Shown here in pieces: positions 1 through 56,583 of a stretch of DNA of 56,583 nt. Both the position numbers and the translations under genes were made by a program. This DNA comes from a virus (Duplodnaviria > Caudoviricetes). The notes beneath the pieces were generated by a model. That model had not been told where the DNA came from and searched no databases. It was given only the letters and a program-made list of their open reading frames with translations. The first letter of the stretch is position 1. Each line of letters begins with the position of its first letter. The stretch covers positions 1 through 56,583 of the IMG/VR virus record IMGVR_UViG_3300049182_000084. One strand, written 5' to 3'.

Positions 1-821
1 AGGCGCGCCTGCTCGGCGCGGGCCGCGGCCTGCTGGCGCTCCAGCTCGGCTCGCTCGGCCGCCAGGCGCTCGGCTTCGGCGCGCTGCTCGGCAGCGATGC
101 GCTCGCGCTCCACGCGCTGGCGCTCCTCTTCCGCGGCACGCAGGCGGGCCAGCTCCTCGCGCTCCGCGGCGATCCGCGCGGCTTCGGCCTCGCGCTCCAG
201 CGCCGCGGCGTGCATCCGACGCAGTTGGGCCAGCGTCTCGTCCTTGGCGGCCTTGGCCTGTTCCTGGAACTCCTCGAACTCGGGGCCGGTGCTCAGGCGC
301 TCGACGTCGCGGATGTGCTCGGCGATGTTCGCGGAGCCGCACCAGGACGCCGCTGCAATCGCGCCGCGGATCTCGGCGATGGCTTCCTGCCGCGCGGCGA
401 CGCGCCGCTGCTCCTGCTCGATCTTGGCCTGCTTCTCGGCCTCGCGCCGCGCCTCCTCGGCCTTGATCTGGTCGTCGTAGTTGGACTCGCCCTCGATCAG
501 CAGGCCGGTGATGTACGACGCACGCGCATCGATGTCGCGGCCCAGGGCCAGCACCGGCGCCTTCGCGGCCTTGCGCGCCTTCTCGACCGCGATGCGCGGG
601 TCGCGCCACGCCGCCCGGCCGGCGATCGCCTCCTTCATGCCCTTCGGCGTGGTCACGTCGCACGCGAGGTTCTTCGGGTGCGCCTTCTCGAGCGCGGCCA
701 GGCCGGCGCTGATCTTGTCGAACTCGCTCAGCGCGCCTTCGACCTGGTCGATGCTCTTGCGGATGGCCAGCGCGGTCTGGTCGACGGCGGGCGCCGGGGT
801 CTCGATGGTGTCGGTGGTCAT
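1..821 (-). CDS. Coiled-coil early protein, 5' part (runs off the left end)
   Basis: Own translation from ATG 821: MTTDTIETPAPAVDQTALAIRK...EEARREAEKQAK..., E/A/R-rich, no stop before base 1. Not in the ORF track. Confidence 0.8.
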   Translation of the reverse strand, partial: MTTDTIETPAPAVDQTALAIRKSIDQVEGALSEFDKISAGLAALEKAHPKNLACDVTTPKGMKEAIAGRAAWRDPRIAVEKARKAAKAPVLALGRDIDARASYITGLLIEGESNYDDQIKAEEARREAEKQAKIEQEQRRVAARQEAIAEIRGAIAAASWCGSANIAEHIRDVERLSTGPEFEEFQEQAKAAKDETLAQLRRMHAAALEREAEAARIAAEREELARLRAAEEERQRVERERIAAEQRAEAERLAAERAELERQQAAARAEQAR

Positions 822-1039
822 AGTCCGTTCGTTTCCTTGGTGAGTCGCCGCGTCAGCGCGTCGATGTGCTTGCGATCGATCGCGATCTGCGCCGGCAGGT
901 GCTTGCTCGCGTGCTCGAACATCGCCTGGTGCTGGCGCAGGTCCTTCTCCGCATGCGAGATGAGCCAGCGCAGGTAGGCACAGCGCAGCCGAGCGACCAG
1001 GCGCATGCGCAGCGGCCGGCGGGTGGGAGTCAGGACCAT
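818..1039 (-). CDS. Hypothetical early protein (73 aa)
   Basis: MVLTPTRRPLRMRL...; start and stop overlap both neighbours. Confidence 0.6.
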   Translation of the reverse strand: MVLTPTRRPLRMRLVARLRCAYLRWLISHAEKDLRQHQAMFEHASKHLPAQIAIDRKHIDALTRRLTKETNGL

Positions 1040-1218
1040 CACGATGCGAACTCCAGCGCCCACCCCATCGGCGGGAACAGCCACGCGCATGCGCCGATCG
1101 TTGCGACGATGACGACGGCCAGCACGAGCAGCACCTGCGGGTCGTCGAGCATCGGCCACTCGTCGACGGTGTCGTTCGCCGGCTCGGCCGAATCGAAGCG
1201 GGCAGGGCGCGCGCTCAT
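1039..1218 (-). CDS. Small membrane protein (59 aa)
   Basis: Own translation MSARPARFDSAEPANDTVDEWPMLDDPQVLLVLAVVIVATIGACAWLFPPMGWALEFAS; one TM segment; overlapping start and stop. Confidence 0.65.
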   Translation of the reverse strand: MSARPARFDSAEPANDTVDEWPMLDDPQVLLVLAVVIVATIGACAWLFPPMGWALEFAS

Positions 1219-1463
1219 GACAGCGCCTCACGCTCGTCGTACAGCGCGCCGGCCTGGCTATCGAGCCAGAGTGCCGGGCCCGGATAGCTGAGGGTGTCGG
1301 CGAGCCGTGGCGTGAAGGTCGCGCCACGCGGCCAGTGCCACCACTCGCGCTGCCCCCTCGCGATGAGGGTGGCTTCGCGATGCGTACAAGCATCGACAGG
1401 GATGCGCGAGTGCTCGTTCTCCATGGAGTCGTGCACGATGACGATGAAGCGCTTCGTGTCCAT
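1215..1463 (-). CDS. Hypothetical early protein (82 aa)
   Basis: MDTKRFIVIVHDS...; GGAGG upstream; coupled to neighbours. Confidence 0.65.
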   Translation of the reverse strand: MDTKRFIVIVHDSMENEHSRIPVDACTHREATLIARGQREWWHWPRGATFTPRLADTLSYPGPALWLDSQAGALYDEREALS

Positions 1464-1606
1464 CACGCCTCCAGCAAGGTGTCGTCCATCGCCTCGCACT
1501 CGGTAGCGCTCAGAACGATGGGCCGCGCGTACTCGGGGGCGGCGGGCTCCGCCTCCACCACGGGCGTGCGTTCGGCTTGCGCCGATTCGAAGGTGGTCGT
1601 GCTCAC
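1463..1606 (-). CDS. Small acidic protein (47 aa)
   Basis: GTG start, MSTTTFESAQAERTPVVEAEPAAPEYARPIVLSATECEAMDDTLLEA; fills the gap with overlapping start and stop. Confidence 0.55.
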   Translation of the reverse strand: MSTTTFESAQAERTPVVEAEPAAPEYARPIVLSATECEAMDDTLLEA

Positions 1607-1971
1607 AGGTCATCTCCTACTGCATGCCGGTGATAGGCGGCGTGGGTCTTCGCGACTCGAGCAACCATCTCGGCCGCACGCAGCTGCACGTCCTCGCCGC
1701 GCTTCGCATCGCGCAGAAACCGCACGAATTCGCTCGCCCGCTCGTCATCGCCGAACAGCGCGTCGCACAGCACCTGGGACAGCGTCGAGTCGTAGCCGTA
1801 GTCCGGTGTGCGGATCTCGGCAGAGGCGTCGCCCGCTTCGACTGCGGCGAAGAACTCGGCCAGCAGCTCGTCATAGGCATCGGCTGCCAGCCCGGCGCGC
1901 CGGGCTGCTGCGTCATCGATGGCGCGCATGGCGCGGGGAGTGATGCGCAGGTTGTCAACGGTCATGCTCAT
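1603..1971 (-). CDS. Hypothetical early protein
   Basis: MSMTVDNLRITPRAMRAIDD...; ATGA overlap with the upstream gene. Confidence 0.7.
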   Translation of the reverse strand: MSMTVDNLRITPRAMRAIDDAAARRAGLAADAYDELLAEFFAAVEAGDASAEIRTPDYGYDSTLSQVLCDALFGDDERASEFVRFLRDAKRGEDVQLRAAEMVARVAKTHAAYHRHAVGDDL

Positions 1972-2180
1972 TTCGCCATCCCCTTGCACGCCACGCCGAT
2001 GTTCATCGGGTCCAGCGTGATCGCGTGCTCGATGTGTGCTTCCAAGAAGCGCTGGGCTTCGGCCTGCGTCGCGAACGATTCGCAGGTGATCTCCTTGCCG
2101 GCGTACTTCGCCAGCGGGTCAGCGGCGCAGGCGGTGAGCGCCAGCGTGATCGCCGCAAGAAGCCTTCCCCTGTGTGCCAT
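1968..2180 (-). CDS. Small lipoprotein with Excalibur-like domain
   Basis: Signal peptide with lipobox LTAC, then CESFATQAEAQRFL...LDPMNIGVAC. Confidence 0.7.
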   Translation of the reverse strand: MAHRGRLLAAITLALTACAADPLAKYAGKEITCESFATQAEAQRFLEAHIEHAITLDPMNIGVACKGMAK

Positions 2181-2224
2181 CTCTGCTCCCATCTCCGCTG
2201 TGCGGTGTGCCGTCGATGGCTTGA

Positions 2225-2264
2225 AGTATAGAGAAGCTAGACCTTGTGTCAAGAGAAGCTTGAC
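2225..2264 (-). promoter_or_regulatory. PL-type sigma70 promoter with two overlapping operators (OL)
   Basis: Minus strand TTGACA (2252-2247)-N16-TATACT (2230-2225). Operators GTATAG-AGAAG-CTAGAC (2226-2242) and GTCAAG-AGAAG-CTTGAC (2248-2264). Confidence 0.85.
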
Positions 2265-2273
2265 ACGTCCAGT

Positions 2274-2300
2274 AAAGAAAAACCCGCATCAGCGGGCTTT
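2274..2300 (-). terminator. Intrinsic terminator of the cI operon
   Basis: Minus strand CCCGC-TGAT-GCGGG followed by TTTTTCTTT. Confidence 0.7.
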
Positions 2301-2329
2301 GCACGGGTGGCGGAACGGGCCCCGGCGTT

Positions 2330-2641
2330 CTATCGAGATCCGAAGTAGGCGAGCGCCGTGAGGATCCCAGCCGTCAATGCGATGCCTCTCAGTGGCAAAC
2401 GCACGTCACGCTTTCGGCCGCCTGGCGGAGCGGGAATGACAGCCCAGCACACAAGGCCGATGACCAGGCCCCAGAAGATTGGGGGCGTGAAGTAGAAGGC
2501 GAACCACTCCGACCAATGCGCGTTGCCCATGCTGGCAGGCATGCGAACCAGCGCATTGATGACGCCCATCGCCGCGAGTGCCGCGCAGAAGTAAGCGCGA
2601 CGCCGCCACAGCGGGGCGCTGTCGCTATTCGTTTCCTCCAC
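2330..2641 (-). CDS. Membrane protein (about 3 TM) in the repressor operon
   Basis: GTG start; hydrophobic segments AYFCAALAAMGVINAL, FWGLVIGLVCWAVI, IALTAGILTALAYF. Confidence 0.65.
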   Translation of the reverse strand: MEETNSDSAPLWRRRAYFCAALAAMGVINALVRMPASMGNAHWSEWFAFYFTPPIFWGLVIGLVCWAVIPAPPGGRKRDVRLPLRGIALTAGILTALAYFGSR

Positions 2642-2870
2642 GGATCCTCCCGGCCAGTTGGTCGTCAAGGGCAGCCACGCACCCGCGCGCCCAGGTCGCA
2701 TTGCGGTACATCTCGCCGGCAGCGTTCGTGATGTAGGCGCGCTTGCGCAGTGCCGCGGCGAAAGCAACGCCGATGACCTCACCCCTGCGCGCGTGCTGCA
2801 GCAGCGCCTCGAGACACTTCACCGTGTCGTGCGATACCGTGTCCGGGATGAGCACAAAGGGCGCCTTCAC
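2625..2870 (-). CDS. Hypothetical protein coupled to cI (81 aa)
   Basis: GTGA overlap with the repressor stop; MKAPFVLIPDTVSHDTVKCLEALL... Confidence 0.7.
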   Translation of the reverse strand: MKAPFVLIPDTVSHDTVKCLEALLQHARRGEVIGVAFAAALRKRAYITNAAGEMYRNATWARGCVAALDDQLAGRIRGGNE

Positions 2871-3367
2871 TTCTTGCCCTTCGGGGGCTTCGGCAGGTCG
2901 TCCAGGCCGCCGAACCCGGACATGCCGCCCATGTGCTCACCGCCGCGGCCGCGCTTGGCGGCCTGGATGCGGCGCTCGTACATCGTCTCGGCGAATTCCT
3001 TCATGCCGGCGAGCTCGGCACGCAGCTCCTCGATGCGCTTGGCGAGCACGGGGTTGGCCATCGCATCCTTGATGTCCTGCAGCAGCGCCCAGTCGCTGTC
3101 CGTGACGGTGTGGCGGTCGCGGAAGTCTCCTGGCGGTGCTGGTGGGGGTGGAGCGACCTCGCGGCCCTTGCTGGTCGCGACGTCGTTGGCCAGCAGTGGG
3201 TATCCCGTCACTTCGCTGATGATTTGCAGCTGGCCGAAGCTCGGCTCGTGGTGACCGTTCTCCCACGCCGATACGTTGCCCTTGGTGACGTGCAGCTTGT
3301 CGCCAAGCTGCTGCTGCGTCAGCCCCTTGTGAGTACGGGCTGCGCGCACCCACTTCGATAGCTCCAT
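2867..3367 (-). CDS. cI: Phage repressor, XRE-family HTH, no S24 peptidase domain
   Basis: MELSKWVRAARTHKGLTQQQLGDKLHVTKGNVSAWENGHHEP is an HTH_3 pattern; divergent from cro across three operators. Confidence 0.85.
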   Translation of the reverse strand: MELSKWVRAARTHKGLTQQQLGDKLHVTKGNVSAWENGHHEPSFGQLQIISEVTGYPLLANDVATSKGREVAPPPPAPPGDFRDRHTVTDSDWALLQDIKDAMANPVLAKRIEELRAELAGMKEFAETMYERRIQAAKRGRGGEHMGGMSGFGGLDDLPKPPKGKK

Positions 3368-3373
3368 CCCTGA

Positions 3374-3442
3374 ATCGTAAAGAGCGCCTGTACTGGACGG
3401 GGCGAGGTTTTCTTGACCTTCAGTGTCCAGAAAACCTATACT
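3374..3442. promoter_or_regulatory. OR region: three operators, PR and a probable leaderless PRM
   Basis: GTAAAG-N5-CTGTAC (3377), GGCGAG-N5-CTTGAC (3401), GTCCAG-N5-CTATAC (3425), 24-bp period. PR TTGACC (3413)-N18-TATACT (3437). Minus-strand TACGAT 6 nt before the cI ATG. Confidence 0.85.
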
Positions 3443-3469
3443 GACGGGAGACCGACAGGAATAGGCGCA

Positions 3470-3850
3470 ATGGACGACATCAAGCACCCCATCGACCGAG
3501 CAGCCGACATCGTCGGTTCGCAGGTGGCACTCGCAAGCCTGCTGGGCGTCAGCAAGGCGGCCGTCAACCAGTGGAAGGACCCCGGTCGCAAGGTGCCTGC
3601 CGAGAAGTGCCCGGCGATCGAAAAGGCCACCGGTGGCGCCGTGAGATGCGAAGACCTGCGGCCGGATGTCGCGTGGGGCGTGTTGCGCGAGCAGGCGCCG
3701 GAAACGCCTCAGGACGCGCAGTCTCAGGCCGAGCGCGCCGCGGCCTCGCTCCACCGCGAGATCGAGGCCATCGTCTACGGTGCGACGGCACGGCCCGGCT
3801 CGCACAGCGAGAGCGAGCGGCCCACCAAGCCAGGCAGCGAGCGGCGCTAG
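3470..3850 (+). CDS. cro: Cro/YdaS-like regulator with C-terminal extension
   Basis: RAADIVGSQVALASLLGVSKAAVNQW...VPAEKCPAIEKATGGAVRCEDLRPDVAW. Confidence 0.85.
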   Translation: MDDIKHPIDRAADIVGSQVALASLLGVSKAAVNQWKDPGRKVPAEKCPAIEKATGGAVRCEDLRPDVAWGVLREQAPETPQDAQSQAERAAASLHREIEAIVYGATARPGSHSESERPTKPGSERR

Positions 3851-3873
3851 GCCTGAGGGCAGGGCATGCGCGC

Positions 3874-3996
3874 TCACGTCCTGCGCTCCAGCTGCAGCAC
3901 CAGCGTCGCGTGCAGGTCATCCACTGCTTTGCGCAAGAACGCCGCCACTGCGCGGCGCGCCCATTCGAGGGGTTCGAGGGATTCGTTGTCGGCCAT
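3874..3996 (-). CDS. Small antisense protein between cro and cII-like gene (40 aa)
   Basis: Own translation MADNESLEPLEWARRAVAAFLRKAVDDLHATLVLQLERRT; AGGA upstream. Confidence 0.45.
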   Translation of the reverse strand: MADNESLEPLEWARRAVAAFLRKAVDDLHATLVLQLERRT

Positions 3997-4072
3997 GTTG
4001 TTGTCCTGCTGTCCTGGCCGGCAGTGTGTTTTTTTTGTCTCGCTTTGAGACGTTCACAGACGGCACGACGAC

Positions 4073-4474
4073 ATGACATCTGTTCCGCGAGCCCCTCAGA
4101 TGACATTCAACTTCGAGCCGGCGCTGCCGGAGCGTTTCCCCACGTTGCGTCACTACTTGGCGCACCGCGTGGTGATCCACAGCAAGACGGCCAAGGTGAT
4201 CGCGGCCGACATGGACATGTCGCCTTCGCTTCTCACCCGCAAGCTCACCGCGGGGCAGAACCCGGACGACAAGGACACCCAGCGCCTCAACACCGAGGAC
4301 CTCGAGGACTACTTCAAGGCGACAGGCCCTGAAGAGGTGTCGGCGGTCATCGAGTACCTGGCGTCCAAGTACCTCGACAGCGACGAGCAGCGGCGCGCGC
4401 GCGTCATCTCTCGGCTGGAGGGCGTGCTGCCCGAGCTGGTCGGGATGCTTTCCGCGCTCAAGGCGGCCGCATGA
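4073..4474 (+). CDS. CII-like regulatory protein
   Basis: HTH-like KVIAADMDMSPSLLTRKL; position after cro. Confidence 0.65.
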   Translation: MTSVPRAPQMTFNFEPALPERFPTLRHYLAHRVVIHSKTAKVIAADMDMSPSLLTRKLTAGQNPDDKDTQRLNTEDLEDYFKATGPEEVSAVIEYLASKYLDSDEQRRARVISRLEGVLPELVGMLSALKAAA

Positions 4475-5178
4475 CCACCACCTACGTTCCCCAGCCCGGC
4501 TCGCTGCCAGCGCGAGCCATCGCATGGCTGCAGGCGCAGCCGACGGGCACCGAGGTCACCTCCTCACGGTGGGCCGAGCAGCTCGGCGCCGACGTCACCA
4601 AGCTCATCCTGGCCATGCAGACCGCGGTCGACAAGGGGGCGGTGCTGCGCTTCACCAAGCACGGGCAGACCAAGCCTTACTTCTACCGGCTGCCGGGGGA
4701 GCAGAAGCGATCGGTGGCGTGGGCTGCGCCGGGCGAGGGCGACGCCGAAGATGACGATGCGGGGGCGATGGTGCAGCGTGTGGTGCCCGCCGCGTCCTGC
4801 AAGGCCGAGATCCCGGACGACCCGCTGGCGGCGATGTTCCGCAAGAGCGATGCGCTGGCCAGCGGTGGCGAGCTTGGCCGCAAGCCGGGTGGCCCCTCGC
4901 ACTGGCGGGCGAACCCGCCGCCGATGATGAACACCCCAGGGCGGGACTCGCAACACGTTTTGAAGGCAGAGGCCGCAAGGCCCGACGCTACGGACCGCGA
5001 GATCCCCGCCAACGCCAGCCCGGTCGGCGGACCTATGGGCGTAGGGCAACCCGCCGCCGCGGGCCCAACGGTGGATCCCGACATCGAGATCCTGCTCAAG
5101 GTCCCGTGCCGCACCCTGCACGAGGCCGAGCGCGTCATGCAGTTCGTACGAAGCATGCGCGCGGGGGTGGCCGCTTGA
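4471..5178 (+). CDS. Hypothetical protein, possible N-terminal winged helix
   Basis: ATGA-coupled 235-aa ORF; folded-looking N-terminus and low-complexity middle. Confidence 0.65.
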   Translation: MTTTYVPQPGSLPARAIAWLQAQPTGTEVTSSRWAEQLGADVTKLILAMQTAVDKGAVLRFTKHGQTKPYFYRLPGEQKRSVAWAAPGEGDAEDDDAGAMVQRVVPAASCKAEIPDDPLAAMFRKSDALASGGELGRKPGGPSHWRANPPPMMNTPGRDSQHVLKAEAARPDATDREIPANASPVGGPMGVGQPAAAGPTVDPDIEILLKVPCRTLHEAERVMQFVRSMRAGVAA

Positions 5179-5348
5179 CCGACACCACGCTCCCCGATCC
5201 GCTGGTGCCGGCAGCAGCGCACGAGTTCGACAGCGCGTGGCGCCTGTACGAGGGCCGCAAGGCCGTCTACCTCGAGCGCAAGCCTGCCGCGACCCCGGAG
5301 GAGGTCGAGGCATTCTGCGCCGACCTGGCCGAGGAGTTCGGACTGTGA
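5175..5348 (+). CDS. Hypothetical protein (57 aa)
   Basis: TTG start overlapping the upstream stop; ...EEVEAFCADLAEEFGL. Confidence 0.55.
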   Translation: MTDTTLPDPLVPAAAHEFDSAWRLYEGRKAVYLERKPAATPEEVEAFCADLAEEFGL

Positions 5349-5457
5349 TGGATCGCGCCTGCCGCCTGTGCCGGTTCGCATGGCTGTGCGTGCTGCTGCG
5401 CAGCGTCGCTCGGGCCCGCTGGGTCATGGATTACGAAGATGCAGAAAGGCGCGCCGC

Positions 5458-7242
5458 ATGAACGCGCACGACTTGGCCCAGGCCATGGCGCAGGACGCCG
5501 CTGGCATCGCCGCCTACCTGCTGCCGAGAGGCAAGAAGGCCTCCGGCGAGTGGAAGGCGGGCTCCACGAACGGCGAGGAGGGGCAGAGCCTCTCAGTGCG
5601 CCTGACCGGTGCCAAGCGCGGCCTGTGGCGCGACTTCGCAGCCGACGAGGGAGGTGACCTGCTGGACCTGTGGGCCGCGGTGCGCAGCTTGTCGATCGCC
5701 GAGGCGATGGTCGAGGCGAAGGCCTACATGGGCATCCGCGACGACATGCCGCAGCGCGAGCGCCCGACGTACAAGCGGCCCGAGCGGCCGAAGTGCCGTG
5801 CACCGGAGTCCGCGGCGCGCCAGTGGCTCATGGGCCGCGGACTCACCGAGAAGACCCTGGCCGACTTCAAGATCGGCGAGCAGGCCAGGGACGGCAAGAC
5901 GATCGCCGTGTTCCCCTACCTGCGCGACGGCGAGCTGGTCAACGCCAAGTACCGCGACGTGGCCGACAAGCGGGGCATGCGCCAGGAGGCCGGCGCCGAG
6001 CCGTGCCTGTTCGGTTGGCACCTGATCGACCCGCGCGCGCGCAGCATCGCCATCACCGAGGGCGAGATCGACTGCATGACGCTGCACCAGGTCGGCATTC
6101 CGGCCCTGTCCGTCAACGCCGGCGCGGGCAACCACCAGTGGATCGAGAACGACTGGGACCGCCTGGAGCGCTTCTCCGAGATCTACGTCTGCTTCGACGA
6201 CGACGAGGCGGGCAGCAAGGGCGCCTCCGAGGTGATCCAGCGGCTGGGCGTCGAGCGGTGCAAGCTGGTGAAGTTCGGCGCCAAGGATGCCAACCAGTGG
6301 CTCCAGGACGGCGCCGGTGGCGAAGACTTCCACGCCGCGCTCAAGCAGGCCAAGCCGGTGGACCCGCAGGAGCTGGTGAGCATCGCCGACTTCTTCGGCC
6401 AGGTGAAGGCGCTGCTGTATCCCACGGCCGCCGACTCGCCTGTTCCGCGCCTGATGGTCGGCGACCGCTACGACGACGCCTTCGAGTTCCGCCCGGGGGA
6501 GCTGTCGGTGTGGACAGGCATCAACGGCCACGGCAAGAGCCTGATGCTCAACCAGGTGCTGATCGGCGTCATGGTGCAGGGCGAGCGGGTCTGCGTGTTC
6601 TCCGGCGAGATGCCACCCCCTGTGCAGGGCAAGCGCCTCGTGCGCCAGCTGAGCGGCAGCGCCCGGCCCAGCCCTGCCTACATCGACGCCATGCAGGCCT
6701 GGGTGCGCGACCGCATGTGGATCTTCAACACCGTGGGCTCGGCAACCATCGCACGCCTGCTCGAGGTCTTCCGCTACGCCGCCAAGCGCTACGGCATCAC
6801 CCATTTCGTGATCGACAGCCTCATGATGACCGACGTTCCCGAGGACGGCCCTGGCGCCTTCAGCGCGCAGAAGGATGCCATCCAGAAGCTCGCCACCTTC
6901 GCCAAAGCGAACCGGGCCCACGTCCATCTGGTGGCGCACCCACGCAAGGCGCGCGACGAGTCCGCGGCGCCCGGCAAGCTCGACGTCGGCGGCAGCGGCA
7001 AGATCACCGACGGCGCCGACAACGTGTTCAGCGTCTGGTCGGCCAGGCGCGAGGCAGAAGAGCAGGAGGACGACAAGGCCGACGCGCTGCTCGAGCTGCA
7101 CAAGCAGCGCAACGGGGAGGTGCAGCACCGCAAGTTCTGGCTGTTCTTCAACAAGGCGGCCATGCAGTTCTGCTCGAACTCGGCGCGCAAGCCGATCTCG
7201 TTCGTGCCCTTTGAGCAGGTGCCGGCGTGGGAGGTGGCATGA
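5458..7242 (+). CDS. Primase-helicase (TOPRIM plus DnaB/Twinkle-like SF4 helicase)
   Basis: TEGEID and CFDDDEAG TOPRIM motifs; Walker A GINGHGKS; FVIDSL; HLVAHPRK; KQRNG. Confidence 0.92.
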   Translation: MNAHDLAQAMAQDAAGIAAYLLPRGKKASGEWKAGSTNGEEGQSLSVRLTGAKRGLWRDFAADEGGDLLDLWAAVRSLSIAEAMVEAKAYMGIRDDMPQRERPTYKRPERPKCRAPESAARQWLMGRGLTEKTLADFKIGEQARDGKTIAVFPYLRDGELVNAKYRDVADKRGMRQEAGAEPCLFGWHLIDPRARSIAITEGEIDCMTLHQVGIPALSVNAGAGNHQWIENDWDRLERFSEIYVCFDDDEAGSKGASEVIQRLGVERCKLVKFGAKDANQWLQDGAGGEDFHAALKQAKPVDPQELVSIADFFGQVKALLYPTAADSPVPRLMVGDRYDDAFEFRPGELSVWTGINGHGKSLMLNQVLIGVMVQGERVCVFSGEMPPPVQGKRLVRQLSGSARPSPAYIDAMQAWVRDRMWIFNTVGSATIARLLEVFRYAAKRYGITHFVIDSLMMTDVPEDGPGAFSAQKDAIQKLATFAKANRAHVHLVAHPRKARDESAAPGKLDVGGSGKITDGADNVFSVWSARREAEEQEDDKADALLELHKQRNGEVQHRKFWLFFNKAAMQFCSNSARKPISFVPFEQVPAWEVA

Positions 7243-7523
7243 CGACCTGGACAGACCAGTTCGGCCGCGTGTGGAAGGTCCCGCAGATCAAGGGCCGGCT
7301 GAAGTTTCGATCCGCCGGCCACGCCGCCCTCAAGGCTTTCGTGATTTGGCGCGACGGCTCTCGGTGCCGCTCGTGCGGCTGCGCCGATCAAACCAAGCTG
7401 ATCGCCGACCACATCGTGTCGCGCCGCAATGGCGGCTCGCACCATCCCGACAACCTGCAGTGCCTGTGCGAGCCGTGCAACGCCCGCAAGTCATCGCTCG
7501 TCGATTCGAAAGGCGTCGCCTGA
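7239..7523 (+). CDS. HNH endonuclease
   Basis: RDGSRCRSCG...ADHIVSRRNGGSHHPDNLQCLCEPCNARK. Confidence 0.9.
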   Translation: MTTWTDQFGRVWKVPQIKGRLKFRSAGHAALKAFVIWRDGSRCRSCGCADQTKLIADHIVSRRNGGSHHPDNLQCLCEPCNARKSSLVDSKGVA

Positions 7524-8440
7524 TGGCCCGCGCTCGCAACATCAAGCCCGGCTTTTGCCGCAACGAGGACCTGGCCGAGTGCTCCGTCTGGGCGCGCCTT
7601 TGCTTCGCCCTGCTGCCAATGCTGGCCGACAGGGAGGGGCGCCTCGAGGACCGGCCGAAGAAGATCAAGGGCGATCTGTTCCCCTTCGATTCGGTGGAGG
7701 TCGAGCCGCTGCTGGTCGAGCTGGAACGCTGGCAGATGATCGCTCGATACACCGTCAACGGCCTCGGCTTGATCCAGATCCTGGGCTTCCGCAAGCACCA
7801 GAACCCGCACCACCGGGAACCCGAAAGCACGTTGCCACCCCACCCGAGCCTGAGGCTCGATGGGGATGGCAAGTACGTCAAGCCTGAGGCTTTGGATAGT
7901 TCGCATGAACCTAAAGCCTCAGGCAAGCCCGAGGCAAGCCCGAGGCTTGACCCCCCAAGAGTCGACTTGCCAAGGGGGTCGAACCCTGCTGATTCCGGAT
8001 TCCTGATTCCTGATTCCGGAGAAATACCTTCGGAAGCTATCGCTTCCGCCGCGGCTGCGCCGCCGGCACCACCTCCGCTGTCGGCTAAGGAGCGGGTCTG
8101 GCTGCTCGGTCCGCAGCTGCTCGGCGAGAAGGGGAAGGCGTTCATCGGCAAGCTGGTTTCGACCTACGGCGAGGACACGGTGGCCGACGTGCTGGCCGCG
8201 GCGATCCGCGAGGAGCCAGGCGAGCCCAAGAGCTGGGTGGCAGCCGCATGCGAGGCAAGGGGCAAGGCCCGGCCGCCAGACCGCAACGGCCACCAGCAGG
8301 AGCAGCTGGACCTGACCGCAAACCCGAAGCCGGAATGGGCCATCAAGGCCGGCTTCCCCAACCGCTTCGAAGCCGAGAACGCGGGGTGCAAGGAACGAAC
8401 CGCGCACCTCTTCCGCAACGGTCAACGCATCGCTGCCTGA
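7523..8440 (+). CDS. Replication initiator / replisome organiser
   Basis: MARARNIKPGFCRNEDLAECSVWARL...LADREGRLEDRPKKIK N-terminal domain typical of phage initiators; internal iterons. Confidence 0.75.
   Translation: MARARNIKPGFCRNEDLAECSVWARLCFALLPMLADREGRLEDRPKKIKGDLFPFDSVEVEPLLVELERWQMIARYTVNGLGLIQILGFRKHQNPHHREPESTLPPHPSLRLDGDGKYVKPEALDSSHEPKASGKPEASPRLDPPRVDLPRGSNPADSGFLIPDSGEIPSEAIASAAAAPPAPPPLSAKERVWLLGPQLLGEKGKAFIGKLVSTYGEDTVADVLAAAIREEPGEPKSWVAAACEARGKARPPDRNGHQQEQLDLTANPKPEWAIKAGFPNRFEAENAGCKERTAHLFRNGQRIAA
7880..8020. repeat. Iteron cluster, putative replication origin
   Basis: AAGCCYSAGGC at 7880, 7914, 7925, 7936; GATTCCK 7-mer four times at 7991-8018; inside the initiator gene as in lambda O. 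Confidence 0.7.
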
Positions 8441-8452
8441 CGGAACCCGACA

Positions 8453-8974
8453 ATGACCACCAACCGAATCTTCGCCATCGACCCCGGCAGCACCCAGAGC
8501 GGCTGGCTCCTGTTCGAGGCAGGCAAGGTGCTCGACTGCGGCGTGGCCGACAACCACGACATGCTGCCGTGGATCCGGGCAGGGCAGGGCGCAGCCGTGC
8601 TCGCGATCGAGATGGCCGAGAGCTTCGGCCAGAAGGTCTGGTCCCAGGTCTTCACGACCGTGCGCTGGACCGGCCGCTTCCAGCAGGCCTGGCGCGACCC
8701 AGACGCGGTGCGCATGGTCACCCGCTCGCAGATCAAGCTGCACGTGGTCGGCAAGCGCGCGGCCAACGACCAGATGATCCGGCAGGCGCTCATCGACACG
8801 CTGGGCGCGCCGGGCACGAAGGCCAAGCCGGGCCCGACGTACGGTGTTTCCTCGCATGCATGGGCGGCGCTGGCTGTGGCGGTCACCGTCGCCGGCCTGC
8901 ACAAGCCAACCCCGCTCGAGATCGCCGCGAAGGGGCGGCAGGAGCTCGCCGAGTTCGGCATGGAGGCCGCATGA
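8453..8974 (+). CDS. RuvC-like Holliday junction resolvase
   Basis: IFAIDPGSTQSGW, LAIEMAES, C-terminal HAWAALAVA helix. Confidence 0.7.
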   Translation: MTTNRIFAIDPGSTQSGWLLFEAGKVLDCGVADNHDMLPWIRAGQGAAVLAIEMAESFGQKVWSQVFTTVRWTGRFQQAWRDPDAVRMVTRSQIKLHVVGKRAANDQMIRQALIDTLGAPGTKAKPGPTYGVSSHAWAALAVAVTVAGLHKPTPLEIAAKGRQELAEFGMEAA

Positions 8975-9153
8975 CCCAATACCCCCGCGCGCGCATTTGC
9001 CCGCCGTGCACCGACGAGTGCCAGCAGGGCCGCGATTGCCCGGCACGCGAGGAGCGCGGCCTCATGCTGATCCTCGCCGTGCTGCTCGCGTTCGCGTTCG
9101 TCGGTGTGCCGATCCTGGCGCTGGCCGCGTGGCTGGTGGGAGCGAAGCCATGA
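8971..9153 (+). CDS. Small Cys-containing membrane protein
   Basis: CPPCTDECQQGRDCP followed by a TM segment. Confidence 0.65.
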   Translation: MTQYPRARICPPCTDECQQGRDCPAREERGLMLILAVLLAFAFVGVPILALAAWLVGAKP

Positions 9154-9407
9154 GCTGCCCCGCCTGCGACCGCGCCGTCACGCACCCCCGCAGTGGCATC
9201 TACGCCGCCAACTGCCGCGGCTGCGAGGTGCGCGCCATCGCCCAGTCACCGAAGCACATCCGCGAGCAGGCCTACGCCCAGCAGCCCGAGGAGATGCGCG
9301 AGCAGTTCAAGGCCGACGTGCTGGCCGAGTTCAAGCGGATCAGTCCCGGCTACGAAAGCATCTCGTCACAGCCCACGTCGTCCAACACCACCGGCGGAGC
9401 CGCCTGA
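9150..9407 (+). CDS. Hypothetical protein with two CxxC motifs
   Basis: MSCPACDRA...NCRGCEVR; coupled. Confidence 0.65.
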   Translation: MSCPACDRAVTHPRSGIYAANCRGCEVRAIAQSPKHIREQAYAQQPEEMREQFKADVLAEFKRISPGYESISSQPTSSNTTGGAA

Positions 9408-9679
9408 TGGATGACACCGTCCTCAAGGCTGGCCGAGAACTGTTCGAGCGGCTGCTGAATGCAGCAGGCCCTGGGTTGCTCTCCGCGGCCTCGGAGAGCC
9501 CCACCTCCGAGAGCCTGGAACGACTCATTCAGGCCGTCGCGGACGAGGTCGCGAAGCAGCGGCTCTGCGTGGATTGCCGCTACACGTTGGCGAAGGCCGG
9601 ACTGCATCCGCCCACGCCGAGAACGCAGGTCGGGACGTTCCTTGGCGGCCCGGTGTTCAAGCCGGCGAGCGACGAATAG
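9407..9679 (+). CDS. Hypothetical protein
   Basis: MDDTVLKAGRELFERLL...; TGATG overlap. Confidence 0.6.
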   Translation: MDDTVLKAGRELFERLLNAAGPGLLSAASESPTSESLERLIQAVADEVAKQRLCVDCRYTLAKAGLHPPTPRTQVGTFLGGPVFKPASDE

Positions 9680-9687
9680 GGGCAGAC

Positions 9688-10005
9688 TTGACCGAAGCCG
9701 AGACCGAGCGCTGGCAGACCGTGGTCGAGGGCCTGGACGGCCTGGCTACGTCTCCGGCGCGCGGTCCTCGCGTGCGTGAGCACGTCCGTACCGGGCGGAT
9801 CGACTGGTCAGCCATGATTTTCGCGCTGGAGGCGGCCGGCATGTCCCAGCGCGAGATCGGCCAGCAGTGCGACTCCGACCAGACCTGGGTTCAGCGCCTG
9901 AAAAACATCCCTGGCACCCAGCCGAAGTTCCACAACGGCCTGCTCCTGCTGGGCCTGTGGGTGAACGCCACTGGCAAGGCCCCTGCAGAGGCACCTGTCG
10001 CCTGA
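9688..10005 (+). CDS. HTH protein, candidate late-gene activator (start uncertain)
   Basis: DWSAMIFALEAAGMSQREIGQQCDSDQTWVQRLKN is HTH-like; last gene before the first late palindrome. Confidence 0.65.
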   Translation: MTEAETERWQTVVEGLDGLATSPARGPRVREHVRTGRIDWSAMIFALEAAGMSQREIGQQCDSDQTWVQRLKNIPGTQPKFHNGLLLLGLWVNATGKAPAEAPVA

Positions 10006-10030
10006 ACCCGGCCGGCCGTGGCGCCGGCAT

Positions 10031-10069
10031 TTGATGCGGAACCGCATCGCACCCCCCAAGCATCCTGCG
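10031..10069 (+). promoter_or_regulatory. Putative late promoter 1
   Basis: TTGATGCG-GAAC-CGCATC-N12-CATCCT-GCG; same architecture at 24943 and 26134. Confidence 0.75.
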
Positions 10070-10096
10070 CCCGCCAACCCAAATGGAGCGCGCGCG

Positions 10097-10519
10097 ATGA
10101 CGAAGCAGAGTCGAACCATCCAGATGCCGGGTGCAGCCGCGCCCGAGGTGACACACCCCGCCCTGGCGGCCGGTGACGGCGCCGCTCAGGACGACCTGGC
10201 CGCGTTCGATGAGGACGACCTGCCGCAAGGCCCGGTGCCGGCCACCGCACAGATGACGCCCGAGCTATCGGCGCTCGTGCAGCGCATGATCGCCGAGGGC
10301 GTCGCCGCCGAACTGGCCGCAGCTAAGCACGACGCGGCTCAACCCAAGGCGCCTGCCGAACGTCTGCCGACGTGGCAGGAGGCCGCCGCCGCGGCGGAAA
10401 GGTCGGTGCGAGATGGTGTCCGCCCCCGTTCGGTCCTGACCAGCGACGGCTGGTATGTCCACCCCGAGCTGGCCCGGGTCAAGGACTCCGGCGTCGCCCG
10501 GCTGATGGTCGAGGCCTGA
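10097..10519 (+). CDS. Hypothetical late protein
   Basis: First gene after late promoter 1; GGAG upstream; C-terminal VLTSDGWYVHP. Confidence 0.75.
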   Translation: MTKQSRTIQMPGAAAPEVTHPALAAGDGAAQDDLAAFDEDDLPQGPVPATAQMTPELSALVQRMIAEGVAAELAAAKHDAAQPKAPAERLPTWQEAAAAAERSVRDGVRPRSVLTSDGWYVHPELARVKDSGVARLMVEA

Positions 10520-10523
10520 CGCC

Positions 10524-10838
10524 ATGTGCTTCACCGCCGGCCTTGCAGCACTGGGATCCCTCGCGTCCGCGGCGGCGCCGATCATCAGCGCGGTCGGCGG
10601 AACCCTGGGCATCGTCAATGCGGTGAAGGGGCTCAAGGGGCAGAAGGAAATCGCCGGCCCGAGCGCGGCGGATCAGCAGGCCGCCGTCGATGCGCGCGCC
10701 ACGCAGAGCTCGAACGCACGGCTGGCGGCGCGCAAAAGGGCGCTCGCGTCGAGCTCGCTGCTCACGGGCAGCAGCGGAAGCAGCGATGTCATGAGCAGCG
10801 GCGTCCTGCAGGGCGGTCGCGCCACCCTGGGGGGCTAG
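10524..10838 (+). CDS. Small putative virion protein
   Basis: MCFTAGLAALG...RATLGG, the MC...TLG pattern common before podovirus portals. Confidence 0.7.
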   Translation: MCFTAGLAALGSLASAAAPIISAVGGTLGIVNAVKGLKGQKEIAGPSAADQQAAVDARATQSSNARLAARKRALASSSLLTGSSGSSDVMSSGVLQGGRATLGG

Positions 10839-10842
10839 GCGT

Positions 10843-12444
10843 GTGGCAGTCGATCCCCAGAAGCTCGCCGCCCGTCTCAATGCACTGAAGGGCCAGCGCT
10901 CCACGCACGAGAACACCTGGCGCGAGTGCTTCGAGTACTCCGTCCCCATGCTGGCCAGCGGCTTCAACGGCCAGGTCCTCAACGCAGGCGAGATCCAGAC
11001 GCAGAAGGCCAAGCTGCTCGACAGCACTGCCGCTGACGCCATGCAGACAGGCGCCGACGGCTTCATGGGTGGCATCACCCCCGCGAACAGCCGCTGGTTC
11101 GGCATCGACATCGGCCAGGAGTCCACAGAGGAGCGCCGGTGGCTGGATGAGGCCGCCGACTTCATCTTTGAGAACATCCACGCCTCGAACTTCGACGCCG
11201 AAGCGTACGACGCAATGAAGTACCTGCTCGGCGCGGGCTGGTTCTGCCTCTACGAGGACGAGGCGCCGGGTGGGGGCTACTACTTCGAGAACTGGCCCAT
11301 CAGCCAGTGCTACCTCGCGAGTTCACGCCAAGGCGGACGCATCGACACCTGCTACCGTGAGTACGAGGTGACGGCTGCGACCCTGGTGGCCGAGCGCGGC
11401 CGCGACAAGGTCAGCCCGCAAGTCCGCCAGATGGTGGACAACGGCAAGCAGGACGAAATGGTCCAGATGCTCTGGGCCATCGAACCGCGCGTGGGCTACC
11501 TGCCGGGCAGCACCATCTCGACCAACCTCCCGTTCGCCTCCTGCAAGATGGAGGTGGCCACCAAGCACATCGTCAGCGAGAGCGGGTACCACGAGTTCCC
11601 GGTGATCTGCCCTCGGTGGACGCGCATCCCGGGCAGCGTCTACGCGCTGGGCCCGATGTCCGACGCGCTGCCGGATGTAAAGAGTCTCAACGAGGTCAAG
11701 CGCTGGGAGTTCGCGGCAGCCGAGACGGTCATCGCGCCGCCGCTGAAGGTCGTCGACGACGGCGTCATCAACCCGCGCCTGGTCAAGCTCGGGCCGCGCA
11801 AGGTCCTGGTGTGCGCCGACCCCGACAACATCGCGCCGCTCATCACTGGCGCCAAGGTCGAGTTCGGCCAGCTGATGGTCAGCGAGCTGCAGACCAGCGT
11901 GCGCCGCTCGCTGATGGCAGACCTGTTCGACAAGCTGCTCAACGACCCGCGGATGACCGCGACTCAGGTGCACGCGATCGTCGGCGTCTTGCGTCAGCGC
12001 ATGGGCCCGCGGTTCGGCCGACTGCAGGCCGAGTATCTGCAGCCGCTGGTCGAGCGCTCCTATGGGCTCGCCTACCGCGCCGGCATGCTGGGGCAGCCGC
12101 CGGAATCCATGCGAGACCGCGACTACACCGTCAAGTACCTGTCGCCGCTGGCGCGCGCCCAGAAGCTCGAGGACGTGTCCGCGATGCAGATGCACGAGCA
12201 GGACCTGCTCCTGCAGATGCAGGCCAATCCCACCCTGGCCGACACCTACGACTGGGACGAGGCCGCGCGCCACAAGGCCGAGCTGCGCGGCGTGCCGCTC
12301 AAGCTCATCCCCGACGCGAAGAAGGTGGCCGCCGTGCGCGACCAGCGCGCCGAGGCGCAGGCGGCAGCGCAGGAGGCCGTGGCCCAGCAGGCCCTTGCCG
12401 TGAAGGCCGGCGAGGCCGCGATCGATGCTTCGGTGCAGACATGA
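10843..12444 (+). CDS. Portal / head-tail connector (T7 gp8-like family)
   Basis: 533 aa; LLDSTA, ITPANSRWF, PRWTRIPGSVYALGP, MTATQV, YLSPLARAQK. Confidence 0.92.
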   Translation: MAVDPQKLAARLNALKGQRSTHENTWRECFEYSVPMLASGFNGQVLNAGEIQTQKAKLLDSTAADAMQTGADGFMGGITPANSRWFGIDIGQESTEERRWLDEAADFIFENIHASNFDAEAYDAMKYLLGAGWFCLYEDEAPGGGYYFENWPISQCYLASSRQGGRIDTCYREYEVTAATLVAERGRDKVSPQVRQMVDNGKQDEMVQMLWAIEPRVGYLPGSTISTNLPFASCKMEVATKHIVSESGYHEFPVICPRWTRIPGSVYALGPMSDALPDVKSLNEVKRWEFAAAETVIAPPLKVVDDGVINPRLVKLGPRKVLVCADPDNIAPLITGAKVEFGQLMVSELQTSVRRSLMADLFDKLLNDPRMTATQVHAIVGVLRQRMGPRFGRLQAEYLQPLVERSYGLAYRAGMLGQPPESMRDRDYTVKYLSPLARAQKLEDVSAMQMHEQDLLLQMQANPTLADTYDWDEAARHKAELRGVPLKLIPDAKKVAAVRDQRAEAQAAAQEAVAQQALAVKAGEAAIDASVQT

Positions 12445-13592
12445 GCGCGCGCAACCTCACCGCTGACGGATACCTGGCGCGGCAGGCCAACACCTCCCGG
12501 GTCTGGCACGACCCGGATGGGCAGCTGCGCGACGACAACGGCAACGTGTTGCTCATCACAATGAACAGCGCTGCCGTCACCATCAACGTGCCGGCGGACT
12601 ACCCAACGATCCAGGCCGCGCTCGCATCGCTTGACGGCAAGCCATTGGGAAGCCATCTGGTGACGATCCAGGTTGCGGACGGCGACTACACGTACACCAG
12701 CGCGGTAGAGGCGGGGCACCCCGACGGCGACAACATCCAGATCATCGGCAACGTCGCCAGCCCGGCAGCTTGCAAGATCACCTTCCAGAACTGCGAAGGC
12801 TTCGTCGCGTATCGCGGCAACAGTCTGCGACTGATCGACGGCTTCACTGTCGAGTCCGACCGCTGGACGTCGCACGGCGTGTGGGCCTCGACGGGGCACT
12901 CTGGATTCCGCGCGAGCCGCGGCGGCAGCCTCACCGTCGGCGGGAACGTCGTGGTCAACAAGTTCTACTACGGTGTCCAGGCGGACGGTGGCGGCAACTT
13001 GTTCTTGACGACGGGCTTCCAGTGCGCGGAGGCTGGTGACGTTGGGGTGTTCGCGTTCGATGGCGGTTCGATCGTCGCTGGAACGATCACCGTGACGCTG
13101 GCCAAGGATACCGCGAACGGTCTCGGCTTCGGAATCATGGCCGAGGACGGCGGGTCTGTGTACGCCAACGGCGCCACCTGCACGAGCAACAGCATCGCAG
13201 GCATCGCCGCGAAGTCGGGCGGCTGCGTCATCGCGAAGACATCCACGTGCAACAGCAACGGCGCCGGCGTCCTGGCCGACAGCAACGGTGTCGTCGAGTG
13301 CAACGGCACGACCTGCTCGAGCAACACGAACCAGGGGTTCCTCGCCGATCTGAACGGTTCCATTACAGCCGGCAGTTGCACGGCGAGCAGCAACGGGCAG
13401 GGCTTCATGGCGCGGCGCCGCGGGTTCATCGACGCCCGCAACGCGTCCGCGACCGGCAACACCAACGAGGGCTTCCTCGCAACGATCTGCGCCTGCATCG
13501 CCGCGGCCGGAACCACATCGACGACGAACGGCACCGCCTATAGCCCGGCCGCGAACACGCTGGGCAATGAGCAGAGCTACATCGACACCTGA
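12441..13592 (+). CDS. Right-handed beta-helix protein (spike/fibre-like, 383 aa)
   Basis: TINVPADYPTIQAAL...TIQVADGDY cap, then about 22-aa repeats of the type TCSSNTNQGFLADLNGSI. Confidence 0.75.
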   Translation: MSARNLTADGYLARQANTSRVWHDPDGQLRDDNGNVLLITMNSAAVTINVPADYPTIQAALASLDGKPLGSHLVTIQVADGDYTYTSAVEAGHPDGDNIQIIGNVASPAACKITFQNCEGFVAYRGNSLRLIDGFTVESDRWTSHGVWASTGHSGFRASRGGSLTVGGNVVVNKFYYGVQADGGGNLFLTTGFQCAEAGDVGVFAFDGGSIVAGTITVTLAKDTANGLGFGIMAEDGGSVYANGATCTSNSIAGIAAKSGGCVIAKTSTCNSNGAGVLADSNGVVECNGTTCSSNTNQGFLADLNGSITAGSCTASSNGQGFMARRRGFIDARNASATGNTNEGFLATICACIAAAGTTSTTNGTAYSPAANTLGNEQSYIDT

Positions 13593-13613
13593 TATGAACA
13601 GCAGGAGCGGGAC

Positions 13614-16190
13614 ATGCCGATCAACGCAACACTGAGCTCTGACGGGTGGCACGTTCCACCGATCACGTCCCTTGGTGGGGGCGTTCAGGTTTCTGCCGGC
13701 ACCAACATCGCGAGCACGGGCACGGCCCTGTTCTCTAACAGCAACGGCATCACGTTCGGCATGAACACCAACAACGTGGTGACCGCGAGCGTCGCGGGTA
13801 CCGTGGCGGGTGGTTCGGCGAACGTCAACCTGTCGGCCGGCACGACGTCGAACGCGTCCAGCGCCTTCACGTTCTCGAACAGCAACGGGGTGTCCTTCGG
13901 GCTCAACGCAGGGACGATCACGGCGAGCCACAACGGTCTTACGACCGCTGCACAGTCGAACCACTCCCACGGGAATCCGAGCCTCGCGCTGACCAACCTG
14001 TCCGGAACCACCGCGTCGGCGAGCAATGGCTTGACGCTCTCGCTGGCCGCTGCTGCCTTGGCCCTGTCCGCTGCCGGCGGGTCGGCCAGCGCGGGCACGA
14101 TGGTCCTGAGCGACAGCAACGGCATCAGCTTCGGCGCCAACGGCTCGACCATCACCGCCTCGCACAACGGCCTGACCACCGCGGCGCAGAGCAACCACAG
14201 TCACGGCAACCCGACCCTGGCGCTCACGAACCTGAGCGGAACGACGGCCAGCGCGAGCAACGGGCTCACACTGTCGCTATCGGCTGCGGCCCAATCGAAT
14301 CAGGTCATCAGCGCCTACGCGGTGTCGAACACCACGCAGGGAACGTCCGGCACCATCGACGCCCGCAGCCTGAGCGTGCACGGCGCCGGCGCAGCGTCCG
14401 TCGGTGTGAGCAACGGCTCGCTGGTCGTGAGCGTGCAGGCCGGCGCCCAGAGCAACCAGACGATGGGCCTGTACGGCTCCTCGCAGACGACCGGCCAATC
14501 CTCAAGCAGCACCGTCGATGCGCGCAGCCTGACGATCGCCGGCATGGGCGGCGTGTCGGTCGGCATGTCTGCCGGCTCGCTGGTGATCTCGGGCAACACC
14601 GGAGGCGGCGCTGGCGGGGCCGCGGTGTCCGCTGGCACGCAGTCGGTCAACACCGGAACGGTGGTCTGGTCGAACTCGAACGGCGTCAGCTTCGGCATGT
14701 CGGGCTCGTCGCGCGTCACGGCGAGCTTTGCGCTCAGCAACCAGGCGATCAGCGCGTTCGCGGTCTCGAACACGACGCAGTCGACATCGGGCACGGTCAA
14801 CGTGTCCGCCATGTCAATCCAGGCGAACGGCCTGGTCTCGGCAGGCATCTCGAACGGCTCCATCGTCATCTCCGCCCCCGACACGACAAGCTTCGCGCCG
14901 CTGTCCGTGGGCTTCTCGACGGGCGGCAATACGGCCGGGGATACCGGATTCGGCACCGACCGTGTGGTGTTTGTCGGCGGCGCCAACGTCACGCTGTCGG
15001 GCTCCACGAACGGCGGCTCGCAGACCATCAGCGTGATCGGTGCAGCAGCTGCGGCCGGTGTGGCCCAGGCCGGCGGCACGCAGACCGCGACGTCCGGCAC
15101 GGTGGTGTTCTCCAACTCGAACGGCATCTCGTTCGGTCTCTCGGGGTCCACCCGGATGACCGCCAGCTTCGCCCTGAGCAATCAGGTCGTCAGTGCTTAC
15201 GCCGTGAGCAACACGACGCAGAGCACAACCGGCACAGTCAACGTGTCGGCGATGTCCTTCCACGGCGCCGGCGGCGTATCAGTGGGCGTCTCAAACGGCT
15301 CGGTGGTCATTTCCGGTGGTGCCGCGGCAGGCGGCTACTCCGCAGGCTTGTCGAACATCGGCAACACGGCAGGCGATACGGGCGTCGTCACCGGCCGGCT
15401 GGTGCTGGCCGGCCTGAACGCCACGCTGTCGGGCTCGACCAACGGCGGCAGCATGACGGCCACCCTGAGTGTGCCGGCCACCTCCAGCCTGTCGGGCACT
15501 GGGCTGCTGTCGATCGCGACGAACGGCAGCACGATCAGCATGGGCGTGCCGGGCGACACGATGTCACGCTACGGCTGGCCGCCCGCGCAGGCGATGAACA
15601 TCAGTTCCAGCGCCAACGCGAACAGCATCTACTCGCTGCAGTATGTGAGCGTGCAGGCGCCGATTGCCTTCACGCGCATGGACGTGCCGCTGCTGGTCTC
15701 GCTGAACACTGCAGCGCAGTCGAACACCGCGGCCGTGGCGTTGTCGGCCATGCTGGTGCTGTACTCGCGCACTGGCTCTACGATGAACCCGATCGTGGGC
15801 GCCAGCGCCTCGTCGACCTTCTCGTGGGCATCGAACTCGTCGAACTTTGACCGCGTGAGCGGCGGGCGCAACCTGAGCTTCGGCATCGCCTCCACGCTGA
15901 CGCCGGGCGAGTATTACGCCGGCCTGTACCTGAGCACGACCTCGGGCATCAGCAGCGGCGCCGCGACGACTGCGCTGGATGCCACCTTCTCCGTGATGTT
16001 CGGCAGCACCTTCAGCGCGAGCGTCATCGGCGCCTTCAACGTCGCCACGGCGAACGGCCAGGGGCCGCTCATGCTGGGCGTGCTGAGCTCCGTTCCGACG
16101 AACACCTCGCAGTCGGTGCAGTCGAGCCAGTTCACCGTGACCGGCACGGCGGTGCGAGCCAACGTTCCGCTGCTGTTCCGCAACTACTGA
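13614..16190 (+). CDS. Long Ser/Thr/Gly/Ala-rich repetitive fibre-like protein (858 aa)
   Basis: Repeats FSNSNG(I/V)SFG, SNTTQxTxGTxxxxxxSxxGxGxxSVGxSNGS and GNTAGDTG; non-repetitive C-terminal region of about 200 aa; no Lys or Cys and one Glu by my reading. Confidence 0.8.
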   Translation: MPINATLSSDGWHVPPITSLGGGVQVSAGTNIASTGTALFSNSNGITFGMNTNNVVTASVAGTVAGGSANVNLSAGTTSNASSAFTFSNSNGVSFGLNAGTITASHNGLTTAAQSNHSHGNPSLALTNLSGTTASASNGLTLSLAAAALALSAAGGSASAGTMVLSDSNGISFGANGSTITASHNGLTTAAQSNHSHGNPTLALTNLSGTTASASNGLTLSLSAAAQSNQVISAYAVSNTTQGTSGTIDARSLSVHGAGAASVGVSNGSLVVSVQAGAQSNQTMGLYGSSQTTGQSSSSTVDARSLTIAGMGGVSVGMSAGSLVISGNTGGGAGGAAVSAGTQSVNTGTVVWSNSNGVSFGMSGSSRVTASFALSNQAISAFAVSNTTQSTSGTVNVSAMSIQANGLVSAGISNGSIVISAPDTTSFAPLSVGFSTGGNTAGDTGFGTDRVVFVGGANVTLSGSTNGGSQTISVIGAAAAAGVAQAGGTQTATSGTVVFSNSNGISFGLSGSTRMTASFALSNQVVSAYAVSNTTQSTTGTVNVSAMSFHGAGGVSVGVSNGSVVISGGAAAGGYSAGLSNIGNTAGDTGVVTGRLVLAGLNATLSGSTNGGSMTATLSVPATSSLSGTGLLSIATNGSTISMGVPGDTMSRYGWPPAQAMNISSSANANSIYSLQYVSVQAPIAFTRMDVPLLVSLNTAAQSNTAAVALSAMLVLYSRTGSTMNPIVGASASSTFSWASNSSNFDRVSGGRNLSFGIASTLTPGEYYAGLYLSTTSGISSGAATTALDATFSVMFGSTFSASVIGAFNVATANGQGPLMLGVLSSVPTNTSQSVQSSQFTVTGTAVRANVPLLFRNY

Positions 16191-16200
16191 TCAGAGCGCG

Positions 16201-19200
16201 ATGGCTCTGTGCGTCATCAACGGGCGGGTGGTCAAGCGCGGCGGCGGCCTGCTGTCGCGTGGTGGAGGTGGCGGTGGTGGTGGCGCTGCCCTGACTTCAT
16301 TCACCCTCAAGAGCGCCGCAGCCAGCGGCAGCCAGCCGTTCTCCATCGGCTTCACGTTGGCGAAGGGCGCGGCTACCAACGTCACCACCGACCTTCCAGG
16401 CGGCGCCTATCAAGCCAAGGTGATGACGCAGTGGAGCGACGGCAGCGCGAACCATGTGGTCGTCAGCGGCGACTACAGCGCGACGCAGAACGCCACGCTG
16501 ACGGTGAACGTCACCAGCGGCACGCCGCCGACCGGAACGGCGCTCGCTCACGCCGACATTGTGTCAGCAGCGCCGACATCGGTGGTTGACTGCGGCGCCT
16601 TCGGCTCGGCCAGCCTTGCCACTCGCCTTGCCGCAGGCGCGCCTGATGTTGTGCTGCTGGCTGGGCATCGAATGATCGAGGCGTGGTATCGCGCCGACAT
16701 CGGAAGCGACATCCATTGCACTTGGTACGTGAAGTTGTGGGCCAGTGGCCGCATGCACGTCGATGTGATGGTGGAGAACGGCTTCCTAGACAACGGCTCG
16801 GGCGCGCTTTGGACCAACACGACGCGCTCGTACACAGCCAACATCACCATTGGCGGCTCCACCGTCCTGAATACCGCGGTTACGCACTACGGCCACCAGC
16901 GCTACTACGCGCACGGCTGGATCGGCGGCGATCCGCAGATGACGCGGCTGCACGACACGGGCGACATCATGGCGTCGAAGATGACGCCGAACTACCCGTA
17001 TGGGCCGGTTGACAGCGCATCTCTTGACGCACTGGACCGCTCGTATGTGGTGCTGGACAAGGGTCCGCACGAGGAGAACATGGGCGGCACCGGTTCTGCG
17101 CCAGCCATTGGCTTGTTGCCGAACTGGTGCGCCGCGTACCTCACAACGCCGGATGCGCGCTCGTTCGATGCAGTCATCGTTGGATCGCTGTCCGTCAACT
17201 CGTATCCGATCAGTTGGAGAACGAAGACCACAAAGGAGGCGGCGCCGCTGCTGTCTGGGACGGGCAACTTCGGGAACTGGACCGCCGACGGTCCGAATCA
17301 GGGCGGCAATACGGTTCAGGGTGCCGGCTCGCTGATCTGGGATCAGGCTCACCACCCGTGCGAAGGGTACCTAGCGTACCTAATCACGGGCGACGGCATC
17401 CACCTTGAAACGCTCATCATGCAGGCGGGTCTGTGCTTCCTGCAGCGCCCGTCGTCACATGGTACCGGCACCGCGCGCCTTCTGAGCGACCAGATCCGCG
17501 GCTACGCGTGGTCGCTGCGCACGATCTGCCTGTACGGCGCGATCACGCCGACGGCAATGAAGGGGTCGGGCACGCCGGCTCACCAGTTCCGCACCCTCAT
17601 CGAGAACAACTACGCATCGCTGAAGACATCGCTACTCAGCGGCGACACGAAGGCATGGAGTGGGCTTGGGTTCGTCAACGACTACGGCGGCAACGGCTCC
17701 CAGGACGGATGGGACTACCCGGCCGACACCGTCGCCCCATACACGGGCTCTATACCACCATGGCAAGGCGACTTCTTTGTGGCCGTCAACGGCTTCGTCT
17801 CTGAGGTTGAGCCGTGCGACAGCACGACGGATTTGATCCTCGTGCGCAACCGGATGTACCGGTGGACGATCGGGCGCCTTGGTGCGTCTGGACGATCGAG
17901 TGAATACGACTTCACGCGGGCGGCGAGCTACGGCCTGAAGGCGGCCACTGACGGCACTGGCGGGACGTGGTATCAGGGGTTCGGGAAGTTGTTCGAGGAG
18001 AGCTACGGCGCTCTGAACACGACCGCAACGAACACGCTGCAGGGTACATCCGGCTCTGCTCCATCGACGCCGAACGGCTACTGGGGCAACCTGACGCCTG
18101 CCATTGCTTACGCGGTGGATCACAAGGCGCCAGGAGCGCGGGCAGCTTACCGTCGCCTGACCGGTGCCACGAACTGGTCAACCGTCACCGGCACGTTCAC
18201 GAACAACCCGGTGTGGGGCGTCGCCCCGCGCAATGCGCAGTTCACGCCTAGCACCTGGAGCCTGCCGGCTGCCGGCCAATCGGTGCTCATCGGCAGCAAC
18301 ACGCCGAACAGCGTTCGACCCAGCGCGTACACGTCGGGACAGTTCTCCCAGGCGACGTTTGGCAGCTTCTCCAGCGGCGTATTCAACCCGTGGTACAGCC
18401 GGACAGGCGCGTACGAAATCTCCAACACCGGCGGCCACAACAACCTGTACTTCCAGGGCTCGGTCATCTTCGACCTGGAGCAAGCGACGCCGGCCTGGGC
18501 ACTACAGGACAACGCCAACGGGGTTGCCTATCAACCCGGACCGGTCGGCGTTTCGGCCACCAACGGATCGCCGTACTACGAGTACACCGGCACGCAAATG
18601 CCGCTCGCGGGGCACACCTACGCCTCGATGATCTCGATTCAGCAGGGCAACAAGGGTTCGCTGCTGTGGGTGACGCGGGGAGCGACAGCGAACGAGTCGG
18701 TGGCCGCTCCGACCGTCCACGTCATGGATGCCGAGACTGGCCTCTGGTCGCGCATGGCGAGCGTCTCACTCGCCGACCACGCGATGGTTGAAGGCTCTGG
18801 CGCCTACGACCCGAATACGCACCGCTACTACGTTTCGAACAGCCAGTTCTGGAGCAACAACTTTGTCGCGTACCTGCGCGGCTCGGACAACACGGCGCAG
18901 ACCTACTCCCTGAGCGGCTTCCCGCCGAGCGGGACGAACTACACGAAGATGTTCCTGTTCCCGGAGCGGCGGCTGATGCTGTGGGTCGACGCCGCAGGGC
19001 TCGTGTTTGGCTTGGATCTGACGCAGGCTCCTGGCGCCACCAACATCGTGCAGCTGACCACGTCTGGCGCATTCGCATCCAACAACGGCCAGTCGCAGTG
19101 GCGCTGGGACATGGGGAAAGGCAAGTTCGTCCAAAAGCCCGGATGGACTGGCGACGTGGTCAACACGCTCACGCCCCCGAACGACCGATCGCTTGGCACC

Positions 19201-19377
19201 GGCGGGACATGGGTCAAGGGCTCCGAGACTATCGGCGGCTCCGGCCTGCCAGATGGCATCCGCGGCCCAGCCGATGGTGTCGGGCAGTACATGCAGAACG
19301 AGTACGTCGAGGAAATCGACGCGCACATCTGGGTGTCCGACGACGCGAACCAAGTCGCCATCTGGAGGATGCCGTGA
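16201..19377 (+). CDS. Large putative carbohydrate-active or binding protein (1058 aa)
   Basis: Short N-terminal motif, poly-Gly linker, PFSIGFTLAKG...QWSDGS (resembles the PcRGLX/YetA-type N-terminal barrel), aromatic-rich helical middle, beta-propeller-like C-terminus. Fold calls tentative. Confidence 0.6.
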   Translation: MALCVINGRVVKRGGGLLSRGGGGGGGGAALTSFTLKSAAASGSQPFSIGFTLAKGAATNVTTDLPGGAYQAKVMTQWSDGSANHVVVSGDYSATQNATLTVNVTSGTPPTGTALAHADIVSAAPTSVVDCGAFGSASLATRLAAGAPDVVLLAGHRMIEAWYRADIGSDIHCTWYVKLWASGRMHVDVMVENGFLDNGSGALWTNTTRSYTANITIGGSTVLNTAVTHYGHQRYYAHGWIGGDPQMTRLHDTGDIMASKMTPNYPYGPVDSASLDALDRSYVVLDKGPHEENMGGTGSAPAIGLLPNWCAAYLTTPDARSFDAVIVGSLSVNSYPISWRTKTTKEAAPLLSGTGNFGNWTADGPNQGGNTVQGAGSLIWDQAHHPCEGYLAYLITGDGIHLETLIMQAGLCFLQRPSSHGTGTARLLSDQIRGYAWSLRTICLYGAITPTAMKGSGTPAHQFRTLIENNYASLKTSLLSGDTKAWSGLGFVNDYGGNGSQDGWDYPADTVAPYTGSIPPWQGDFFVAVNGFVSEVEPCDSTTDLILVRNRMYRWTIGRLGASGRSSEYDFTRAASYGLKAATDGTGGTWYQGFGKLFEESYGALNTTATNTLQGTSGSAPSTPNGYWGNLTPAIAYAVDHKAPGARAAYRRLTGATNWSTVTGTFTNNPVWGVAPRNAQFTPSTWSLPAAGQSVLIGSNTPNSVRPSAYTSGQFSQATFGSFSSGVFNPWYSRTGAYEISNTGGHNNLYFQGSVIFDLEQATPAWALQDNANGVAYQPGPVGVSATNGSPYYEYTGTQMPLAGHTYASMISIQQGNKGSLLWVTRGATANESVAAPTVHVMDAETGLWSRMASVSLADHAMVEGSGAYDPNTHRYYVSNSQFWSNNFVAYLRGSDNTAQTYSLSGFPPSGTNYTKMFLFPERRLMLWVDAAGLVFGLDLTQAPGATNIVQLTTSGAFASNNGQSQWRWDMGKGKFVQKPGWTGDVVNTLTPPNDRSLGTGGTWVKGSETIGGSGLPDGIRGPADGVGQYMQNEYVEEIDAHIWVSDDANQVAIWRMP

Positions 19378-19763
19378 TCCTGTCGGCTGCCTCATCGCTG
19401 GCCCAAGGGCTCGACCACTGCAATCGCTGCGGAGAGTGCTGCCGCGAGCCGTGTTCGCTCGGGGATGGTGACGTGAAACGGTTGGCGCGGCACTTCGGCA
19501 TGCAGCCGATCGACTTCGCCAGGGCGCACCTGGACGTGCGCCAGCGGCCGGATGGTGTGCTCATCGCCCGGCCGCACTTCGGCCAGGACGGCTTCTGCCA
19601 CTTCCACCGCGAAGGCGCCTGCACCGTGCACGAGGTGAAGCCGGCCGGCGGGCGCGACTTCGAATGCTGGAATCCGCGCACAACCGCCCCGGGTCGCGAG
19701 CGCATGTTCTTCATCGCGCTGCGCGAGTTGCAGCAGAAACTGGAGGCCCGACGTGGCACGTGA
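19374..19763 (+). CDS. YkgJ-family CxxCxxCC (Zn/Fe-S cluster) protein
   Basis: HCNRCGECC...FCHFHREGACTVHEVKPAGGRDFECW; GTGA overlap. Confidence 0.85.
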   Translation: MILSAASSLAQGLDHCNRCGECCREPCSLGDGDVKRLARHFGMQPIDFARAHLDVRQRPDGVLIARPHFGQDGFCHFHREGACTVHEVKPAGGRDFECWNPRTTAPGRERMFFIALRELQQKLEARRGT

Positions 19764-20400
19764 TCCAAAAGTGACCGACGACGGCACCGGGACGATGGCC
19801 GACTACACCCAGACGAATCCGAACTGGGGGTCCATCGGCAAGTCGGCCGGGCAGTTCACGGGCGGCGGCCTGGGCGCCAACGTGGCCACGGCCCGCTACG
19901 CGGGTGCGACGGCGATTTCGGTCGACAAGCACTACGCCAAGCTGAAGATGACGGGGCTGGCGTTCAACGGGTCCAACCGGCGGCAAGGCGTCATCGTTGG
20001 GTCGTCGACCGGCATCGACGCGGCCCGCGACCACTATGCCGCCTTCTTTGAGGACGATGCGGCGAGCGGCGGCACGCACACATGGCGCGTGGTCAAGATG
20101 GTCAACGATGTGGAGACGGAACTGGCATCGGGCTCGCGCGTGGCCAGCAACGGCGACACGATTTCGCTTGAGTTCGACGGGTCAAGCGGCACCAGCGCCG
20201 TCCTGCGGGCCTACTACAACGACTCGACGCAGCTGGGCACCACCATCACCGACAACACCAGCCCACTCGTGTCCGGATCGCTCGGCCCCATGCTCGGCCA
20301 GGACCAGGTCGCGGACGACCTCGAGTTGGGCGATATCGTGGCTGACGCGCCTCCGCCGCCACCTCCATCTATCGCCACGGCAGCGTGGCTGCGCGCCTGA
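19753..20400 (+). CDS. Beta-sandwich (lectin-like) putative structural protein
   Basis: Gly/Thr/Ser-rich beta-strand pattern, C-terminal PPPPPP linker and short tail. Confidence 0.55.
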   Translation: MARDPKVTDDGTGTMADYTQTNPNWGSIGKSAGQFTGGGLGANVATARYAGATAISVDKHYAKLKMTGLAFNGSNRRQGVIVGSSTGIDAARDHYAAFFEDDAASGGTHTWRVVKMVNDVETELASGSRVASNGDTISLEFDGSSGTSAVLRAYYNDSTQLGTTITDNTSPLVSGSLGPMLGQDQVADDLELGDIVADAPPPPPPSIATAAWLRA

Positions 20401-20438
20401 ACCACCACCCCGATACCTCCAACCCATCGGACCAGACC

Positions 20439-21176
20439 ATGAAGCCTCAACTCGTCGTCCAGGACCTCAGCGGCGTACACAATGCCGACCTCACCAAGAC
20501 CAGCGCGCGCCTGATGCGCGGCGGCAGCTGGAAGCGGCAGCGCGTGATCGTCATCCTGCCGGCCGCTGATCAGGTGCCCGCGAAGTGCGCGCTTTCGTGG
20601 TGGAACCTCGCGTTTCCGCCGAACCAGGGTGTCGTGCGCATCCTTGCGCAAGGTATGGAGGTAGGCGAGGCGTACTCGACAGCCATCGAGCAGATCCTGG
20701 CGAACCCGGACCTGTCGACCTGGGAGTACATCCTCACGATCGAGCACGACAACGCGCCGCCGCCCGACGGCGTCATCAGGCTCATCCAGGACATGGAGGA
20801 GCACCCCGAATACGCCGTGATCGGCGGCCTGTACTTCACCAAGGGACCCGATGGCGTGGCCCAGATGTGGGGCGACCCGCGCGATCCGATCCCAAACTTC
20901 CGCCCGCAGGTGCCGATCGCAGAGACGGTGCAGGAGGTGTGCGGCACCGGCATGGGCTTCAACCTCTGGCGCCTGTCGATGTTCAAGGACGAGAAACTGC
21001 GCCGGCCGTGGTTCAAGACGCTCAACGGCAGCGAGGGCCAAGGCATCGGCACGCAAGACCTCTACTTCGCCGCGGACGCGCGCAAGCACGGCTATCGCTT
21101 CGCGATAGACACGCGCGTGAAGGTCGGCCACCACGACCTGCGCGGCGACTTCGGCCCGGCCGACACGATGTACTGA
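20439..21176 (+). CDS. GT-A fold (GT2-like) glycosyltransferase
   Basis: EYILTIEHDNAPPPDG (DxD-like EHD), GTGMGFNLW, TQDLYF...GYRFAIDTRVKVGHHD. Confidence 0.75.
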   Translation: MKPQLVVQDLSGVHNADLTKTSARLMRGGSWKRQRVIVILPAADQVPAKCALSWWNLAFPPNQGVVRILAQGMEVGEAYSTAIEQILANPDLSTWEYILTIEHDNAPPPDGVIRLIQDMEEHPEYAVIGGLYFTKGPDGVAQMWGDPRDPIPNFRPQVPIAETVQEVCGTGMGFNLWRLSMFKDEKLRRPWFKTLNGSEGQGIGTQDLYFAADARKHGYRFAIDTRVKVGHHDLRGDFGPADTMY

Positions 21177-21205
21177 CACCCCACCAACCCGACGGAGATG
21201 ATCAC

Positions 21206-21820
21206 ATGGCTAAGGATTCGGCTGTACGCGTGGATGAGCTATCGAGCGGGGCAGCTGTCCCTGTGGAGCGGCCGCCGCTGCGACTCGATATCGGCTGCGG
21301 CAAGAACAAGAAGGCAGGCTTCACTGGCGTCGACAGCCTCGCGCTCGACGGCGTCGATGTCGTAGCCGACTTGCGCCAGCCGTGGCCGTTCGACGACAAC
21401 TCAGTGGAGGAGGCGAACTGCTCGCACTTCCTCGAGCACCTGACGAACTTCGACGGCAAGTGGGAGCGCGTGCACTTCTTCAACGAACTGCACCGCGTGC
21501 TCAAGCCAGGCGCGGCGTGCGCGCTGGTGATCCCGCACTGGGCGTCGAATCGCTACTACGGCGACCCCACGCACAAGGAGCCGTTCAGCGAGATGGGCTT
21601 CTACTACCTGTCGAAGGAGTGGCGTGCCACGCAGGCCCCGCACACGGATGCGGCGATCACAGGCAACCCGGCCCTGTACTCCTGCGACTTCGACGCGACC
21701 TGGGGCTATTCGCTGCATCCGACGCTGCTGGTGCGCAACCTCGAGTACCAGCAGCATGCGATGACCTTCTGGAAGGAGGCATGCCAGGACCTTGTTGCAA
21801 CGTTGAAGAAAAAGGGCTGA
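21206..21820 (+). CDS. Class I SAM-dependent methyltransferase (Methyltransf_11-like)
   Basis: LRLDIGCG, DLRQPWPFDDNSVEEANCSHFLEHL, ELHRVLKPGA, DPTH. Confidence 0.9.
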   Translation: MAKDSAVRVDELSSGAAVPVERPPLRLDIGCGKNKKAGFTGVDSLALDGVDVVADLRQPWPFDDNSVEEANCSHFLEHLTNFDGKWERVHFFNELHRVLKPGAACALVIPHWASNRYYGDPTHKEPFSEMGFYYLSKEWRATQAPHTDAAITGNPALYSCDFDATWGYSLHPTLLVRNLEYQQHAMTFWKEACQDLVATLKKKG

Positions 21821-21849
21821 CCGACCCGCCCCGGTGGAGGTGACGAGCC

Positions 21850-22995
21850 ATGCTGTACGTCTACAACAACCGGGTGGTGCGCAATGGCGCGGGTCGCATG
21901 TACTCGCGCAACGACGCGCTTGAAGTGGCAGCTGGGCAGGTGCTGCTCATGCCGCTGCCGGCTGGTGAGCTGGGGACGATCTACATCCAGCGCAACGGCG
22001 TGGACATCACCGGCGCAGTGAGCGCGCCGAACAGCAACTACTACCTGTACACGGTGGTTGCGGAGGATGCCGGGGCGGAACTGAAGGTGCGCGTCGAGAA
22101 CGCATCTCAGGACACGACCCCACCGCGCCGGCACGCGATCGGCGTTCGCATCGCCGCGCCGAACAAGATCGTCATCACCTACAACAAGGTGCTGTCGCCG
22201 CTGACGATCGCGGCCGCGCAGTTCACGCTCGGCGGCACGATGGCTACGGCCAAGACGGTCACGGCCGCCGCGGTGGTGGACAACACCGTGGAGGTCACGG
22301 TCTCGAGCAACTTCGTTCCGGGCGATGCGCCGACGCTGGCTTACACCCAGTCGGGCACGGACTCGCTTCGGGTGAAGGACTGGGCCGGCAACCTGGCGCC
22401 GAGCTTCTCGGCGGTGAGCGTGTTCAACGAGTTCCCGGTGCCGGCCACGGCCGCGACGCTGGTGACCACGTTCACCGTCCTGACAAGCGGTGGCGGTGGG
22501 TTTGTGTACTCCGGCAGCGGCGGCACCACTCAATGCCACCCGCTGACACAGGCGACGTTCGCCAACTCGGCGCACCAGGCCAAGCTGGAAACCTCCGGTT
22601 GGGTGGAGATGCAGGTTACCGACACCGATGCCGCGGTCCGGTCCATCGCGCTGAAGATGAACACATCTGCGGGGCAGACGCTCAACGAGATGGATCACTC
22701 GGTGCGAGTCACCAACGGCACGGCACGCCCGTACCAGGACGGCACGGCGGTCGGCTCGCTGTACACGTTCTCGAGCCCGTCATCGCTTTGCCGCGTGCGG
22801 ATTCGCCGCGACATGCCGTCGGGCGAGGTGCACTTCGACACGTCGGAGGACGGCGGCATCACCTGGGAGCTCCGGCACACCTGGACGCTGGTGTCGGATC
22901 CTGAGGTGTACATGCACCCATGGTGCAACAACCCAAGCACCACGGTGGCCGCGATCGGCTGCGCGCTTCAAGGTTTCGTCTCTCGGGGGTTCTGA
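21850..22995 (+). CDS. Ig-like / SwmB-repeat adhesin-like protein
   Basis: DTTPP...IVITYNKVL...TLAYTQ...VKDWAGNLAPSF resembles the SwmB repeat; C-terminal beta domain. Confidence 0.65.
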   Translation: MLYVYNNRVVRNGAGRMYSRNDALEVAAGQVLLMPLPAGELGTIYIQRNGVDITGAVSAPNSNYYLYTVVAEDAGAELKVRVENASQDTTPPRRHAIGVRIAAPNKIVITYNKVLSPLTIAAAQFTLGGTMATAKTVTAAAVVDNTVEVTVSSNFVPGDAPTLAYTQSGTDSLRVKDWAGNLAPSFSAVSVFNEFPVPATAATLVTTFTVLTSGGGGFVYSGSGGTTQCHPLTQATFANSAHQAKLETSGWVEMQVTDTDAAVRSIALKMNTSAGQTLNEMDHSVRVTNGTARPYQDGTAVGSLYTFSSPSSLCRVRIRRDMPSGEVHFDTSEDGGITWELRHTWTLVSDPEVYMHPWCNNPSTTVAAIGCALQGFVSRGF

Positions 22996-24116
22996 TGCGA
23001 CTGCTTCGCACCATCTTGCTGCTGGCGTTCGCCAGCGCCGCCATCGGCTTCACGGTCTACGTGCCGACGGTCATGTTCAACGGCATCCCGCTGCGGCTCA
23101 TCAACAGCTCGCCGCCGAACTACCCGCCATCGGTGGCTGCAGGCGTCTTCGAGATGTGGCCATCGCTGCAGTTCGAGGTGAACGGAGATGCGCTGCCCGC
23201 ACCCAACTACGGCTTCACCAGCCTGCGCAAGCGCGACAACACTGGCGGCGCGGTGCAGCCGAACAGCACTCCGGACGGTGGCGCCTTTCGCATCGTGTGC
23301 GCCACGAGCCACCTGGGCTTCTTCGACCCCATCGTCTACCCCCCAAGCGGGGCGACGAGCTTCCCGAAGAAGAGCCACCTCCACAACTTCTTCGGCAACA
23401 GCGATATCTCTGCGACGACAGCAACGACGACGCAACTCGCGACGGTTGGGCGCAGCAGCTGCGTGGGCGGCATCGCGAACCGGAGCGGCTACTGGGTACC
23501 TGCGGTCATCGACACGACGACGGGCTTCCCGGTCATCCCCTACGCCAACATCGTCTACTACAAGAACGAGAGCGACTATCGGCGCGCCAACCTCACAGCA
23601 GTGACGGTGCCGCCGGCCGACCTGCGCATCATCGCTGGCAACCCGGCGAACACATCGACGACGCTGGGCAACACGTACCGCTGGGAGTGCCCGCTCGGCG
23701 CCAACTTCTCGGCCACGATACCGGGCGCCGGATGCGCCAATGGATCAGACGTGCAGTTGATCGTGTTCTTCCCGCAGTGCTGGGATGGCGTGAACCTCGA
23801 TTCAGCGAACCACCAGAGCCACATGGCCTACGAGAACCCGACGACAGGTTGTCCTGGCACGCATCCGGTGATGATCCCGCAGATCAGCTTCAACATCCGG
23901 TACAAGGTCAGCGCCAGCGCAAGGCCAGAGAACTGGCGCCTAGCCTCCGACACCTACGCGCTCGGCTACGCCGCTGGCGGCCTGAGCGCCCATGGCGACT
24001 GGTGGAACGGCTGGAACAACGGGGTGTTGACCCAGGTGGTGGAGGGCTGTCTGCACGCCTCGCTGGACTGCCATGCCCACCTGCTCGGGCTTACCCCCAA
24101 TGAGACGCTGTACTGA
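22995..24116 (+). CDS. DUF1996-domain protein with N-terminal hydrophobic segment
   Basis: FRIVC..SH...DPIVYP, SHLHNFFGN, NRSGYWVP, FPQCWDGVNLDSANHQSHMAY, CPGTHPV, HGDWWNGW. Confidence 0.88.
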   Translation: MRLLRTILLLAFASAAIGFTVYVPTVMFNGIPLRLINSSPPNYPPSVAAGVFEMWPSLQFEVNGDALPAPNYGFTSLRKRDNTGGAVQPNSTPDGGAFRIVCATSHLGFFDPIVYPPSGATSFPKKSHLHNFFGNSDISATTATTTQLATVGRSSCVGGIANRSGYWVPAVIDTTTGFPVIPYANIVYYKNESDYRRANLTAVTVPPADLRIIAGNPANTSTTLGNTYRWECPLGANFSATIPGAGCANGSDVQLIVFFPQCWDGVNLDSANHQSHMAYENPTTGCPGTHPVMIPQISFNIRYKVSASARPENWRLASDTYALGYAAGGLSAHGDWWNGWNNGVLTQVVEGCLHASLDCHAHLLGLTPNETLY

Positions 24117-24186
24117 GCTCGCACTCGTGCTGCTGGCCGTGCTGGCGCCGTTCGTGGCGGTGGTGGCCTATCGCTACGAGCGGCAG

Positions 24187-24876
24187 CTACTCGACTTCAA
24201 GGCGGAGATCGCGGCGACGAGCGCGGTGTGCCAGAAGCAGGAGGCCGGCCAGCAGCAGGGCGTAGGTCCCTGGTTCCGGGGCGGCGCTGGCGCGGATGTC
24301 CACCAGCGACTGAGCCTTGCGGGTGAGGGTGCCGGACGCCTCGTCGGCGCCGGTCTCGAAGTCGAACGACACCAGCCCGGAGCCGTTGACGAAGTCGGAG
24401 AAGGTCTGGGCACCCACGGTCAGCCAGGCGCCGATTTCGGCCACGCCGCCAAGCGCATTGGCGTCGAGCTCGAACGTGACGCGGGTGTGCGGCGCAACGA
24501 CGGCAATCCATGAGTCCTGGATGAACGATCGCGAGTACGGCTTGCCGTTCGACGTGCTGTGCGTGGTGGCCGACAGCGATTCGCCCCAGGTGAAGAAGCT
24601 CAGCCACGTCCCCGAGGTGCCGGGATCGAAGAAGCCGACCTGTTCCGAGGACCAGAACCCACCGCCGTTCGGATCGGCGACCCACGACAGGTTCCCGTGG
24701 AACCCGCCTTGTCCGGTGAGGGTGACGCCGGCCGTGATGCCGTCGGCTTGGTCCGTGTCGACGATGGTGAGCCGAACAGGGCCGACTGATGCGGTAGCGG
24801 GAGGATTTGCTGCAGAAACTGCAAACGCGCACGCCAGCGCGCTCGCGCCGACGGCCAAGCACCAGTGGTTGCCCAT
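24187..24876 (-). CDS. PEP-CTERM sorting-domain protein (antisense moron)
   Basis: GAGGAGG SD, signal peptide, C-terminal APEPGTYALLLAGLLLLAHRARRR. Confidence 0.9.
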   Translation of the reverse strand: MGNHWCLAVGASALACAFAVSAANPPATASVGPVRLTIVDTDQADGITAGVTLTGQGGFHGNLSWVADPNGGGFWSSEQVGFFDPGTSGTWLSFFTWGESLSATTHSTSNGKPYSRSFIQDSWIAVVAPHTRVTFELDANALGGVAEIGAWLTVGAQTFSDFVNGSGLVSFDFETGADEASGTLTRKAQSLVDIRASAAPEPGTYALLLAGLLLLAHRARRRDLRLEVE

Positions 24877-24919
24877 GGCTCGCCTCCTCGCATAACCGTT
24901 TGTCGTTGGAGGCGCAGGG

Positions 24920-24934
24920 GCATTCGGCGTGCCT
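24920..24934 (-). promoter_or_regulatory. Putative sigma54 (-24/-12) promoter for the PEP-CTERM gene
   Basis: Minus strand AGGCACG-CCGA-ATGC, i.e. GG-N10-GC, about 45 nt upstream of the ATG. Confidence 0.6.
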
Positions 24935-24942
24935 GCCGCCGA

Positions 24943-24981
24943 TTGATGCGGATTCGCATCGGGCGAGGGGCCAACACTGCG
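24943..24981 (+). promoter_or_regulatory. Putative late promoter 2
   Basis: TTGATGCG-GATT-CGCATC-N12-AACACT-GCG. Confidence 0.75.
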
Positions 24982-24987
24982 CCCCTG

Positions 24988-25251
24988 ATGAGCCAACCCA
25001 TCGACCGAGCAGCCCTGGCGGCCATGTTCCGCGACGTGTTCGAGGCCGACCGCCGCGGCGCTGCGATCCTGGAACACCTGGTGCAGCGCTTCGGCAGCAC
25101 GAAGGTCCACACTGACGGCGGCATCGACGCGGTCCTGAAGACCTACCGATCGGCCGCGCACCGCGAGATCCTGGACTACGTGCTGCGGCTCGTGAACGAG
25201 GGGAACGGCATCTCGGATTCCAACCCCGAAGGAGAAGGCGATGCCCTCTGA
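24988..25251 (+). CDS. Bbp19-like small head-assembly protein
   Basis: FRDVFEADRRGAAILEHLVQRF...TYRSAAHREILDYVL; directly before the scaffold. Confidence 0.75.
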   Translation: MSQPIDRAALAAMFRDVFEADRRGAAILEHLVQRFGSTKVHTDGGIDAVLKTYRSAAHREILDYVLRLVNEGNGISDSNPEGEGDAL

Positions 25252-26137
25252 AGCCCCCGCGGCGCCTGCCGCACCCGCTGCTGCCCCGACATCCGCGGCC
25301 CCCGCGGCGCCGAACCCGCCTGCGCCGGCCGCACCAGCTCCGAGCCCAGCCGAGTCGCCGGCACCGATCGAAAGCCTCATCCACGGATCGCCGCCGCCGG
25401 CACCCGCCGCCCCTGCGCCTGCCGCGCCGGCTCCCGCACCAGGCGCTGACGACCCATTCGCCGCCTTCGCCGAGAAGGTGCCCGAGAAGTTCCACGTCAA
25501 GGCCGGGGACAAGCTCGACATGCCGGCGTCCATCGCGAAAGCACTCGAACACCGTGAGCACCTGGAGAAGCGGCTGGGCGCCGGCGATCTGCCGCCCAAG
25601 AAAGTGGACGAGTACCAGTGGACCCCGCCGACCGAGATGCAGGGGTTCGAGATCGACCAGGAGCGCACATCCGCCTTCAAGGAGCAGGCGCTTGCGCGCG
25701 GCATCACCACCGAGCAGTTCAAGTGGATGATGGACTCCTACGTCGCGGCCGTGCCGGACCTGATGCAGGGCGCGGCGCGCCTGTCAGCCAACCAGGCGCG
25801 CGCCGAGCTCCAGAAGGTCTGGACGCAGCCGGGCGACCTCGAGGTCGGTATCGGCAACGCCGAAAGAGCGCTCCGGCAACTGCCGCCCGACTTGCTGGAC
25901 TCGTCGCGCGAGTACGGCACGAACCCGGTGTTCCTGCGCATGCTCGCGCACTTCGGCGCCCAGACGCGCGAGGACACGCCGCCGCCGAGCCCAGCTGCTC
26001 CGAACGCCGGCGCCGACGAGATCAAGCAGCTCGAGGCGAGCAAGGCGTACCTGGACCCGAAGCACCCGGATCACAAGGCCGTCAGCGCCAAGGTTGCCGG
26101 GTACTACCAGCGAGTGCACGGCAACGCTCCCATTTGA
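25241..26137 (+). CDS. Capsid scaffolding protein
   Basis: Pro/Ala-rich N-terminus, VPEKF, C-terminal AYLDPKHPDHKAVSAKV; precedes the capsid gene. Confidence 0.8.
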   Translation: MPSEAPAAPAAPAAAPTSAAPAAPNPPAPAAPAPSPAESPAPIESLIHGSPPPAPAAPAPAAPAPAPGADDPFAAFAEKVPEKFHVKAGDKLDMPASIAKALEHREHLEKRLGAGDLPPKKVDEYQWTPPTEMQGFEIDQERTSAFKEQALARGITTEQFKWMMDSYVAAVPDLMQGAARLSANQARAELQKVWTQPGDLEVGIGNAERALRQLPPDLLDSSREYGTNPVFLRMLAHFGAQTREDTPPPSPAAPNAGADEIKQLEASKAYLDPKHPDHKAVSAKVAGYYQRVHGNAPI

Positions 26138-26172
26138 TGCGGAAACGCATCGCGGCGCAATTTGACACTGCG
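26134..26172 (+). promoter_or_regulatory. Putative late promoter 3 (capsid)
   Basis: TTGATGCG-GAAA-CGCATC-N12-GACACT-GCG; contains the scaffold stop codon. Confidence 0.75.
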
Positions 26173-26181
26173 GGCCATTCA

Positions 26182-26292
26182 ACAGGCCCGTGGTGGCACG
26201 CGGATCACCTGTGAAAGCCCGCAGCGGCTCGCCTCAAGGCGGCGAGCGCAGCCCGTAGCCACAGGCCCGGAGCGCCGGATCACCTGAAAGCC
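26182..26292 (+). ncRNA. Candidate structured leader of the capsid gene (tandem hairpins)
   Basis: Two copies of ACAGGCCCG...CGGATCACCTG(TG)AAAGCC separated by hairpin GCTCGCC-N7-GGCGAGC. Confidence 0.55.
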
Positions 26293-26320
26293 GAACGCGA
26301 TTCACTTTCAGGAGTTCCCC

Positions 26321-27190
26321 ATGTCCGACACCATCACCCAAGCGTTCGTACAGCAGTTCGACAGCTCGCTGCGCCTGCTCTCGGCGCAGATGGACAGCCG
26401 GCTCAAGATGGCCGTGACCGACCGCGGCACGATCACCGGCGAGTCCTTCACCATCAACAACGTCGATCCGTCGGGCGATCTACCCGAGCAGACGGTTCGC
26501 CACGGCAACACCGTGTTCTCCGACATCGAGCACACCACGCGCGTGGTGACGATGAAGGACTTCTTCGACGCGCTGCCGCTGGACCGCGCCGACATCCCGA
26601 AGATGATCGTCAACCCGGTGACCGGCGGCCACTACGCGCGCACGCTCATCGGCAAGCGCAACCGCATGCTCGACAAGCGGATCTATCGCGCGGCGCGCGA
26701 CGCGCAGCTGAAGAAGGACGGCACCACCGTCGCGCTGCCCTCGACGCAGAAGATCGCGCACGGCGGCACCGGCTTCACGAAGGCGAAGATCATCCAGACC
26801 CGCAAGATCTTCCGTGCCAACGAGAAGGACCAGCACAACGGCGAAGAGCTCTACATCGCCTACACCGCCGACATGGTCGAGGACATCATGTCCGACACCA
26901 CGCTGACCAGCGCTGACTTCCTGGCGAGCAAGTTCCTGCAGGAAGGTGACGTCGTCGGCAAGTGGATGGGCTTCACCTGGATCCCGTTCGAAGGGATCGA
27001 TCCGGTGTCCTCGTCGACCTACTACACGGTCGCCTGGGCGAAGTCCGCGATCCACATCGGCGAAGGTTTCGTCGAGGGCCGCGTCGACCGCCGGCCGGAC
27101 AAGCAGAACATGTATCAGACCACGATCAACACCTCGTTCAATGCCGGCCGGCAGGACGAAAAGGGCGTGGTCGAGATCGCCTACCAGTAA
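26321..27190 (+). CDS. Major capsid protein
   Basis: MSDTITQAFVQQF...LLSAQMDSRL, TLTSADF, WMGFTWI, GRQDEKGVVEI; strong SD CAGGAG. Confidence 0.9.
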   Translation: MSDTITQAFVQQFDSSLRLLSAQMDSRLKMAVTDRGTITGESFTINNVDPSGDLPEQTVRHGNTVFSDIEHTTRVVTMKDFFDALPLDRADIPKMIVNPVTGGHYARTLIGKRNRMLDKRIYRAARDAQLKKDGTTVALPSTQKIAHGGTGFTKAKIIQTRKIFRANEKDQHNGEELYIAYTADMVEDIMSDTTLTSADFLASKFLQEGDVVGKWMGFTWIPFEGIDPVSSSTYYTVAWAKSAIHIGEGFVEGRVDRRPDKQNMYQTTINTSFNAGRQDEKGVVEIAYQ

Positions 27191-27219
27191 CCACCGGCCT
27201 GACCTGAAGGAGCCTCCTC

Positions 27220-27684
27220 ATGGCTGAACAAACCTCTCGCCAGGCCGCGCGGATCGCCGCGTCGGCCAACGGCTACAAGATGCTGGCCGCCGACGTCGGT
27301 CTGCTCCAGGCCTCGGTCATCACCGCACCGGACACGGTGACCTGGGCGCAGAACGACACCTGCGGCAACCGCCATCGCATCCCGAAGGGTGCGCGCCTGC
27401 TCGGCGCCTTCGTCAACTGCGCCGCCCTCGGCGCCGGCGTGACGATGGACGTCGGCATCCGCGCCTGGACAAGCGACGGCACGGGCGCAGCGATCGATGC
27501 CGATGGCATCGTGGCGGCGTTGGACGTGTCGTCCGCGGTCAACGCCTACGCCGGCAACGGCGACCTGGTGGACGTTGGCGACACCGTCGTGTCGGCGGAC
27601 GCGGAGCCCTACTTCACGCTGGGCGGCGCGAACCCGACCGACAACGTGGACGTCAAGGTGACGGTGCTGTACGTCACGCCGTAA
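27220..27684 (+). CDS. Capsid cement/decoration protein
   Basis: 154 aa beta-rich protein right after the capsid gene, RIPKGARLL...VTVLYV; followed by a terminator. Confidence 0.7.
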   Translation: MAEQTSRQAARIAASANGYKMLAADVGLLQASVITAPDTVTWAQNDTCGNRHRIPKGARLLGAFVNCAALGAGVTMDVGIRAWTSDGTGAAIDADGIVAALDVSSAVNAYAGNGDLVDVGDTVVSADAEPYFTLGGANPTDNVDVKVTVLYVTP

Positions 27685-27739
27685 GTGCAGTTGCCGGGCC
27701 GGGCAGGTAGCCCTCGGGTTGGAACCGGCGAAGGCAGGG

Positions 27740-27768
27740 GAGGGGGCGTAAGCCCCCTCTTTCTTTTC
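27740..27768 (+). terminator. Intrinsic terminator after the head genes
   Basis: GAGGGGGC-GTAA-GCCCCCTC-TTTCTTTTC. Confidence 0.85.
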
Positions 27769-27785
27769 TCGGATGAGGTAGGTCG

Positions 27786-28352
27786 ATGAGTTCCAGCGCG
27801 ATCAGCTTGTGCTCCAACGCTTTGCTGCAGCTCGGCGACAGCCCCATCGCGAGCTTCAGCGAGAACACCAAGCGCGCCACGCTGTGCGCCAACCTCTGGC
27901 CGCAGGTGCGCGACATGATGCTGCGCCGGCACGCGTGGCCGTGCGCTCGCAAGCGCGTGGTTCTTGCACCTGAGGCGACCGCGCCGGCATTCGACTGGGG
28001 CTTCTCGTTCCTGCTGCCAGGCGACTGGCTGCGCAGCCTGCAGTACGGCGAGCGCGGCGAGCGGCTCAACTTCGAACTGGAGGGGCGCAGGGTCCTCGCC
28101 GACACCGACACGCTGAGGCTCGTCTACGTGTGGCGCAATGAGGACCCGGCGCTTTGGGACGACGCGCTGTGTGACGCCGCCTGCCTGGAAATGACGGCTC
28201 GGCTGGCCTACCCCATCACGCAGAGCGCATCGCTCGCGCAACTCAAGCGGGCCGAAGCGGACAAGTTCCTGCGCGAGGCCAAGTCCATCGCCGGGCAGGA
28301 CAACGAGCCTGAGGACTGGGGCGACTCCCCCTTCGTCGACGTGCGGGGCTGA
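27786..28352 (+). CDS. Tail tubular protein A / adaptor
   Basis: SAISLCSNALLQLGDSPIASFSE...LRRHAWPCARKRVVL...LPGDWLR. Confidence 0.85.
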   Translation: MSSSAISLCSNALLQLGDSPIASFSENTKRATLCANLWPQVRDMMLRRHAWPCARKRVVLAPEATAPAFDWGFSFLLPGDWLRSLQYGERGERLNFELEGRRVLADTDTLRLVYVWRNEDPALWDDALCDAACLEMTARLAYPITQSASLAQLKRAEADKFLREAKSIAGQDNEPEDWGDSPFVDVRG

Positions 28353-28354
28353 GC

Positions 28355-30508
28355 GTGCGCGCGGACCTGCTCCAGACCAACTTCTCCGGCGGCGAGCTGT
28401 CTCCGCGGCTGTACGGGCGCGTCGACCTGGCGAAGTACAACGATGCGGTCAAGAGCGCTCGGGACGTGGTCCTGCTGCAGCACGGCGGCGCCCGCAGTCG
28501 GCCCGGCTGGGACTGGCTGGGCGAGGTGAAGGACAGCACCAAAGCGACCAGGCTCATCCCCTTCGTCTTCAGCCAGACCGACGCCTTCATCATCGAGGCC
28601 GGCGACGGCTACATGCGCTTCTGGAAAGATGGGGTCCTGCTGGGCGGCCCCTACGAGGTCACCACGCCGTACACGACGGCCACCATCTTCGATGTCGACT
28701 ACGCCCAGGGCGCGGACACGATGTTCCTCGCGCTGCAGAGCGTGGCGCCGCATCGGCTGCAGCGCTTCGCCGACACGCGCTGGGTGCTGGATGCGGCGCC
28801 TTTCGACCCGATGCCGTTCGACGAGATCGGCATGCGACAAGCTACCGTCGTCACGCTGGGATCAGCGGGACTGGGCGCCACGACTGCCACCGGCGCGGCC
28901 GCGGTATGGCTGGCATCTGACGTAGGGCGCGAGATCACTTACAGCGGCGGCGTCGCGACGATCACGGGGTTCACGTCCACCACAGTGGTGAATGTGAACG
29001 TGACGGTGCCCTTCGCCGGCACCACCCTGCCGGCATCGCAATGGGTGCTGCTCGGCTCGCCGCAGACCACCTGCACGCCGAGCGCGAAGGACCCGATCGG
29101 TGCGACGATCACCCTGACGCTGGCTGCCGACGGCTGGCGCAGCGCCGACGTCGGCAAGTTCGTGCAGATCAACGGCGGCCTGTGCAAGATCACCGTCTAC
29201 ACCTCGGCCCTGGTGGTCAGTGCGCGCATCGAGTCGGAACTGACAGCCACCGTCGCGGCCGAGGCTGATTCGTGGTCCCTGGAGTCATCGGTCTGGAACA
29301 CGAACGACGGCTACCCGCGCACGATGTCGCTTCACCAGCAGCGCCTCGTGGCTGCGGGCTCGCCGAAGTACCCGCAGACGATCTGGGGTAGCCGCTCGGG
29401 CCTGTATCTCGACTTCACGAAGGGCACGCTCGACGACGACAGCTACAGCTTCGAACTGGGCAGCGACGAGATCAACCCGATCCAGTTCCTGAGCTCGAAC
29501 CGGGACCTGATGGCGCTGACCTACGGCGGCGAGTGGACGCTGTCCGGCGGCATCGAGAAGCCAATCACACCGACCAACGTGCGAGCGCAGCCGCAGGCCA
29601 AGGCCGGCTCCACGGACGTTCGGCCAGAGCAGGTCGACGACGACCTCTACTACGTGCAGCGGGGTGTGTCGGCGCTGCGCACGCTCGGATACAGCGTCGA
29701 GCTCGGCGGCTACAAGAGCGAGGAGGCCGGCACGCTGTCGGAGCACCTGCCAAAGGGCGGCATCGGGGCGATCAGCTACGCGCAGAGCCCGGAGCGGGTG
29801 CTGTGGTCGCACAAGACAGACGGCTCCTACCTCGCACTCACGATCTCGCGCGAACAGACCATCCGAGCCTTTGCCTCCTGCAGCACCGACGGCGTGGTGG
29901 AGTCGATCGCCACCATCCCAGAGGGCGGCGAGGACAGGACCTATGCGGTGATCCGGCGCACCATCAATGGCACGCCCAGGCGCTACGTCGAGCGGATGAA
30001 CTGGTCGGCGTACCAGGATTGCCGGCTCACGCTGTCGCCGGGCAGCGCCACGGTGACGAACCTCAATCACCTGGCCGGCAAGACCGTGAGCGCCGTTGCC
30101 GACGGTGTTGACCTGGGCGACTTTGTCGTGAGCGCCGGTGGGGAGATCACGCTTCCGCGTGCTGCTGCCACGGTGACGGTGGGCCTGCGGTTCACCCCGA
30201 CGATCAAGCTGCTCCCGACAGAGTTCAGCACCGGCATGGGTGCGGCATCTGGCAAGCGGGTGCACAACGGCAAGACCATGGTGCTGTTCAGCGAGACCGT
30301 GGGCTGCAACGTCAACGGCCAGCCTCTGGCGTTCCGGGAGTTCGGCGAAGGCATCCTCGACCAGCCGGTGGATCCGTTCAGCGGGTGGAAGGACGTGTCC
30401 GACCTGGGATGGGACGTCGACGCTGGCGAGGTGGAGCTCACGCAGCCCCAGTCGTACCCCTGGTGCATCCTGTCTGTGGTGCGCCGCATGACTGCCAACC
30501 CAGGGTGA
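28355..30508 (+). CDS. Tail tubular protein B / nozzle
   Basis: QTNFSGGELSPRLYGRVDLAKY, GYPRTMSLHQQRL, PQTIWGSRSG. Confidence 0.88.
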   Translation: MRADLLQTNFSGGELSPRLYGRVDLAKYNDAVKSARDVVLLQHGGARSRPGWDWLGEVKDSTKATRLIPFVFSQTDAFIIEAGDGYMRFWKDGVLLGGPYEVTTPYTTATIFDVDYAQGADTMFLALQSVAPHRLQRFADTRWVLDAAPFDPMPFDEIGMRQATVVTLGSAGLGATTATGAAAVWLASDVGREITYSGGVATITGFTSTTVVNVNVTVPFAGTTLPASQWVLLGSPQTTCTPSAKDPIGATITLTLAADGWRSADVGKFVQINGGLCKITVYTSALVVSARIESELTATVAAEADSWSLESSVWNTNDGYPRTMSLHQQRLVAAGSPKYPQTIWGSRSGLYLDFTKGTLDDDSYSFELGSDEINPIQFLSSNRDLMALTYGGEWTLSGGIEKPITPTNVRAQPQAKAGSTDVRPEQVDDDLYYVQRGVSALRTLGYSVELGGYKSEEAGTLSEHLPKGGIGAISYAQSPERVLWSHKTDGSYLALTISREQTIRAFASCSTDGVVESIATIPEGGEDRTYAVIRRTINGTPRRYVERMNWSAYQDCRLTLSPGSATVTNLNHLAGKTVSAVADGVDLGDFVVSAGGEITLPRAAATVTVGLRFTPTIKLLPTEFSTGMGAASGKRVHNGKTMVLFSETVGCNVNGQPLAFREFGEGILDQPVDPFSGWKDVSDLGWDVDAGEVELTQPQSYPWCILSVVRRMTANPG

Positions 30509-30512
30509 CGCG

Positions 30513-30956
30513 ATGCTGCGCGAAGCGACCCTCGATGACCTGGACCAGCTGCTCGCGATCGGCCGGCGCATGGCCGAGGAAAGCCCGCGATTCGGCCGAC
30601 TGCAGTTCGACGCCGAGCGCCTGGCCGTGACGCTGCGCGCCGCGATCGAGTCGCCCTATGCCTTCACCTGGGTGTGCGCGCGCGGAGACCGGGTGGTCGG
30701 CTGCATGTTCGCGGTGCTGACGCCGCACTGGTTCAGCCCGGACTTGACCTCCTGCGACTTGGCGCTGTTCATGCTGCCGGAGCACCGTGGGACTCTTGCG
30801 CCGGCGCGGCTGCTCAATGCCTACGCGACCTGGGCGCGCGGCCGCGGCGCCAAGCACATCCTGTTCGGCGTGATGACGGGCGTGCATGTCGAGGAGACCG
30901 TTCGCCTGTGCGAGCGCCTGGGCTGGCGGCGCGCCGGCGTGGTGATGGAGATCTGA
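30513..30956 (+). CDS. GNAT-fold acetyltransferase-like protein in the tail module
   Basis: LREATLDDL, LFMLPEHRG, RLCERLGW. Confidence 0.8.
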   Translation: MLREATLDDLDQLLAIGRRMAEESPRFGRLQFDAERLAVTLRAAIESPYAFTWVCARGDRVVGCMFAVLTPHWFSPDLTSCDLALFMLPEHRGTLAPARLLNAYATWARGRGAKHILFGVMTGVHVEETVRLCERLGWRRAGVVMEI

Positions 30957-30960
30957 CCCC

Positions 30961-31494
30961 ATGTGCGTGAGCCTGCTCTCGATGGCGTCTATGGCTGGCA
31001 CGGCTGGCACGGCCGGCGGCGCGCTGCAACTTGGCGGCCTGCTCCAGGCCGGGTCCGGCTTGCTGAATGCGGTCGGCGACTACAGCGCCGGCAAGGCGCG
31101 CTCCAAGATGAACGAGGCCGATGCACAGGCAGAGATCGCCGCCGGCCGGGCGCGCGCCGGACGCATCCGCGATGCGGGCGAGCGTGAGCTCAGCACCGCG
31201 CGGGCCCAGGCCAGCGCCTCGGGTGTGAAGCTCACGAGCGGCTCCGTGCTCGAGGTGGAGCGCGAGATCGTGCGCAACGTGGAGCAAGACGCCGGCTCGG
31301 CCATGCTGACGGCAGAACGGCGCGCCGACGCGCTGCGCCGCTCCAGCGCGTACTACAACGAGGCTGGCCGCAACTCGGCGATGGACAGCCTGTTCGGCGC
31401 CGCGACGAAGTGGGTCAGCACACGGCGACCGGGGCAGGGTGGCGGCAGCGGTTGGGAATCCATCCTCACCGGAACCCGCGGAACGGGAGACTGA
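30961..31494 (+). CDS. Internal virion protein (gp14-like)
   Basis: MC start, Gly/Ala-rich, ARAQASASGVKLTSGS. Confidence 0.7.
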   Translation: MCVSLLSMASMAGTAGTAGGALQLGGLLQAGSGLLNAVGDYSAGKARSKMNEADAQAEIAAGRARAGRIRDAGERELSTARAQASASGVKLTSGSVLEVEREIVRNVEQDAGSAMLTAERRADALRRSSAYYNEAGRNSAMDSLFGAATKWVSTRRPGQGGGSGWESILTGTRGTGD

Positions 31495-31496
31495 AC

Positions 31497-33533
31497 GTGG
31501 GACGAATCTCAGCCGGCGAAGACTTCGGTCAGCAGGTCGCGCAGCCCCGGCGGCTGAACGAGGTTGCGACGCCACGCGCCGCGTTCGGCTCCTTCGAGTC
31601 GGTCGCTCAGTTGGGGCGCCAGATGGAGGCCGAAGGTCTTCGGCGGGAACGCGAGGAAGAGCGCGAGGCACGCATCATCCGCGAGCGCGCCGACGCCGCG
31701 GTGGCGCAGTCGAAGCTGTACGGCATGCGCGACCAGCTCGGCGACTTGGTCAACGAGATCGACCAAGGCGTCAAGACAGGGCAGATCGACAAGCGCACCG
31801 CTGCCCAGCAGTGGCAGGAGCGCTCAACGAAGCTGCTCGAGGACGGATTGCCGGACGTGCCGGAGGCCCACCGCGACATCGCGCGGATCGACCTCACCGG
31901 CCTCTCGCAGCGCCTGACCAGCAAGGTCGGCGAATCCGTGCGGGCGCGTGACCAGCACGACACGCTGGCAGGCATCAACCAGACGCTCGAGTACACGCAG
32001 CGGCTGGCCACGACCGAGCCGGCGAAGGCCCGCGCGATCATGGCCGACGCGCTCGACCAGCTGGGCCCGTTCGCTGGCCTGGCGCCGGAGCAGATCGGCA
32101 AGGCCAAGCAGAACTGGATCGAGGGCACCGCTTACACCCGCGCCTTCACGCAAGTGCAGGCCGCGCGCTCCAACAACCGGGCGCTCGCGGACGTGGAGCG
32201 CGGCATCGGCCAGGACCAGGACCTTGACCCGCAGCGGCGCGCGGCGCTTATCGCCCAGATCGACGGCTACCGCGCGAACAACGAGGCCCGCGCCATCCGC
32301 GAAGCGCAGAAGGCCGAAATCCTGGCTGCGCGCCGGGAGCGCGAGTCCACGAGCGCCTTCACCGTGCTGTCCGGCTGGGCGCTGGCCGGCAAGGCTGCCA
32401 ACCCGGATGCGAATTCGGCGCTGATCTCCAAACTGACCCCCGAGCACGCCGCGGCGTACAAGGCGATGGCCGCGGAGATTCCGGCACGCACCGCCGCCGC
32501 GATGCTGCCGCTGGATCAGCAGCAGGCGCAGCTGGACCGGCTGATGGCCATGCGCAACGCGCAGGGCACCAGCCAAGCGCTCGAGCAGGAGATCACCCGT
32601 CGCCAGCAGGTACTCAGCGAATCCCGCCGCGACTACGACAACGAGCCGCTGCGCGCGGGCGCTGAGCGCGGCGTCATCGCCGCCCTGGCCCCGCTCAAGA
32701 TGGGCAGCCTCGACGAGTTGGCTGTAGGCCTGGGCGAGCGCGTGGATCAGGCTCAGACGGTTGCCACGCGTACGGGCCGTCCGGTGTCGCCTCTGCTGGG
32801 TGAGGAAGCCGGCCGTGTCGGCGACCTGCTCAACAGCTTGCCGCCGGCGCAGCGCTCGCAGCGCATCGCGCAGCTGGCCAGCGTGCTGCCCTCCGGCATG
32901 GCACAGGCGCTGGCCAAGCAGATCGACGGCAAGGACAAAGGGCTCGCGCTGGAGATTGCCGCCGGCACCACCAAGACCAATGCCGGGCGGTTCACCTCGG
33001 AATGGATCGCCCGCGGCCGGCAGGCCATCAAGGACAAGGCGATCAAGGAGGACAGCGCAGCGCAGACTGGTCTGCGCGCCACGATCGCTGCCGAGGTGGG
33101 CGACGCGCTCACCGGCAAGGCGCGCGAGGACGTGATCGAGGCGAGCCGGCTGATGGTGCTCGGGCTGCAGGCAGCCGGGCAGAACCCGAAGGCGCGCGAC
33201 GTTGTCGGGATGGCTGTCGGCGGGGCCATCGTCGAGCACAACGGCCGGCGGATCCCGGTGCCAGCCGGGATCGCCGACGATGATGCGCTGAAGCAGCGCC
33301 TGCGCGCCATGCCTCCGGAGGCGGTGCTCGACCAGTTGCCGGACAACACGGTCTACCTGCCGGGCGGCAAGCCGATGCCGGCGCTGGACTTTATGGCCGG
33401 GCTGCCCGACGCGCCACTCGAGCCGATAGGCGAAGGCCGCTACGCCGTGCGATCGGCGGGCTCCTTGGTCATGAACGCCGAGGGGCGTCCCGTCGTGATC
33501 GAGCTTACCCGGGCTGGCGTATGGAAGTGGTGA
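31497..33533 (+). CDS. Internal virion / ejection protein
   Basis: GTG start; long helical Ala/Gln/Arg-rich protein; synteny. Confidence 0.7.
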   Translation: MGRISAGEDFGQQVAQPRRLNEVATPRAAFGSFESVAQLGRQMEAEGLRREREEEREARIIRERADAAVAQSKLYGMRDQLGDLVNEIDQGVKTGQIDKRTAAQQWQERSTKLLEDGLPDVPEAHRDIARIDLTGLSQRLTSKVGESVRARDQHDTLAGINQTLEYTQRLATTEPAKARAIMADALDQLGPFAGLAPEQIGKAKQNWIEGTAYTRAFTQVQAARSNNRALADVERGIGQDQDLDPQRRAALIAQIDGYRANNEARAIREAQKAEILAARRERESTSAFTVLSGWALAGKAANPDANSALISKLTPEHAAAYKAMAAEIPARTAAAMLPLDQQQAQLDRLMAMRNAQGTSQALEQEITRRQQVLSESRRDYDNEPLRAGAERGVIAALAPLKMGSLDELAVGLGERVDQAQTVATRTGRPVSPLLGEEAGRVGDLLNSLPPAQRSQRIAQLASVLPSGMAQALAKQIDGKDKGLALEIAAGTTKTNAGRFTSEWIARGRQAIKDKAIKEDSAAQTGLRATIAAEVGDALTGKAREDVIEASRLMVLGLQAAGQNPKARDVVGMAVGGAIVEHNGRRIPVPAGIADDDALKQRLRAMPPEAVLDQLPDNTVYLPGGKPMPALDFMAGLPDAPLEPIGEGRYAVRSAGSLVMNAEGRPVVIELTRAGVWKW

Positions 33534-33540
33534 GGCGCTG

Positions 33541-35451
33541 ATGGGAATCCTCGACGTCCACGCAGACGAGCTGCTCCAGGCCAGCCGCGCGACGCCGTTC
33601 ATCGCGCCGCCGCGGCCGACGCCCAAGTTCAGCGCCTGGGGAATCTCCACCGCAGTGCCGCGTGGAGCCGCCGCCGGGGCCGCCGAGACGACCGGTTTCT
33701 GGGCGGACATCGTCGGCGCCTTCGGACAGGTCATTGCGGCGACCGATCCACTCATCGAAGCAACCGCGCCGCGCGATGTCCGCGAGCGGCTGGCGCAGGG
33801 CCAGAAAGAGGCTGAGCAGCGCCTGCGCAACGAGGGCGTGGACTTCAGCAGCGAGGCCGGCGACCTGTTCCGAGGCGTCGGCCGCAGCTACCGGCCAGAC
33901 CCGGCGACGGCGCACGCCGCCGAGGATGTGGTCTTCGGCTTCACGCGCTTCGCCAGCAAGGCGGTCGGCTATTCGGTGGCCGGCGGGCCGGTGGTGGGGG
34001 CGGCGCTCACTGGCGCCGACGAGGCGCTCCAGACTGCCGACGACCTCCGGCTGCAGGGCGTAGACCTCGCCACCAGAACGAAGGCCGGCGCGCTGGCCGG
34101 CGTCGCAGCCGGCGCGGGCGTGGTGCTCCCTGTGGCCGGCAAGACGCTGGCGCAGACGGCGGGCCTGGTAGCCCTGGGCGGGCCGCTGTCGTTCTCCGGA
34201 CAGCAGGCGGCCACGCGCTACATCCTCGACAACGCCGGGTATGAGAAGCTCGCGAGCCAGTACGACCCTTTCGACCCAGTGGGCCTGGCGGTCTCCACCC
34301 TGGTCCCGGCCGGTTTCGGCGCATGGGGGCTGCGCGGTGCGCGCCGGCGTGCTGCAACGCAGGAGCCGATCGGCGAGACGAAACCGGGCCAGAGTGAGCC
34401 GAAACCGCCTGAGACCGCGCCGGAAGTGGCTGCACGTGAAACGATGGTGCGCGCCGAGCACGTCGACGCCGCGCGCGTTGCGCTGATCCGCGAAACGGTC
34501 GACTCGTGGAACCTTGCCCGGCCGGACGATGCGCGCGCCGCGGCTGCGCACCTCGAGGCGTTCGCACGGGCGCAAGACCAGCTCGCCGCCGGCCAGCGCG
34601 TCGCCGTCTCGGACATCGTCCCCGCCGAGCGCATCGCTGTGTCGCGCGCGTTGGACCAGATGATCACCGGCCTGCAGTCGGCGCGCGATGACTTCGTGGC
34701 CGCCGCCGCAGACCTTGCCGACCCCGGCGCAGTTCGCCTGATGCGAGAGGAACTGGCCAGCCTCGAGGGCCGCCGGCCAGATGTCTCTGACGCGGCCATT
34801 CGCGAGGCGGTCAAGCAGATCCAGGCCGCCGAGGGCGTCAGCTACAAGGCGGCGCTCTCGGAGGCGAAAAAGCAGGCCGCCGAGCAAGCCGCGGACTTCG
34901 GCGCCCGCATCTCGCGCATCGAGGACGCCATCGAGCGCAACGCGGAAGCACAGCGCGCGAGCCAGGAACTGCGGCAGCTGGACCGCCAGATCGAGGCGAT
35001 GCAGGCCGAGCGGCAGCAGATCGACGCACCGAGCGGAGCAGCGGAGACCGACATCGCACTGGCGGCGCGCCAGCTGGTCGACCAAGTCGCCGAGGGCATC
35101 GAGACCTTGACCGGCCTGCCGGCGCGCGACGTGGCGCCTGAGATCGGCCGAGCCATGGGGCTGGAGCCGGAGGTTGCGCCGGCCGCCGCGGCGCACCCCA
35201 GCCCGGCCGAGCCTGCCGCGCCGGCGGCGCGCGGCGGGCAACCGGGGCACGGCGAGGTCGCATCGCTAGATGCGCGCCTGGCCGCCGTGGAGCAGCAGTT
35301 GCCCGAGCTGCAGGTCATGGTCGACGGGATGGAGCGGCCGGTGCCGCTGCGCGAGTTCCTGGAGCGGGTGAGGGCAGAGGCGGCGGAAGAAGCCGCCGAC
35401 GCGCCGCTGTACCAGGTAGCGGCGCAATGCGCGTTGCTGAACGGGGTCTAG
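33541..35451 (+). CDS. Internal virion / ejection protein
   Basis: 636 aa, Gly/Ala hydrophobic stretches then coiled coil; synteny. Confidence 0.7.
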   Translation: MGILDVHADELLQASRATPFIAPPRPTPKFSAWGISTAVPRGAAAGAAETTGFWADIVGAFGQVIAATDPLIEATAPRDVRERLAQGQKEAEQRLRNEGVDFSSEAGDLFRGVGRSYRPDPATAHAAEDVVFGFTRFASKAVGYSVAGGPVVGAALTGADEALQTADDLRLQGVDLATRTKAGALAGVAAGAGVVLPVAGKTLAQTAGLVALGGPLSFSGQQAATRYILDNAGYEKLASQYDPFDPVGLAVSTLVPAGFGAWGLRGARRRAATQEPIGETKPGQSEPKPPETAPEVAARETMVRAEHVDAARVALIRETVDSWNLARPDDARAAAAHLEAFARAQDQLAAGQRVAVSDIVPAERIAVSRALDQMITGLQSARDDFVAAAADLADPGAVRLMREELASLEGRRPDVSDAAIREAVKQIQAAEGVSYKAALSEAKKQAAEQAADFGARISRIEDAIERNAEAQRASQELRQLDRQIEAMQAERQQIDAPSGAAETDIALAARQLVDQVAEGIETLTGLPARDVAPEIGRAMGLEPEVAPAAAAHPSPAEPAAPAARGGQPGHGEVASLDARLAAVEQQLPELQVMVDGMERPVPLREFLERVRAEAAEEAADAPLYQVAAQCALLNGV

Positions 35452-35663
35452 CCGATGCGCTCGACGACGTGCGCCACCAGCGCCAGGCCGCTGACCAGCA
35501 CGAAGGCGGCGACCATGTACTTCCACCACGACCACCACGCGCGCAGCGAGTTGCGCACGTGTCCGGTCGCCCCGAGCAGGAACAGTGGCAGGACGAGTGA
35601 GATCAGTGCGATGGCGCCGATCGTCTTCAGGAGGGTGAGCAGGTGAATCCCCGTTGCATCCAG
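35448..35663 (-). CDS. Small antisense 2-TM membrane protein (start codon unclear)
   Basis: LLKTIGAIALISLVLPLFLLGATGHVRNSLRAWWSWWKYMVAAFVLVSGLALVAHVVERIG fills the gap between virion genes; no in-frame ATG/GTG just before the first TM, so the start given (CTG) is a guess. Confidence 0.5.
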   Translation of the reverse strand: MDATGIHLLTLLKTIGAIALISLVLPLFLLGATGHVRNSLRAWWSWWKYMVAAFVLVSGLALVAHVVERIG

Positions 35664-38129
35664 GCGCTGAATTCTGCGCGCACTGCCGCCGGCCGGCAAC
35701 CGATGACCCCGGCGCAGATACGTGCGATCGACGATCGCATGCGCGCCACGATGCGACAGCTTGCTCGCACCGACCCGCAATGGCAGTCGCTGACACCGGA
35801 CCTGCGCCTGCTGCGCGCTGCCCAGACTGCGGCCTCCGACATCGCTGCCGAGGCGACCCGCAAAGTGCAGAACGCCCAGACGCAGGCGCTGAAGACGGCC
35901 GAGACAGAGGTGCGGCTGCAGGACCAGCAGCAGCGTATGGGCTGGAGCCGCAGCAAGACCCTGGTCGACGACATGGACCAGGCCGACAAGGCGATCAACG
36001 CCATCCGCAGCGAGTACACCGGGCGACTCATGGACACCCTGGAGGCAGCAGACAGCGGGGAGGGCGCCGGACTCGGCCGCCGCGCGCTGATGCTCCTGTT
36101 CGACGCCCAGAACCCGGCAATGACCCGCGATCTGGCGGTGGAGATCTTTGCGCAGGGCAGAGCCGGCACCGGCAACACGCTGGCCGCCAAGGGCGCGAAG
36201 GCCTGGCTCGATACGATCGAGGCAATGCGCCAGCGCTTCAACGCCGCCGGCGGAGACGTCGGGAAGCTGGACTACGGCTACCTGCCGCAGCCGCACGACG
36301 AGGGCCGGATGCGCGTCGCCGGGCGTGACCGATGGGCGCAGGACACGCTGCCGCTGCTCGACCGCTCCCGCTACGTGCTCGACGACGGCAGCCGCATGAG
36401 CGACGCCGAGGTGCTCGACGTGCTGCGTGCCGTGCACGAGACGATCACCACCGACGGGATGAACAAGACCCAGCCGGGCCAGTCTCAGGGCGCCGGCGCG
36501 CGCGCGAACCGCGGCAGCGACAGCCGCGAGATCCACTTCAAGGACGGGCAGTCGTATCTGGCCTACGTCAACGAATACGGCGCTGGCTCGATGTACGACG
36601 CGATGGTCAACCACATCGGAGGCCTCGCGAAGGACATCGGCCTGGTGGAGCGCTACGGGCCGAATCCGAACGCGCAGATGAGGCTGCAGTTCGACCTGGC
36701 ACGCCGCGCCGACGGCGGCACGGCCACGCGCGTCTTCGGCATGCGGCCGCAGGCGTACTGGGAGGTTCTCTCTGGCACGACTGGCACGCCGGCATCGCCG
36801 CGGATCGCGCAGATCGGTCAGCACGTGCGCAACATCGAGACCTTCGGAAAGCTGCAGGGCGCGGTGCTGTCGTCAATCACTGACCTCGGCACCTACTTTG
36901 TGACGACGGGCTTCAACAAGCTCGGGTACTGGGAGGCACTGTCGAACATCGGCAAGGCGTTCAACGGCGACACCCGCGACTTCCTGTCCATGCACGGGAT
37001 GATCGCCGAGAGCATGAGCTCGAACCTGAACCGCTGGAGCGGCGAGCACATCCGCAATAACTGGTCCGGCCGCGTGGCCAACGCCACCATGCGCCTATCG
37101 CTCATGAACGCCTGGACCGACACCCTGCGCCACGGCTTCGCGCTCACGATGATGAATGGCTTGGCGCGGCAGACTCGCAAGGCCTGGGCGCAGCTGGACG
37201 AGTACGACCGCTTCCTGCTCCAGCGCAAGGGCATGACCGAGGATGACTGGCAGGTCCTGCAGCAGGTGCAGCTCGTGTCGCACCGAGGCCTGGACTTCCT
37301 GACGCCGGAGGCGATCAGCCAGACGGGAGACCCGCGCGCGCAGCAGGTGACGACCAAGGTGCTCAGCTACGTGTTGGACGAGTCGCAGTTCGCGATCATC
37401 AACCCGGATCTCGCCACGCGCGCCGCGGCGAGTTTCGGGGGCACGCAGGCTGGCACGGTTCGCGGTGAGGCTGCGCGCGCGGTGATGCAGTTCAAGTCCT
37501 TCCCGATCGCGATGATGTCGCGGCACTGGCGCCGGATGATCGAAACGCCGCAGGATCTGCAGGGCGCGCCGGTGATGGCAAACCGCCTGGCCTACGGTGG
37601 CGCGATGCTGGTGAGCCTCACCGCCCTTGGCGCCATCGCCTTCCAGACCAAGCAGATCGTCGGCGGCAAGGATCCGGTGGACATGACGACGGGCAAGTTC
37701 TGGCTTCGCGCGGCCGCGCAGGGCGGGGCGCTCGGCTTCTACGGCGACCTGCTGCTGGGCGACACGACATCCGATCTCACATCGAAGGATTCAATGTTCC
37801 GCCTGCTCGGGCCCGCAGCTGACAGCGGCGCTCAGCTGTGGGAGCTGACGAAGGGCAATCTCGACGAGTACCTCGCAGGCAAGGACGCGCACGCCGGCGC
37901 CGAGGCGATGCGCTTCGCGCGCGGGCACCTGCCGCTACTGAACCTCTGGTATGCGCGCTCAGCGATCGATCACATGGGGCTGCACGCGCTGCAGGAGTCA
38001 CTCTCGCCTGGTTACCTCTCACGCATGCAGCAGCGCGCGCGCAAGGAGTGGGACCAGGACTACTGGTGGCGCCCGGGTGACGGCCCCCCAGACCGCGCCC
38101 CATCGTTCTCTGAAATCGCAGGAGGCTGA
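35643..38129 (+). CDS. Large internal virion / ejection protein
   Basis: MNPRCIQA..., GYLPQPHD, SREIHFKD, MQFKSFP, GGALGFYGD. Confidence 0.8.
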   Translation: MNPRCIQALNSARTAAGRQPMTPAQIRAIDDRMRATMRQLARTDPQWQSLTPDLRLLRAAQTAASDIAAEATRKVQNAQTQALKTAETEVRLQDQQQRMGWSRSKTLVDDMDQADKAINAIRSEYTGRLMDTLEAADSGEGAGLGRRALMLLFDAQNPAMTRDLAVEIFAQGRAGTGNTLAAKGAKAWLDTIEAMRQRFNAAGGDVGKLDYGYLPQPHDEGRMRVAGRDRWAQDTLPLLDRSRYVLDDGSRMSDAEVLDVLRAVHETITTDGMNKTQPGQSQGAGARANRGSDSREIHFKDGQSYLAYVNEYGAGSMYDAMVNHIGGLAKDIGLVERYGPNPNAQMRLQFDLARRADGGTATRVFGMRPQAYWEVLSGTTGTPASPRIAQIGQHVRNIETFGKLQGAVLSSITDLGTYFVTTGFNKLGYWEALSNIGKAFNGDTRDFLSMHGMIAESMSSNLNRWSGEHIRNNWSGRVANATMRLSLMNAWTDTLRHGFALTMMNGLARQTRKAWAQLDEYDRFLLQRKGMTEDDWQVLQQVQLVSHRGLDFLTPEAISQTGDPRAQQVTTKVLSYVLDESQFAIINPDLATRAAASFGGTQAGTVRGEAARAVMQFKSFPIAMMSRHWRRMIETPQDLQGAPVMANRLAYGGAMLVSLTALGAIAFQTKQIVGGKDPVDMTTGKFWLRAAAQGGALGFYGDLLLGDTTSDLTSKDSMFRLLGPAADSGAQLWELTKGNLDEYLAGKDAHAGAEAMRFARGHLPLLNLWYARSAIDHMGLHALQESLSPGYLSRMQQRARKEWDQDYWWRPGDGPPDRAPSFSEIAGG

Positions 38130-38132
38130 TTC

Positions 38133-38528
38133 ATGCGTCAGGACCAATACGAGAAGCTGCAGGCGCTCGAGGAGAAGCTGCTCGACGTGTTCCTGGAAGA
38201 GGCCGAGCCGGAGCACTGGCCTGGCAACGGGATCAAGCTTGGCGCGATGGATGCGAAAACGCGCGGCGACCTGTACTGGGTGCGCAAGACAGCGGCATCA
38301 GCTGCCGTTCTGCGCGGCAAGGTGCTGCAGATGATCGACATGCAGCACGGCGCCGGTACCACGCCGCATGGGCCAGAGCCGACGGGCGAAGCGGACTCGG
38401 AGCAAAGCCAGCTCGACAGCGAGATCTCGAGCGCCGAGAAGGAGGCGCAGCGCCTGATCAACGAGCTGCAGCGCGGCACCAGCAAGGCGAAACGCGAGTT
38501 CGACAAGCGGGTTCATGGCAAGTCGTGA
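38133..38528 (+). CDS. Probable terminase small subunit
   Basis: 131 aa overlapping the terL start; RGDLYWVRKTA. Confidence 0.6.
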   Translation: MRQDQYEKLQALEEKLLDVFLEEAEPEHWPGNGIKLGAMDAKTRGDLYWVRKTAASAAVLRGKVLQMIDMQHGAGTTPHGPEPTGEADSEQSQLDSEISSAEKEAQRLINELQRGTSKAKREFDKRVHGKS

Positions 38529-40158
38529 CGTCGACTTCGTGACCTTCTTCATCGTCTGGGCCCGCATTCAGGGCTGGACGGTGCCGCTGCTGCATGTGCG
38601 GATCTGCGTATGGCTCGACACTTGCCTGGAGCCCGAGCGCGTCCTTATGGTGTTCCGCGGCGCGGCGAAGTCGACCATCTACGCCGTTTTCAAGGCGTAC
38701 AGGCTGTACAAGGACCGCACCCACCGCTCGCTGGTGTGGTCAGCCGACGGGCCCACCGCCGGGATGCTCACTGCGGACGTGATCAACGTTCTGCGCAACC
38801 ACCCGCTCACGCGTGGCATGCTGCCGCCGCGGCCAGGCGCGAAGCGTTTCTGGGTGACCGGCGCGCGCGATGCGCGAAACGCCAGCATGCGCGCTGTCGG
38901 CGTGAACACCAATGCCACAGGTGCTCGAGCCGATGCCGTCGACTTCGACGACATCGAGGTGCCCGGCAACATCGAGACGCCGGAAGCTCGCCTGAAGCTG
39001 CGCCAGCGCATCAGCGAGTCAACGCACATCGCTGTGCCGGGCGCGCAGCACACATACATCGGCACGCCGCACGCCCACGACTCCATCTACCCAGAGCGCA
39101 TCGCCGCAGGAGCCGCCGTGCTGAAGATCCCGCTGTTCGAGCACACGGTTCGCTTTCGCGACACCGACAAGCGCACGCGCTACCCGTTCGGGTTCCCTGT
39201 CGGCTGCGACGGGCTGTGCGTCATGGCCGGCATCCACACCGGCGCACGCCTGCTCGTCGATGGCATCGACTATCGGGTGGAGGGGTCGGAGGTGGTGTTC
39301 GCGCGGCCGCCTGGCGTCGTGCTCGACATCTGCGCCGGCTGCGCCTGGCCGGAGCGCTTCACCCGCGCCGAGATCGAGCTGCGCCGCAAGAACACCCGCA
39401 CGCTCAACGCCTGGGACTCGCAGTATCAGCTCGATGCCAAGCCGCTCACCGAGACCCGACTCGACCCCGAGAAGATTCCCCTGTACGACGTCGAGCCGCA
39501 TTTCGACCACGCCAACAAGGTACTGCGGTTCTGGCTGGGTCAGGCCCGCATCGTTGGCGCCACGCTGCGCTGGGACCCCTCGGCCGCCAAGCTCAAGAGC
39601 GACGCCTCCGCGCTCGCGCTGATGTTCCAGGATGAGCAGGGCCGGCGCTACTGGCACCGCGCGATCGCTCTGACCGGAGAGGTGGCCGAGCTCAACGAGC
39701 GCGCCGACAAGGTTACCGGCGGGCAGGTCTTCGAGATCTGCGACGTGGTCGAGAAGTTCGGCATCCGGCGGATCACAGTCGAGACCAACGGGGTCGGCGC
39801 CTTCGCACCGATGGTCCTGCGCATGGCGCTCAAGCAGCGCAACCTGCAGTGCGCCGTCATCGAAGTCCACGCCGAGCAGAACAAGAACAAGCGGATCCTG
39901 GAGGCCTTCGAGCCGCTCATCTCATCGCGCATGGTCTGGGCGCACGTCTCGGTGGCTGACGGCCCGGCGTTCGAGCAGATGAAGGACTGGAAGCCCGAGC
40001 TGCGCGACCAGGCCGACGATCACCTGGACGCCGCCAGCGGGGCAGCGGTCGATCAGCCGGAGCGCGTCGGCATCGAAACGATGCGGAACCGCATCACCAC
40101 CCCCCGGGACGATTGGCGACCAGGGGCCGGCGTGTTCGAGGCCGAACTGGAGCTGTAA
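38515..40158 (+). CDS. terL: Terminase large subunit
   Basis: Walker A FRGAAKST, TGARADAVDFDDIE, YIGTPH, WPERF, nuclease WDPS, VETNG, DDHLDA. Confidence 0.92.
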   Translation: MASRDVDFVTFFIVWARIQGWTVPLLHVRICVWLDTCLEPERVLMVFRGAAKSTIYAVFKAYRLYKDRTHRSLVWSADGPTAGMLTADVINVLRNHPLTRGMLPPRPGAKRFWVTGARDARNASMRAVGVNTNATGARADAVDFDDIEVPGNIETPEARLKLRQRISESTHIAVPGAQHTYIGTPHAHDSIYPERIAAGAAVLKIPLFEHTVRFRDTDKRTRYPFGFPVGCDGLCVMAGIHTGARLLVDGIDYRVEGSEVVFARPPGVVLDICAGCAWPERFTRAEIELRRKNTRTLNAWDSQYQLDAKPLTETRLDPEKIPLYDVEPHFDHANKVLRFWLGQARIVGATLRWDPSAAKLKSDASALALMFQDEQGRRYWHRAIALTGEVAELNERADKVTGGQVFEICDVVEKFGIRRITVETNGVGAFAPMVLRMALKQRNLQCAVIEVHAEQNKNKRILEAFEPLISSRMVWAHVSVADGPAFEQMKDWKPELRDQADDHLDAASGAAVDQPERVGIETMRNRITTPRDDWRPGAGVFEAELEL

Positions 40159-40188
40159 GGCACCGGTGCCCCCTAACCAGGGCACCAA

Positions 40189-42249
40189 ATGACCATCGGC
40201 AGCGGAACCCCGTACGACGTCCACACCGGCAACGGTGTGACGACGGTCTTCGCGTACGGATTCACTGTTCTTGCCGCGACCGACCTGGTTGCCACCGTCA
40301 ACGGCGTCACGACCAGCGTCACGGTCAACAACGTCGGCACCCCCGCAGGTGGCACCGTCGAGTTCAGCGTTGCGCCAGCGAGCGGTGCGCAGATCATCCT
40401 GGAGCGTGTGCTGACGCTAACGCGCCTAGTCGAGTACCAGACGAACGGCGACCTGCTAGCGGCCACCATCAACGCCGACATGGATCGTATGCTGATGCTG
40501 ATCCAGGGCGTCAACGCGGACACAGCGCGCTCCATTCGCGCACCGTTCCCAGAGACGATGGCTGACTTGCCGCCGGAGGCGGATCGGGCTAACCACACCC
40601 TCGGGTTCGACTCGGACGGCAACCCAACTGTGCTCACGCCAATCGCCGGCACTGCCTCCGCTGTGCTCACCGACCTTGCGAACGCGGCCAGCGCTTCGCT
40701 GGGCGCCGGCCTCGTCAAGTCGAAGTACGACCTGATCTACCCGGTGAAGTCGCTGGGCCTGGCGAGCTACGGCCGGCCGCCGTCGACTTGGGCGATGACC
40801 GATGCCGAGGTGGCCGACGTGCTGTCCAACACCGGCAGCATGGACGTCGTCGCGGCGCTGAACACCATCATCGACACGGGCTATGAAATCGACTTCACGC
40901 CCGGCACGTACGGCATCAGCGTGCCGCTCACTCCGGCGACGCAACAGACCCTGAGGGGCCGCAAGCGCGAGAAGGCCATCATCAAGGCGCTGGCCGGCTT
41001 CGCCGGCTCGGCCATGGTCAGCTACCCGAGCGGCGCCTACTCGGGCGTGACGATCGAGAACCTGAAGCTCAACGCCAACAGCATCGCCGCGCGCTGCCTG
41101 GAGATGATCGGCGTATCGCAGGGGGCGGTCGATCAGATCATCCTTCGCGACGTCGCGATGTCTCTGGCGACGGCTCGCCCGTTCCACCTGGAAAACCTGA
41201 CCTACTGGGAACTCGACCACGTCATCACCAACAGCGGCACCGACGGCGCTTTCCTGAAGTCGTGCTTCACCGGATCATCGAAGAACTGTGTCCACTACCA
41301 CGGCGCGCGCGCGGCGCTCATCCTGGAGAACTGCTCGGACAACGCGCTGTCGCACTTCGTCTGCTTCAACAACCCCGGCACGCCGAGCACGAGCCTGCTC
41401 GAGGTCGACGGTGGCCACGGCAACGTCTTCAGGGACTACACGCTCGAGCCGCAGGGTGCCGCGAACGTGACGCAGGAGCTGCTGATCAACGACACGGTGA
41501 GCGGCAACTGCACCGGCCACGAGTTCATCAGCGGCCAGCACATCGGCTTGGCGAACACGAAGACCCGGTCCGCCGTGGTCGGCGCATCCGGCACCGTCTA
41601 CCAATTGCGATTCGAGAACACGCGCATCATCAAGCCGACCGGCAACGAGTCGGTTCTGCTGACCGCGCAGGCCGAAGCCCAGTTCGTGAACTGCCGCGAC
41701 CTGGCCGCCTACGACACGCCGACGTTCAGCGCGCTGACGATCCTGAACAATTCCGGCAACCCGTATCGCACGGAGAACCTGCCGGGTCAGTTCAGCGCGC
41801 TGTCCACCGAAGGTGGCCTGACGTTCCCCGCGACCCAGGTGCCGTCGGGCGACGCCAACACGCTGGACGACTACCAGGAGAACCTGGCGACGCCACTGGA
41901 CGCGATGACGATCACGGGCAGCACCGGCGATCCGACGACGCTCGCGGCAGTGGGTGGGTTCCAGGCGCAGGCCATCAAAGTCGGCCGCCTGTTCCATCTC
42001 AAGCACAACTTCGGCGCGATCACGTGGGCCGCGCCGGGCTCGGGCACCTTCCGCATCAACCTGCCGTTCTCAGTCAACGGCATGGCCAAGATTCAGGGAA
42101 CGCTGTTCGCAACTGCCGTCGTCGGTGAAGTCAACGGAACGGTGCTGACCCTGTATGCCGCCGGCTCAGCGACGGCGCTCACCTGGGCGGCTGTTACCGG
42201 CAGCGGCTCGTCGCTGATCATCGACGTGACCGGCCACACGACCGCGTGA
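40189..42249 (+). CDS. Tailspike / tail fibre with T7 gp17-like anchor and beta-helix
   Basis: TGNGVTTVFAYGF...INADMDRMLMLIQ anchor; IDFTPGTYGIS...IENLKLNAN pectate-lyase-like helix; DANTLDDY. Confidence 0.85.
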   Translation: MTIGSGTPYDVHTGNGVTTVFAYGFTVLAATDLVATVNGVTTSVTVNNVGTPAGGTVEFSVAPASGAQIILERVLTLTRLVEYQTNGDLLAATINADMDRMLMLIQGVNADTARSIRAPFPETMADLPPEADRANHTLGFDSDGNPTVLTPIAGTASAVLTDLANAASASLGAGLVKSKYDLIYPVKSLGLASYGRPPSTWAMTDAEVADVLSNTGSMDVVAALNTIIDTGYEIDFTPGTYGISVPLTPATQQTLRGRKREKAIIKALAGFAGSAMVSYPSGAYSGVTIENLKLNANSIAARCLEMIGVSQGAVDQIILRDVAMSLATARPFHLENLTYWELDHVITNSGTDGAFLKSCFTGSSKNCVHYHGARAALILENCSDNALSHFVCFNNPGTPSTSLLEVDGGHGNVFRDYTLEPQGAANVTQELLINDTVSGNCTGHEFISGQHIGLANTKTRSAVVGASGTVYQLRFENTRIIKPTGNESVLLTAQAEAQFVNCRDLAAYDTPTFSALTILNNSGNPYRTENLPGQFSALSTEGGLTFPATQVPSGDANTLDDYQENLATPLDAMTITGSTGDPTTLAAVGGFQAQAIKVGRLFHLKHNFGAITWAAPGSGTFRINLPFSVNGMAKIQGTLFATAVVGEVNGTVLTLYAAGSATALTWAAVTGSGSSLIIDVTGHTTA

Positions 42250-42269
42250 TGCCAGCTCGGGAGCAAGCC

Positions 42270-42452
42270 GTGAGCAATCCAGAGAAGCCGCTGACCGAGG
42301 CCGACATCGAGCGCATCGCCGAGAAGGCCGCGGAGCGCGCGCTCGAGAAGGTCTACAGCCAGGTCGGCAAGTCGATCGTGACCAAGGTGCTGTGGATCGT
42401 CGGGGCCCTCGGCCTCGGGTTCGCGGCGGCGAAAGGATGGTGGAAGCCATGA
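42270..42452 (+). CDS. Small membrane protein (holin/antiholin candidate)
   Basis: LTEADIERIAEKAAERAL plus a C-terminal TM; start approximate. Confidence 0.6.
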   Translation: MSNPEKPLTEADIERIAEKAAERALEKVYSQVGKSIVTKVLWIVGALGLGFAAAKGWWKP

Positions 42453-42664
42453 GTCTCCTGAGCAACGTCGGCAAGGGCTGGCGCACCGTCATCTTCAATG
42501 CAGTGCTCGGCGCCATCACCGTCACCGACTGGCTGCTCGGCGGCGAGCTCCTCAAGCAAGTCTTCTCCGACCCGGCCGACGCCGGGATCGCGATCACCGT
42601 GGTCACCGCGATCAACCTGGTACTGCGCCGGATGACCACGACGGCTCTGGGAAGCAAGGAATGA
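42449..42664 (+). CDS. Holin candidate (2 TM)
   Basis: KGWRTVIFNAVLG...AINLVLRRMTTT. Confidence 0.65.
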   Translation: MSLLSNVGKGWRTVIFNAVLGAITVTDWLLGGELLKQVFSDPADAGIAITVVTAINLVLRRMTTTALGSKE

Positions 42665-42837
42665 AGCGAAACATCTTCCTCATGGCCGCCGCGGCGCTGC
42701 TCGCCGGCTGCGCCGACTTCCGCCTCGGTGCGGTCTGCTACCTCCCGGCCAACCACGCCGGGAACTGCCAAGTCATCCCGCCGACCACCATCAAGGTGGA
42801 GCCACCAGCGCCAGCGGCGTCCGGGGCCTCGGTGTGA
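42661..42837 (+). CDS. Small Pro-rich lipoprotein (o-spanin candidate)
   Basis: Own translation MKRNIFLMAAAALLAGCADFRLGAVCYLPANHAGNCQVIPPTTIKVEPPAPAASGASV; lipobox LAGC. Confidence 0.7.
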   Translation: MKRNIFLMAAAALLAGCADFRLGAVCYLPANHAGNCQVIPPTTIKVEPPAPAASGASV

Positions 42838-43292
42838 TTCTCGACGAGCCAGTCACCCGCAACTTCGCGCTGTCGGAGTTTGTCGTCAGCCACACGGCGG
42901 CGCGCCTGGGCATCGACAACAGCCCACCGGCAAAGGTGCTGGCGACCCTGCGCCACGTGCTGATCCCAGCCATGCAGGATGTGCGCGACCTGCTCGGCAT
43001 GCCGGTCGTCATCAAGAGCGGCTACCGCTCGCCGCAGTTGAACGCCGCGGTGCGCGGCGCCCAAGGCAGTGATCACGTCACCGGGCACGCCGCAGACTTC
43101 GTGGCGCCCGGCTACGGCACGCCGCGCGAAGTGTGTGCAGTGCTGCTTGGGCACGCCGGGATCCTGAAATGGGACCAGCTCATTTGGGAGGGTGGCTGGG
43201 TGCACATCAGCTTCTCGCCGCGCCGGCGCAACGAGGTGCTGACGGCGCACTTCACACCGAGCGGAGTGACGTACACGCAGGGGTTGGCGTGA
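42834..43292 (+). CDS. Endolysin, peptidase M15A family
   Basis: NFALSEF, SGYRSPQLN, SDHVTGHAADF, WVHISF. Confidence 0.9.
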   Translation: MILDEPVTRNFALSEFVVSHTAARLGIDNSPPAKVLATLRHVLIPAMQDVRDLLGMPVVIKSGYRSPQLNAAVRGAQGSDHVTGHAADFVAPGYGTPREVCAVLLGHAGILKWDQLIWEGGWVHISFSPRRRNEVLTAHFTPSGVTYTQGLA

Positions 43293-43534
43293 TCACCGAC
43301 CGCCTCACCGCCGAAGAGCGAGCTGCAGTCGCCATCGCACTGGACAAGACCTTCGCGCAGACCGATGAGGAACGCCTCGTCGCCGAGGTTGCCATCTGGC
43401 GGGCCATGCACATCGACAGCAACAAGCTGCAGCTGCTCGCGCACGTCGGCGTGAAGGCGATCCACGATGAGCGCGCAAGGCAGCAGCGCCTCAGGGCCGT
43501 CCGGGCCAAGGCGACGCCGCAGCCAGGGGTGTAG
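43289..43534 (+). CDS. Hypothetical protein
   Basis: GTGA overlap with the endolysin stop. Confidence 0.55.
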   Translation: MITDRLTAEERAAVAIALDKTFAQTDEERLVAEVAIWRAMHIDSNKLQLLAHVGVKAIHDERARQQRLRAVRAKATPQPGV

Positions 43535-43542
43535 GCGCCGTG

Positions 43543-43713
43543 ATGGACGTCATCGCCGTGCTGCTGGTCGTCGTCGGCGTGGCGATCGGCTGGTGTCTGC
43601 GCGGCTGCCACGAAGACGAGAAGGCCGCGGCGAGGGCTGAAGCAGCGGCGCAGCGGGCCGTTCAGCAGCCGGTCAAGGGCAAGGTACCGGCCGCGCAGGT
43701 TCAGTCGCGCTGA
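43543..43713 (+). CDS. Small N-terminally anchored membrane protein (i-spanin-like topology)
   Basis: Own translation MDVIAVLLVVVGVAIGWCLRGCHEDEKAAARAEAAAQRAVQQP... Confidence 0.5.
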   Translation: MDVIAVLLVVVGVAIGWCLRGCHEDEKAAARAEAAAQRAVQQPVKGKVPAAQVQSR

Positions 43714-43904
43714 GGCCGCGTGTTGCTCGGCATTTCGTCGCCCGGCTCGGGAAGGTTGCGCACCTCCAGCGTCCGCAGGTCCGGCTCGGCGCCGGGGAAG
43801 CGCTCCGCGGCCTGTTCGCGCGTCATCCGGTAGGTCGTCAGCCGCAGCTTGCCGGGCCGGCGCTCGTCCGGCACCCACCACTTGAAGAATTCGGTCGGCT
43901 TCAC
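43701..43904 (-). CDS. Hypothetical protein (67 aa)
   Basis: MKPTEFFKWWVPDERRPGKLRLTTYRMTREQA...; GTGA overlap with the P63C gene stop. Confidence 0.6.
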   Translation of the reverse strand: MKPTEFFKWWVPDERRPGKLRLTTYRMTREQAAERFPGAEPDLRTLEVRNLPEPGDEMPSNTRPQRD

Positions 43905-44950
43905 CGCACGTCCGTCGGGGCGCTGAAGTCCAGCTGCCCTGTGCGGTTGTAGGGCGGGTGGATCCGGTCGACGTTCGCTTGAAACTCCGCCGGCGTCCTC
44001 GACAGCTTCAGGATCGCCACAATGGAGGCAAGGTGCTCGCGCAGCTTCGGGTGGCCGATCTCCTGGCTCAGCCACTGGTGAAGCCGTGAGCGACGCTCGT
44101 GCTTGGAGGCCAGCTTCTTCAGTTCGGGCAGCAGCTCTGGAGCCAGGCGGTTGTAGACCACATCGTTGGTGATGTTCCCAAGAAAGCCGGGCCGCCAAGA
44201 CTTGTTGCCCGGGGGCGGGTAGGGAAGGTTGTAGAGCCGGAAGAGCTCCTCGTAGTAGTCGTTCGGGAAGGTCTTCATGTACGGCTGGAGCTCCTTGGCG
44301 ACGAAGGCCTCCAGAATCTTGGCGAGCGCGTCTTTCTCGCGATCGCGCTGGTAGCCGGTTGCCTCGTCGATGAGCGCGATGATCCCCACCCGAGCGAACC
44401 CGCGAACCAGCACTTCCGCCTTCTGTGCGATGTGTTCCTGGAGGTGGGTCAGAAACCCGTTCGCTCGAGCGGCCAAGATCGCATCGCAGAGATCCGCCAG
44501 GATGGTGGCCTCGTAGCCGATCCATGCTGCGTTGGCGTTGGGGGCGCGAAAGCGTATCGGGCTCGCGAGTTGCGTGGCCAGCATCGCGCATCGCAGCGCG
44601 AAGTCATGGTCACCGGCAGTGCCTGCCCGCTCGGCGAGGCCATTCATGAACAGCGCCAACCGTTGCTCGCCGGCCCGGATTGCGCCGCTGGCCGACATGC
44701 CGATGCCCGTCTGCAGGCCTGCGCGCGTCAGCACACGGCGGCCGTCCTCAAGCACGTAGCAGGGGATCGCGACATCACCGATCTTCAGCGGGTGGTCTTC
44801 CGAACCGTGCGTTGCCTTTGGCAGGGCTGCGATCTCCTTCTTCGCTGCCGCCGCTTTCTTGGCGATCTCCCGGCGTTGCTCCGCGGTCAGTTTCAGGGCT
44901 CGAGCGGCGCCGCCACGGGCGCGTCCAACGACTTTGGTGGGTTCCGGCAC
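43901..44950 (-). CDS. P63C-domain protein (antirepressor-like)
   Basis: GRARGGAARALKLTAEQRREIAKKAA, IPCYVLEDGRRVL, GIIALIDEATGYQ, KTFPNDYY, RLHQWLS; start uncertain. Confidence 0.85.
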   Translation of the reverse strand: MPEPTKVVGRARGGAARALKLTAEQRREIAKKAAAAKKEIAALPKATHGSEDHPLKIGDVAIPCYVLEDGRRVLTRAGLQTGIGMSASGAIRAGEQRLALFMNGLAERAGTAGDHDFALRCAMLATQLASPIRFRAPNANAAWIGYEATILADLCDAILAARANGFLTHLQEHIAQKAEVLVRGFARVGIIALIDEATGYQRDREKDALAKILEAFVAKELQPYMKTFPNDYYEELFRLYNLPYPPPGNKSWRPGFLGNITNDVVYNRLAPELLPELKKLASKHERRSRLHQWLSQEIGHPKLREHLASIVAILKLSRTPAEFQANVDRIHPPYNRTGQLDFSAPTDVR

Positions 44951-45066
44951 GATGCTGGTGCGGTAGTTGAGGAACCGCAAATATACATGCATCGAACCGC
45001 GATGCAAGAAGAACCACGCATTCTGCTTGCATTTTCCGCTTGATTTCGGGGTGCTGCTGGCTACCG

Positions 45067-45282
45067 TCAGAGCGCCCGCTCGGTGTCAACCGTGCCGTCC
45101 GGTCGCAGGAGCTTCGCCCGGTCACCGGCGCGCGTGCGCGTGAGGCGATACCAGCGATCCCGGGCGAGCGCCTCGGACGCGAATGGCGGGACGATGTCGT
45201 GCCCGTCCGGGCCGACGATGCGCCACTTGCCGGGCGCAGCGGGTGGCTCGGGCTTCGTGGCCTTGGGCTTGGCGGGACTCAC
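45067..45282 (-). CDS. Hypothetical protein (71 aa)
   Basis: GTG start after GGAG; fills the gap. Confidence 0.5.
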   Translation of the reverse strand: MSPAKPKATKPEPPAAPGKWRIVGPDGHDIVPPFASEALARDRWYRLTRTRAGDRAKLLRPDGTVDTERAL

Positions 45283-45312
45283 TGCAGCGCATCTCCCGTG
45301 TCCATGCCCACA

Positions 45313-46161
45313 TTATCGACAAGCGGCGAGCCTCAGCCTCTCCACTGCCTGCTGAAGCGCGTGCGCCGTGACGTCGCGCGCGATGAGCCCGTGCAGGTTG
45401 GCGTCCGGGTGTATACCGTCCGGTAGGTACACCGTCCAGCCAGGCAGGCCGAGCACGTAGGCCTGCACGTCCGCCAGCTGCGCGCCAGTCTCGGCCGCAA
45501 CCTCGCGCATTGCTGCGGCACGCGGGGCGCTGTCGTAGACCGCGGCCGTGGTCGGGCTCGGCGTCTGGAGGATCACGGCGGCCGGCGCGCTGGCCAGCGT
45601 GCGCAGGTTCGCCCGGTAGCGCTCGATCGTCACGCCCAGGGGCGCGTAGGCGTCATTGATGCCGTGGTTCACCAGCACCACGTCGGCTACCACTGAGCCG
45701 GGCCATGGAGCGTTCAGTCCGTCCGTGCCGGTGACGAGCTGCTCGGAGGTGGTGCCGCCTACCGCGCGGTTGTCGACCAGCACCGCGCCGGCGCCGAAGC
45801 GGCGATCGAGCTCGGCCTGCAGGTAGGGTGCGTGCGCGCGGTTGACGCTGTCGCCGAAGACTTGGACGCGGACTACGCGCGGGGTGCAGGTTGGGGGCTG
45901 GACCTGGGTGTCGCCGCCGCCTCCGCAGGCCGCCAAAGCCGTGGGGAAGAAAATGGCCAACAAGGCGCGTTTGACGCACTTTCCGCGTTCAGCGCGTGGT
46001 TTCTCCGCCCTCTGTGCACACTGTGCGCCGTGTGCACCGCCCCGATTGCAAATCCGTGTAGGTCGGTTCGACTCCGGCCCGCGCCTCCACCTCTCAAACG
46101 CCCCCTCTGCGGGGCGTTTTTCTTGGGGGGCCAATGGGGAAGTTTTTGGCAAAGTGCTCAT
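45313..46161 (-). CDS. SGNH/GDSL hydrolase lipoprotein; reading frame spans attP
   Basis: FGDS, NRAVGG, NHGIND, DGIHP blocks; lipobox LAAC near 45930. The only in-frame ATG upstream of the lipobox is 46161, overlapping the int stop. Confidence 0.8.
   Translation of the reverse strand: MSTLPKTSPLAPQEKRPAEGAFERWRRGPESNRPTRICNRGGAHGAQCAQRAEKPRAERGKCVKRALLAIFFPTALAACGGGGDTQVQPPTCTPRVVRVQVFGDSVNRAHAPYLQAELDRRFGAGAVLVDNRAVGGTTSEQLVTGTDGLNAPWPGSVVADVVLVNHGINDAYAPLGVTIERYRANLRTLASAPAAVILQTPSPTTAAVYDSAPRAAAMREVAAETGAQLADVQAYVLGLPGWTVYLPDGIHPDANLHGLIARDVTAHALQQAVERLRLAACR
45942..46153. other. attP: tRNA-Cys 3' core with flanking arm-type repeats
   Basis: Core GATTGCAAATCCGTGTAGGTCGGTTCGACTCCGGCCCGCGCCTCCA (46044-46089). 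Direct repeats TGGGGAAG-N4-TGGC(C/A)AA at 45942 and 46135. TGTGC three times at a 9-bp period (46013-46035). Confidence 0.88.
46096..46121 (+). terminator. Terminator for the reconstituted tRNA
   Basis: AAACGCCCC-N6-GGGGCGTTT-TT. Confidence 0.8.
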
Positions 46162-47114
46162 GCTTTCCTCGCTCCGATTGAGTTGATGGCCGCCTCCAGC
46201 GCGTCGTCATGCAGGTGGGCGTAGCGGCCCGTGCTGGCGGGGCTGCGGTGCCGCAGTACCTTGCCCACCACTGCCAGGCTGTGACCTTGGCTCAGCAGGT
46301 CCGAGGCCGTCGAGTGACGCAAGTCGTGGAAGTGCAGATGCTCCATCCCGGCACGCGCTCGAGCGGCGCGGAAGTGGTAGCCAACGATGAAGCGGGTCGG
46401 CCACTCGTAGTCCACGAGGCAGCGGATCTTGCGGTGCACCGGCATACGCACCGGGTCGCCGTTCTTCGAGTCCGGCAGCACGAAGCGGCCATCCTCCACT
46501 GTGGCGGCCAGAATCTCCCCCAGCCGCATGCCGCTGTAGAACGCGATGCGGATCAGCGCGCGGGTCTCCCAGTGGTCGCAGGCGCGCGCGAGCGCCAGCA
46601 TCTCGCCGCGGGTCACGTACACCTGCCGCTCGTTGCTCACCTCCGGAACGACGACGCGGGCCCCGGGGTCGTGCTCGGTCATCTTGTGGCGCTTCCAGGC
46701 GTAGCGGCACGCGGCGCGCAGGTAGGAGATGCGGTTCTTGATCGTGGCCGGCGCCAGCGCGCCGTCCTGGTCCTCGAAGTACTCGGCGCAGATGTCGGGG
46801 AGTTCGTCGATAGCCCGCCCGGTGTACCAGTCGAGCATGCCGTCGAGCTCCTGCTTGATGTTCGCGCCCGACTTGAGGTTGGGGACGCGCTCCTTCAGGT
46901 AACGAGCGACAGCTTCGTCAACGGTGCGCCGAGGCTTGGCGATTCCCGTCGCGAGCGCGTACAGGGCCGCGCCTTCCTTGCGGTCGAAGGCGTCGGCTTC
47001 GGTGCGGGTCCACCCGGCCGGGAGAAGCTGGCGCCTCCGAATGCGTTGCCCGTTGATGCGGCGATCGAAGTCGAAGCACCAGCAACCGGTGCGCTTGTCG
47101 CGGTAGATCGACAT
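46158..47114 (-). CDS. int: Tyrosine integrase
   Basis: SGMRLGE, SKNG, HDLRH, LRH, RYAH. Confidence 0.95.
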   Translation of the reverse strand: MSIYRDKRTGCWCFDFDRRINGQRIRRRQLLPAGWTRTEADAFDRKEGAALYALATGIAKPRRTVDEAVARYLKERVPNLKSGANIKQELDGMLDWYTGRAIDELPDICAEYFEDQDGALAPATIKNRISYLRAACRYAWKRHKMTEHDPGARVVVPEVSNERQVYVTRGEMLALARACDHWETRALIRIAFYSGMRLGEILAATVEDGRFVLPDSKNGDPVRMPVHRKIRCLVDYEWPTRFIVGYHFRAARARAGMEHLHFHDLRHSTASDLLSQGHSLAVVGKVLRHRSPASTGRYAHLHDDALEAAINSIGARKA

Positions 47115-47260
47115 GATGCGAGGTAGGTCTCCACGTCCTCGGGTTTGAAGCGCACGGCGCGGCCATGCCGGAAGCAGGCGAGCCGGCCCGCGGCGGCAAG
47201 ATCGTACACGGCCCGTTTGGACAGCCCGAGCTGGGCGGCGACGGCGGCAGCGGTGAGCAT
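46895..47260 (-). CDS. xis: Excisionase (HTH_17/MerR-like) overlapping the int 5' end
   Basis: MLTAAAVAAQLGLSKRAVYDLAAAGRLACFRHGRAVRFKPEDVETYL. Confidence 0.8.
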   Translation of the reverse strand: MLTAAAVAAQLGLSKRAVYDLAAAGRLACFRHGRAVRFKPEDVETYLASCRSTATSAPVAGASTSIAASTGNAFGGASFSRPGGPAPKPTPSTARKARPCTRSRRESPSLGAPLTKLSLVT

Positions 47261-47880
47261 CACTCGACCTCGAACCGGTTGCGCTTCCGGCTGTTCTCGC
47301 TGCCGGTGAGGACCTGCAGGTTCTCGGCGACGTGCAGGCCGCTCACCAGCTCGCCCTGCAGCGGGTAGCGGTGGTCGACGTGGTGCTCGATGCCGGTCGA
47401 GACAGTCAGCTCACGAGCGCGCGCATAGATCGCCTGGATGGCTTCCATGTTCGCCCAGGGCGGCGTGCGCCGCAGCCGCGCAGCGCGGCGCTTCGCTGCG
47501 TGGTGGCGCACGATGGCGGCATGTTCTTCAGCGCGCCGGCGGGCGATCTCGCGCCGCTCGGCGGCGTTGGGCTTGCGCGGCTTCGGAAGAGGCTCTGCGT
47601 TGGCGCGCCATTCGGCTTGGCGGCGTCCGAGCGGCGTTTCCTCCCAAGGAATCGCAGCCGGCGGAGTGACGGCCTGGGCCTGCTTGGTGGGGGTCGGGGC
47701 AGCAGGTTGGCGCGCCGCTTCGACCGCTTCGAAGTGCGCCCGGTAGAGCACCACCGGGCCACCGCGCGGGCGGCATGCCCGCGTGAAACCCTGCTTGTGC
47801 AACTCGCGCAACTGGGCGGCAGGCTGCGTGAGGCCGTTGGTGAGCTCCTGCAGCTCGGCGTCGGACAGTGTCAGGGACAC
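47260..47880 (-). CDS. DUF4224-like domain fused to HNH endonuclease
   Basis: N-terminal LSDAELQELTNGLTQPAAQLRELHKQGF...GPVVLYR; C-terminal RRTPPWA...HHVDHRYPLQGELVSGLHVAENLQVLTGSENSRK. Confidence 0.75.
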   Translation of the reverse strand: MSLTLSDAELQELTNGLTQPAAQLRELHKQGFTRACRPRGGPVVLYRAHFEAVEAARQPAAPTPTKQAQAVTPPAAIPWEETPLGRRQAEWRANAEPLPKPRKPNAAERREIARRRAEEHAAIVRHHAAKRRAARLRRTPPWANMEAIQAIYARARELTVSTGIEHHVDHRYPLQGELVSGLHVAENLQVLTGSENSRKRNRFEVE

Positions 47881-47967
47881 GCCGCCTCCCTCCAGGGCAG
47901 CAACGGGCAGCGCTCCGCAGGCGCGCGCTCCTGTGGCCGGCCTACACTTCCACGAGGAGGGACGGCA

Positions 47968-48348
47968 ATGGCGGATTTCAGGGACTTCGATGATGTCGCG
48001 GCGTGGGTTCGCGAGCAGCCAGGCGACCCGGTCGCAGTGCTCGACCAAGCGATTGGAACGGATCGCTTCTCGGGTCGGAATCGAACCCTGGCGGTGAGGT
48101 ACCGCGACAAGCTCATGGAGGAGGTGATACAGGCAGAGGGCGAGCGGCGGGAACGCCTTGCTGCGGTAGAGCGGGAACTGCGCGCGCGCGAAGTGACGTG
48201 CGCCGAGATGTCCGCCCAGGCGGCAGTCGACTCCGCGAACCACGCTGCTGCGTCGGCACGATGGGCGAAGTGGGCGCTGCTCGTCTCCGGGGTTGCTCTG
48301 CTTGTGTCCGTCGGGCCGCAAATTGGCAGACTGATCAAGGCGCTGTAG
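47968..48348 (+). CDS. Antisense moron: coiled coil with C-terminal TM
   Basis: SD GAGGAGG, TACACT at 47943, WAKWALLVSGVALLVSVG. Confidence 0.75.
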   Translation: MADFRDFDDVAAWVREQPGDPVAVLDQAIGTDRFSGRNRTLAVRYRDKLMEEVIQAEGERRERLAAVERELRAREVTCAEMSAQAAVDSANHAAASARWAKWALLVSGVALLVSVGPQIGRLIKAL

Positions 48349-48355
48349 CGTCGCA

Positions 48356-49273
48356 TCACCGCACCTCCGGGAACCCGTCGTGCTGCACGCCGTCGAGCAG
48401 GCGGCCTGCGGCCTTCTTGCCGACGCGCTCGATGCGATAGCGCATGCGTCCGCCGTTGACGCTCACAGCCGAATAGCGATCAGGCGCGCCGGGCGCCTCG
48501 ATGCGGCAGAGGTTGCCCGGGAGTCGCGTCGCCTCCGGGTGAATTGGCTCCCGCGATGTCTCGGCCCACTCGCCCCACTGCTTGAACATGAACGGCACGC
48601 CGGCCGCGGCGCACTGGTCGCGCAGCGAGCGGAACCAGTCGGGGTGGGCCGGCCGCGCCTTCGGGCCGCTCTCGCCGCCGGCGATGATCCAGTCGATGGT
48701 CGCGCCGCGCCGCACGAGCTCAAGCCCGCCGGCGAGCGCTTGCCCCAGGTCCACCGGACCGAGCATCGGCTCGATCGACAGGAACCGAACGCGCGCCGGC
48801 ACCGCCAGCAACTTCGGGATGTCGCGGTCGGCTTCCTCCTGGTTCACCACCGTGGCGCCGATCCAGACGTTGGGCACAAGGTCGCCACCCATGTAGCGCG
48901 GTAGCATGGCCGCCGCATTGCCGATCCGCTTCGTCAGCAGCAGCCAGTCGAGGTGAGGGGTTGCCGCGATCAGTTCGTACAGGTCTGCGCGCCAGTAGTC
49001 AGGCACCGCGTTGTCGAACACGTCGGCCAGCGAGGCGCAGAACACCCGGAAGCGCCGGCCCTCGCGCTCGGCCTGCGCGTTCCACTTCGGCGGCAAACGC
49101 CAGTTCGCATCGGTCGTGCGTCGCCGCGGCTCGCCGACGCCCCAGCGCACGGTGCCGCTGCGCTTCGCCCATGCCTCGGCGTAGCAGCCGTCGCAGCCTG
49201 GCGACACCTTCGTGCACCCCGTCCAGGGGTTGAACGTGTGGTCGGTCCACTCGATTTTCGTGTTCTCAGCCAT
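48356..49273 (-). CDS. DUF5131 (phage Gp37/Gp68) radical-SAM-like protein
   Basis: TKIEWTDHTFNPWTGCTKVSPGCDGCYA, LLLTKR, FLSIEPMLG, WIIAGGESG, FKQWG. Confidence 0.92.
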   Translation of the reverse strand: MAENTKIEWTDHTFNPWTGCTKVSPGCDGCYAEAWAKRSGTVRWGVGEPRRRTTDANWRLPPKWNAQAEREGRRFRVFCASLADVFDNAVPDYWRADLYELIAATPHLDWLLLTKRIGNAAAMLPRYMGGDLVPNVWIGATVVNQEEADRDIPKLLAVPARVRFLSIEPMLGPVDLGQALAGGLELVRRGATIDWIIAGGESGPKARPAHPDWFRSLRDQCAAAGVPFMFKQWGEWAETSREPIHPEATRLPGNLCRIEAPGAPDRYSAVSVNGGRMRYRIERVGKKAAGRLLDGVQHDGFPEVR

Positions 49274-49482
49274 CACACCCTCTCCAGATTCATTGCCCAC
49301 CCCGTCCCGCCGCCGACGAACCACACATCACCCTTCCGCCCCGAGCCGGTGACGTGGCTCACGGTGTAGACCTTCCGGTCCATGTACGGGGGCTTGAATC
49401 GAACGCGGTCGCCGGGTTCGAACGTTGGCGGGCCGAGCGGCTTGAACGGCTCGTGGCTGCCGGGCATGTGGTCGCGCGTCAT
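49273..49482 (-). CDS. Small beta-barrel-like protein (69 aa)
   Basis: FEPGDRVRFKP...; TGATG overlap with the DUF5131 start. Confidence 0.6.
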   Translation of the reverse strand: MTRDHMPGSHEPFKPLGPPTFEPGDRVRFKPPYMDRKVYTVSHVTGSGRKGDVWFVGGGTGWAMNLERV

Positions 49483-49510
49483 ACTGGGAGCTCCAACGGA
49501 GGAGGTGCAA

Positions 49511-49840
49511 ATGGATGCAGCAGTGGCAGCTCTGATCGGTGCCGCGATCGGGACACTGGGGTCGCTCGGCAGCACGTGGGTGCAGCAGAGGCATCAGAGC
49601 CGACGGGAGCGGCTGAAGGTCGCCGCCGATCTCGGCCTTGCCGACTACAAGGAGACGCTTGAGCTCGCGAAGGCCCAACCAGGCAGTTCAGCCGTGCCTC
49701 CGATGTCATGCTTCGTGGCCTACCACGCCGACATCCTGAACGCGCTAGCCGATGGGGGGCTGGACACGGAAAGGCTGGCAGCCATTGATGCCAAGCAGAT
49801 GGAAGTGCTGCGAGCGACGGCGGAGCGCAGAGGCCGCTGA
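49511..49840 (+). CDS. Antisense moron with N-terminal TM
   Basis: SD GGAGGAGG, CATACT at 49480, MDAAVAALIGAAIGTLGSLGSTWVQQR. Confidence 0.75.
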   Translation: MDAAVAALIGAAIGTLGSLGSTWVQQRHQSRRERLKVAADLGLADYKETLELAKAQPGSSAVPPMSCFVAYHADILNALADGGLDTERLAAIDAKQMEVLRATAERRGR

Positions 49841-49985
49841 CCTCCACTGCCATCACCAAGCAGCCGGGCCCTCCGCCAAGCAGCAGCACCGCGACGGCGA
49901 GCACCGCCAGCGCGGCGAGGGTGACGACGGCGTCGCGCAGGGCGTTCATACTGGCGCCCTCATAGTTCCGGTCGAAGGAGCCATC

Positions 49986-50183
49986 ATGGACACGCACCGT
50001 ATCGAAGTGAGCCGCGTGAAGGTTGGGTATCCGCAGGGTGGAGACCAGATCGAACTCCAGGTCGATGCGCGTGTGGAGCGCACTGCCACAGAAGTTGGCA
50101 AGACGCCGACGTCCTGGTTGACGATGACGAAGGCGCAGGCCGCGGTGCTGCATTCGCTGCTCGGAGACCTGCTGGGACGGTAG
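49986..50183 (+). CDS. Antisense moron (65 aa)
   Basis: SD AAGGAG, CATACT at 49947, ...WLTMTKAQAAVLHSLLGDLL. Confidence 0.65.
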   Translation: MDTHRIEVSRVKVGYPQGGDQIELQVDARVERTATEVGKTPTSWLTMTKAQAAVLHSLLGDLLGR

Positions 50184-50190
50184 GTGGCGA

Positions 50191-50403
50191 TCATTGCTGC
50201 GGCCCCTTTGGCAGCTCGGCCCAGTGCGTGACGTCGTAGACCGGCATGGCGGTCACGTCTCGCCAGACTGGCTTGCCGGCCTCGTCAGTTCCGTCGAGGA
50301 ACCCATCGAAGACGCCGGTCTCCGCGCCCGAGCACAGCACGGTCAGCTCAGCGTCGGGCAGCTGCTCGGCGGCAGGGATCCAGGTGATGGTCTCGGTGCT
50401 CAT
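50191..50403 (-). CDS. DUF551-like protein
   Basis: WIPAAEQLPD...VTHWAELPKGP. Confidence 0.8.
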   Translation of the reverse strand: MSTETITWIPAAEQLPDAELTVLCSGAETGVFDGFLDGTDEAGKPVWRDVTAMPVYDVTHWAELPKGPQQ

Positions 50404-51914
50404 GCGGCCCTCCGCTGCTCGAGCTCGACAAAGTTCGCCCGGACGATGGCCGCGGCCACCGGCGGGCACACGCTGTTTCCGCACATGCGAACCTGTGCCG
50501 CCTTCGACAGCACGCGGCCGTCGGCGCCGCGGTCGATGGCATAGGTGTCGGGGAAGCCCTGCGCACGGTACAGCTCGCGCGGTTGCAGCATGCGCATGCC
50601 GATGTCGGCGATGAAGTACTCCTCGCCGTGCACGGTCACGAGGCCGAAGCGGTCCTTCGTCGTGACGGTGTGCAGCGGCTCGTCCAGGCGCGGGTCTTGG
50701 TCGGTGCCGTAGTACTTCACGAGCAGCGCGCGGACCTCGGCGTGGTGGAAGCCCTGGGCACTCACCGTGTGCAGGGGCTCATTCGCCGCAGCACCGATGT
50801 TCGTGCCGCGCAGCTTTGCCAGATGCGACGTCACGAGGTGATGGTGGTCCTGCGTGGTCACCGTGCTGCACGGCAGGGCCAGAGGCCAGCCTGGCGACTC
50901 CTTGCCGCCAAAGTGCTTCGCGAGGAACGCGGCGACCAGCGCGTGCTTCTGGCCGTCGACGCAGGTGCCGAGGGGCTTGTCGAGCCCGGGTGCGCGCGGC
51001 GCCTGGCCTGGCCGCTCCCCGTAGCCGGTCTGGATCAGTGTCGGCGCGGCCAGCGCGAGCTCGCCTCGCTTCGCTGTGGTGATCGTGCGCAGCGGCTCGT
51101 CGATCGGATGGACATTGCCGTTCTGGTTGTGCGTCACCGGCACGATGAACGGCTTCGCTGCATCGATGACAAAGCGCTTCAGCCCGTGGGCGATGCGCCG
51201 GAGCGTCGCCTCGACCAGCGGCCTGTCACGCTCGAAGATGCTGGGACACGGGATCGACCAGTCGATGCACTCTGCGGCCGTGCGGTACGGCTTGCGGCCG
51301 GGCCCGTGCGTCGGCTCGGGCCAGACGATCGGCATGCCGTCGCGACGCGCGGTCAGGAACAGGCGCTTGCGGATCGTCGGCGCGCCGAAGTCGCACGCGC
51401 GCAGCTCGCGGTGCTCGACCTTGTAGCCCAGGCGCTCGAGCGCGCGCTTCCAGGTCCTAAACGTGCGGCCCTTGCGATCAGGGCAGACACGGCCGTTGGG
51501 CAGCACCGGGCCCCACGTCTGGAACTCCTCCACGTTCTCGAGATGGATCACGCGCGGGCGCGCCAGCTTGGCCCACTTCACGACGACCCAGGCCAAGCCG
51601 CGGATCTTCTTCGATACCGGCTTCCCGCCCTTCGCCTTGCTGAAGTGCTTGCAGTCCGGCGAGGCCCACAGCAGGCCGACCGGGCGGCCCTCGGTCACCG
51701 CGACAGGGTCGACCTCGAAGACGTCGGACACGAAGTGCTGCGTCTGCGGGTGGTTCGCCTGGTGCAGGCTCACCGCCTCGTGGTCGTGGTTGACCGCGAT
51801 GTCGACGTGCCGGCCGATGGCCTGCTCGATGCCGAGCGACGCGCCGCCGCCGCCGGCGAACAGATCGACGACGAGCTCGTGCGCGAGCGGGAGGATGAGC
51901 TGGCGAGCGGTCAT
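50400..51914 (-). CDS. DNA (cytosine-5) methyltransferase
   Basis: DLFAGGGG, ASPDCKHFS, ENVEEF, RKRLF, GNSVCP; five PLxTxT-type repeats in the variable region. Confidence 0.93.
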   Translation of the reverse strand: MTARQLILPLAHELVVDLFAGGGGASLGIEQAIGRHVDIAVNHDHEAVSLHQANHPQTQHFVSDVFEVDPVAVTEGRPVGLLWASPDCKHFSKAKGGKPVSKKIRGLAWVVVKWAKLARPRVIHLENVEEFQTWGPVLPNGRVCPDRKGRTFRTWKRALERLGYKVEHRELRACDFGAPTIRKRLFLTARRDGMPIVWPEPTHGPGRKPYRTAAECIDWSIPCPSIFERDRPLVEATLRRIAHGLKRFVIDAAKPFIVPVTHNQNGNVHPIDEPLRTITTAKRGELALAAPTLIQTGYGERPGQAPRAPGLDKPLGTCVDGQKHALVAAFLAKHFGGKESPGWPLALPCSTVTTQDHHHLVTSHLAKLRGTNIGAAANEPLHTVSAQGFHHAEVRALLVKYYGTDQDPRLDEPLHTVTTKDRFGLVTVHGEEYFIADIGMRMLQPRELYRAQGFPDTYAIDRGADGRVLSKAAQVRMCGNSVCPPVAAAIVRANFVELEQRRAA

Positions 51915-51917
51915 GGC

Positions 51918-52136
51918 TCAGTGCCTCGTCGACTCGGGCTCGGGATGCGCCACCACGCCGACGTCCTGCAGCTGCACGACCTGGCCGGCGGCGACCATGG
52001 CGCGGATCGCGGCGAGCGCCTGGCAGGCGTGGCACGTGCACGGCTGGGTGCGGCGGCGCCACTGGGCCACGCGCGTGCGCATGGTGGCGCGCTGCTGGTC
52101 TTCCTGGCGCAGGCGGCGGGTGGTGTTCGCGCTCAT
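51918..52136 (-). CDS. Hypothetical protein with CxCxxC
   Basis: MSANTTRRLRQ...PCTCHACQAL. Confidence 0.55.
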   Translation of the reverse strand: MSANTTRRLRQEDQQRATMRTRVAQWRRRTQPCTCHACQALAAIRAMVAAGQVVQLQDVGVVAHPEPESTRH

Positions 52137-52354
52137 GCCGGCCTCCACTGCACCCACGCCCCGCGCGCATAGACCGCCGTGTAGGCCACCGTGAGCCCCA
52201 GGATCCCCCAGCCGTCGGCCTGCCATGCGAAGTGCATCCAGAACGGCTGCCCGCACAGGCCAAGGACCGGCGCCCACTTGCGGCCAGGCTGCCAGTTGCC
52301 CATGGCGAGCCATAGGGCGCTGAGGCCGAACACGGCGATTGCGAGTTGGGTCAT
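52133..52354 (-). CDS. Small 3-TM membrane protein (PnuC half-transporter-like pattern)
   Basis: MTQLAIAVFGLSALWL...GLCGQPFWMHFAWQADGWGIL...YARGAWVQW. Confidence 0.65.
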   Translation of the reverse strand: MTQLAIAVFGLSALWLAMGNWQPGRKWAPVLGLCGQPFWMHFAWQADGWGILGLTVAYTAVYARGAWVQWRPA

Positions 52355-52764
52355 GCGATGACTCCGACGCCGCGATAGCCGACGAGGATCGACGGCGGCA
52401 GCGGAAACGTGCCGTCGACCTTTCGCCACAGGTGCAGGCAGAACGGGTGGTTGTTGACGTACTGCGACTCGGGCGGGTGGAACTGCACGACGCAGTCGCT
52501 GGCGTCCCAGAACAAGCCCTTGACGTGGGACATCTCTTCCCACGTCGGGCACCGGTGCGGGAGCGACACGCTGACGTGCTCCCACCCAGCCAGGGTCGGG
52601 TCTTCGTCGGGCACGACCAAGCCATCGCTCGCGATGATCTTCAGCGGCGGACCCCTGCGGTCGTGCGGGTTCGGAGCGAAGAACGCGCCGTTGTTGCCGA
52701 TGCTGGCGTCGGTTCCGAATGGTCCGGTGCGCACGCGGTAGCGCTCGGGGACGTGGAAGCTCAT
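52351..52764 (-). CDS. Conserved phage protein with WEHVSVS...PTWEEM...LHLW motif
   Basis: Motif-rich ORF; coupled to neighbours. Confidence 0.75.
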   Translation of the reverse strand: MSFHVPERYRVRTGPFGTDASIGNNGAFFAPNPHDRRGPPLKIIASDGLVVPDEDPTLAGWEHVSVSLPHRCPTWEEMSHVKGLFWDASDCVVQFHPPESQYVNNHPFCLHLWRKVDGTFPLPPSILVGYRGVGVIA

Positions 52765-53045
52765 GCGTAGTCCTGGTCGAACACGATCGCGACGTCGCCG
52801 CAGACCGGGTGCGTCGTGCCAGGTCGGCAATTCGCGTGATAGAGGGCAGTGGCCTTCGGGTTCACAGGCTTGCCGTCGATCATCCCGGTGTCATCGACGA
52901 ACATCACCTGCCGCGGCGCGCCGAGGTGTCGCAGGTTGACGGTGTCGAGTCCGTTCGCGCCGATCAGCTTGTTGATCTGCGCGATGGTCTGCGGTGTGTC
53001 GAGCGGCTCCTCGGTGCCGTCGACGCGGATGACGCGGCGGCTCAC
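52761..53045 (-). CDS. DUF3846-like protein
   Basis: MFVDDTGMIDGKPVNPKATALY...VCGDVAIV. Confidence 0.7.
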   Translation of the reverse strand: MSRRVIRVDGTEEPLDTPQTIAQINKLIGANGLDTVNLRHLGAPRQVMFVDDTGMIDGKPVNPKATALYHANCRPGTTHPVCGDVAIVFDQDYA

Positions 53046-53842
53046 TGAAGCGCCTCCTTCGCGCCTTCCTCCAGCGCCTTGCGGGTGCGCTCGCGGCCGC
53101 GCGCCGTCCGCGTGCCCGGCCGGCTCGTCTCGATCGTCACGCCCTGCGGCGGCGCTTCGTTGGGCGCGTCCTTCGGGGACGGCCACTTCTCGGCGGAGCC
53201 GGTAACGTCGAGTCCGCCCTCGTCGTCATCGCCTTCTTCGGGGCCTTCGCCCTGCAGTTGTTCCTCCTCGCCCTGGTGGTCCTCGCCGGCGGCGAAGAGG
53301 TCCGTGGCATCGGGCGGCAGGTCCGTCGCCGAGCTGCTCGCGTCGATCGCGTCGGGCTGCTTCTTCGGCGCGGTCAGCGTGATCCAAATCGACTGGCCGT
53401 TGTGCATCGCCAGCTTGCCCAGCTTGTCAGCGTCGACGTCGCTGGTGCCGGCGCGGAACCTGAGCACGATGCTCCCGCCCTGCTTGGCATCGACCTTGAA
53501 CTTGTCGACCTTCACCCCGCCGAAGACCATCGGCTCCGTCTCGTCGATGCCGTCGTCGACGGTCAGAGTCCAGCCTTCGTGCGCGGTCGTCAGCGCGTGG
53601 GTCTCGAAATGATTGCAGCGCAGCACCGGCGTCGCGGGCTCCACGCCGGGAAGCTGCTCCTGGCCCTCGACAGCCATGTAGAGCGCGTGCCGGATCTTCG
53701 GATCGATGGCGTCGAGCAGCGTGTTGGCCGCGGTGATCTCCAGGCTCAGCGAGACCGCCGGCCTGTCTTCATCGCCGTGCTTCTCGATCCGGTTGGTGAC
53801 CGTGGCGAGCTTCGCTTCGTGGAAGGTCTCGATCTGGAACAT
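53042..53842 (-). CDS. Hypothetical early protein (266 aa, acidic tail)
   Basis: GAGGA SD; NRIEKHGDEDRPAVSL. Confidence 0.75.
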   Translation of the reverse strand: MFQIETFHEAKLATVTNRIEKHGDEDRPAVSLSLEITAANTLLDAIDPKIRHALYMAVEGQEQLPGVEPATPVLRCNHFETHALTTAHEGWTLTVDDGIDETEPMVFGGVKVDKFKVDAKQGGSIVLRFRAGTSDVDADKLGKLAMHNGQSIWITLTAPKKQPDAIDASSSATDLPPDATDLFAAGEDHQGEEEQLQGEGPEEGDDDEGGLDVTGSAEKWPSPKDAPNEAPPQGVTIETSRPGTRTARGRERTRKALEEGAKEALQ

Positions 53843-53957
53843 GCGTCGTGGTCCTCGTGGTGGAGTTGGAGAGAAGAGGGCGCCGCCTCAGCGGGCCGCG
53901 TGGGAATGAGTCGATGGGAGGAAGGGGGAACCCACGCGGCGTGTCGCCCGGAAAGGG

Positions 53958-54647
53958 TCAGAAGCTGATGGCCTCGTGCTCGTTGACCGGCTCCAGGCCG
54001 TCGACTACGAGCAGCGGGTCGACCTCGTGCAGCAGGCCCGCGATCACGTCGCCACGCTGCTTCTCGCCCATGCTCTCGGGGCGCTCGACCTTGGACATGA
54101 CGCGCGCGATGACGGCGCCCAGGCTCGAGGCCTGGATGTTGTAGCCGCGCATGAGGAACTTGCGGACGCGCATCATCGAACCGCCCGCCTCCTCGTTGCG
54201 CTCGGGTGCGGTGTAGACGAGCCGGCGCGCCGCGAGATCGGGGTAGAAGCCATCCGCTGCTGCGGAGTACCAGCGTGCCGTCGGCTTGTCGAACCAGATC
54301 GCGGCCTGGCACACCGTGAAGTCGAAGGACTGCACGAGCGGAGCGGCCTCGGAGAACACCCACCGCGTGATGAACTGCAGCGGCAGCCGCGGAGGCGCTA
54401 GGACGGTGATCGCGTTATCGCTGGTGTGCGGCTTCGCCTCGCGCTTGTCGGCGATCGCGTTGGCCGCGACGCGCAGCTGCTCCACCGAGGGGCCGAAGAT
54501 ATCGATGTCCTGCACCTCACCGCCGGCGATGGTCTCGCGGATGAAGCCGCCAGCCACGAACAGCGGGGCTGTCATCAGCATTTCTCGCACGTCGCGGGGT
54601 ATGCGGCGCACGACGAACTGCAGGTCTTGCTCGGTCAGGGTGATCAT
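53958..54647 (-). CDS. Nucleotidyltransferase (CCA-adding/poly(A) polymerase head-like)
   Basis: FVAGGFIRE...QDIDIF and SFDFTVCQAAI. Confidence 0.75.
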   Translation of the reverse strand: MITLTEQDLQFVVRRIPRDVREMLMTAPLFVAGGFIRETIAGGEVQDIDIFGPSVEQLRVAANAIADKREAKPHTSDNAITVLAPPRLPLQFITRWVFSEAAPLVQSFDFTVCQAAIWFDKPTARWYSAAADGFYPDLAARRLVYTAPERNEEAGGSMMRVRKFLMRGYNIQASSLGAVIARVMSKVERPESMGEKQRGDVIAGLLHEVDPLLVVDGLEPVNEHEAISF

Positions 54648-54809
54648 GATTCCTCCGTTGCGGTGTTGGTGACCCCGGCCGCGATGCCCACCCGGCCAGG
54701 TGGAGTGCGCGCGGTCGCGAGTACGCGGGGTCGTTGAAGGGTGGCCGGCTGCGCGTTCCACTTCCCAGACGCCCGCGCAGGCGAAAAGCCGGCCATTGAT
54801 CGGTATCGG

Positions 54810-55409
54810 TCAGGCGGCCTTCTTCAGCAGGCGCTGCAGCATTGCCTCGGCCTCGTCGTTGAACTGGCGCAGCTCGCCGATGAGGTTCGCGATGTAGGTC
54901 TCGTTGCGTGGCACGCGCTCGACGTGCAGGCGGAAGCGCTCGGCTTGGCGAGGGTCGTAGCTGGTGAAGTACCACCAGGAGCGGCCGGTCACGGCCATGT
55001 TTCCTTGCACCTGCGGCATGTGCTCGGCCGGCATGCCTTCCAGCAGCGTCTGGACGTGCACCGCCTCGTCGTGCGGCGACTTCATTTCGAGCCCGCCGTC
55101 CGGGTCGATCAGCCCATCCGGCGACGCACCGATGAACGGATAGGCCGCGTGCAGCAGGAAGCCGGACTGACGCACCACCAGGCCGGTTTCCAGCTCGAAG
55201 GCTTCGCGCTGGAACGGTTCGACGTCGTGACCCCACGAGAGAGACTTGCTGCTCACCTCGTGTCGCGCTACGCCGGCGGCGCGCTCGAAGACGATCTCGC
55301 GCATGTACTTCGCGCGAGCGGCCTTCGTGCCGAGCACGTCGGCGAAGCGCGATGCCGTCAGCTTGCCGGCGCGCTGCTGGCGCCAGTCGGGGGTGCCTTG
55401 CTCACTCAT
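54810..55409 (-). CDS. YqaJ / lambda-exonuclease family nuclease
   Basis: QGTPDWRQQRAGKLTASRF, GASPDGL, LEMKSP, QVQGNM. Confidence 0.92.
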   Translation of the reverse strand: MSEQGTPDWRQQRAGKLTASRFADVLGTKAARAKYMREIVFERAAGVARHEVSSKSLSWGHDVEPFQREAFELETGLVVRQSGFLLHAAYPFIGASPDGLIDPDGGLEMKSPHDEAVHVQTLLEGMPAEHMPQVQGNMAVTGRSWWYFTSYDPRQAERFRLHVERVPRNETYIANLIGELRQFNDEAEAMLQRLLKKAA

Positions 55410-56229
55410 GGCTGGCCGCCCCTTCCGCCTCCGGCTGCACGACGCCGGCCTTCTTGTCGGTCTCGTGGCCAATGTCGCCGATGCGATCGCGCTCGGCCAG
55501 GCCGATCGCCGCACGGTCTTCCTTCGGCAGCGCGGCCCAGGCGTCCTTGAACGTCTGGAAGCCCGACTCGTAGGCGAGCATCTCGAGCTGCTCGATCAGC
55601 TTCGCGTGTTTCTCGGTGCGCTCGGCCTTCGGCGCTGCGGCGGCCGCGATCTGGGTGGCGGTCTGCTGGCGCGCCGGCACTTCCTCGACCGGCGGATAGT
55701 CCATCACCTCCTCGGCGACCGGCATGCCCTTGAGCACGTCCGGGAACACGTCGCGCAGCGCGAACGCGCGGGCACGCAGCTGACGCATGCGCTTGGGGTA
55801 CTGCGACCAGGGCCCCGACTTGCCAGCCAGCCCGGCCGTCTTTGCATCGGCGGCGCTGAAGGTTCGCATCTGCTCCGGCTCGCCGCGGCGCTTCACGCGG
55901 CACCAGGCGGTATCGCCTTCCTCACCCTCGACCACGTACTCGCACAGCGGCGACGCGCGCACCAGCGCCAGCAGTGCGTCGCCCCACAAGGAAGGGCGCC
56001 CGTTGATCACCGCGATGTTCTGCATCGCCTGCAGCGGCTTCAGGCCCACCTCGGCGCCCCACTGGATGGCAACCATGATGTTGCCGGGCTTTCGCTGGTA
56101 GTCCTTCGGGATGATCTCGGAGTCGGCCAGCAGGTCGCACATGCGCAGAGCCTCTTCCAGGGTGCGCGGCGACAGGTCCAAGGTGGCAAGCGCGGCGGCG
56201 GGCCGTGCGGTGGTCAGTTCGTTGCTCAT
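55402..56229 (-). CDS. recT: RecT-like single-strand annealing protein
   Basis: IPKDYQRKPGNIMVAIQWGAEVGLKPLQAMQNIAVINGRP, WSQYPKRM...RARAFALRDVFPDVLKG. Confidence 0.85.
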   Translation of the reverse strand: MSNELTTARPAAALATLDLSPRTLEEALRMCDLLADSEIIPKDYQRKPGNIMVAIQWGAEVGLKPLQAMQNIAVINGRPSLWGDALLALVRASPLCEYVVEGEEGDTAWCRVKRRGEPEQMRTFSAADAKTAGLAGKSGPWSQYPKRMRQLRARAFALRDVFPDVLKGMPVAEEVMDYPPVEEVPARQQTATQIAAAAAPKAERTEKHAKLIEQLEMLAYESGFQTFKDAWAALPKEDRAAIGLAERDRIGDIGHETDKKAGVVQPEAEGAASHE

Positions 56230-56278
56230 GGCGGTGCTTTCTGCCCGAGACTCGGCCGGGCGTGGGTTGGGGATTCGG

Positions 56279-56583
56279 TCAGGCCAGCGCCGCGGCGATG
56301 GCCATGTCGCGCTGGATGACGGCGGCCTTGATTGCGTCGTCGTAGGCCAGGTCGTCTTCGATGGCATCGCAGGCCTGCCACCGCTGCAGCGCGGCCAGCA
56401 TCAGTGGCGCCGCGTGGCGCACGCGCTCGACGGCAGCCTCCGCCGCCTCCAGCTCGCGCCGGCGGGCTTCCGCGGCTTCTTCCTCCTGCCGCCGGCGGGC
56501 TTCGGCCGCCGCGATCTCCTGGCGTTGCAGCTCGGCCCGAGCCGCGGCAATGCGGCGCTCCTCGGCCTCGCGCTGCTCGCGGG
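56279..56583 (-). CDS. Coiled-coil protein, 3' part (enters from the right end)
   Basis: REQREAEERRIAAARAELQRQ...HAAPLMLAAL...AIAAALA-stop; same composition and strand as the ORF leaving base 1. Confidence 0.75.
   Translation of the reverse strand, partial: REQREAEERRIAAARAELQRQEIAAAEARRRQEEEAAEARRRELEAAEAAVERVRHAAPLMLAALQRWQACDAIEDDLAYDDAIKAAVIQRDMAIAAALA

Follow-up and report, generated by a model that had tools for sequence, protein, structure and literature searches.

The window, i.e. the whole 56.6 kb stretch of DNA that was analysed, stems from an uncultured phage in which a patchwork of fibre, predicted sugar-cutting and sugar-adding genes lies between the portal and scaffold genes. 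This block (12441-24116, 11.7 kb) consists of nine co-oriented ORFs on the plus strand, referred to here as g1 to g9, with a GC3 of 0.82-0.89, and neighbouring genes either overlap or stand 10-29 nt apart. The ATG of g1 overlaps the portal stop (ATGA, 12441-12444). ORFs, GC3 and junctions thus agree with an earlier note, made from the sequence alone, that had described nine packed genes coupled to the portal. The family labels given there to the portal (PF12236), g4 (PF03692), g7 (Methyltransf_11) and g9 (DUF1996) were upheld by Pfam scores above the cut-offs.

An insertion between portal and scaffold

The upstream border is the portal gene (10843..12444, plus strand; PF12236 Head-tail_con, 365 bits; phrog_332), whose product is 47 % identical to that of Yersinia phage YeP5 and 62 % identical to that of the related locus L002. 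Downstream, the block is bordered by a small Bbp19-like gene (24865..25251, plus strand) recognized by phrog_5977 (1.9e-8), with PF25181 remaining below its cut-off at 19.7 bits. It is followed by a gene (25241..26137, plus strand; 56 % identity with L002 and 37 % with YeP5) that matches phrog_3742 (1.9e-44), a family without a function name, and that was named scaffold from its position and Ala/Pro-rich N-terminus. In YeP5 and in locus L003 the portal gene is directly followed by the small Bbp19-like gene and the scaffold, the arrangement which the earlier note had regarded as normal for BPP-1/epsilon15-type podoviruses, and L002 carries a single unrelated 863-aa gene at this site. Since these relatives hold zero, zero and one genes at the junction, the block is an insertion. 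Deposited relatives measure 34-43 kb compared to 56.6 kb in the window. The closest deposited capsids are those of the Yersinia phages YeP4-6 (47 %), and others belong to Acinetobacter, Alcaligenes, Pelagibacter HTVC010P-type and Ralstonia podoviruses.

Judged by its gene families, the genome carrying the block is a T7-type podovirus. The head-tail module comprises a gp8-type portal (PF12236), tail tubular proteins A and B (phrog_394 and phrog_376), a T7-type terminase (PF22530) and a gp17-type fibre N-terminus (phrog_1640), the latter belonging to the separate tailspike at 40189-42249 that had already been pointed out. Sequence comparison with other viral loci further resolves the block into a mosaic of two apparently mobile host-surface modules, termed A (g2, g6 and g7) and B.

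Module A: a fibre, a glycosyltransferase and a methyltransferase

The fibre gene g2 (13614..16190, plus strand) encodes 858 aa with a Ser/Thr/Asn/Gly-rich shaft. Its composition (29 % Ser+Thr, 4 % charged residues) and five [FWL]S[ND]SNG[IV][ST]FG motifs confirm the earlier description of a Ser/Thr-rich SNSNG fibre. tblastn matches in several loci cover residues ~22-855, and the alignment of family ORFs places the conserved core in the C-terminal neck and knob, i.e. the last 240 aa (15468..16187, plus strand). A profile search with the knob returned 2973 cluster representatives at E<=1e-3, and the knob is C-terminal in the 150 matches listed.

The AF2 model of the knob is a moderately confident beta-sandwich (pLDDT 60, pTM 0.60). 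As a homotrimer the knob scored 0.71 compared to 0.00 for the best control, with runs sharing at least 80 % of contacts and a pLDDT of 65-68. When the tool was calibrated, 20 of 30 solved self-pairs but only 1 of 23 single chains attained this score, counts that apply only roughly to the knob, which was modelled from our own alignment in three copies. A fold search of the PDB with the knob model gave zero matches at E<=1e-3. In BFVD, its matches lie in the C-terminal portions of collagen-repeat fibres from uncultured phages, of a tail fibre and of a tip attachment protein; one match is a probable family member (1.8e-8), and the best others range from 5e-5 to 1e-3 with low TM-scores. Based on these models, g2 is best explained as a trimeric fibre with a conserved, jelly-roll-like C-terminal knob. 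It thereby resembles the trimeric knob fibres represented by the collagen-repeat fibres in BFVD, the Bdellovibrio Bd1399 tip and the needle of cyanopodophage Pan3, which likewise combine a low-charge, beta-rich shaft with a beta-sandwich knob. The fold matches are of the same kind and the homotrimer model passes its controls, but there is no PDB match at the threshold above, and the g2 family differs in that no Pfam or PHROG model matches it and that some members consist of the knob alone (~240 aa).

The gene g6 (20385..21176, plus strand; possible start ATG 20439) encodes a GT-A-like protein. Its reading as a glycosyltransferase is backed by phrog_1574 (8.4e-10) and phrog_12406 ('glycosyltransferase', 8.8e-6), but not by PF00535 (Glycos_transf_2), which fails its cut-off (17.7 compared to 23.3 bits) and aligns only at profile positions 78-159. 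In the family alignment, 61 columns are invariant, among them those of E-x-D-N and T-Q-D-L. Its profile aligns weakly (E 0.016) with SpsA (1h7l_A) around the DxD region, where g6 carries E-H-D-N; across 34 sequences, all of these residues except H are unchanged. The class I SAM methyltransferase predicted for g7 (21206..21820, plus strand; 204 aa) withstood scrutiny: Methyltransf_11 (PF08241) scores 29.2 bits against a cut-off of 21.2, phrog_6636 matches, the SAM motif I (LDxGCG) is conserved in the family alignment, and the profile matches the methyltransferase 3dli_A (3.9e-6). The window copies of g6 and g7 retain every invariant column of their families. A hydropathy scan detected no transmembrane-like segment in either protein (mean KD of 19-residue windows in g6 never above 1.22), neither has a signal, and no membrane protein is encoded between g5 and g8.

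Relatives of g6 were found in 100 viral stretches, of which 80 loci with 58-73 % identity were kept as a transferase-picked set. The methyltransferase is present in 79 of these, and the exception ends ~400 nt past the transferase. A fibre-family ORF lies upstream of the transferase in 67 loci, 44 of them with a gap below 150 nt, and 10 of the 13 loci without a fibre have less than 2.5 kb of upstream sequence. In the opposite direction, loci picked by the fibre motif contain both enzymes in 22 of 24 cases with at least 5 kb downstream and in 35 of 43 with at least 3 kb; after removal of contigs common to the transferase set, compared by contig name, 18 of 20 and 30 of 37 remain. Only the trio of fibre, glycosyltransferase and methyltransferase, which the earlier note had singled out for such a comparison, behaves in this way; g1 and g5 were not found in the transferase-picked loci. 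One knob-bearing fibre (L254) is followed by 9.6 kb with neither enzyme. The copy in the window is interrupted by 4.2 kb, more than in any other locus examined. Mantel correlations are 0.34 for transferase and methyltransferase, 0.22 for transferase and knob, and 0.22 for methyltransferase and knob. Of 2000 permutations, 0, 1 and 3, respectively, gave values as high, which favours a joint inheritance of all three.

The backbones that carry the cassette are diverse: their portals fall into four PHROG families, and their capsids likewise belong to several. An annotated portal, capsid, scaffold or terminase family is present in 29 of 79 loci, and within three ORFs of the cassette in 22 of these. 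In the other 51 loci, 134 neighbouring ORFs gave matches to 116 families. Among the 25 most frequent of these, the families with a name are those of portal, head closure and protease, of small terminase, and of virion structural, tail fibre and tail proteins, together with a beta-1,4-glycosyltransferase and one HNH endonuclease. In a collection of one genome per species for 185,579 species, only four g6 relatives were found, all on MAG contigs of 7.9-54.6 kb. Among GenBank records, no cultured phage with the cassette was found; only three uncultured records contain a close copy of the transferase (59 % identity), with more distant matches (24 %) in two records from archaeal viruses. The literature search yielded no paper describing the trio. 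Module A therewith appears to be a widespread, phage-confined three-gene cassette. Because the co-occurrence holds in both sampling directions and inside virion-gene modules, a functional link between the fibre and the enzymes is well supported.

Module B and the remaining genes

Apart from g1, the remaining genes of the block have a different history. The largest, g3 (16201..19377, plus strand; 1058 aa, 27 homologues), was modelled with a pLDDT of 73.6 and a pTM of 0.76 as an N-terminal Gly run, a beta-sandwich, an alpha-helical toroid-like domain and a C-terminal beta-propeller. Foldseek matched the C-terminus to propellers and returned one full-length match, the PL26 exo-rhamnogalacturonan lyase 5xq3_A (E 1.1e-3, 909 columns, TM 0.22, rmsd 16.6). 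An Atlas lead to PcRGLX_1st covers 15 % of one cluster (score 0.75), and a sequence search against the PDB gave no match. These fold comparisons make g3 a probable polysaccharide-degrading enzyme.

The overlapping g4 (19374..19763, plus strand; 129 aa) is rightly labelled as a YkgJ-type CxxCxxCC protein, with PF03692 at 26.7 bits (cut-off 23) and the Cys motif present. An 82 % identical copy lies beside g3 in L089; no credible copy was found in 84 scanned loci, where nine motif matches were judged by eye to be wrong-frame ORFs. The lectin-like and SwmB/Ig-like readings of g5 and g8 could not be confirmed. For g5 (19753..20400, plus strand; 215 aa, or 201 aa from ATG 19795), Pfam, PHROGs and NCBIfam gave zero matches, and relatives with 36-37 % identity occupy the same place in L089-L093, L173, L175 and L176. 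The beta-rich g8 (21850..22995, plus strand; 381 aa) has only five relatives in the large protein search and sub-threshold Atlas leads to Ig-like and CBM domains only, and copies with 49-90 % identity directly precede the DUF1996 gene in 15 loci.

The DUF1996 protein g9 (22995..24116, plus strand; 373 aa) matches PF09362 over the full profile (1-237 of 237, 135.4 bits). Its family was found in 15 viral loci; in L179 it comes after the tailspike and in L177 after tail fibres. Among the papers listed for DUF1996, the one functional study concerns fungal vacuolar proteins (PMC4738358). The earlier note had placed g9 among the surface proteins and overlooked its signal-like hydrophobic N-terminus (mean KD 1.99). 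The family label stands, but because this N-terminus is of the secretion type, g9 need not be a virion part. Likewise overlooked was a gene on the minus strand (24187..24876, GC3 0.86-0.90) for a predicted secreted PEP-CTERM protein of 229 aa (PF07589 at residues 198-222, 24.1 bits with a cut-off of 20.7; the C-terminal PEP motif, hydrophobic helix and Arg cluster read PEPGTYALLLAGLLLLAHRARRR), of which 82-86 % identical copies follow the DUF1996 gene in L089-L093, L173 and L175.

In these seven contigs, the order of g3, a g5-like gene, g8, g9 and the PEP-CTERM gene is kept at 36-97 % identity, with g4 in L089 only, and g3-like, g8 and g9 genes recur in L169-L172, L174 and L176. Among these contigs are a siphovirus and a podovirus of another kind, and no further gene of the window, the module A enzymes included, has a match in them. 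The block is therefore not the single nine-gene system that had been proposed; its YkgJ, g3, g5, g8 and DUF1996 genes form a second mobile module, which occurs elsewhere without the enzymes. Overall, the observations of the earlier note were partly confirmed and its interpretation was partly supported.

The first gene of the block, g1 (12441..13592, plus strand; 383 aa), was described as a right-handed beta-helix of the pectate-lyase superfamily. Its homologues support this, with PF13229 in 7 of the 17 listed and PF12708 (pectate lyase superfamily) in one more, but its own Beta_helix score of 20.3 bits is under the cut-off of 25.9. No copy was found in the 80 transferase-picked loci.

Depolymerase and tailspike modules swap between phages of one host. 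Module B similarly recurs, with up to 97 % identity, in contigs that are not otherwise related, and g1 (beta-helix) and g3 (lyase-like fold and propeller) resemble, at the level of predicted folds, glycan-degrading virion enzymes. It differs from such modules in its position between portal and scaffold instead of at the tail-fibre end, and in the addition of secreted DUF1996, YkgJ and PEP-CTERM proteins. Module B, with the predicted enzyme g3, g4, g5, g8, the putatively secreted g9 and the minus-strand gene, may be a host-recognition set exchanged among phages that probably share a host, and g1 would be a further glycan-active candidate. Alternatively, the junction could be a recombination hot spot with unrelated cargo, so that the nine genes have no joint function. 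This is compatible with the gene counts in the relatives, with a block composed of two or more modules that differ in history and of a gene on the opposite strand, and with an N-terminal motif possibly tying g3 and g8 to the fibre that was not significant. It may fit the block as a whole but cannot account for the trio, which recurs in both sampling directions, and is considered improbable as a general explanation.

Possible targets of the module A enzymes

The joint occurrence of the trio in many unrelated phages hints at a sugar-coated virion fibre but is no proof of one. In the proposed mechanism, the fibre g2 would be modified by g6 and g7 in the host cytoplasm during infection, most probably on its knob; g6 would attach a sugar and g7 would methylate either this sugar or the protein, and the modified fibre would then be mounted on the virion. 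The enzyme-substrate pairing, the chemistry and the virion site are what we infer from the gene association. The earlier note had placed the modification on the hydroxyl-rich repeats; the link between fibre and enzymes holds, but only the knob is conserved wherever the enzymes occur. As the sole conserved part, the knob is the better acceptor candidate if the fibre is the acceptor. The complete explanation, i.e. a mosaic of two modules in which the module A enzymes act on the fibre, is given about an even chance of being correct.

Virion glycosylation is described for actinobacteriophages, including Che8 (accessible text of PMC12619734 and PMC13445384, citing Freeman et al. 2023). There, the presumed target of a glycosyltransferase encoded with virion genes is a structural protein in the infected cell, as is proposed here, where the transferase likewise lies among virion structural genes (portal, scaffold, capsid, head closure, tail fibre and tail neighbours). 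In contrast to these systems, g6 appears to belong to a separate, tightly conserved family, phrog_1574, that is consistently paired with a methyltransferase, and the cassette backbones are diverse and mostly uncultured. The acceptors may also differ: mycobacteriophage glycans are reported on capsid and tail-tube subunits (accessible text of PMC12619734, citing Freeman et al. 2023, Cell Host Microbe), whereas the sole constant partner here is the fibre knob. By analogy, the enzymes could modify another virion protein such as capsid, portal or tail, with the fibre being a mere late-operon neighbour. This would suit the finding that, where head genes were annotated (29 loci), the cassette adjoins a portal, scaffold or capsid gene in 22 cases. 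The variety of portal and capsid families across the loci and the constancy of the knob, the only structural protein to accompany the enzymes throughout, make modification of another virion protein quite improbable. Both head and tail-fibre genes adjoin the cassette, so that more than one place on the virion would fit.

With mean pairwise identities of 68 % for the transferase and 23 % for the knob, conservation is much stronger in the enzyme, which would also fit a conserved acceptor other than the fibre. One such acceptor would be the host envelope: in the infected cell, the enzymes could alter an LPS, capsule or EPS glycan or a precursor of it, perhaps as a barrier to superinfection or to keep progeny from sticking to debris, leaving the fibre untouched and adjoining it only since both concern one receptor. 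The other host-surface genes of the island, including those for the secreted DUF1996 and PEP-CTERM proteins, point in this direction, and phage glycosyltransferases that alter the host serotype are known (accessible text of PMC12619734). Nevertheless, g6 and g7 lack a membrane segment or signal, the transferase is nearly absent from bacterial genomes (four MAG contigs in 185,579 species genomes) and lies by the fibre in virion-gene modules, away from lysogeny genes, and the trio is retained across unrelated backbones with four portal families. Modification of the host glycan is therefore regarded as unlikely. Gtr-type seroconverting glycosylation is bactoprenol-linked and uses a membrane-anchored transferase; g6 has no such anchor. 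In a Manatee Spring podovirus, the genes next to the cassette include three more annotated glycosyltransferases and another methyltransferase.

A nine-gene block inserted into a T7-type phage

The window is a complete IMG/VR virus record of 56,583 bp, linear and with a completeness rating of 100 %, in which late genes lie between about 2.6 and 43.3 kb on the plus strand and early genes past that on the minus strand. Nine plus-strand ORFs (g1 to g9, 12441-24116) follow the portal gene (10843-12444; PF12236, 365 bits), and a small Bbp19-like gene (24865-25251) forms the downstream border. Their third-position GC of 0.82-0.89 and tight junctions, which are overlaps or gaps of 10-29 nt, confirm the nine co-oriented genes between portal and scaffold that an earlier note on this DNA had described. 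Most of the labels proposed there hold as well, except that the 'lectin-like' g5 (19753-20400) and the 'SwmB/Ig-like' g8 (21850-22995) could not be confirmed, neither having a family. Two features had been overlooked. The DUF1996 protein g9 (22995-24116) starts with a signal-like hydrophobic segment, and a PEP-CTERM gene (24187-24876, minus strand) runs against the late operon, encoding 229 AA with a signal-like N-terminus and matching PF07589 with 24.1 bits (cut-off 20.7). The presence of this protein suggests that the host has an exosortase system. An overlapping plus-strand ORF (24317-24895) was read as a shadow frame because it has no family match and the PEP-CTERM frame has a high third-position GC. 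Promoter and terminator sites between 10500 and 26500 were no commoner than in shuffled sequences.

The head-tail module is of the T7 type: the portal is gp8-type, the terminase T7-type and the tailspike gp17-type at its N-terminus, and both tail tubular proteins, A and B, are encoded. No near-identical DNA was found among deposited phages. The closest deposited capsids belong to the Yersinia phages YeP4-6 (47 %), and the next closest to Acinetobacter, Alcaligenes, Pelagibacter HTVC010P-type and Ralstonia podoviruses with genomes of 34-43 kb. YeP5 has the order portal, small gene, scaffold, capsid, tubular A and tubular B with no extra genes, and the same uninterrupted order of portal and small gene was found in a contig with a 45 % identical portal (L003). 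The expectation that the small gene and scaffold normally stand close behind the portal is therefore right for this lineage. In another contig (L002, portal 62 %), a single unrelated 863-AA gene occupies this site, to which the beta-helix protein g1 (12441-13592) shows no homology (best E 0.32). The nine-gene block is an insertion, and it shows that close to 12 kb of host-surface cargo can be taken up between portal and scaffold in a T7-type phage. The gene for the T7-type large terminase of the window (38515-40158; PF22530) is flanked by the genes for internal virion proteins and the tailspike gene.

Linkage of fibre, glycosyltransferase and methyltransferase

A scan of viral contigs with the glycosyltransferase-like g6 (20385-21176) yielded 100 stretches encoding relatives, of which 80 loci with 58-73 % identity were kept. 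A relative of the methyltransferase g7 (21206-21820) adjoins the transferase in 79 of these transferase-picked loci, and the sequence of the exception stops about 400 nt past the transferase. Upstream, 67 of the 80 loci contain an ORF of the family of the 858-AA fibre g2 (13614-16190), while 10 of the 13 loci without one have less than 2.5 kb of upstream sequence. The gap between fibre and transferase is below 150 nt in 44 of the 67 loci and holds other genes spanning 1.4-3.5 kb in 12; the 4.2 kb of the window is the widest among the loci.

Sampling was also carried out in the reverse direction with the back-translated fibre motif FSNSNG[VIM]SFGL, ignoring the enzymes, which gave 80 loci among the matches listed. 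Where the sequence extends 5 kb or more downstream of the motif, 22 of the 24 fibre-picked loci encode both enzymes; where it extends 3 kb or more, 35 of the 43 do. A comparison of contig names showed that eight of the 80 contigs are shared with the transferase-picked set; excluding them leaves 18/20 and 30/37, respectively. One fibre with the conserved C-terminal part of the family, here called the knob, lacks both enzymes over 9.6 kb downstream (L254). Gene distances within the trio are modestly correlated (Mantel r 0.34, 0.22 and 0.22; 0, 1 and 3 of 2000 permutations, respectively, gave values as high), which fits joint inheritance and is not proof of co-evolution because kin share history.

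Co-occurrence of the three genes across phage genomes, which the earlier note had suggested as a check, is thus seen in both sampling directions. Its glycosylation reading is partly supported, since these three genes are linked, whereas the block as a whole is not one system and the other six genes fall outside it. None of g1, g3, g4, g5, g8 and g9 was found in the 80 transferase-picked loci, and a jackhmmer search for g5 relatives there also found none. The YkgJ protein was rejected as a member of the cassette, as the nine CxxCxxCC motif matches in 84 loci all appear by eye to be wrong-frame ORFs. Beside the 185-AA methyltransferase, a second ORF of this family with 330-370 AA occurs in L007, L008, L014, L020, L033, L044, L051, L056 and L064. 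ORFs opening with long Gly runs (MATVE.LVVAGGGG...) lie between fibre and transferase in two or three loci (L064:8238-9924, L078:3525-4340).

The representatives of the families neighbouring the cassette include portals of three PHROG families, scaffold, capsid proteins and large terminase. At least one of these families is present in 29 of 79 loci, and in 22 of the 29 it lies at most three ORFs from the cassette. One lineage encodes portal, knob-only fibre, transferase, methyltransferase, scaffold and capsid in this order, the slot being the same as in the window. For the other 51 loci, 134 neighbour ORFs were scanned. Among the named matches, taken from the 25 most frequent of 116 families, portal proteins account for nine, tail fibre proteins for eight, tail proteins for four, beta-1,4-glycosyltransferases for two and an HNH endonuclease for one; head closure, protease, small terminase and virion structural proteins are also among them. 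The placement of the cassette in a virion-gene context is therefore solid, and the fibre may sit on the head or on the tail. Among cellular genomes, with one genome for each of 185,579 species, only four transferase relatives were found, all on MAG contigs of 7.9-54.6 kb. Close transferase copies in deposited phages are limited to three uncultured 'Manatee Spring' records, in which the cassette follows the capsid gene and is adjoined by three more annotated glycosyltransferase genes and a second methyltransferase. In the uncultured podovirus L084 (GenBank MW202524.1, locus 1488-5648), three such annotated glycosyltransferase genes separate the capsid gene from the fibre cassette.

Probable host-recognition genes in the mosaic block

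The remaining genes were followed in viral loci fetched with g3 (16201-19377, 1058 AA) and g9. In L089-L093, L173 and L175, g3, a g5-like gene, g8, g9 and the minus-strand PEP-CTERM gene recur in the same order with 36-97 % identity, the PEP-CTERM gene being kept at 82-86 % alongside g8 and g9. The CxxCxxCC protein g4 (19374-19763) was found within these loci in L089 only, which has no room for the enzymes because its g5-like gene abuts g8. A g3-like gene, g8 and g9 recur in L169-L172, L174 and L176. Fibre, transferase, methyltransferase and other window genes were not found in these loci. The contigs include a siphovirus, which encodes a phrog_21 portal, a protease-capsid fusion, a major tail protein and a tape measure, as well as a podovirus unlike that of the window, in which the set stands after a long fibre and before a lysozyme-like gene. 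The g8-g9 pair follows a tail fibre in L177, and a distant relative of the window phage (L179:4091-7760; terminase 49 %, tailspike 39 %) has a DUF1996 gene (43-44 %) about 0.8 kb after its tailspike gene. Because this set recurs across different phage types without the trio, it resembles a host-recognition set exchanged among phages that probably have a common host. Within the window it is interleaved with the trio, and the nine-gene block is a mosaic. The separate recurrence of the two sets would suit the alternative that no joint function exists beyond the trio, which we consider improbable.

A probable function can be proposed for g3. It has 27 homologues, several with signal-like N-termini as judged by eye, while in others the core is fused to further Pfam domains. 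The AF2 model (pLDDT 73.6, pTM 0.76) has four parts, namely a disordered Gly-rich N-terminus, a confident beta-sandwich at about 30-250, a mostly helical domain at about 250-680 and a less confident beta-rich C-terminus, which matches beta-propellers in Foldseek. Only one Foldseek match spans the full length, that to 5xq3_A, a PL26 exo-rhamnogalacturonan lyase (E 1.1e-3, 909 columns, TM 0.22), and a weak Atlas lead concerns the first domain of the PL26 enzyme (15 % of one cluster, score 0.75). With moderate confidence, g3 is probably a polysaccharide-degrading enzyme. Beta_helix or pectate-lyase domains occur in the homologues of g1, and g1 and g3 may cut host polysaccharide. More speculatively, g9 and the PEP-CTERM protein might act in the envelope of the infected cell, off the virion. 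An N-terminal docking motif (M..V.x.G..hh...GG) seemingly shared by g3, g8 and fibre-following proteins of six other loci was discarded as not significant; an HMM built from the proteins of the six loci ranked g3 15th of 1552 (E 1.2) and g8 outside the top 30, and a loose regex matched 69 of 1386 ORFs.

The fibre as possible acceptor of the transferase

The fibre g2 consists of 29 % Ser and Thr, 8 % Asn and 14 % Gly with only 4 % charged residues, and it contains five SNSNG motifs but no DNA-level tandem repeats. Family members range from 240 AA, little beyond the knob, to 2399 AA, and the family-wide conserved part is the last 210 or so residues. A search of 1.84 billion proteins with the knob profile gave 2973 cluster representatives at E<=1e-3, 1002 of them at E<=1e-30, and the match ends at the C-terminus in all 150 matches listed. 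Residues Y99, S113 and G204 of the knob are near-invariant. Pfam and PHROGs contain no model of this family, and neither g2 nor g3 has a meaningful direct sequence match in the PDB. The knob was modelled as a beta-sandwich with moderate confidence (AF2 pLDDT 60, pTM 0.60). Its fold has no PDB match at E<=1e-3, the nearest folds above this threshold being jelly-roll capsid proteins, a Bdellovibrio fibre tip, a cyanopodophage needle and TNF-like lectins. BFVD gave 15 matches at E<=1e-3, mostly C-terminal parts of collagen-repeat fibres along with a virion protein and a tip attachment protein, and a tail fibre protein at 2.7e-3. Three copies of neck and knob reached an interface score of 0.71 against 0.00 for the best control, with a pLDDT of 65-68 and at least 80 % of contacts agreeing between runs. 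When the tool was calibrated, 20 of 30 solved self-pairs attained this mark, as did 1 of 23 single chains; these counts are only roughly valid here given our own alignment and three copies. The model supports a trimeric knob. At the other end, fibres of L017, L023, L029, L041, L044, L052-L054, L058, L059, L066, L072-L076, L081 and L082 share an N-terminal motif ending in (V/I)RPSDWNS(A/G)H, which may mark the end attached to the virion; in g2 the motif is reduced to a degenerate 'SSDGWH'.

The g6 protein scores 17.7 bits against Glycos_transf_2, under the Pfam cut-off of 23.3. The family profile aligned weakly to the glycosyltransferase structure SpsA (1h7l_A, E 0.016) around the DxD region, where the family has an invariant E-x-D-N; g6 reads E-H-D at this place, its invariant residues being columns E102 and D104 of the family alignment. 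The g7 protein lies above the Methyltransf_11 cut-off and keeps the GCG SAM motif. No membrane-like segment was found in g6 or g7, and both enzymes are soluble. According to the working proposed here, the transferase would take a host nucleotide sugar and modify the fibre in the cytoplasm, most likely on the knob, since this is the only fibre part always present. The methyltransferase would next cap the sugar or methylate the protein, and the fibre would then be mounted on the virion. We regard the fibre as acceptor as an even call. The much higher conservation of the transferase compared with the knob is the strongest argument against it: mean pairwise identities are 68 % among transferases, with 61 invariant columns in 34 sequences, 48 % among methyltransferases and 23 % among knobs. 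Of two alternatives, a host envelope component as acceptor is unlikely and another virion protein still less probable.

A broader and more doubtful reading would make the trio a general, phage-confined self-glycosylation system, in which a knob-tipped virion fibre is coated with sugar and methylated by two dedicated enzymes of its own, with about 3,000 knob clusters on unrelated podo- and siphovirus backbones and hosts that are probably Gram-negative. In the window, it would be fused with a depolymerase-bearing host-recognition module into a portal-adjacent composite appendage, possibly head-mounted. The closest known system is the virion glycosylation of mycobacteriophages (Freeman et al. 2023), as cited in PMC12619734 and PMC13445384. 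As presented there, it has in common with the trio a phage transferase among structural genes and a virion protein as acceptor, the latter being predicted here, and it differs in the acceptor, the enzyme family, the obligatory methyltransferase of the trio and the spread of the trio over unrelated uncultured phages. A full-text search of main texts found no description of the trio, and measured post-translational virion modification was found in the literature for only a few actinobacteriophages. New here are the reverse sampling, the knob family size, the trimer model, the two-module split and the PEP-CTERM gene. Should the trio be dedicated to glycosylating the fibre, glycosylated virions would be common among uncultured phages, with a bearing on receptor binding, protease and immune resistance and phage fibre design. 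Because the knob family and the small, highly conserved transferase offer well-defined proteins to express in E. coli, the idea is testable without culturing the phage.

Directly after tail tubular protein B, the window also encodes a GNAT acetyltransferase (30513-30956; PF00583, 26.4 bits) with a 35 % relative at the same position in YeP5, which may be a further protein-modifying enzyme in the virion module.

Follow-up and report, generated by a model that had tools for sequence, protein, structure and literature searches.

In mycobacteriophage BPs, integration cuts off the 3' end of the repressor gene and thereby removes a C-terminal tag, and the two resulting forms of the protein differ in stability. 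In phage lambda, the pL operon is split by attP, and int is subject to sib retroregulation through an RNA processing site and transcriptional read-through. The intP gene of myxophage Mx8 carries attP inside its own 3' end, while the transfer genes of Tn916 and the Pcirc promoter of ICEclc are cases in which expression signals are joined only in the excised circle. In P22-like and Shigella phages, the envelope-modifying conversion genes beside int and attP (gtr, oac) function in lysogens, each with a promoter and a start of its own. Integration-dependent immunity in BPs and its relatives is the subject of two reports (PMC4557955, PMC3694055). A full-text search of the literature returned integration-dependent repressors and no cargo gene with a 5' leader spanning attP.

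The window analyzed here (IMG/VR record IMGVR_UViG_3300049182_000084, 56,583 nucleotides) comes from a soil phage and represents the whole, non-integrated genome of a temperate phage. The attP lies after the integrase stop and before the codons for the signal peptide of an SGNH lipoprotein. The genes concerned all lie on the minus strand, beginning with an excisionase-like HTH gene (46895 to 47263; PF12728 HTH_17 at residues 2-52, E 1e-12; phrog_66 and phrog_1840, excisionase), whose stop-to-stop frame extends 73 codons into the gene of a tyrosine integrase (int, 46158 to 47114; PF00589, E 6e-16; phrog_1, E 3e-44). The int stop TGA (46160-46158) shares its TG with the ATG (46161-46159) of a 282-residue ORF (45313 to 46161), so that the sequence ATGA occupies 46161-46158, as reported in the initial annotation. 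The Shine-Dalgarno (SD)-like GGAGCGAGGAA (46165 to 46175, minus strand) is located within the 3' end of int, 4-5 nt ahead of this ATG; a stop/start overlap with the SD inside int is the layout of a translationally coupled gene pair. The ORF comprises a 62-residue leader, a lipoprotein signal peptide, and an SGNH esterase. It is followed 30 nt downstream, in the same unit, by the small gene orf71 (45067 to 45282; GC3 0.861), for which searches of Pfam and PHROG gave no match, and a terminator-like hairpin with a T-rich tail (44988 to 45006, minus strand) closes the xis-int-attP-SGNH-orf71 unit. No sigma-70-like promoter was found in 43700-47400. A promoter ahead of the P63C gene was not supported by the scan, a terminator-like hairpin being called there instead. 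Gene callers disagree at this locus, since the same DNA has been called as a protein of 215 residues from the TTG at 45960 (P0001, IMG) and as one of 282 residues from the ATG (P0053).

From the ATG to the codon of Cys79 (45927-45925), the frame contains no stop in 78 codons, and this open stretch spans both a plus-strand hairpin with a T-run and the antisense 3' part of a tRNA-Cys. The frame then enters VKRALLAIFFPTALAAC and a full SGNH domain, which PF13472 matches at residues 103-257 (E 5e-15); both features agree with the initial annotation. After the core, the only in-frame ATG, GTG, or TTG codons are TTGs at codons 67, 68, and 76, inside the hydrophobic region, the first two of which (Leu67 and Leu68, 45958 to 45963, minus strand) sit at the margin of the P arm repeat described below or just within it. 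The pairing energy with the anti-SD at ATG 46161 is -8.3 kcal/mol, the strongest among the 22 candidate starts tested, as compared with -6.4 for int, -7.4 for orf71, -0.4 for TTG 45963, and +0.7 for TTG 45960; the earlier observation that the only in-frame start-like codons between the core and the lipobox are TTGs lacking a well-placed SD was thus borne out. At GTC (Val63, 45973 to 45975, minus strand), which occupies the start-codon position in relatives, the pairing is -3.5 kcal/mol, and this GTC is possibly a former GTG start. Judging from these sequence features, the SGNH gene appears to have no usable initiation site of its own.

Mononucleotide shuffles of the leader sequence stay open in 9% of cases, and the other two frames have one and two stops. 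Genome-wide and in any frame, 37-45% of 78-codon windows are open; because such windows are common, the open leader alone is only mildly unusual, and the weight rests on the comparison of loci. Over the 46 codons of the leader that lie outside the core, GC3 amounts to 0.57; for the mature part it is 0.86 (binomial p = 8e-7). The leader is accordingly not shaped as a coding sequence, though att functions constrain it. Its net charge of +10 (16 K+R, 6 D+E) fits an N-in orientation. Variants 95-98% identical, without indels, were present in runs X3 and X4, covering 45698-46073 and 45873-46023. An exact-pattern search of viral contigs with the start region gave no near relatives, and a search of RNA runs for the stretch found it in none. 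When the leader was used as the query in a search of short proteins, the sole match was P0074, another ORF running through an antisense tRNA-Cys.

The limits of the attP core follow from the alignment of metagenome reads, in which the block of identity with host tRNA-Cys covers 46044-46089 (plus strand). The loose ends before 46044 are the 5' half of tRNA-Cys, while the sequence past 46089 is diverse; loose ends and excess depth at the core were found in four of four metagenome runs. The core corresponds to the last 46 nt of tRNA-Cys(GCA), which extend from the anticodon stem through CCA, and has no stops in any frame. Since neither ARAGORN nor Rfam found a whole tRNA at this position, the core is a tRNA fragment. 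It is 94% identical to a tRNA-Cys gene of the genome G004 and 91% identical to the att regions of Bordetella phages. Integrases homologous to that of the window (42-62% identical) adjoin the same tRNA-Cys core in five loci (L098, L102, L097, L091, and L105). Directly after the tRNA 3' end lies the hairpin with its T-run (46096 to 46125, plus strand; inverted repeat I5, 9 nt, 100% complementary), which would terminate the tRNA-Cys gene rebuilt by integration. On the minus strand, only TTTG comes next to this hairpin, and homologous hairpins are present in L097 and L102.

The core is flanked on both sides by direct repeat D3 (19 nt, 74% identical, spacing 193), whose copies are candidate arm-type Int sites. 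The P' copy (46135 to 46153) covers codons 3-9 of the long ORF, and the P copy (45942 to 45960) lies within the signal-peptide codons (L)AIFFP. Comparable repeat pairs with a spacing of 164-207 bracket the core in all six comparison loci, with a sequence that differs from locus to locus, and in L098 the arm repeat likewise overlaps signal-peptide codons. Because the P copy lies inside the signal-peptide codons, the 5' end of the gene belongs to attP, which covers at least 45942-46153 and includes the P' arm repeat, the tRNA terminator, the 46-bp core, and the P arm repeat. Even if the reading proposed below is wrong, the locus clearly exemplifies a cargo gene whose coding sequence overlaps candidate attP arm sites.

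The SGNH hydrolase domain (45391 to 45855, minus strand) scores 56.8 bits with PF13472 against a cut-off of 32.9 and 25.7 with PF00657 against 23.6. Hydrolases of this class are characterized by the GDS block with the serine nucleophile, the block III asparagine, and DxxH. The corresponding residues G103, D104, and S105, N165 (in NHGIND), and D248 and H251 (in DGIHP) are invariant in an alignment of 22 sequences. The window protein has intact catalytic blocks, agrees with the family at each of the 15 alignment columns that are invariant, has no frameshifts, and shows a GC3 of 0.863 over the domain. Lipoboxes follow the pattern [LVI][ASTVI][GAS]C after a hydrophobic stretch, and ALLAIFFPTA-LAAC, in the signal peptide VKRALLAIFFPTALAA followed by Cys79 (45925 to 45975, minus strand; lipobox LAAC), agrees with this motif. 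The residues C79-G80-G81-G82 are conserved in at least 90% of the alignment with 21 homologues, and the lipobox motif occurs in 118 of 150 family representatives. Counted from the TTG starts, the n-region has no K or R, whereas from ATG 46161 it spans 62 or more residues and carries the net charge given above. The family appears to tolerate long leaders, as a clean SD-ATG lies 53 codons ahead of the Cys in L005, where stops precede it, and 65 codons ahead in L032, and the n-regions of both are 35-50 residues long. About 14% of the lipobox-bearing representatives have long called leaders, several of which run through tRNA fragments.

Tail-fibre proteins of solved structure (9d80, E 1.7e-6, and 9lna) match the family profile, the window protein matches phrog_15641 (tail fibre), and members of the family recur beside tRNA att sites. 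The product is probably a carbohydrate O-acetyl esterase that would act on an envelope polysaccharide. A role in de-O-acetylating peptidoglycan and so aiding lysis was considered and dropped, because the neighbouring lysis enzyme (42834-43292), to judge by its sequence, presumably is a peptidase rather than a muramidase.

Comparison with related loci shows how uncommon this arrangement of start signals is. Among 30 family loci with both DNA and a lipobox, an ATG or GTG is present 13-22 codons ahead of the Cys in 24; the six exceptions are the window, L033, L098, L041, L005, and L032, and a tRNA-derived att sequence adjoins the first four. The order int, tRNA fragment, SGNH on one strand was found in five loci (the window, L033, L098, L010, and L043), and three of these (the window, L033, and L098), on which the start-less comparison rests, lack a canonical start close to the signal peptide. 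In all three, the SGNH frame has no stop back to a start codon overlapping the stop of the upstream gene (ATGA in the window, GTGA in L033, and ATGA in L098), while the other frames have 1-4. The probability of an open frame by shuffling is 0.09, 0.10, and 0.10, respectively, and the binomial probability that at least three of five loci are open at p = 0.1 is ~0.009. The expectation that integrase-adjacent homologues would keep the frame open held for L033 and L098 and failed for L010 and L043, which have intervening stops; these two, however, carry an SD-ATG of their own, so their stops do not bear on the start-less loci.

The three start-less loci are evidently independent. The integrase of L033 is unrelated to that of the window by BLASTP (E 2.1), and its core is a tRNA-Leu in sense orientation; L098 shares the core and 62% integrase identity with the window, but the core is read in a different frame and the SGNH proteins are 37% identical. 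In L098, the order is int-GTGA-orf107-ATGA-SGNH. The overlapping starts pair weakly with the anti-SD in both (-0.6 kcal/mol in L033 and -3.0 in L098), and not a single TTG, ATG, or GTG lies between core and Cys in either. In both, integration would leave in place in-frame starts that lie within the core or at its edge; only in the window, therefore, would the gene be separated from its start.

Several relatives are mosaics. P0007 and P0059 are identical at 190 of 190 positions of the mature part and have unrelated leaders, L098 and P0064 are 97% identical (BLASTP) with different signal peptides, and P0052, a lipoprotein ORF without SGNH, runs through the same tRNA-Cys core and does so in the frame used by the window. 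Such joints at the lipobox indicate that leader and signal peptide travel with the int/att module. Within the same integrase family, the int frame itself traverses the core in L097, L102, and L091, and L105 has an ATGA-overlapping ORF that passes through the core, ends 72 nt later, and leads to no cargo; both the ATGA and the frame open through the core thus occur in this family without SGNH. Scans of viral contigs with the P0007 and P0017 proteins returned only L006-like DNA, and the tRNA-Leu core of L033 was found in viral contigs at two loci, with SGNH in neither.

In the integrated state, the sequence past the core would be that of the host. In eight of nine whole tRNA-Cys contexts, the closest candidate host locus (in G004) among them, the window's frame would run into a stop within 0-29 codons and find no in-frame start. 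In the frame used by L098, seven of nine host-like contexts have ATG, GTG, or TTG as the codon that spans the CCA end. No attR junction of this phage was found. Among 401 genomes sampled from the order around G004, the SGNH protein occurs in one, G004 itself, away from any tRNA; the int protein occurs in 5 of 401 family genomes, and SGNH beside a tRNA-Cys fragment in none. The genome G573 has an attP-like arrangement of int, HNH, and core without SGNH, and a second tRNA-Cys fragment of G004 (L083) sits among host-like genes.

We propose, with a probability of about 0.5, that int-coupled translation crosses attP, that cleavage at the lipobox removes the leader, and that integration disconnects the gene. 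While attP is intact, during infection and after excision, SGNH and orf71 would be the distal genes of a xis-int transcript that is read through the hairpin. Ribosomes would initiate at ATG 46161, with its strong SD and 4-nt overlap with the int stop, and read a basic leader of 62 residues across attP, the sequence of which would otherwise be irrelevant. The hydrophobic segment would then serve as an internal signal, and Lgt and LspA would cleave ahead of Cys79 to give an outer-membrane-type lipoprotein esterase. As cleavage occurs before Cys79, the mature lipoprotein would be identical whatever the leader encodes. Integration at tRNA-Cys would exchange everything beyond 46089 for host DNA, including 24 codons, the ATG, the SD, and int with its promoter, so that the prophage copy would be silent or nearly so until excision reconnects the gene. 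The initial suggestion that integration severs the gene from its start is accordingly supported in part, if indirectly, for the window, where the strong SD, the host contexts, and the open frame in three of five loci point the same way, but does not extend to L033 and L098 with their core starts. More tentatively, and with somewhat greater chance of being wrong than right, some int-attP modules of Burkholderiales phages may carry a start-less P-arm socket, a leader and signal peptide that double as an Int arm site, onto which different secreted cargo domains are recombined at the lipobox. Since signal peptidase II removes all that precedes the Cys, translating the att sequences would leave the product unaffected; such cargo would be made only while attP is intact and be off in the lysogen, as an integration-gated secreted effector.

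The main rival explanation, which we regard as rather unlikely, is that the gene is ordinary att-adjacent cargo, weakly initiated at TTG 45963 or 45960 in the free and the integrated genome alike to give a short, uncharged signal peptide, M(L)AIFFPTALAA, ahead of the Cys, with the open frame a by-product of GC-rich, stop-poor DNA. This would agree with the IMG call, with the non-coding-like GC3 of the leader, and with the frequency of open windows in the genome, and accidental long open stretches also precede canonical starts in L002, L028, L029, L036, L057, and L072, reaching 386 codons upstream of the clean ATG in L002, the closest relative. The resulting signal peptide of 12-13 residues falls inside the family range, in which P0013 and P0015 are as short as 13-14, and the cargo-free ORF of L105 shows the same ATGA and open core. 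However, neither TTG has an SD or would supply an n-region with K or R, and the in-frame VKR just upstream would be left without a purpose. Moreover, the TTGs form part of the sequence repeated in the P' arm or directly adjoin it, Int binding at a candidate site would account for their presence, and the explanation is not transferable to L033 and L098, which have no start at all between core and Cys.

It is improbable that the start was simply lost, by a change of GTG to GTC at 45975-45973, leaving a silent, recently disabled cargo gene, and that the same befell L033 and L098 separately, module exchange being liable to damage 5' ends that lie within att arms. The window's GTC-AAA does align with the ATG-AAA of L002 and the GTG-AAA of L026 and L029, and GGAAAG lies 6 nt upstream; the equivalent place reads CTG-AAG in L098 and CAT-AGA in L033, L041 has only seven codons from its ATG to the Cys, and the mosaic joints at the lipobox speak of frequent recombination there. 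Yet the body of the gene is intact in its invariant columns, reading frame, and GC3, and three diverged lineages (37-59% identical) keep intact bodies together with open leaders, which is unexpected for dead genes. Least credible is that the gene serves the lysogen, with a promoter and a start from the host DNA downstream of tRNA-Cys and hence the host-derived N-terminus that the initial annotation had offered as an alternative. In its favour, P0052 begins MADYL only five codons before the same core, the CCA-straddling codon is often start-like in the L098 frame, and the genes of the sense-oriented loci L033, L041, and L027 would come to lie behind a whole tRNA gene. In the window's frame, however, eight of nine contexts reach a stop before any start; the transcript would also have to pass in antisense through a tRNA-Gly/tRNA-Cys cluster, and the attR junction was not found.

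If int-coupled translation across attP is correct, site-specific recombination gates an envelope enzyme in addition to regulators like repressors and int, and does so by parting an ORF from its start codon, and a cleavable signal peptide permits a recombination site inside a coding region while the product is unharmed. Cargo adjacent to attP would then possibly be specific to lytic or pre-integration stages and should not automatically be assigned to lysogenic conversion.

In relation to known systems, the locus would be a variant of attP-in-gene and split-operon control. As in BPs, the attP core lies in an int-adjacent ORF, and the free and integrated genomes encode different products, the translation of the leader being putative here. 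The analogy that had been drawn with BPs-type repressors is nevertheless loose: the part removed in BPs is a repressor 3' end, whereas here it is the 5' leader of a secreted cargo enzyme, which would be removed anyway, the proposed control is on/off at initiation, and no regulator is involved. As an SGNH esterase gene with attP in its 5' leader, it is therefore not a BPs-type member and only resembles these systems in mechanism. Like lambda, the window would tie sequences past attP to int transcription only while attP is intact, but it would do so with a single reading frame, and probably translational coupling, across the core. A coding frame through the att core is shared with Mx8, and exactly so for int in L097, L102, and L091, although in the window it belongs to a downstream cargo gene and in Mx8 to the integrase C terminus. 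Tn916 and ICEclc likewise have genes that meet their expression signals only in the excised form, as proposed for the window; their junction is between promoter and gene, while here it would lie between the start codon and the body of one phage ORF. Finally, the putative polysaccharide-modifying enzyme beside int and attP recalls gtr and oac, but in contrast to those conversion genes, the window gene has no promoter or start of its own that we could find, and its expression would depend on the intact attP.

The int-attP-SGNH region of the window, a linear record of 56,583 bases with a completeness rating of 100% and a GC content of 65-71%, lies on the minus strand. In that orientation, an excisionase-like HTH gene (46895-47263) is followed by the tyrosine integrase gene int (46158-47114), the SGNH lipoprotein ORF (45313-46161), a 71-codon gene, and a terminator-like hairpin (45006-44988). 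Because int and the SGNH gene adjoin across a tRNA fragment, the window represents the non-integrated (attP) form; in a run that is possibly the source of the contig, read depth is alike on either side of the fragment (31.5 versus 29). The HTH of the excisionase-like ORF occupies residues 2-52 and is followed by a 73-codon stretch that overlaps int in a different frame, with a GC3 of 0.67 for this tail versus 0.79 for the HTH part; the same overlap is present in L102, the locus of an int relative. At 47115-47181, relatives in metagenome runs X2 and X4 have the 65 bases between the excisionase-like gene and the int start swapped for 80 others. In one X3 contig, 47171 is followed after 7 letters by 45915, a join of low support (depth 3.4) that would leave out int, attP, and the signal peptide. 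ARAGORN called a tRNA-Trp(CCA) at 43730-43806 on the plus strand, and an Rfam scan of 43000-47500 (E up to 1) gave no tRNA match; the call is probably spurious or marks a degenerate copy.

As the initial annotation had described, the SGNH frame begins at an ATG (46161-46159) overlapping the int stop (TGA, 46160-46158) and runs without a stop through 78 codons to Cys79 of the lipobox (codon 45927-45925), crossing a terminator (hairpin and T-run of the plus strand, 46096-46125) and the 3' part of a tRNA-Cys read antisense. The product then carries the signal peptide VKRALLAIFFPTALAAC and a PF13472 domain (E 5e-15) with all catalytic blocks intact, and among ATG, GTG, and TTG the only in-frame starts after the core are, likewise as annotated, TTGs; they are codons 67, 68, and 76. 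In contigs of four metagenome runs, from soil or rhizosphere, identity with host tRNA-Cys is bounded exactly at 46044-46089; the loose ends before 46044 correspond to the 5' half of tRNA-Cys, the sequences beyond 46089 vary, and depth climbs from about 30 to 113 in the bin holding the core. The anti-SD pairing at ATG 46161 (-8.3 kcal/mol) is the strongest among 22 starts tested, the TTG codons have no anti-SD pairing, and the leader has a net charge of +10. At the usual family start position the window has GTC-AAA, with GGAAAG six bases upstream, and this GTC resembles a lost GTG start. The family profile has matches among generic SGNH esterases, acetyl-xylan esterases, and SGNH domains of phage tail fibres; the window protein itself hits phrog_15641 (tail fibre). 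The predicted activity is most likely that of a periplasmic or outer-membrane O-acetyl esterase on envelope polysaccharide.

A 19-nt direct repeat stands on either side of the core (45942-45960 and 46135-46153, spacing 193). Homologous integrases (42-62% identical) lie beside the same antisense tRNA-Cys core in five viral contigs. In each of these, and in L033, a locus with another core, the core is bracketed by a separate direct-repeat pair at a spacing of 164-207. Arm-type Int sites are expected to form such pairs, which makes these repeats candidates. The window P copy sits within the signal-peptide codons (L)AIFFP, so that the 5' end of the cargo gene would belong to attP, and the P copy of L098, one of the tRNA-Cys loci, sits within WAGIYPLI. 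Two of the window TTG codons are located at the edge of the P repeat. A palindrome (46006-46027; coding strand, GTGCACAC-N8-GTGTGCAC) falls in the interval from the core to the P arm repeat and could serve as a site for protein binding in attP.

The typical SGNH homologue is a short lipoprotein, mostly with M-(K/R) at the N terminus, followed by a hydrophobic stretch and then LAAC-GGGG. Starts were surveyed in 30 lipobox loci with DNA, comprising the window, L098, 11 viral loci (14 examined, 24 fetched), 3 genome loci (4 examined, 6 fetched), and 14 metagenome loci (21 examined, 46 fetched), after exclusion of distant or truncated matches and obvious duplicates. An ATG or GTG lies 13-22 codons ahead of the Cys in 24 of the 30, and the six exceptions are the window, L033, L098, L041, L005, and L032. 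The closest relative with DNA, L002 (73% identical), has ATG-AAA 14 codons ahead of the Cys, upstream of which its frame is open for 386 codons by accident; GTG-AAA is the start in L026 and L029. L005, with a clean SD-ATG, a 53-codon stretch to the Cys, and stops upstream, and L032, with an SD-ATG 65 codons ahead of the Cys, indicate that long leaders are tolerated in the family. A lipobox-like motif is present in 118 of 150 family representatives; 17 of the 118 have more than 40 called residues ahead of the Cys, and several of these leaders, judged by eye, read through tRNA T-arm sequence. The leader of P0007 passes a sense tRNA-Leu and that of P0059 an antisense tRNA; the two proteins are identical at 190 of 190 positions after the linker, and their leaders are unrelated. 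Similarly, L098 and P0064 are 97% identical (BLASTP) and their signal peptides differ. In both pairs, the joint between leader and mature domain falls at or just after the lipobox CGGGG, which indicates recent exchange of mature SGNH domains as cassettes between att modules. P0052, a different lipoprotein ORF, passes through the window's tRNA-Cys core in the frame that the window uses.

A distinct long-leader group (about 50-130 residues ahead of the Cys) consists of L032, P0046, P0176, P0180, and P0194, whose leaders have a similar N-terminal motif, ML(P/A)(M/V)QT(N/T)K, preceded in L032 by a good SD. Whole tRNA genes are direct neighbors of other family members, with a same-strand tRNA-Asn 130 nt upstream in L041 (ATG to Cys only 7 codons), a tRNA-Ser about 530 nt upstream in L027, and a tRNA-Arg downstream in L040. 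All three probably represent integrated forms in which the esterase lies at the edge of the prophage.

At five loci (the window, L033, L098, L010, and L043), int, a tRNA fragment, and SGNH share a strand. The L033 SGNH protein is 59% identical to that of the window, its int (phrog_1 match, E 6e-12) shows no relationship to that of the window in BLASTP, and its core is a tRNA-Leu in sense orientation. There, the int stop shares bases with a GTG (GTGA), the SGNH frame is free of stops (0, versus 4 and 3 in the other frames), and a GTG inside the T-arm is followed by no start until the Cys 44 codons on. L098 has the window's tRNA-Cys core, with SGNH 37% and int 62% identical, in the gene chain int-GTGA-orf107-ATGA-long ORF. 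Its SGNH frame reads the core in another frame than the window's and has 0 stops versus 4 and 1; no ATG, GTG, or TTG follows the core, and CTG-AAG occupies the expected start position. L010 and L043, with other int families, carry stops beyond the tRNA fragment, and each has an SD-ATG of its own. The idea that homologues beside int keep the frame open across att was borne out by L033 and L098; the stops of L010 and L043 run counter to it, but with starts of their own these two loci do not bear on the start-less ones. Shuffles of each leader (window, L033, and L098) gave an open-frame probability of 0.09-0.10 per leader, at which rate at least three of five loci would be open with a probability of about 0.009 (our own arithmetic). 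As an empirical check, 3 of 16 non-SGNH frames at six tRNA-Cys loci are open 55 codons past the core start, in agreement with the shuffle estimate in order of magnitude.

Integration would exchange everything past 46089. Eleven loci with whole tRNA-Cys genes were scanned by script and nine matched the pattern. In eight of these nine contexts, which may be host DNA or other phages' arms, the window frame would meet a stop within 0-29 codons and no in-frame start; one of the eight is the G004 locus, which shares 94% identity with the core. For the frame of L098, seven of the nine contexts place a start at the codon straddling the CCA end, and L033 has a GTG within its core, so the claim that integration severs the gene from its start holds for the window and not for all three loci.

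Among int relatives, L097, L102, and L091 (int 53-61% identical to the window's) have an int frame that meets no stop before the tRNA-Cys core, passes it, and ends 5-10 codons beyond. With attP inside the int 3' end, integration would alter the Int C terminus. In the window, L105 (int 42% identical), and L108 (G573:C167) alike, int ends in the stop context GCATGA, where an ATG overlaps the stop. The overlapping ORF of L105 stops 72 nt after the core and that of L108 after 10 codons; in L108, an HNH-like gene separates int from the core.

We favor int-coupled initiation across attP, with integration acting as an off switch, and give this reading a probability of roughly one half. It assumes export behind a 62-residue leader. 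In addition to the parallel loci L033 and L098, the SD at ATG 46161, the tolerated long leaders, the positive charge of the leader, domain exchange at the lipobox, the passage of P0052 through the same core, and the 17 long called leaders speak for it. Counting against it, the leader has a non-coding GC3 (26 of 46 codons outside the core, 0.57, versus 0.86 in the mature part; p = 8e-7), open 78-codon windows are common in this genome (37-45% of all), and the tRNA-Cys core has no stop in any frame. Moreover, int-family frames often cross the core without cargo, namely the int frame itself in L097, L102, and L091 and, in L105, the 63-codon ORF at the ATGA overlap. Initiation at a TTG in both the free and integrated states is less likely: the TTGs, the only start codons left after the core, do not pair with the anti-SD. 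A disabled SGNH gene is improbable, with the GTC-AAA on one side and the intact catalytic blocks on the other. A start supplied by the host in the lysogen, also raised in the initial annotation, is highly improbable given the eight contexts lacking one in the window frame.

Int-coupled initiation across attP would set the window apart from described systems. A full-text literature search returned no cargo gene described with a cleavable 5' leader spanning attP. The arrangement would be new relative to lambda sib, Mx8 intP, and Tn916/ICEclc. It also appears new relative to the BPs-type switches, as these are presented in the accessible parts of two reports (PMC4557955; PMC3694055).

What the first reader, a model, noticed from the sequence alone, without database searches (positions are those of the whole stretch)
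47871..50194. Three antisense genes in the early operon, each spanned by a 'bridge' ORF linking the upstream stop to the downstream start
Seen: plus-strand genes 47968-48348, 49511-49840 and 49986-50183 interrupt the minus-strand operon. Each is covered by an open minus-strand frame with coupled ends. 50194-49946 has ATGA overlaps at both ends. 49949-49479 ends in ATGA on the start at 49482. 48359-47871 starts GTGA on the DUF5131 stop and ends just inside the gene starting at 47880. Bridge peptides look non-protein-like over the antisense parts. Inference: bridges keep ribosomes on the lytic transcript (coupling, avoiding Rho polarity), letting the phage carry lysogen-expressed antisense cargo inside an operon. 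Caveat: antisense frames are often open in GC-rich DNA; the exact start/stop overlaps are the signal.
Basis: partly seen in the sequence, partly recalled or inferred. Interest (0 to 1): 0.8.

Follow-up and report, generated by a model that had tools for sequence, protein, structure and literature searches.

The report
Stop-free bridge ORFs over backward genes
Three small genes sit backwards inside this phage's early operon, and the operon strand across each of them is free of stop codons and joined stop-to-start to the neighbouring genes, most likely so that ribosomes keep translating the early messenger RNA across the inserts.

Summary
The plus-strand genes 47968-48348, 49511-49840 and 49986-50183 are real: each is the best of six frames by codon score, each has a strong SD, and g2 has 21 homologues. 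They interrupt a minus-strand RecT/YqaJ...methylase...DUF5131...integrase operon. Three minus ORFs with non-coding statistics cover them: ATGA-to-ATGA, then to ATGA, and GTGA to a TGA 7 nt inside the next gene.

None of the three is in the codon-aligned antisense register that is open by default in GC-rich DNA. Synonymous shuffles leave each open in only 4-17% of trials (joint 2.5e-4 to 7.7e-4).

The pattern recurs in phages fetched only for having a DUF5131 gene. Of 13 tight antisense inserts, 7 carry such a bridge against 1.2 expected under random phase (P about 2e-5). With the discovery loci included it is 11 of 20. Of 17 loose inserts, none has one.

Stops are depleted only in the bridge frame, also in the spacers that no called gene covers (2/469 codons against 35/934).

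Selection for translation across the inserts is the best reading. The purpose (coupling, Rho avoidance) and lysogenic expression of the cargo are untested. This scan reported the same design on other genomes; my paper searches listed no phage precedent.

The parts
50400..51914 (-). C-5 cytosine DNA methylase, operon gene upstream of the region
   Evidence: Pfam PF00145, E 5.7e-33. Annotated homologues in phages.
50191..50403 (-). DUF551 gene. Its TGA (50191-50193) is overlapped by the ATG of bridge 1.
   Evidence: Pfam PF04448, E 2.1e-6. Parser call. Sequence.
49946..50194 (-). Bridge ORF 1 (82 aa) with ATGA at both ends. Register B over g3.
   Evidence: Codon score -8.4 over g3. Open in 3.8-8.9% of synonymous shuffles.
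49986..50183 (+). g3, a backward cargo gene of 65 aa with SD GAAGGAG. Orphan.
   Evidence: Best of six frames, +12.4. Parser call. No homologue among 2 candidates.
49946..49953 (+). Motif TCATACTG. It holds the stop of bridge 1 and the start of bridge 2 on the minus strand. It may be a -10-like CATACT, 33 nt before the g3 ATG.
   Evidence: The same 8-mer lies before plus-strand genes in L003 and L004.
49479..49949 (-). Bridge ORF 2 (156 aa). The first 36 codons (49949-49841) look like a real hydrophobic peptide. The rest is register C over g2. It ends in ATGA on the start at 49482.
   Evidence: Codon score +10.8 for the first 36 codons (GC3 0.92) and -55.3 over g2. Open in 8-17% of shuffles.
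49511..49840 (+). g2, a backward cargo gene of 109 aa with SD GGAGGAGG. N-terminal membrane helix followed by three further helices.
   Evidence: 21 homologues at 42-71% identity, alignment A1. Model pLDDT 81.8. Best of six frames, +14.7.
49479..49486 (+). Second copy of TCATACTG. It overlaps the stop of bridge 2 and the ATG at 49482, 25 nt before the g2 ATG.
49273..49482 (-). 69-aa operon gene downstream of bridge 2, with its own GGAG. ATGA overlap with the DUF5131 start at 49273.
   Evidence: (+13.6).
48356..49273 (-). DUF5131 gene. Its TGA is overlapped by the GTG and ATG of bridge 3.
   Evidence: Pfam PF07505, E 3.1e-91. PHROG 2045.
47871..48359 (-). Bridge ORF 3 (162 aa). GTGA/TGATG start preceded by GGAGG. 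Register B over g1. Stops 7 nt inside the next gene.
   Evidence: Codon score -11.9 over g1 and -29.5 over the whole ORF. Open in 3.6-12% of shuffles.
47968..48348 (+). g1, a backward cargo gene of 126 aa with SD GAGGAGGG. Helical with a C-terminal membrane anchor.
   Evidence: Best of six frames, +13.8. Relative in phage locus L001 at 34% identity. Atlas clusters named 'putative transmembrane protein'.
47260..47880 (-). DUF4224-like/HNH-type endonuclease gene downstream of bridge 3. GTG start with its own GGAGG.
46158..47114 (-). Tyrosine integrase, at the end of the minus-strand operon
   Evidence: Pfam PF00589, E 6.4e-16.

Best explanation
The minus strand from RecT/YqaJ through methylase, DUF551 and DUF5131 to integrase is a lambda-pL-like early operon whose genes are chained by stop/start overlaps. 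Three small accessory genes (g1, g2, g3) were placed backwards and tightly between operon genes, each with its own ribosome-binding site.

Across each insert the operon strand keeps a reading frame free of stops. The frame begins on, or 1-2 nt from, the stop of the preceding ORF. It ends on, or 7 nt into, the start of the next operon gene.

Proposed working (inferred): a ribosome that finishes the upstream gene re-initiates on the overlapping start. It translates a meaningless peptide through the antisense stretch and terminates on the next start codon. The early mRNA is therefore never left untranslated, so there is no Rho loading on the C-rich antisense stretch, and the downstream gene receives ribosomes.

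Shown: the anatomy, the non-coding nature of the bridge products, and frame-specific stop depletion that recurs in unrelated inserts of related phages.

Inferred: that translation happens, and which benefit drives it.
For: 1) Anatomy and coupling.

2) The cargo genes are real.
- Each is the best of six frames.
- The DP gene parser recovers them.
- g2 has 21 homologues.
- g1 has a relative in L001.
- In 8 homologous pairs of backward genes, differences fall at positions 1/2/3 of the backward frame as 253/207/354.

3) The bridges are not protein-like.
- Codon scores are negative.
- No Pfam or PHROG match for the three window bridges.
- 0 of 10 bridges of related loci match a PHROG, against 1 of 10 backward genes.
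- Bridges 1 and 3 have no tblastn hit in the other loci.

4) The window's bridges are not default open frames.
- They are in registers B, C, B.
- They stay open in 0.036/0.082/0.085 of 20,000 within-gene synonymous permutations, 0.122/0.167/0.038 with phage codon usage, and 0.071/0.111/0.089 with cargo usage (whole bridges).
- The products are 2.5e-4 to 7.7e-4 (my arithmetic).

5) Recurrence.
- 37 unique backward inserts have parser scores of at least 8. Of the 20 tight ones, 11 have a bridge: an overlapping start, with the first stop at -3 to +15 of the downstream start.
- 8 of these end exactly in ATGA.
- 2.11 are expected when the phases of both junctions are randomised (exact P 2.3e-7).
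- Without the loci that led me to the pattern: 7 of 13 against 1.22 (P 1.9e-5).
- 0 of 17 loose inserts are bridged.

6) Frame specificity.
- In the spacers between the backward gene's start and the downstream start of tight inserts, stops per codon are 2/469 in the bridge frame and 18/467 and 17/467 in the other two frames (Fisher 4.6e-5).
- There is no such depletion in loose inserts (19/554, 16/556, 7/553).
- Register-B frames over backward genes are stop-free in 4 of 5 cases when they are the bridge frame, against 1 of 18 otherwise.

7) g2 family. The bridge frame is open in both embedded copies (W register C, L004 register A). In 9 other loci only 1 of 27 antisense frames is open.

8) Composition. 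Operon-strand RNA over the three cargo genes is C-rich and purine-poor: (C-G)/(C+G) +0.11 to +0.18 and purines 0.42-0.44. In the operon's own genes the values are -0.09 to +0.075 and 0.50-0.55. Rho anchors on C-rich untranslated nascent RNA (abstracts of PMC6797219 and PMC5909445, seen in the listing).
Against: - No expression data: no RNA run was listed, so translation of the bridges is inferred only.
- In this window the downstream genes have their own SD, so coupling is not needed for initiation.
- The same phage has a tight backward membrane-protein gene in the late operon (35448-35699) with stops in all three plus frames. It also has a loose one (24187-24876) without a bridge.
- 9 of 20 tight inserts, and all 17 loose ones, lack a bridge.
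- In most related cases (15 of 20) the bridge is in register A. That register is open passively: 13 of 16 as the bridge frame against 5 of 7 as another frame. Openness there is uninformative; only phase and junctions carry signal.
- Gene calls in related loci come from my own parser, not a standard gene finder. Start-codon errors would affect spacer counts.
- Inserts in different phages are not all phylogenetically independent.
Confidence: 0.6

Rival explanations
1. Chance. Long open antisense frames are common in 68% GC DNA, and NTGA/ATGA overlaps are frequent, so three covered genes arise without selection.
For: - Register-A antisense frames are open in 59-77% of gene-length windows in this window.
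- g1 has two open antisense frames and g3 three.
- A 445-aa off-frame ORF exists in L004.
- A g2 homologue beside a tRNA gene (L011) has an open register-C frame with no operon around it.
- A start overlapping a TGA stop only needs A, G or T before it.
Against: - The window's bridge frames are registers B, C, B, with per-gene chance of 0.04-0.17.
- 7 of 13 independent tight inserts are bridged against 1.22 expected.
- Stop depletion is limited to the bridge frame, also in spacers.
Confidence: 0.07
2. Historical by-product. The bridge is the shell of a former operon gene, or the cassette moves between phages by recombination at gene boundaries together with its flanks. Coupled ends and phase are then inherited rather than maintained.
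For: - 15 of 20 tight inserts are codon-aligned (register A). This is what overprinting on, or replacement within, an existing gene would leave.
- Conserved junction words (TCATACTG; ATCCTAGCATGA, 12 hits in 10 of 100 loci, all on the operon strand) sit exactly at the downstream start. They could be recombination joints.
Against: - The g2 family occurs in many unrelated contexts and is bridged in two different registers. It was not born in place.
- Bridge codon scores are negative, unlike recent gene remnants.
- Stop depletion in register B and in spacers is specific to the bridge frame.
- The junction word reads as an extended -10 promoter for the backward gene: TGnTAnnnT at -46 to -24 in 12 of 47 backward genes against 5 of 1265 other genes.
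Confidence: 0.15
3. Dual coding. The bridge ORFs encode functional proteins that overlap the cargo genes on the other strand.
For: - The first 36 codons of bridge 2 look like a real hydrophobic peptide.
- Bridge 3 has a canonical GGAGG followed by GTG/ATG.
- Antisense overlapping genes have been proposed in E. coli (bioRxiv 10.1101/2020.11.18.388249; listing and start of abstract only).
Against: - Codon scores over the overlapped parts are -8.4, -55.3 and -11.9.
- The position-wise GC pattern is that of an antisense frame.
- No family hits and no tblastn similarity between bridges of different loci.
- Substitutions in homologous pairs follow the cargo frame.
Confidence: 0.07
4. Annotation artefact. 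The plus-strand genes are shadows and the minus ORFs are ordinary coupled operon genes.
For: The coupled ends are what normal operon genes show. g3 is an orphan. g1 has one distant relative.
Against: - The plus frames score best of six.
- They have strong SDs.
- g2 is a conserved family with a confident fold.
- In 471 windows of 90 codons from confident genes, the codon-aligned shadow never outscored the sense frame.
Confidence: 0.03

Closest known systems
Ambigrammatic narnaviruses: reverse ORF over the RdRp gene (Retallack et al. 2021, PMC8316113, abstract read; DeRisi et al. 2019, PMC6884476, listing only)
   Same: A stop-free frame on the strand opposite a real gene, with no homology of its product, and selection to keep it open. 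[quoted passage not shown] It also raises the idea that translation itself, with ribosomes protecting the RNA, is what matters.
   Different: - Those are RNA viruses of eukaryotes in which the reverse ORF spans the whole genome segment.
- Here a dsDNA phage has short frames that bridge only the inserts and are locked stop-to-start to neighbouring operon genes.
- In this window the register is not codon-aligned (B, C, B).
- The lead to this comparison came from earlier notes of this scan.
Translational coupling and Rho-dependent operon polarity in bacteria and phages (general knowledge; abstracts of PMC5909445 and PMC6797219 seen in the listing)
   Same: ATGA/GTGA stop-start overlaps. Dependence of downstream expression on upstream translation. 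Rho acting on untranslated, C-rich nascent RNA.
   Different: Classical coupling links two real genes. Here the linking ORF has no meaningful product and lies antisense to another gene. No paper describing this appeared in my searches.
Prophage morons or accessory genes with their own promoter (e.g. PMC7067206; listing and start of abstract only)
   Same: Small genes of atypical composition (GC3 0.75 against about 0.88), with their own SD and a promoter-like motif, inside a phage operon region. They are often membrane proteins.
   Different: Classical morons are flanked by a promoter and a terminator (recalled). Here the cargo's stop lies 7 nt from the upstream gene's stop, no terminator-like site flanks the cargo, and it is overlaid by a bridge frame.
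Shadow ORFs of GC-rich genomes
   Same: Long open frames antisense to real genes.
   Different: Shadows are mainly the codon-aligned register and have no fixed relation to neighbouring genes. The bridges are phase-locked to both neighbours and include other registers and spacers.

Membership tests
Translationally coupled ORF chain (termination-reinitiation) | The stop of the upstream ORF overlaps or abuts the start of the next ORF on the same strand. | tested here: met
   ATGA at 50194-50191, 49949-49946 and 49482-49479. GTGA/TGATG at 48359-48354. The stop of bridge 3 lies 7 nt inside the gene at 47880.
Translationally coupled ORF chain (termination-reinitiation) | Downstream translation depends on upstream translation. 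| not testable with these tools
   Needs reporter or ribosome-profiling experiments. No RNA run was listed.
Ambigram-like stop-free reverse frame | An uninterrupted frame covers the whole gene on the opposite strand, more often than codon usage predicts. | tested here: met
   Zero stops over g1, g2 and g3 in the bridge frames. Chance 0.036-0.167 per gene.
Ambigram-like stop-free reverse frame | Codon-for-codon alignment of the two frames, achieved by avoiding TTA, CTA and TCA. | tested here: not met
   The window's bridges are registers B, C, B. In related phages 15 of 20 tight inserts are aligned.
Ambigram-like stop-free reverse frame | The product of the reverse frame is not conserved as a protein. 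| tested here: met
   Negative codon scores. No family or tblastn hits.
Moron (autonomous accessory transcription unit) | Own promoter upstream of the cargo gene. | tested here: inconclusive
   The sigma-70 consensus scan found 0 sites in 47200-50600. A -10-like CATACT inside TCATACTG lies 25-33 nt before g2 and g3 and before relatives in L003 and L004. Related backward genes are enriched for TGnTAnnnT: 12 of 47 against 5 of 1265.
Moron (autonomous accessory transcription unit) | Terminator after the cargo gene. | tested here: not met
   The only two terminator-like sites (48614 minus, 49227 plus) lie inside DUF5131, not after g1, g2 or g3. Only 7 nt separate the cargo stop from the upstream operon stop for g1 and g3.
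Moron (autonomous accessory transcription unit) | Composition unlike the host phage. | tested here: met
   GC3 is 0.745-0.758 in the cargo genes. In most flanking operon genes it is 0.84-0.92, and 0.78-0.79 in the small ORFs 49273-49575 and 50191-50484.
Antisense overlapping protein-coding gene pair | Both frames show coding signatures or conservation. | tested here: not met
   Only the plus frames do.

The most novel reading that the evidence does not exclude
Temperate phages with translationally chained early operons may follow a design rule. A gene can be inserted backwards and tightly only if the operon strand across it stays stop-free in the single frame that starts on the upstream stop and ends on the downstream start. 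Ribosomes are then relayed across the insert.

This window shows that the rule can be enforced even out of codon register, which constrains the synonymous sites of the cargo.

In relatives one 12-nt junction word (ATCCTAGCATGA) would do three things at once. It would stop the bridge, start the next operon gene, and on the other strand supply the TG and hexamer of an extended -10 promoter for the cargo.
Probability: 0.45. Interest if true: 0.85.

Novelty: new variant of a known kind. Interest (0 to 1): 0.78.

Why it matters
If real, this is a rule of phage genome architecture that annotation pipelines discard, because bridges are dropped as shadow ORFs.

- It would explain how accessory genes can sit head-on inside essential operons without polar effects.
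- It would predict hidden constraints on the synonymous sites of cargo genes.
- It would offer a bacterial DNA-virus counterpart to the 'translation for its own sake' idea raised for ambigrammatic narnaviruses.
- It is directly testable with a silent-in-cargo stop codon, and it bears on the design of engineered phages that carry payload genes.

Tried and rejected
- Homology of the cargo. g1 and g3 have no homologue in the word-indexed protein search and no viral-contig relative, except g1 in L001. g2 had none in viral contigs. There is no Pfam, PHROG or PADLOC function for any of them.
- g2 fold search. Nothing significant in the PDB. The viral library gave only an uncharacterised protein of Ralstonia phage RS-PI-1, whose gene lies beside an integrase and is not embedded.
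- Looking for g2 in 401 genomes of the family of L004's genome found only that genome's own copy.
- DNA search of 46000-52000 against phages matched mainly the methylase, and in one record also the DUF5131 gene, and gave no close relative.
- The sigma-70 consensus scan gave no promoter in 47200-50600.
- Expression. No RNA holder was listed.
- Within-gene synonymous permutation is uninformative for register-A bridges (P 1.0 for L004, 0.67 for L001). I therefore replaced it with phase randomisation and frame-specific stop counts.
- My first greedy gene caller missed the small genes and was replaced by a DP parser.
- Ideas considered and dropped:
  - In-place inversion of a former operon gene. 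It would not supply an SD or a promoter, and it gives register A only for codon-aligned breakpoints.
  - De novo birth of the cargo by overprinting. g2 and others have homologues in other contexts.
- Paper searches for a phage precedent and for P1 immI listed nothing that describes bridge ORFs. Supplements of papers were not consulted.

Full report
**Setting.** The window is a 56.6-kb virus record with 64-72% GC.
- Its minus strand from about 56.4 kb down to 46.2 kb carries RecT (PF03837), a YqaJ exonuclease (PF09588), DUF7694, DUF3846, a C-5 methylase (PF00145), DUF551, DUF5131, a DUF4224-like/HNH-type gene and a tyrosine integrase.
- An HTH_3 repressor-like gene (2867-3349, minus) faces a Cro/YdaS-like gene (3470-3850, plus).
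- By analogy with the lambda pL operon (recombination genes ... xis, int; general knowledge), calling this an early operon is reasonable. It remains an inference.
- Many neighbouring genes of this operon overlap by ATGA or GTGA.

**The observation.**
- Bridge 1: ATG 50194 overlaps the DUF551 stop. The frame runs to TGA 49948-49946, which overlaps ATG 49949.
- Bridge 2: from that ATG the next frame runs to TGA 49481-49479, which overlaps the ATG 49482 of a 69-aa operon gene.
- Bridge 3: GTG 48359 and ATG 48356 overlap the DUF5131 stop. GTG lies 3 nt and ATG 6 nt after the GGAGG inside the DUF5131 end. The frame runs to TGA 47873-47871, 7 nt inside the gene that starts at GTG 47880.

Two details differ from the finding.
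- The frame of bridge 2 is open from 50252.
- Its first 36 codons (49949-49841), which lie between g3 and g2, look like true coding sequence for a hydrophobic peptide (GC3 0.92, codon log-odds +10.8, SD-like GAGGG). After that the same frame scores -55.3 over g2.

**Which strand codes.**
- A codon log-odds model trained on the window's confident genes gives +13.8, +14.7 and +12.4 for g1, g2 and g3. No other frame exceeds +1.8. The bridge frames score -11.9, -55.3 and -8.4.
- A dynamic-programming parser that maximises total score recovers g1-g3 with SD cores of 5-6 nt.
- g2 belongs to a family of 21 further proteins at 42-71% identity, with invariant residues. Its model is confident (pLDDT 81.8): an N-terminal helix of the hydrophobic MDAAVAAL... 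stretch followed by three helices.
- g1 has a 34% identical relative in a related phage contig, L001. g3 is an orphan.
- No function could be assigned to any of them.
- The bridges match no family.

**Is it chance in this window?** Antisense frames fall into three registers.
- In this window's confident genes, the codon-aligned register (A) is open in 59-77% of windows of 65-126 codons.
- Register B is open in 33% (65 codons) and 12% (126 codons). Register C is open in 3.6% (109 codons).
- The bridges use B (g3), C (g2) and B (g1).
- With the amino-acid sequence kept, 20,000 synonymous shuffles per gene and model leave the bridge frame open as follows (whole bridges):

| Codon model | g1 | g2 | g3 |
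|---|---|---|---|
| Own codons permuted | 3.6% | 8.2% | 8.5% |
| Phage codon usage | 12.2% | 16.7% | 3.8% |
| Cargo codon usage | 7.1% | 11.1% | 8.9% |

- The joint probability is 2.5e-4 to 7.7e-4 (my multiplication).
- This is suggestive but post hoc, so I looked for independent cases.

- L001, a related phage with a similar methylase, has two backward genes, one of them the g1 relative, between the methylase and a downstream gene. A 208-aa frame starts in TAATG on the methylase stop and ends 7 nt inside the next gene.
- L004 is a Variovorax prophage found through the g2 family. It has three backward genes alternating with operon genes.
  - Two are bridged (GTGA...ATGA, and ATGA...+10).
  - The frame on the third starts at GTGA but overshoots the next start.
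- I then fetched 80 viral contigs solely because they encode a DUF5131 protein. I called genes with the same parser in 94 loci and listed 64 short runs of backward genes flanked by genes of the dominant strand.

**Formal counts.**
- After removing duplicates and requiring parser scores of at least 8 for the backward gene(s) and both neighbours, 37 inserts remained.
- 20 were tight (backward stop within -12 to +20 nt of the upstream stop) and 17 were loose.
- A bridge was defined as a start codon overlapping the upstream stop, with the first in-frame stop at -3 to +15 of the downstream start.
- 11 of 20 tight inserts have one, and 8 of these end exactly in ATGA. None of the 17 loose inserts has one.
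- The control shifted each of the two junctions by 0, 1 or 2 bases (nine phase combinations) with the sequences otherwise unchanged. It gives 2.11 expected (exact Poisson-binomial P 2.3e-7).
- Leaving out W, L001, L003, L004 and L020: 7 of 13 against 1.22 (P 1.9e-5).
- With score thresholds of 5 or 12, or an exact-ATGA criterion, P stays between 3.6e-8 and 4.9e-4.
- The frame that begins on the upstream stop is open up to the downstream start in 13 of 20 tight inserts. The other two frames are open in 1 and 4.
- 15 of 20 bridge frames are in register A (binomial P 1.7e-4 against one third).

**Could the backward genes of related loci be shadows of ordinary coupled genes?**
- For the bridged cases the backward gene scores +8 to +29 and the bridge -23 to +3. 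The exception is the L004 g2 homologue (+23.7 against +14.5), which is backed by the family.
- In 471 windows of 90 codons from confident genes of 14 loci, the aligned shadow never beat the sense frame. Those genes also trained the model, which is a caveat.
- Eight homologous pairs of backward genes differ most at the third position of the backward frame (253/207/354).
- One of 10 backward genes, and none of 10 bridges, matches a PHROG.

**Frame-specific stop depletion.** Register A is open passively: 13 of 16 when it is the bridge frame against 5 of 7 when it is not. The informative parts are therefore the following.
- Spacers between the backward gene's start and the downstream start, which no called gene covers. 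In tight inserts the bridge frame has 2 stops in 469 codons. The other two frames have 18 in 467 and 17 in 467 (Fisher 4.6e-5). Loose inserts show 19/554, 16/556 and 7/553.
- Register B over backward genes. It is stop-free in 4 of 5 when it is the bridge frame, against 1 of 18 otherwise. This is about 0.003 by my hypergeometric arithmetic, and the window's own genes are among the five.
- Caveat: a wrongly placed start of a backward gene would turn some spacer into register-A sequence.
- Within the g2 family, the bridge frame is open in both embedded copies, in different registers. In the nine other loci only 1 of 27 antisense frames is open. I checked only some of those nine for context, and several contigs are too short to tell.

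**Junction motifs.**
- TCATACTG occurs twice in the window (0.41 expected; 5 of 100 shuffles reach 2). Both copies lie exactly where a bridge stops and the next minus ORF starts, 25 and 33 nt before the ATG of g2 and g3.
- The same word precedes the g2 homologues in L003 and L004, and a second backward gene in L004.
- In L003 no minus gene starts there. The word therefore goes with the backward gene.
- In other phages the junction reads ATCCTAGCATGA: 12 hits in 10 of 100 loci, all on the operon strand. On the other strand this is TCA-TGC-TAGGAT, an extended -10 pattern.
- TGnTAnnnT lies 24-46 nt before 12 of 47 backward genes against 5 of 1265 other genes.
- I read these words as promoter elements of the cargo that overlap the downstream start codon. 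This is an inference. The consensus scan found no classical promoter in the window region.
- At several such junctions no AGGAG-like core is visible just before the downstream ATG, so those genes may depend on coupling. In the window the downstream genes do have an SD.

**Mechanism.**
- Shown: a frame-specific, phase-locked absence of stops across tight backward inserts, without conservation of the product.
- Inferred: ribosomes finishing the upstream gene re-initiate on the overlapping start, translate across the insert and terminate on the next start.
- A plausible benefit is protection from Rho. Operon-strand RNA over g1-g3 is C-rich and purine-poor ((C-G)/(C+G) +0.11 to +0.18; purines 0.42-0.44), unlike the operon's own genes. 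Rho acts on untranslated, C-rich nascent RNA (abstracts of PMC5909445 and PMC6797219).
- Delivery of ribosomes to the next start, or melting of sense-antisense duplexes, would fit equally well.

**Evidence against generality.**
- 9 of 20 tight inserts and all 17 loose inserts lack a bridge.
- The window itself has a tight backward membrane-protein gene in the late operon (35448-35699, score +25) with stops in all plus frames. It also has a loose backward gene (24187-24876).

**Comparison with what is known.**
- The closest analogue is the reverse ORF of ambigrammatic narnaviruses. [quoted passage not shown] That lead came from earlier notes of this scan.
- Those notes report the same phage design in at least 21 other genomes. 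I treat them as leads. My counts were made before reading them and are independent of them.
- Three full-text searches for a phage precedent listed none. This is not proof of absence, since subscription journals are not covered.
- I file the finding as a new variant of known principles: translational coupling, Rho polarity and ambigram-like frames.

**Verdict.** Selection for an open, coupled frame is well supported statistically across phages and moderately within this window. Its purpose and the expression pattern of the cargo remain untested.

Noticed in passing
window 35448-35699 (-) and 24187-24876 (-): Two further backward genes lie in the plus-strand late/structural region. One is a tight 83-aa membrane-like gene (codon score +25). 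The other is a loose 229-aa gene with a signal-peptide-like start (+58). Neither has a bridge frame.
   Followed up: partly
L040 4110-4120 and 4993-5003, L048 3049-3059 and 4544-4554, and 8 more loci: A conserved 11-12-nt junction word, ATCCTA(G/A)CATG(A), lies at the start codon of operon genes that follow a backward gene. On the other strand it reads as an extended -10 promoter (TGCTAGGAT) about 24 nt before the backward gene's leader.
   Followed up: partly
L004 3450-3968 (-): A 172-aa protein has ends that resemble the N- and C-termini of DUF5131 (MSENSKIEP... and ...GRLLDGREWNGVPS). Its middle carries a LAGLIDADG-like motif (LAYLAGMIDGDGYI). It may be an intein or homing-endonuclease remnant that replaced most of the DUF5131 domain.
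   Followed up: no
window 49841-49949 (-): A 36-codon hydrophobic peptide start (MNALRDAVVTLAALAVLAVAVLLLGG...) has GC3 0.92 and its own SD-like GAGGG. Its frame has no stop until 49479, so any product would carry a 120-residue tail encoded antisense to g2. No homologue was found in the fetched loci.
   Followed up: partly
L101 (Ralstonia phage RS-PI-1, NC_047816.1, gp01) and L011 3950-4288: Distant g2 relatives lie next to an integrase (RS-PI-1) and next to a tRNA gene (L011). These are the edges of integrating elements, which fits g2 being lysogeny-associated cargo.
   Followed up: partly
window 47260-48321 (-): The frame of the DUF4224/HNH gene stays open for 147 codons upstream of its GTG start, across almost all of g1 (register A). 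The ORF listing therefore reports a 353-aa ORF. It is a plain shadow extension (codon score +1.8 over g1).
   Followed up: yes
window 3874-3996 (-): A possible 40-aa backward ORF (score 10.8) lies between the Cro-like gene and the next plus-strand early gene. The plus frame that begins one base before the upstream stop is open across it but has no start codon overlapping that stop.
   Followed up: no
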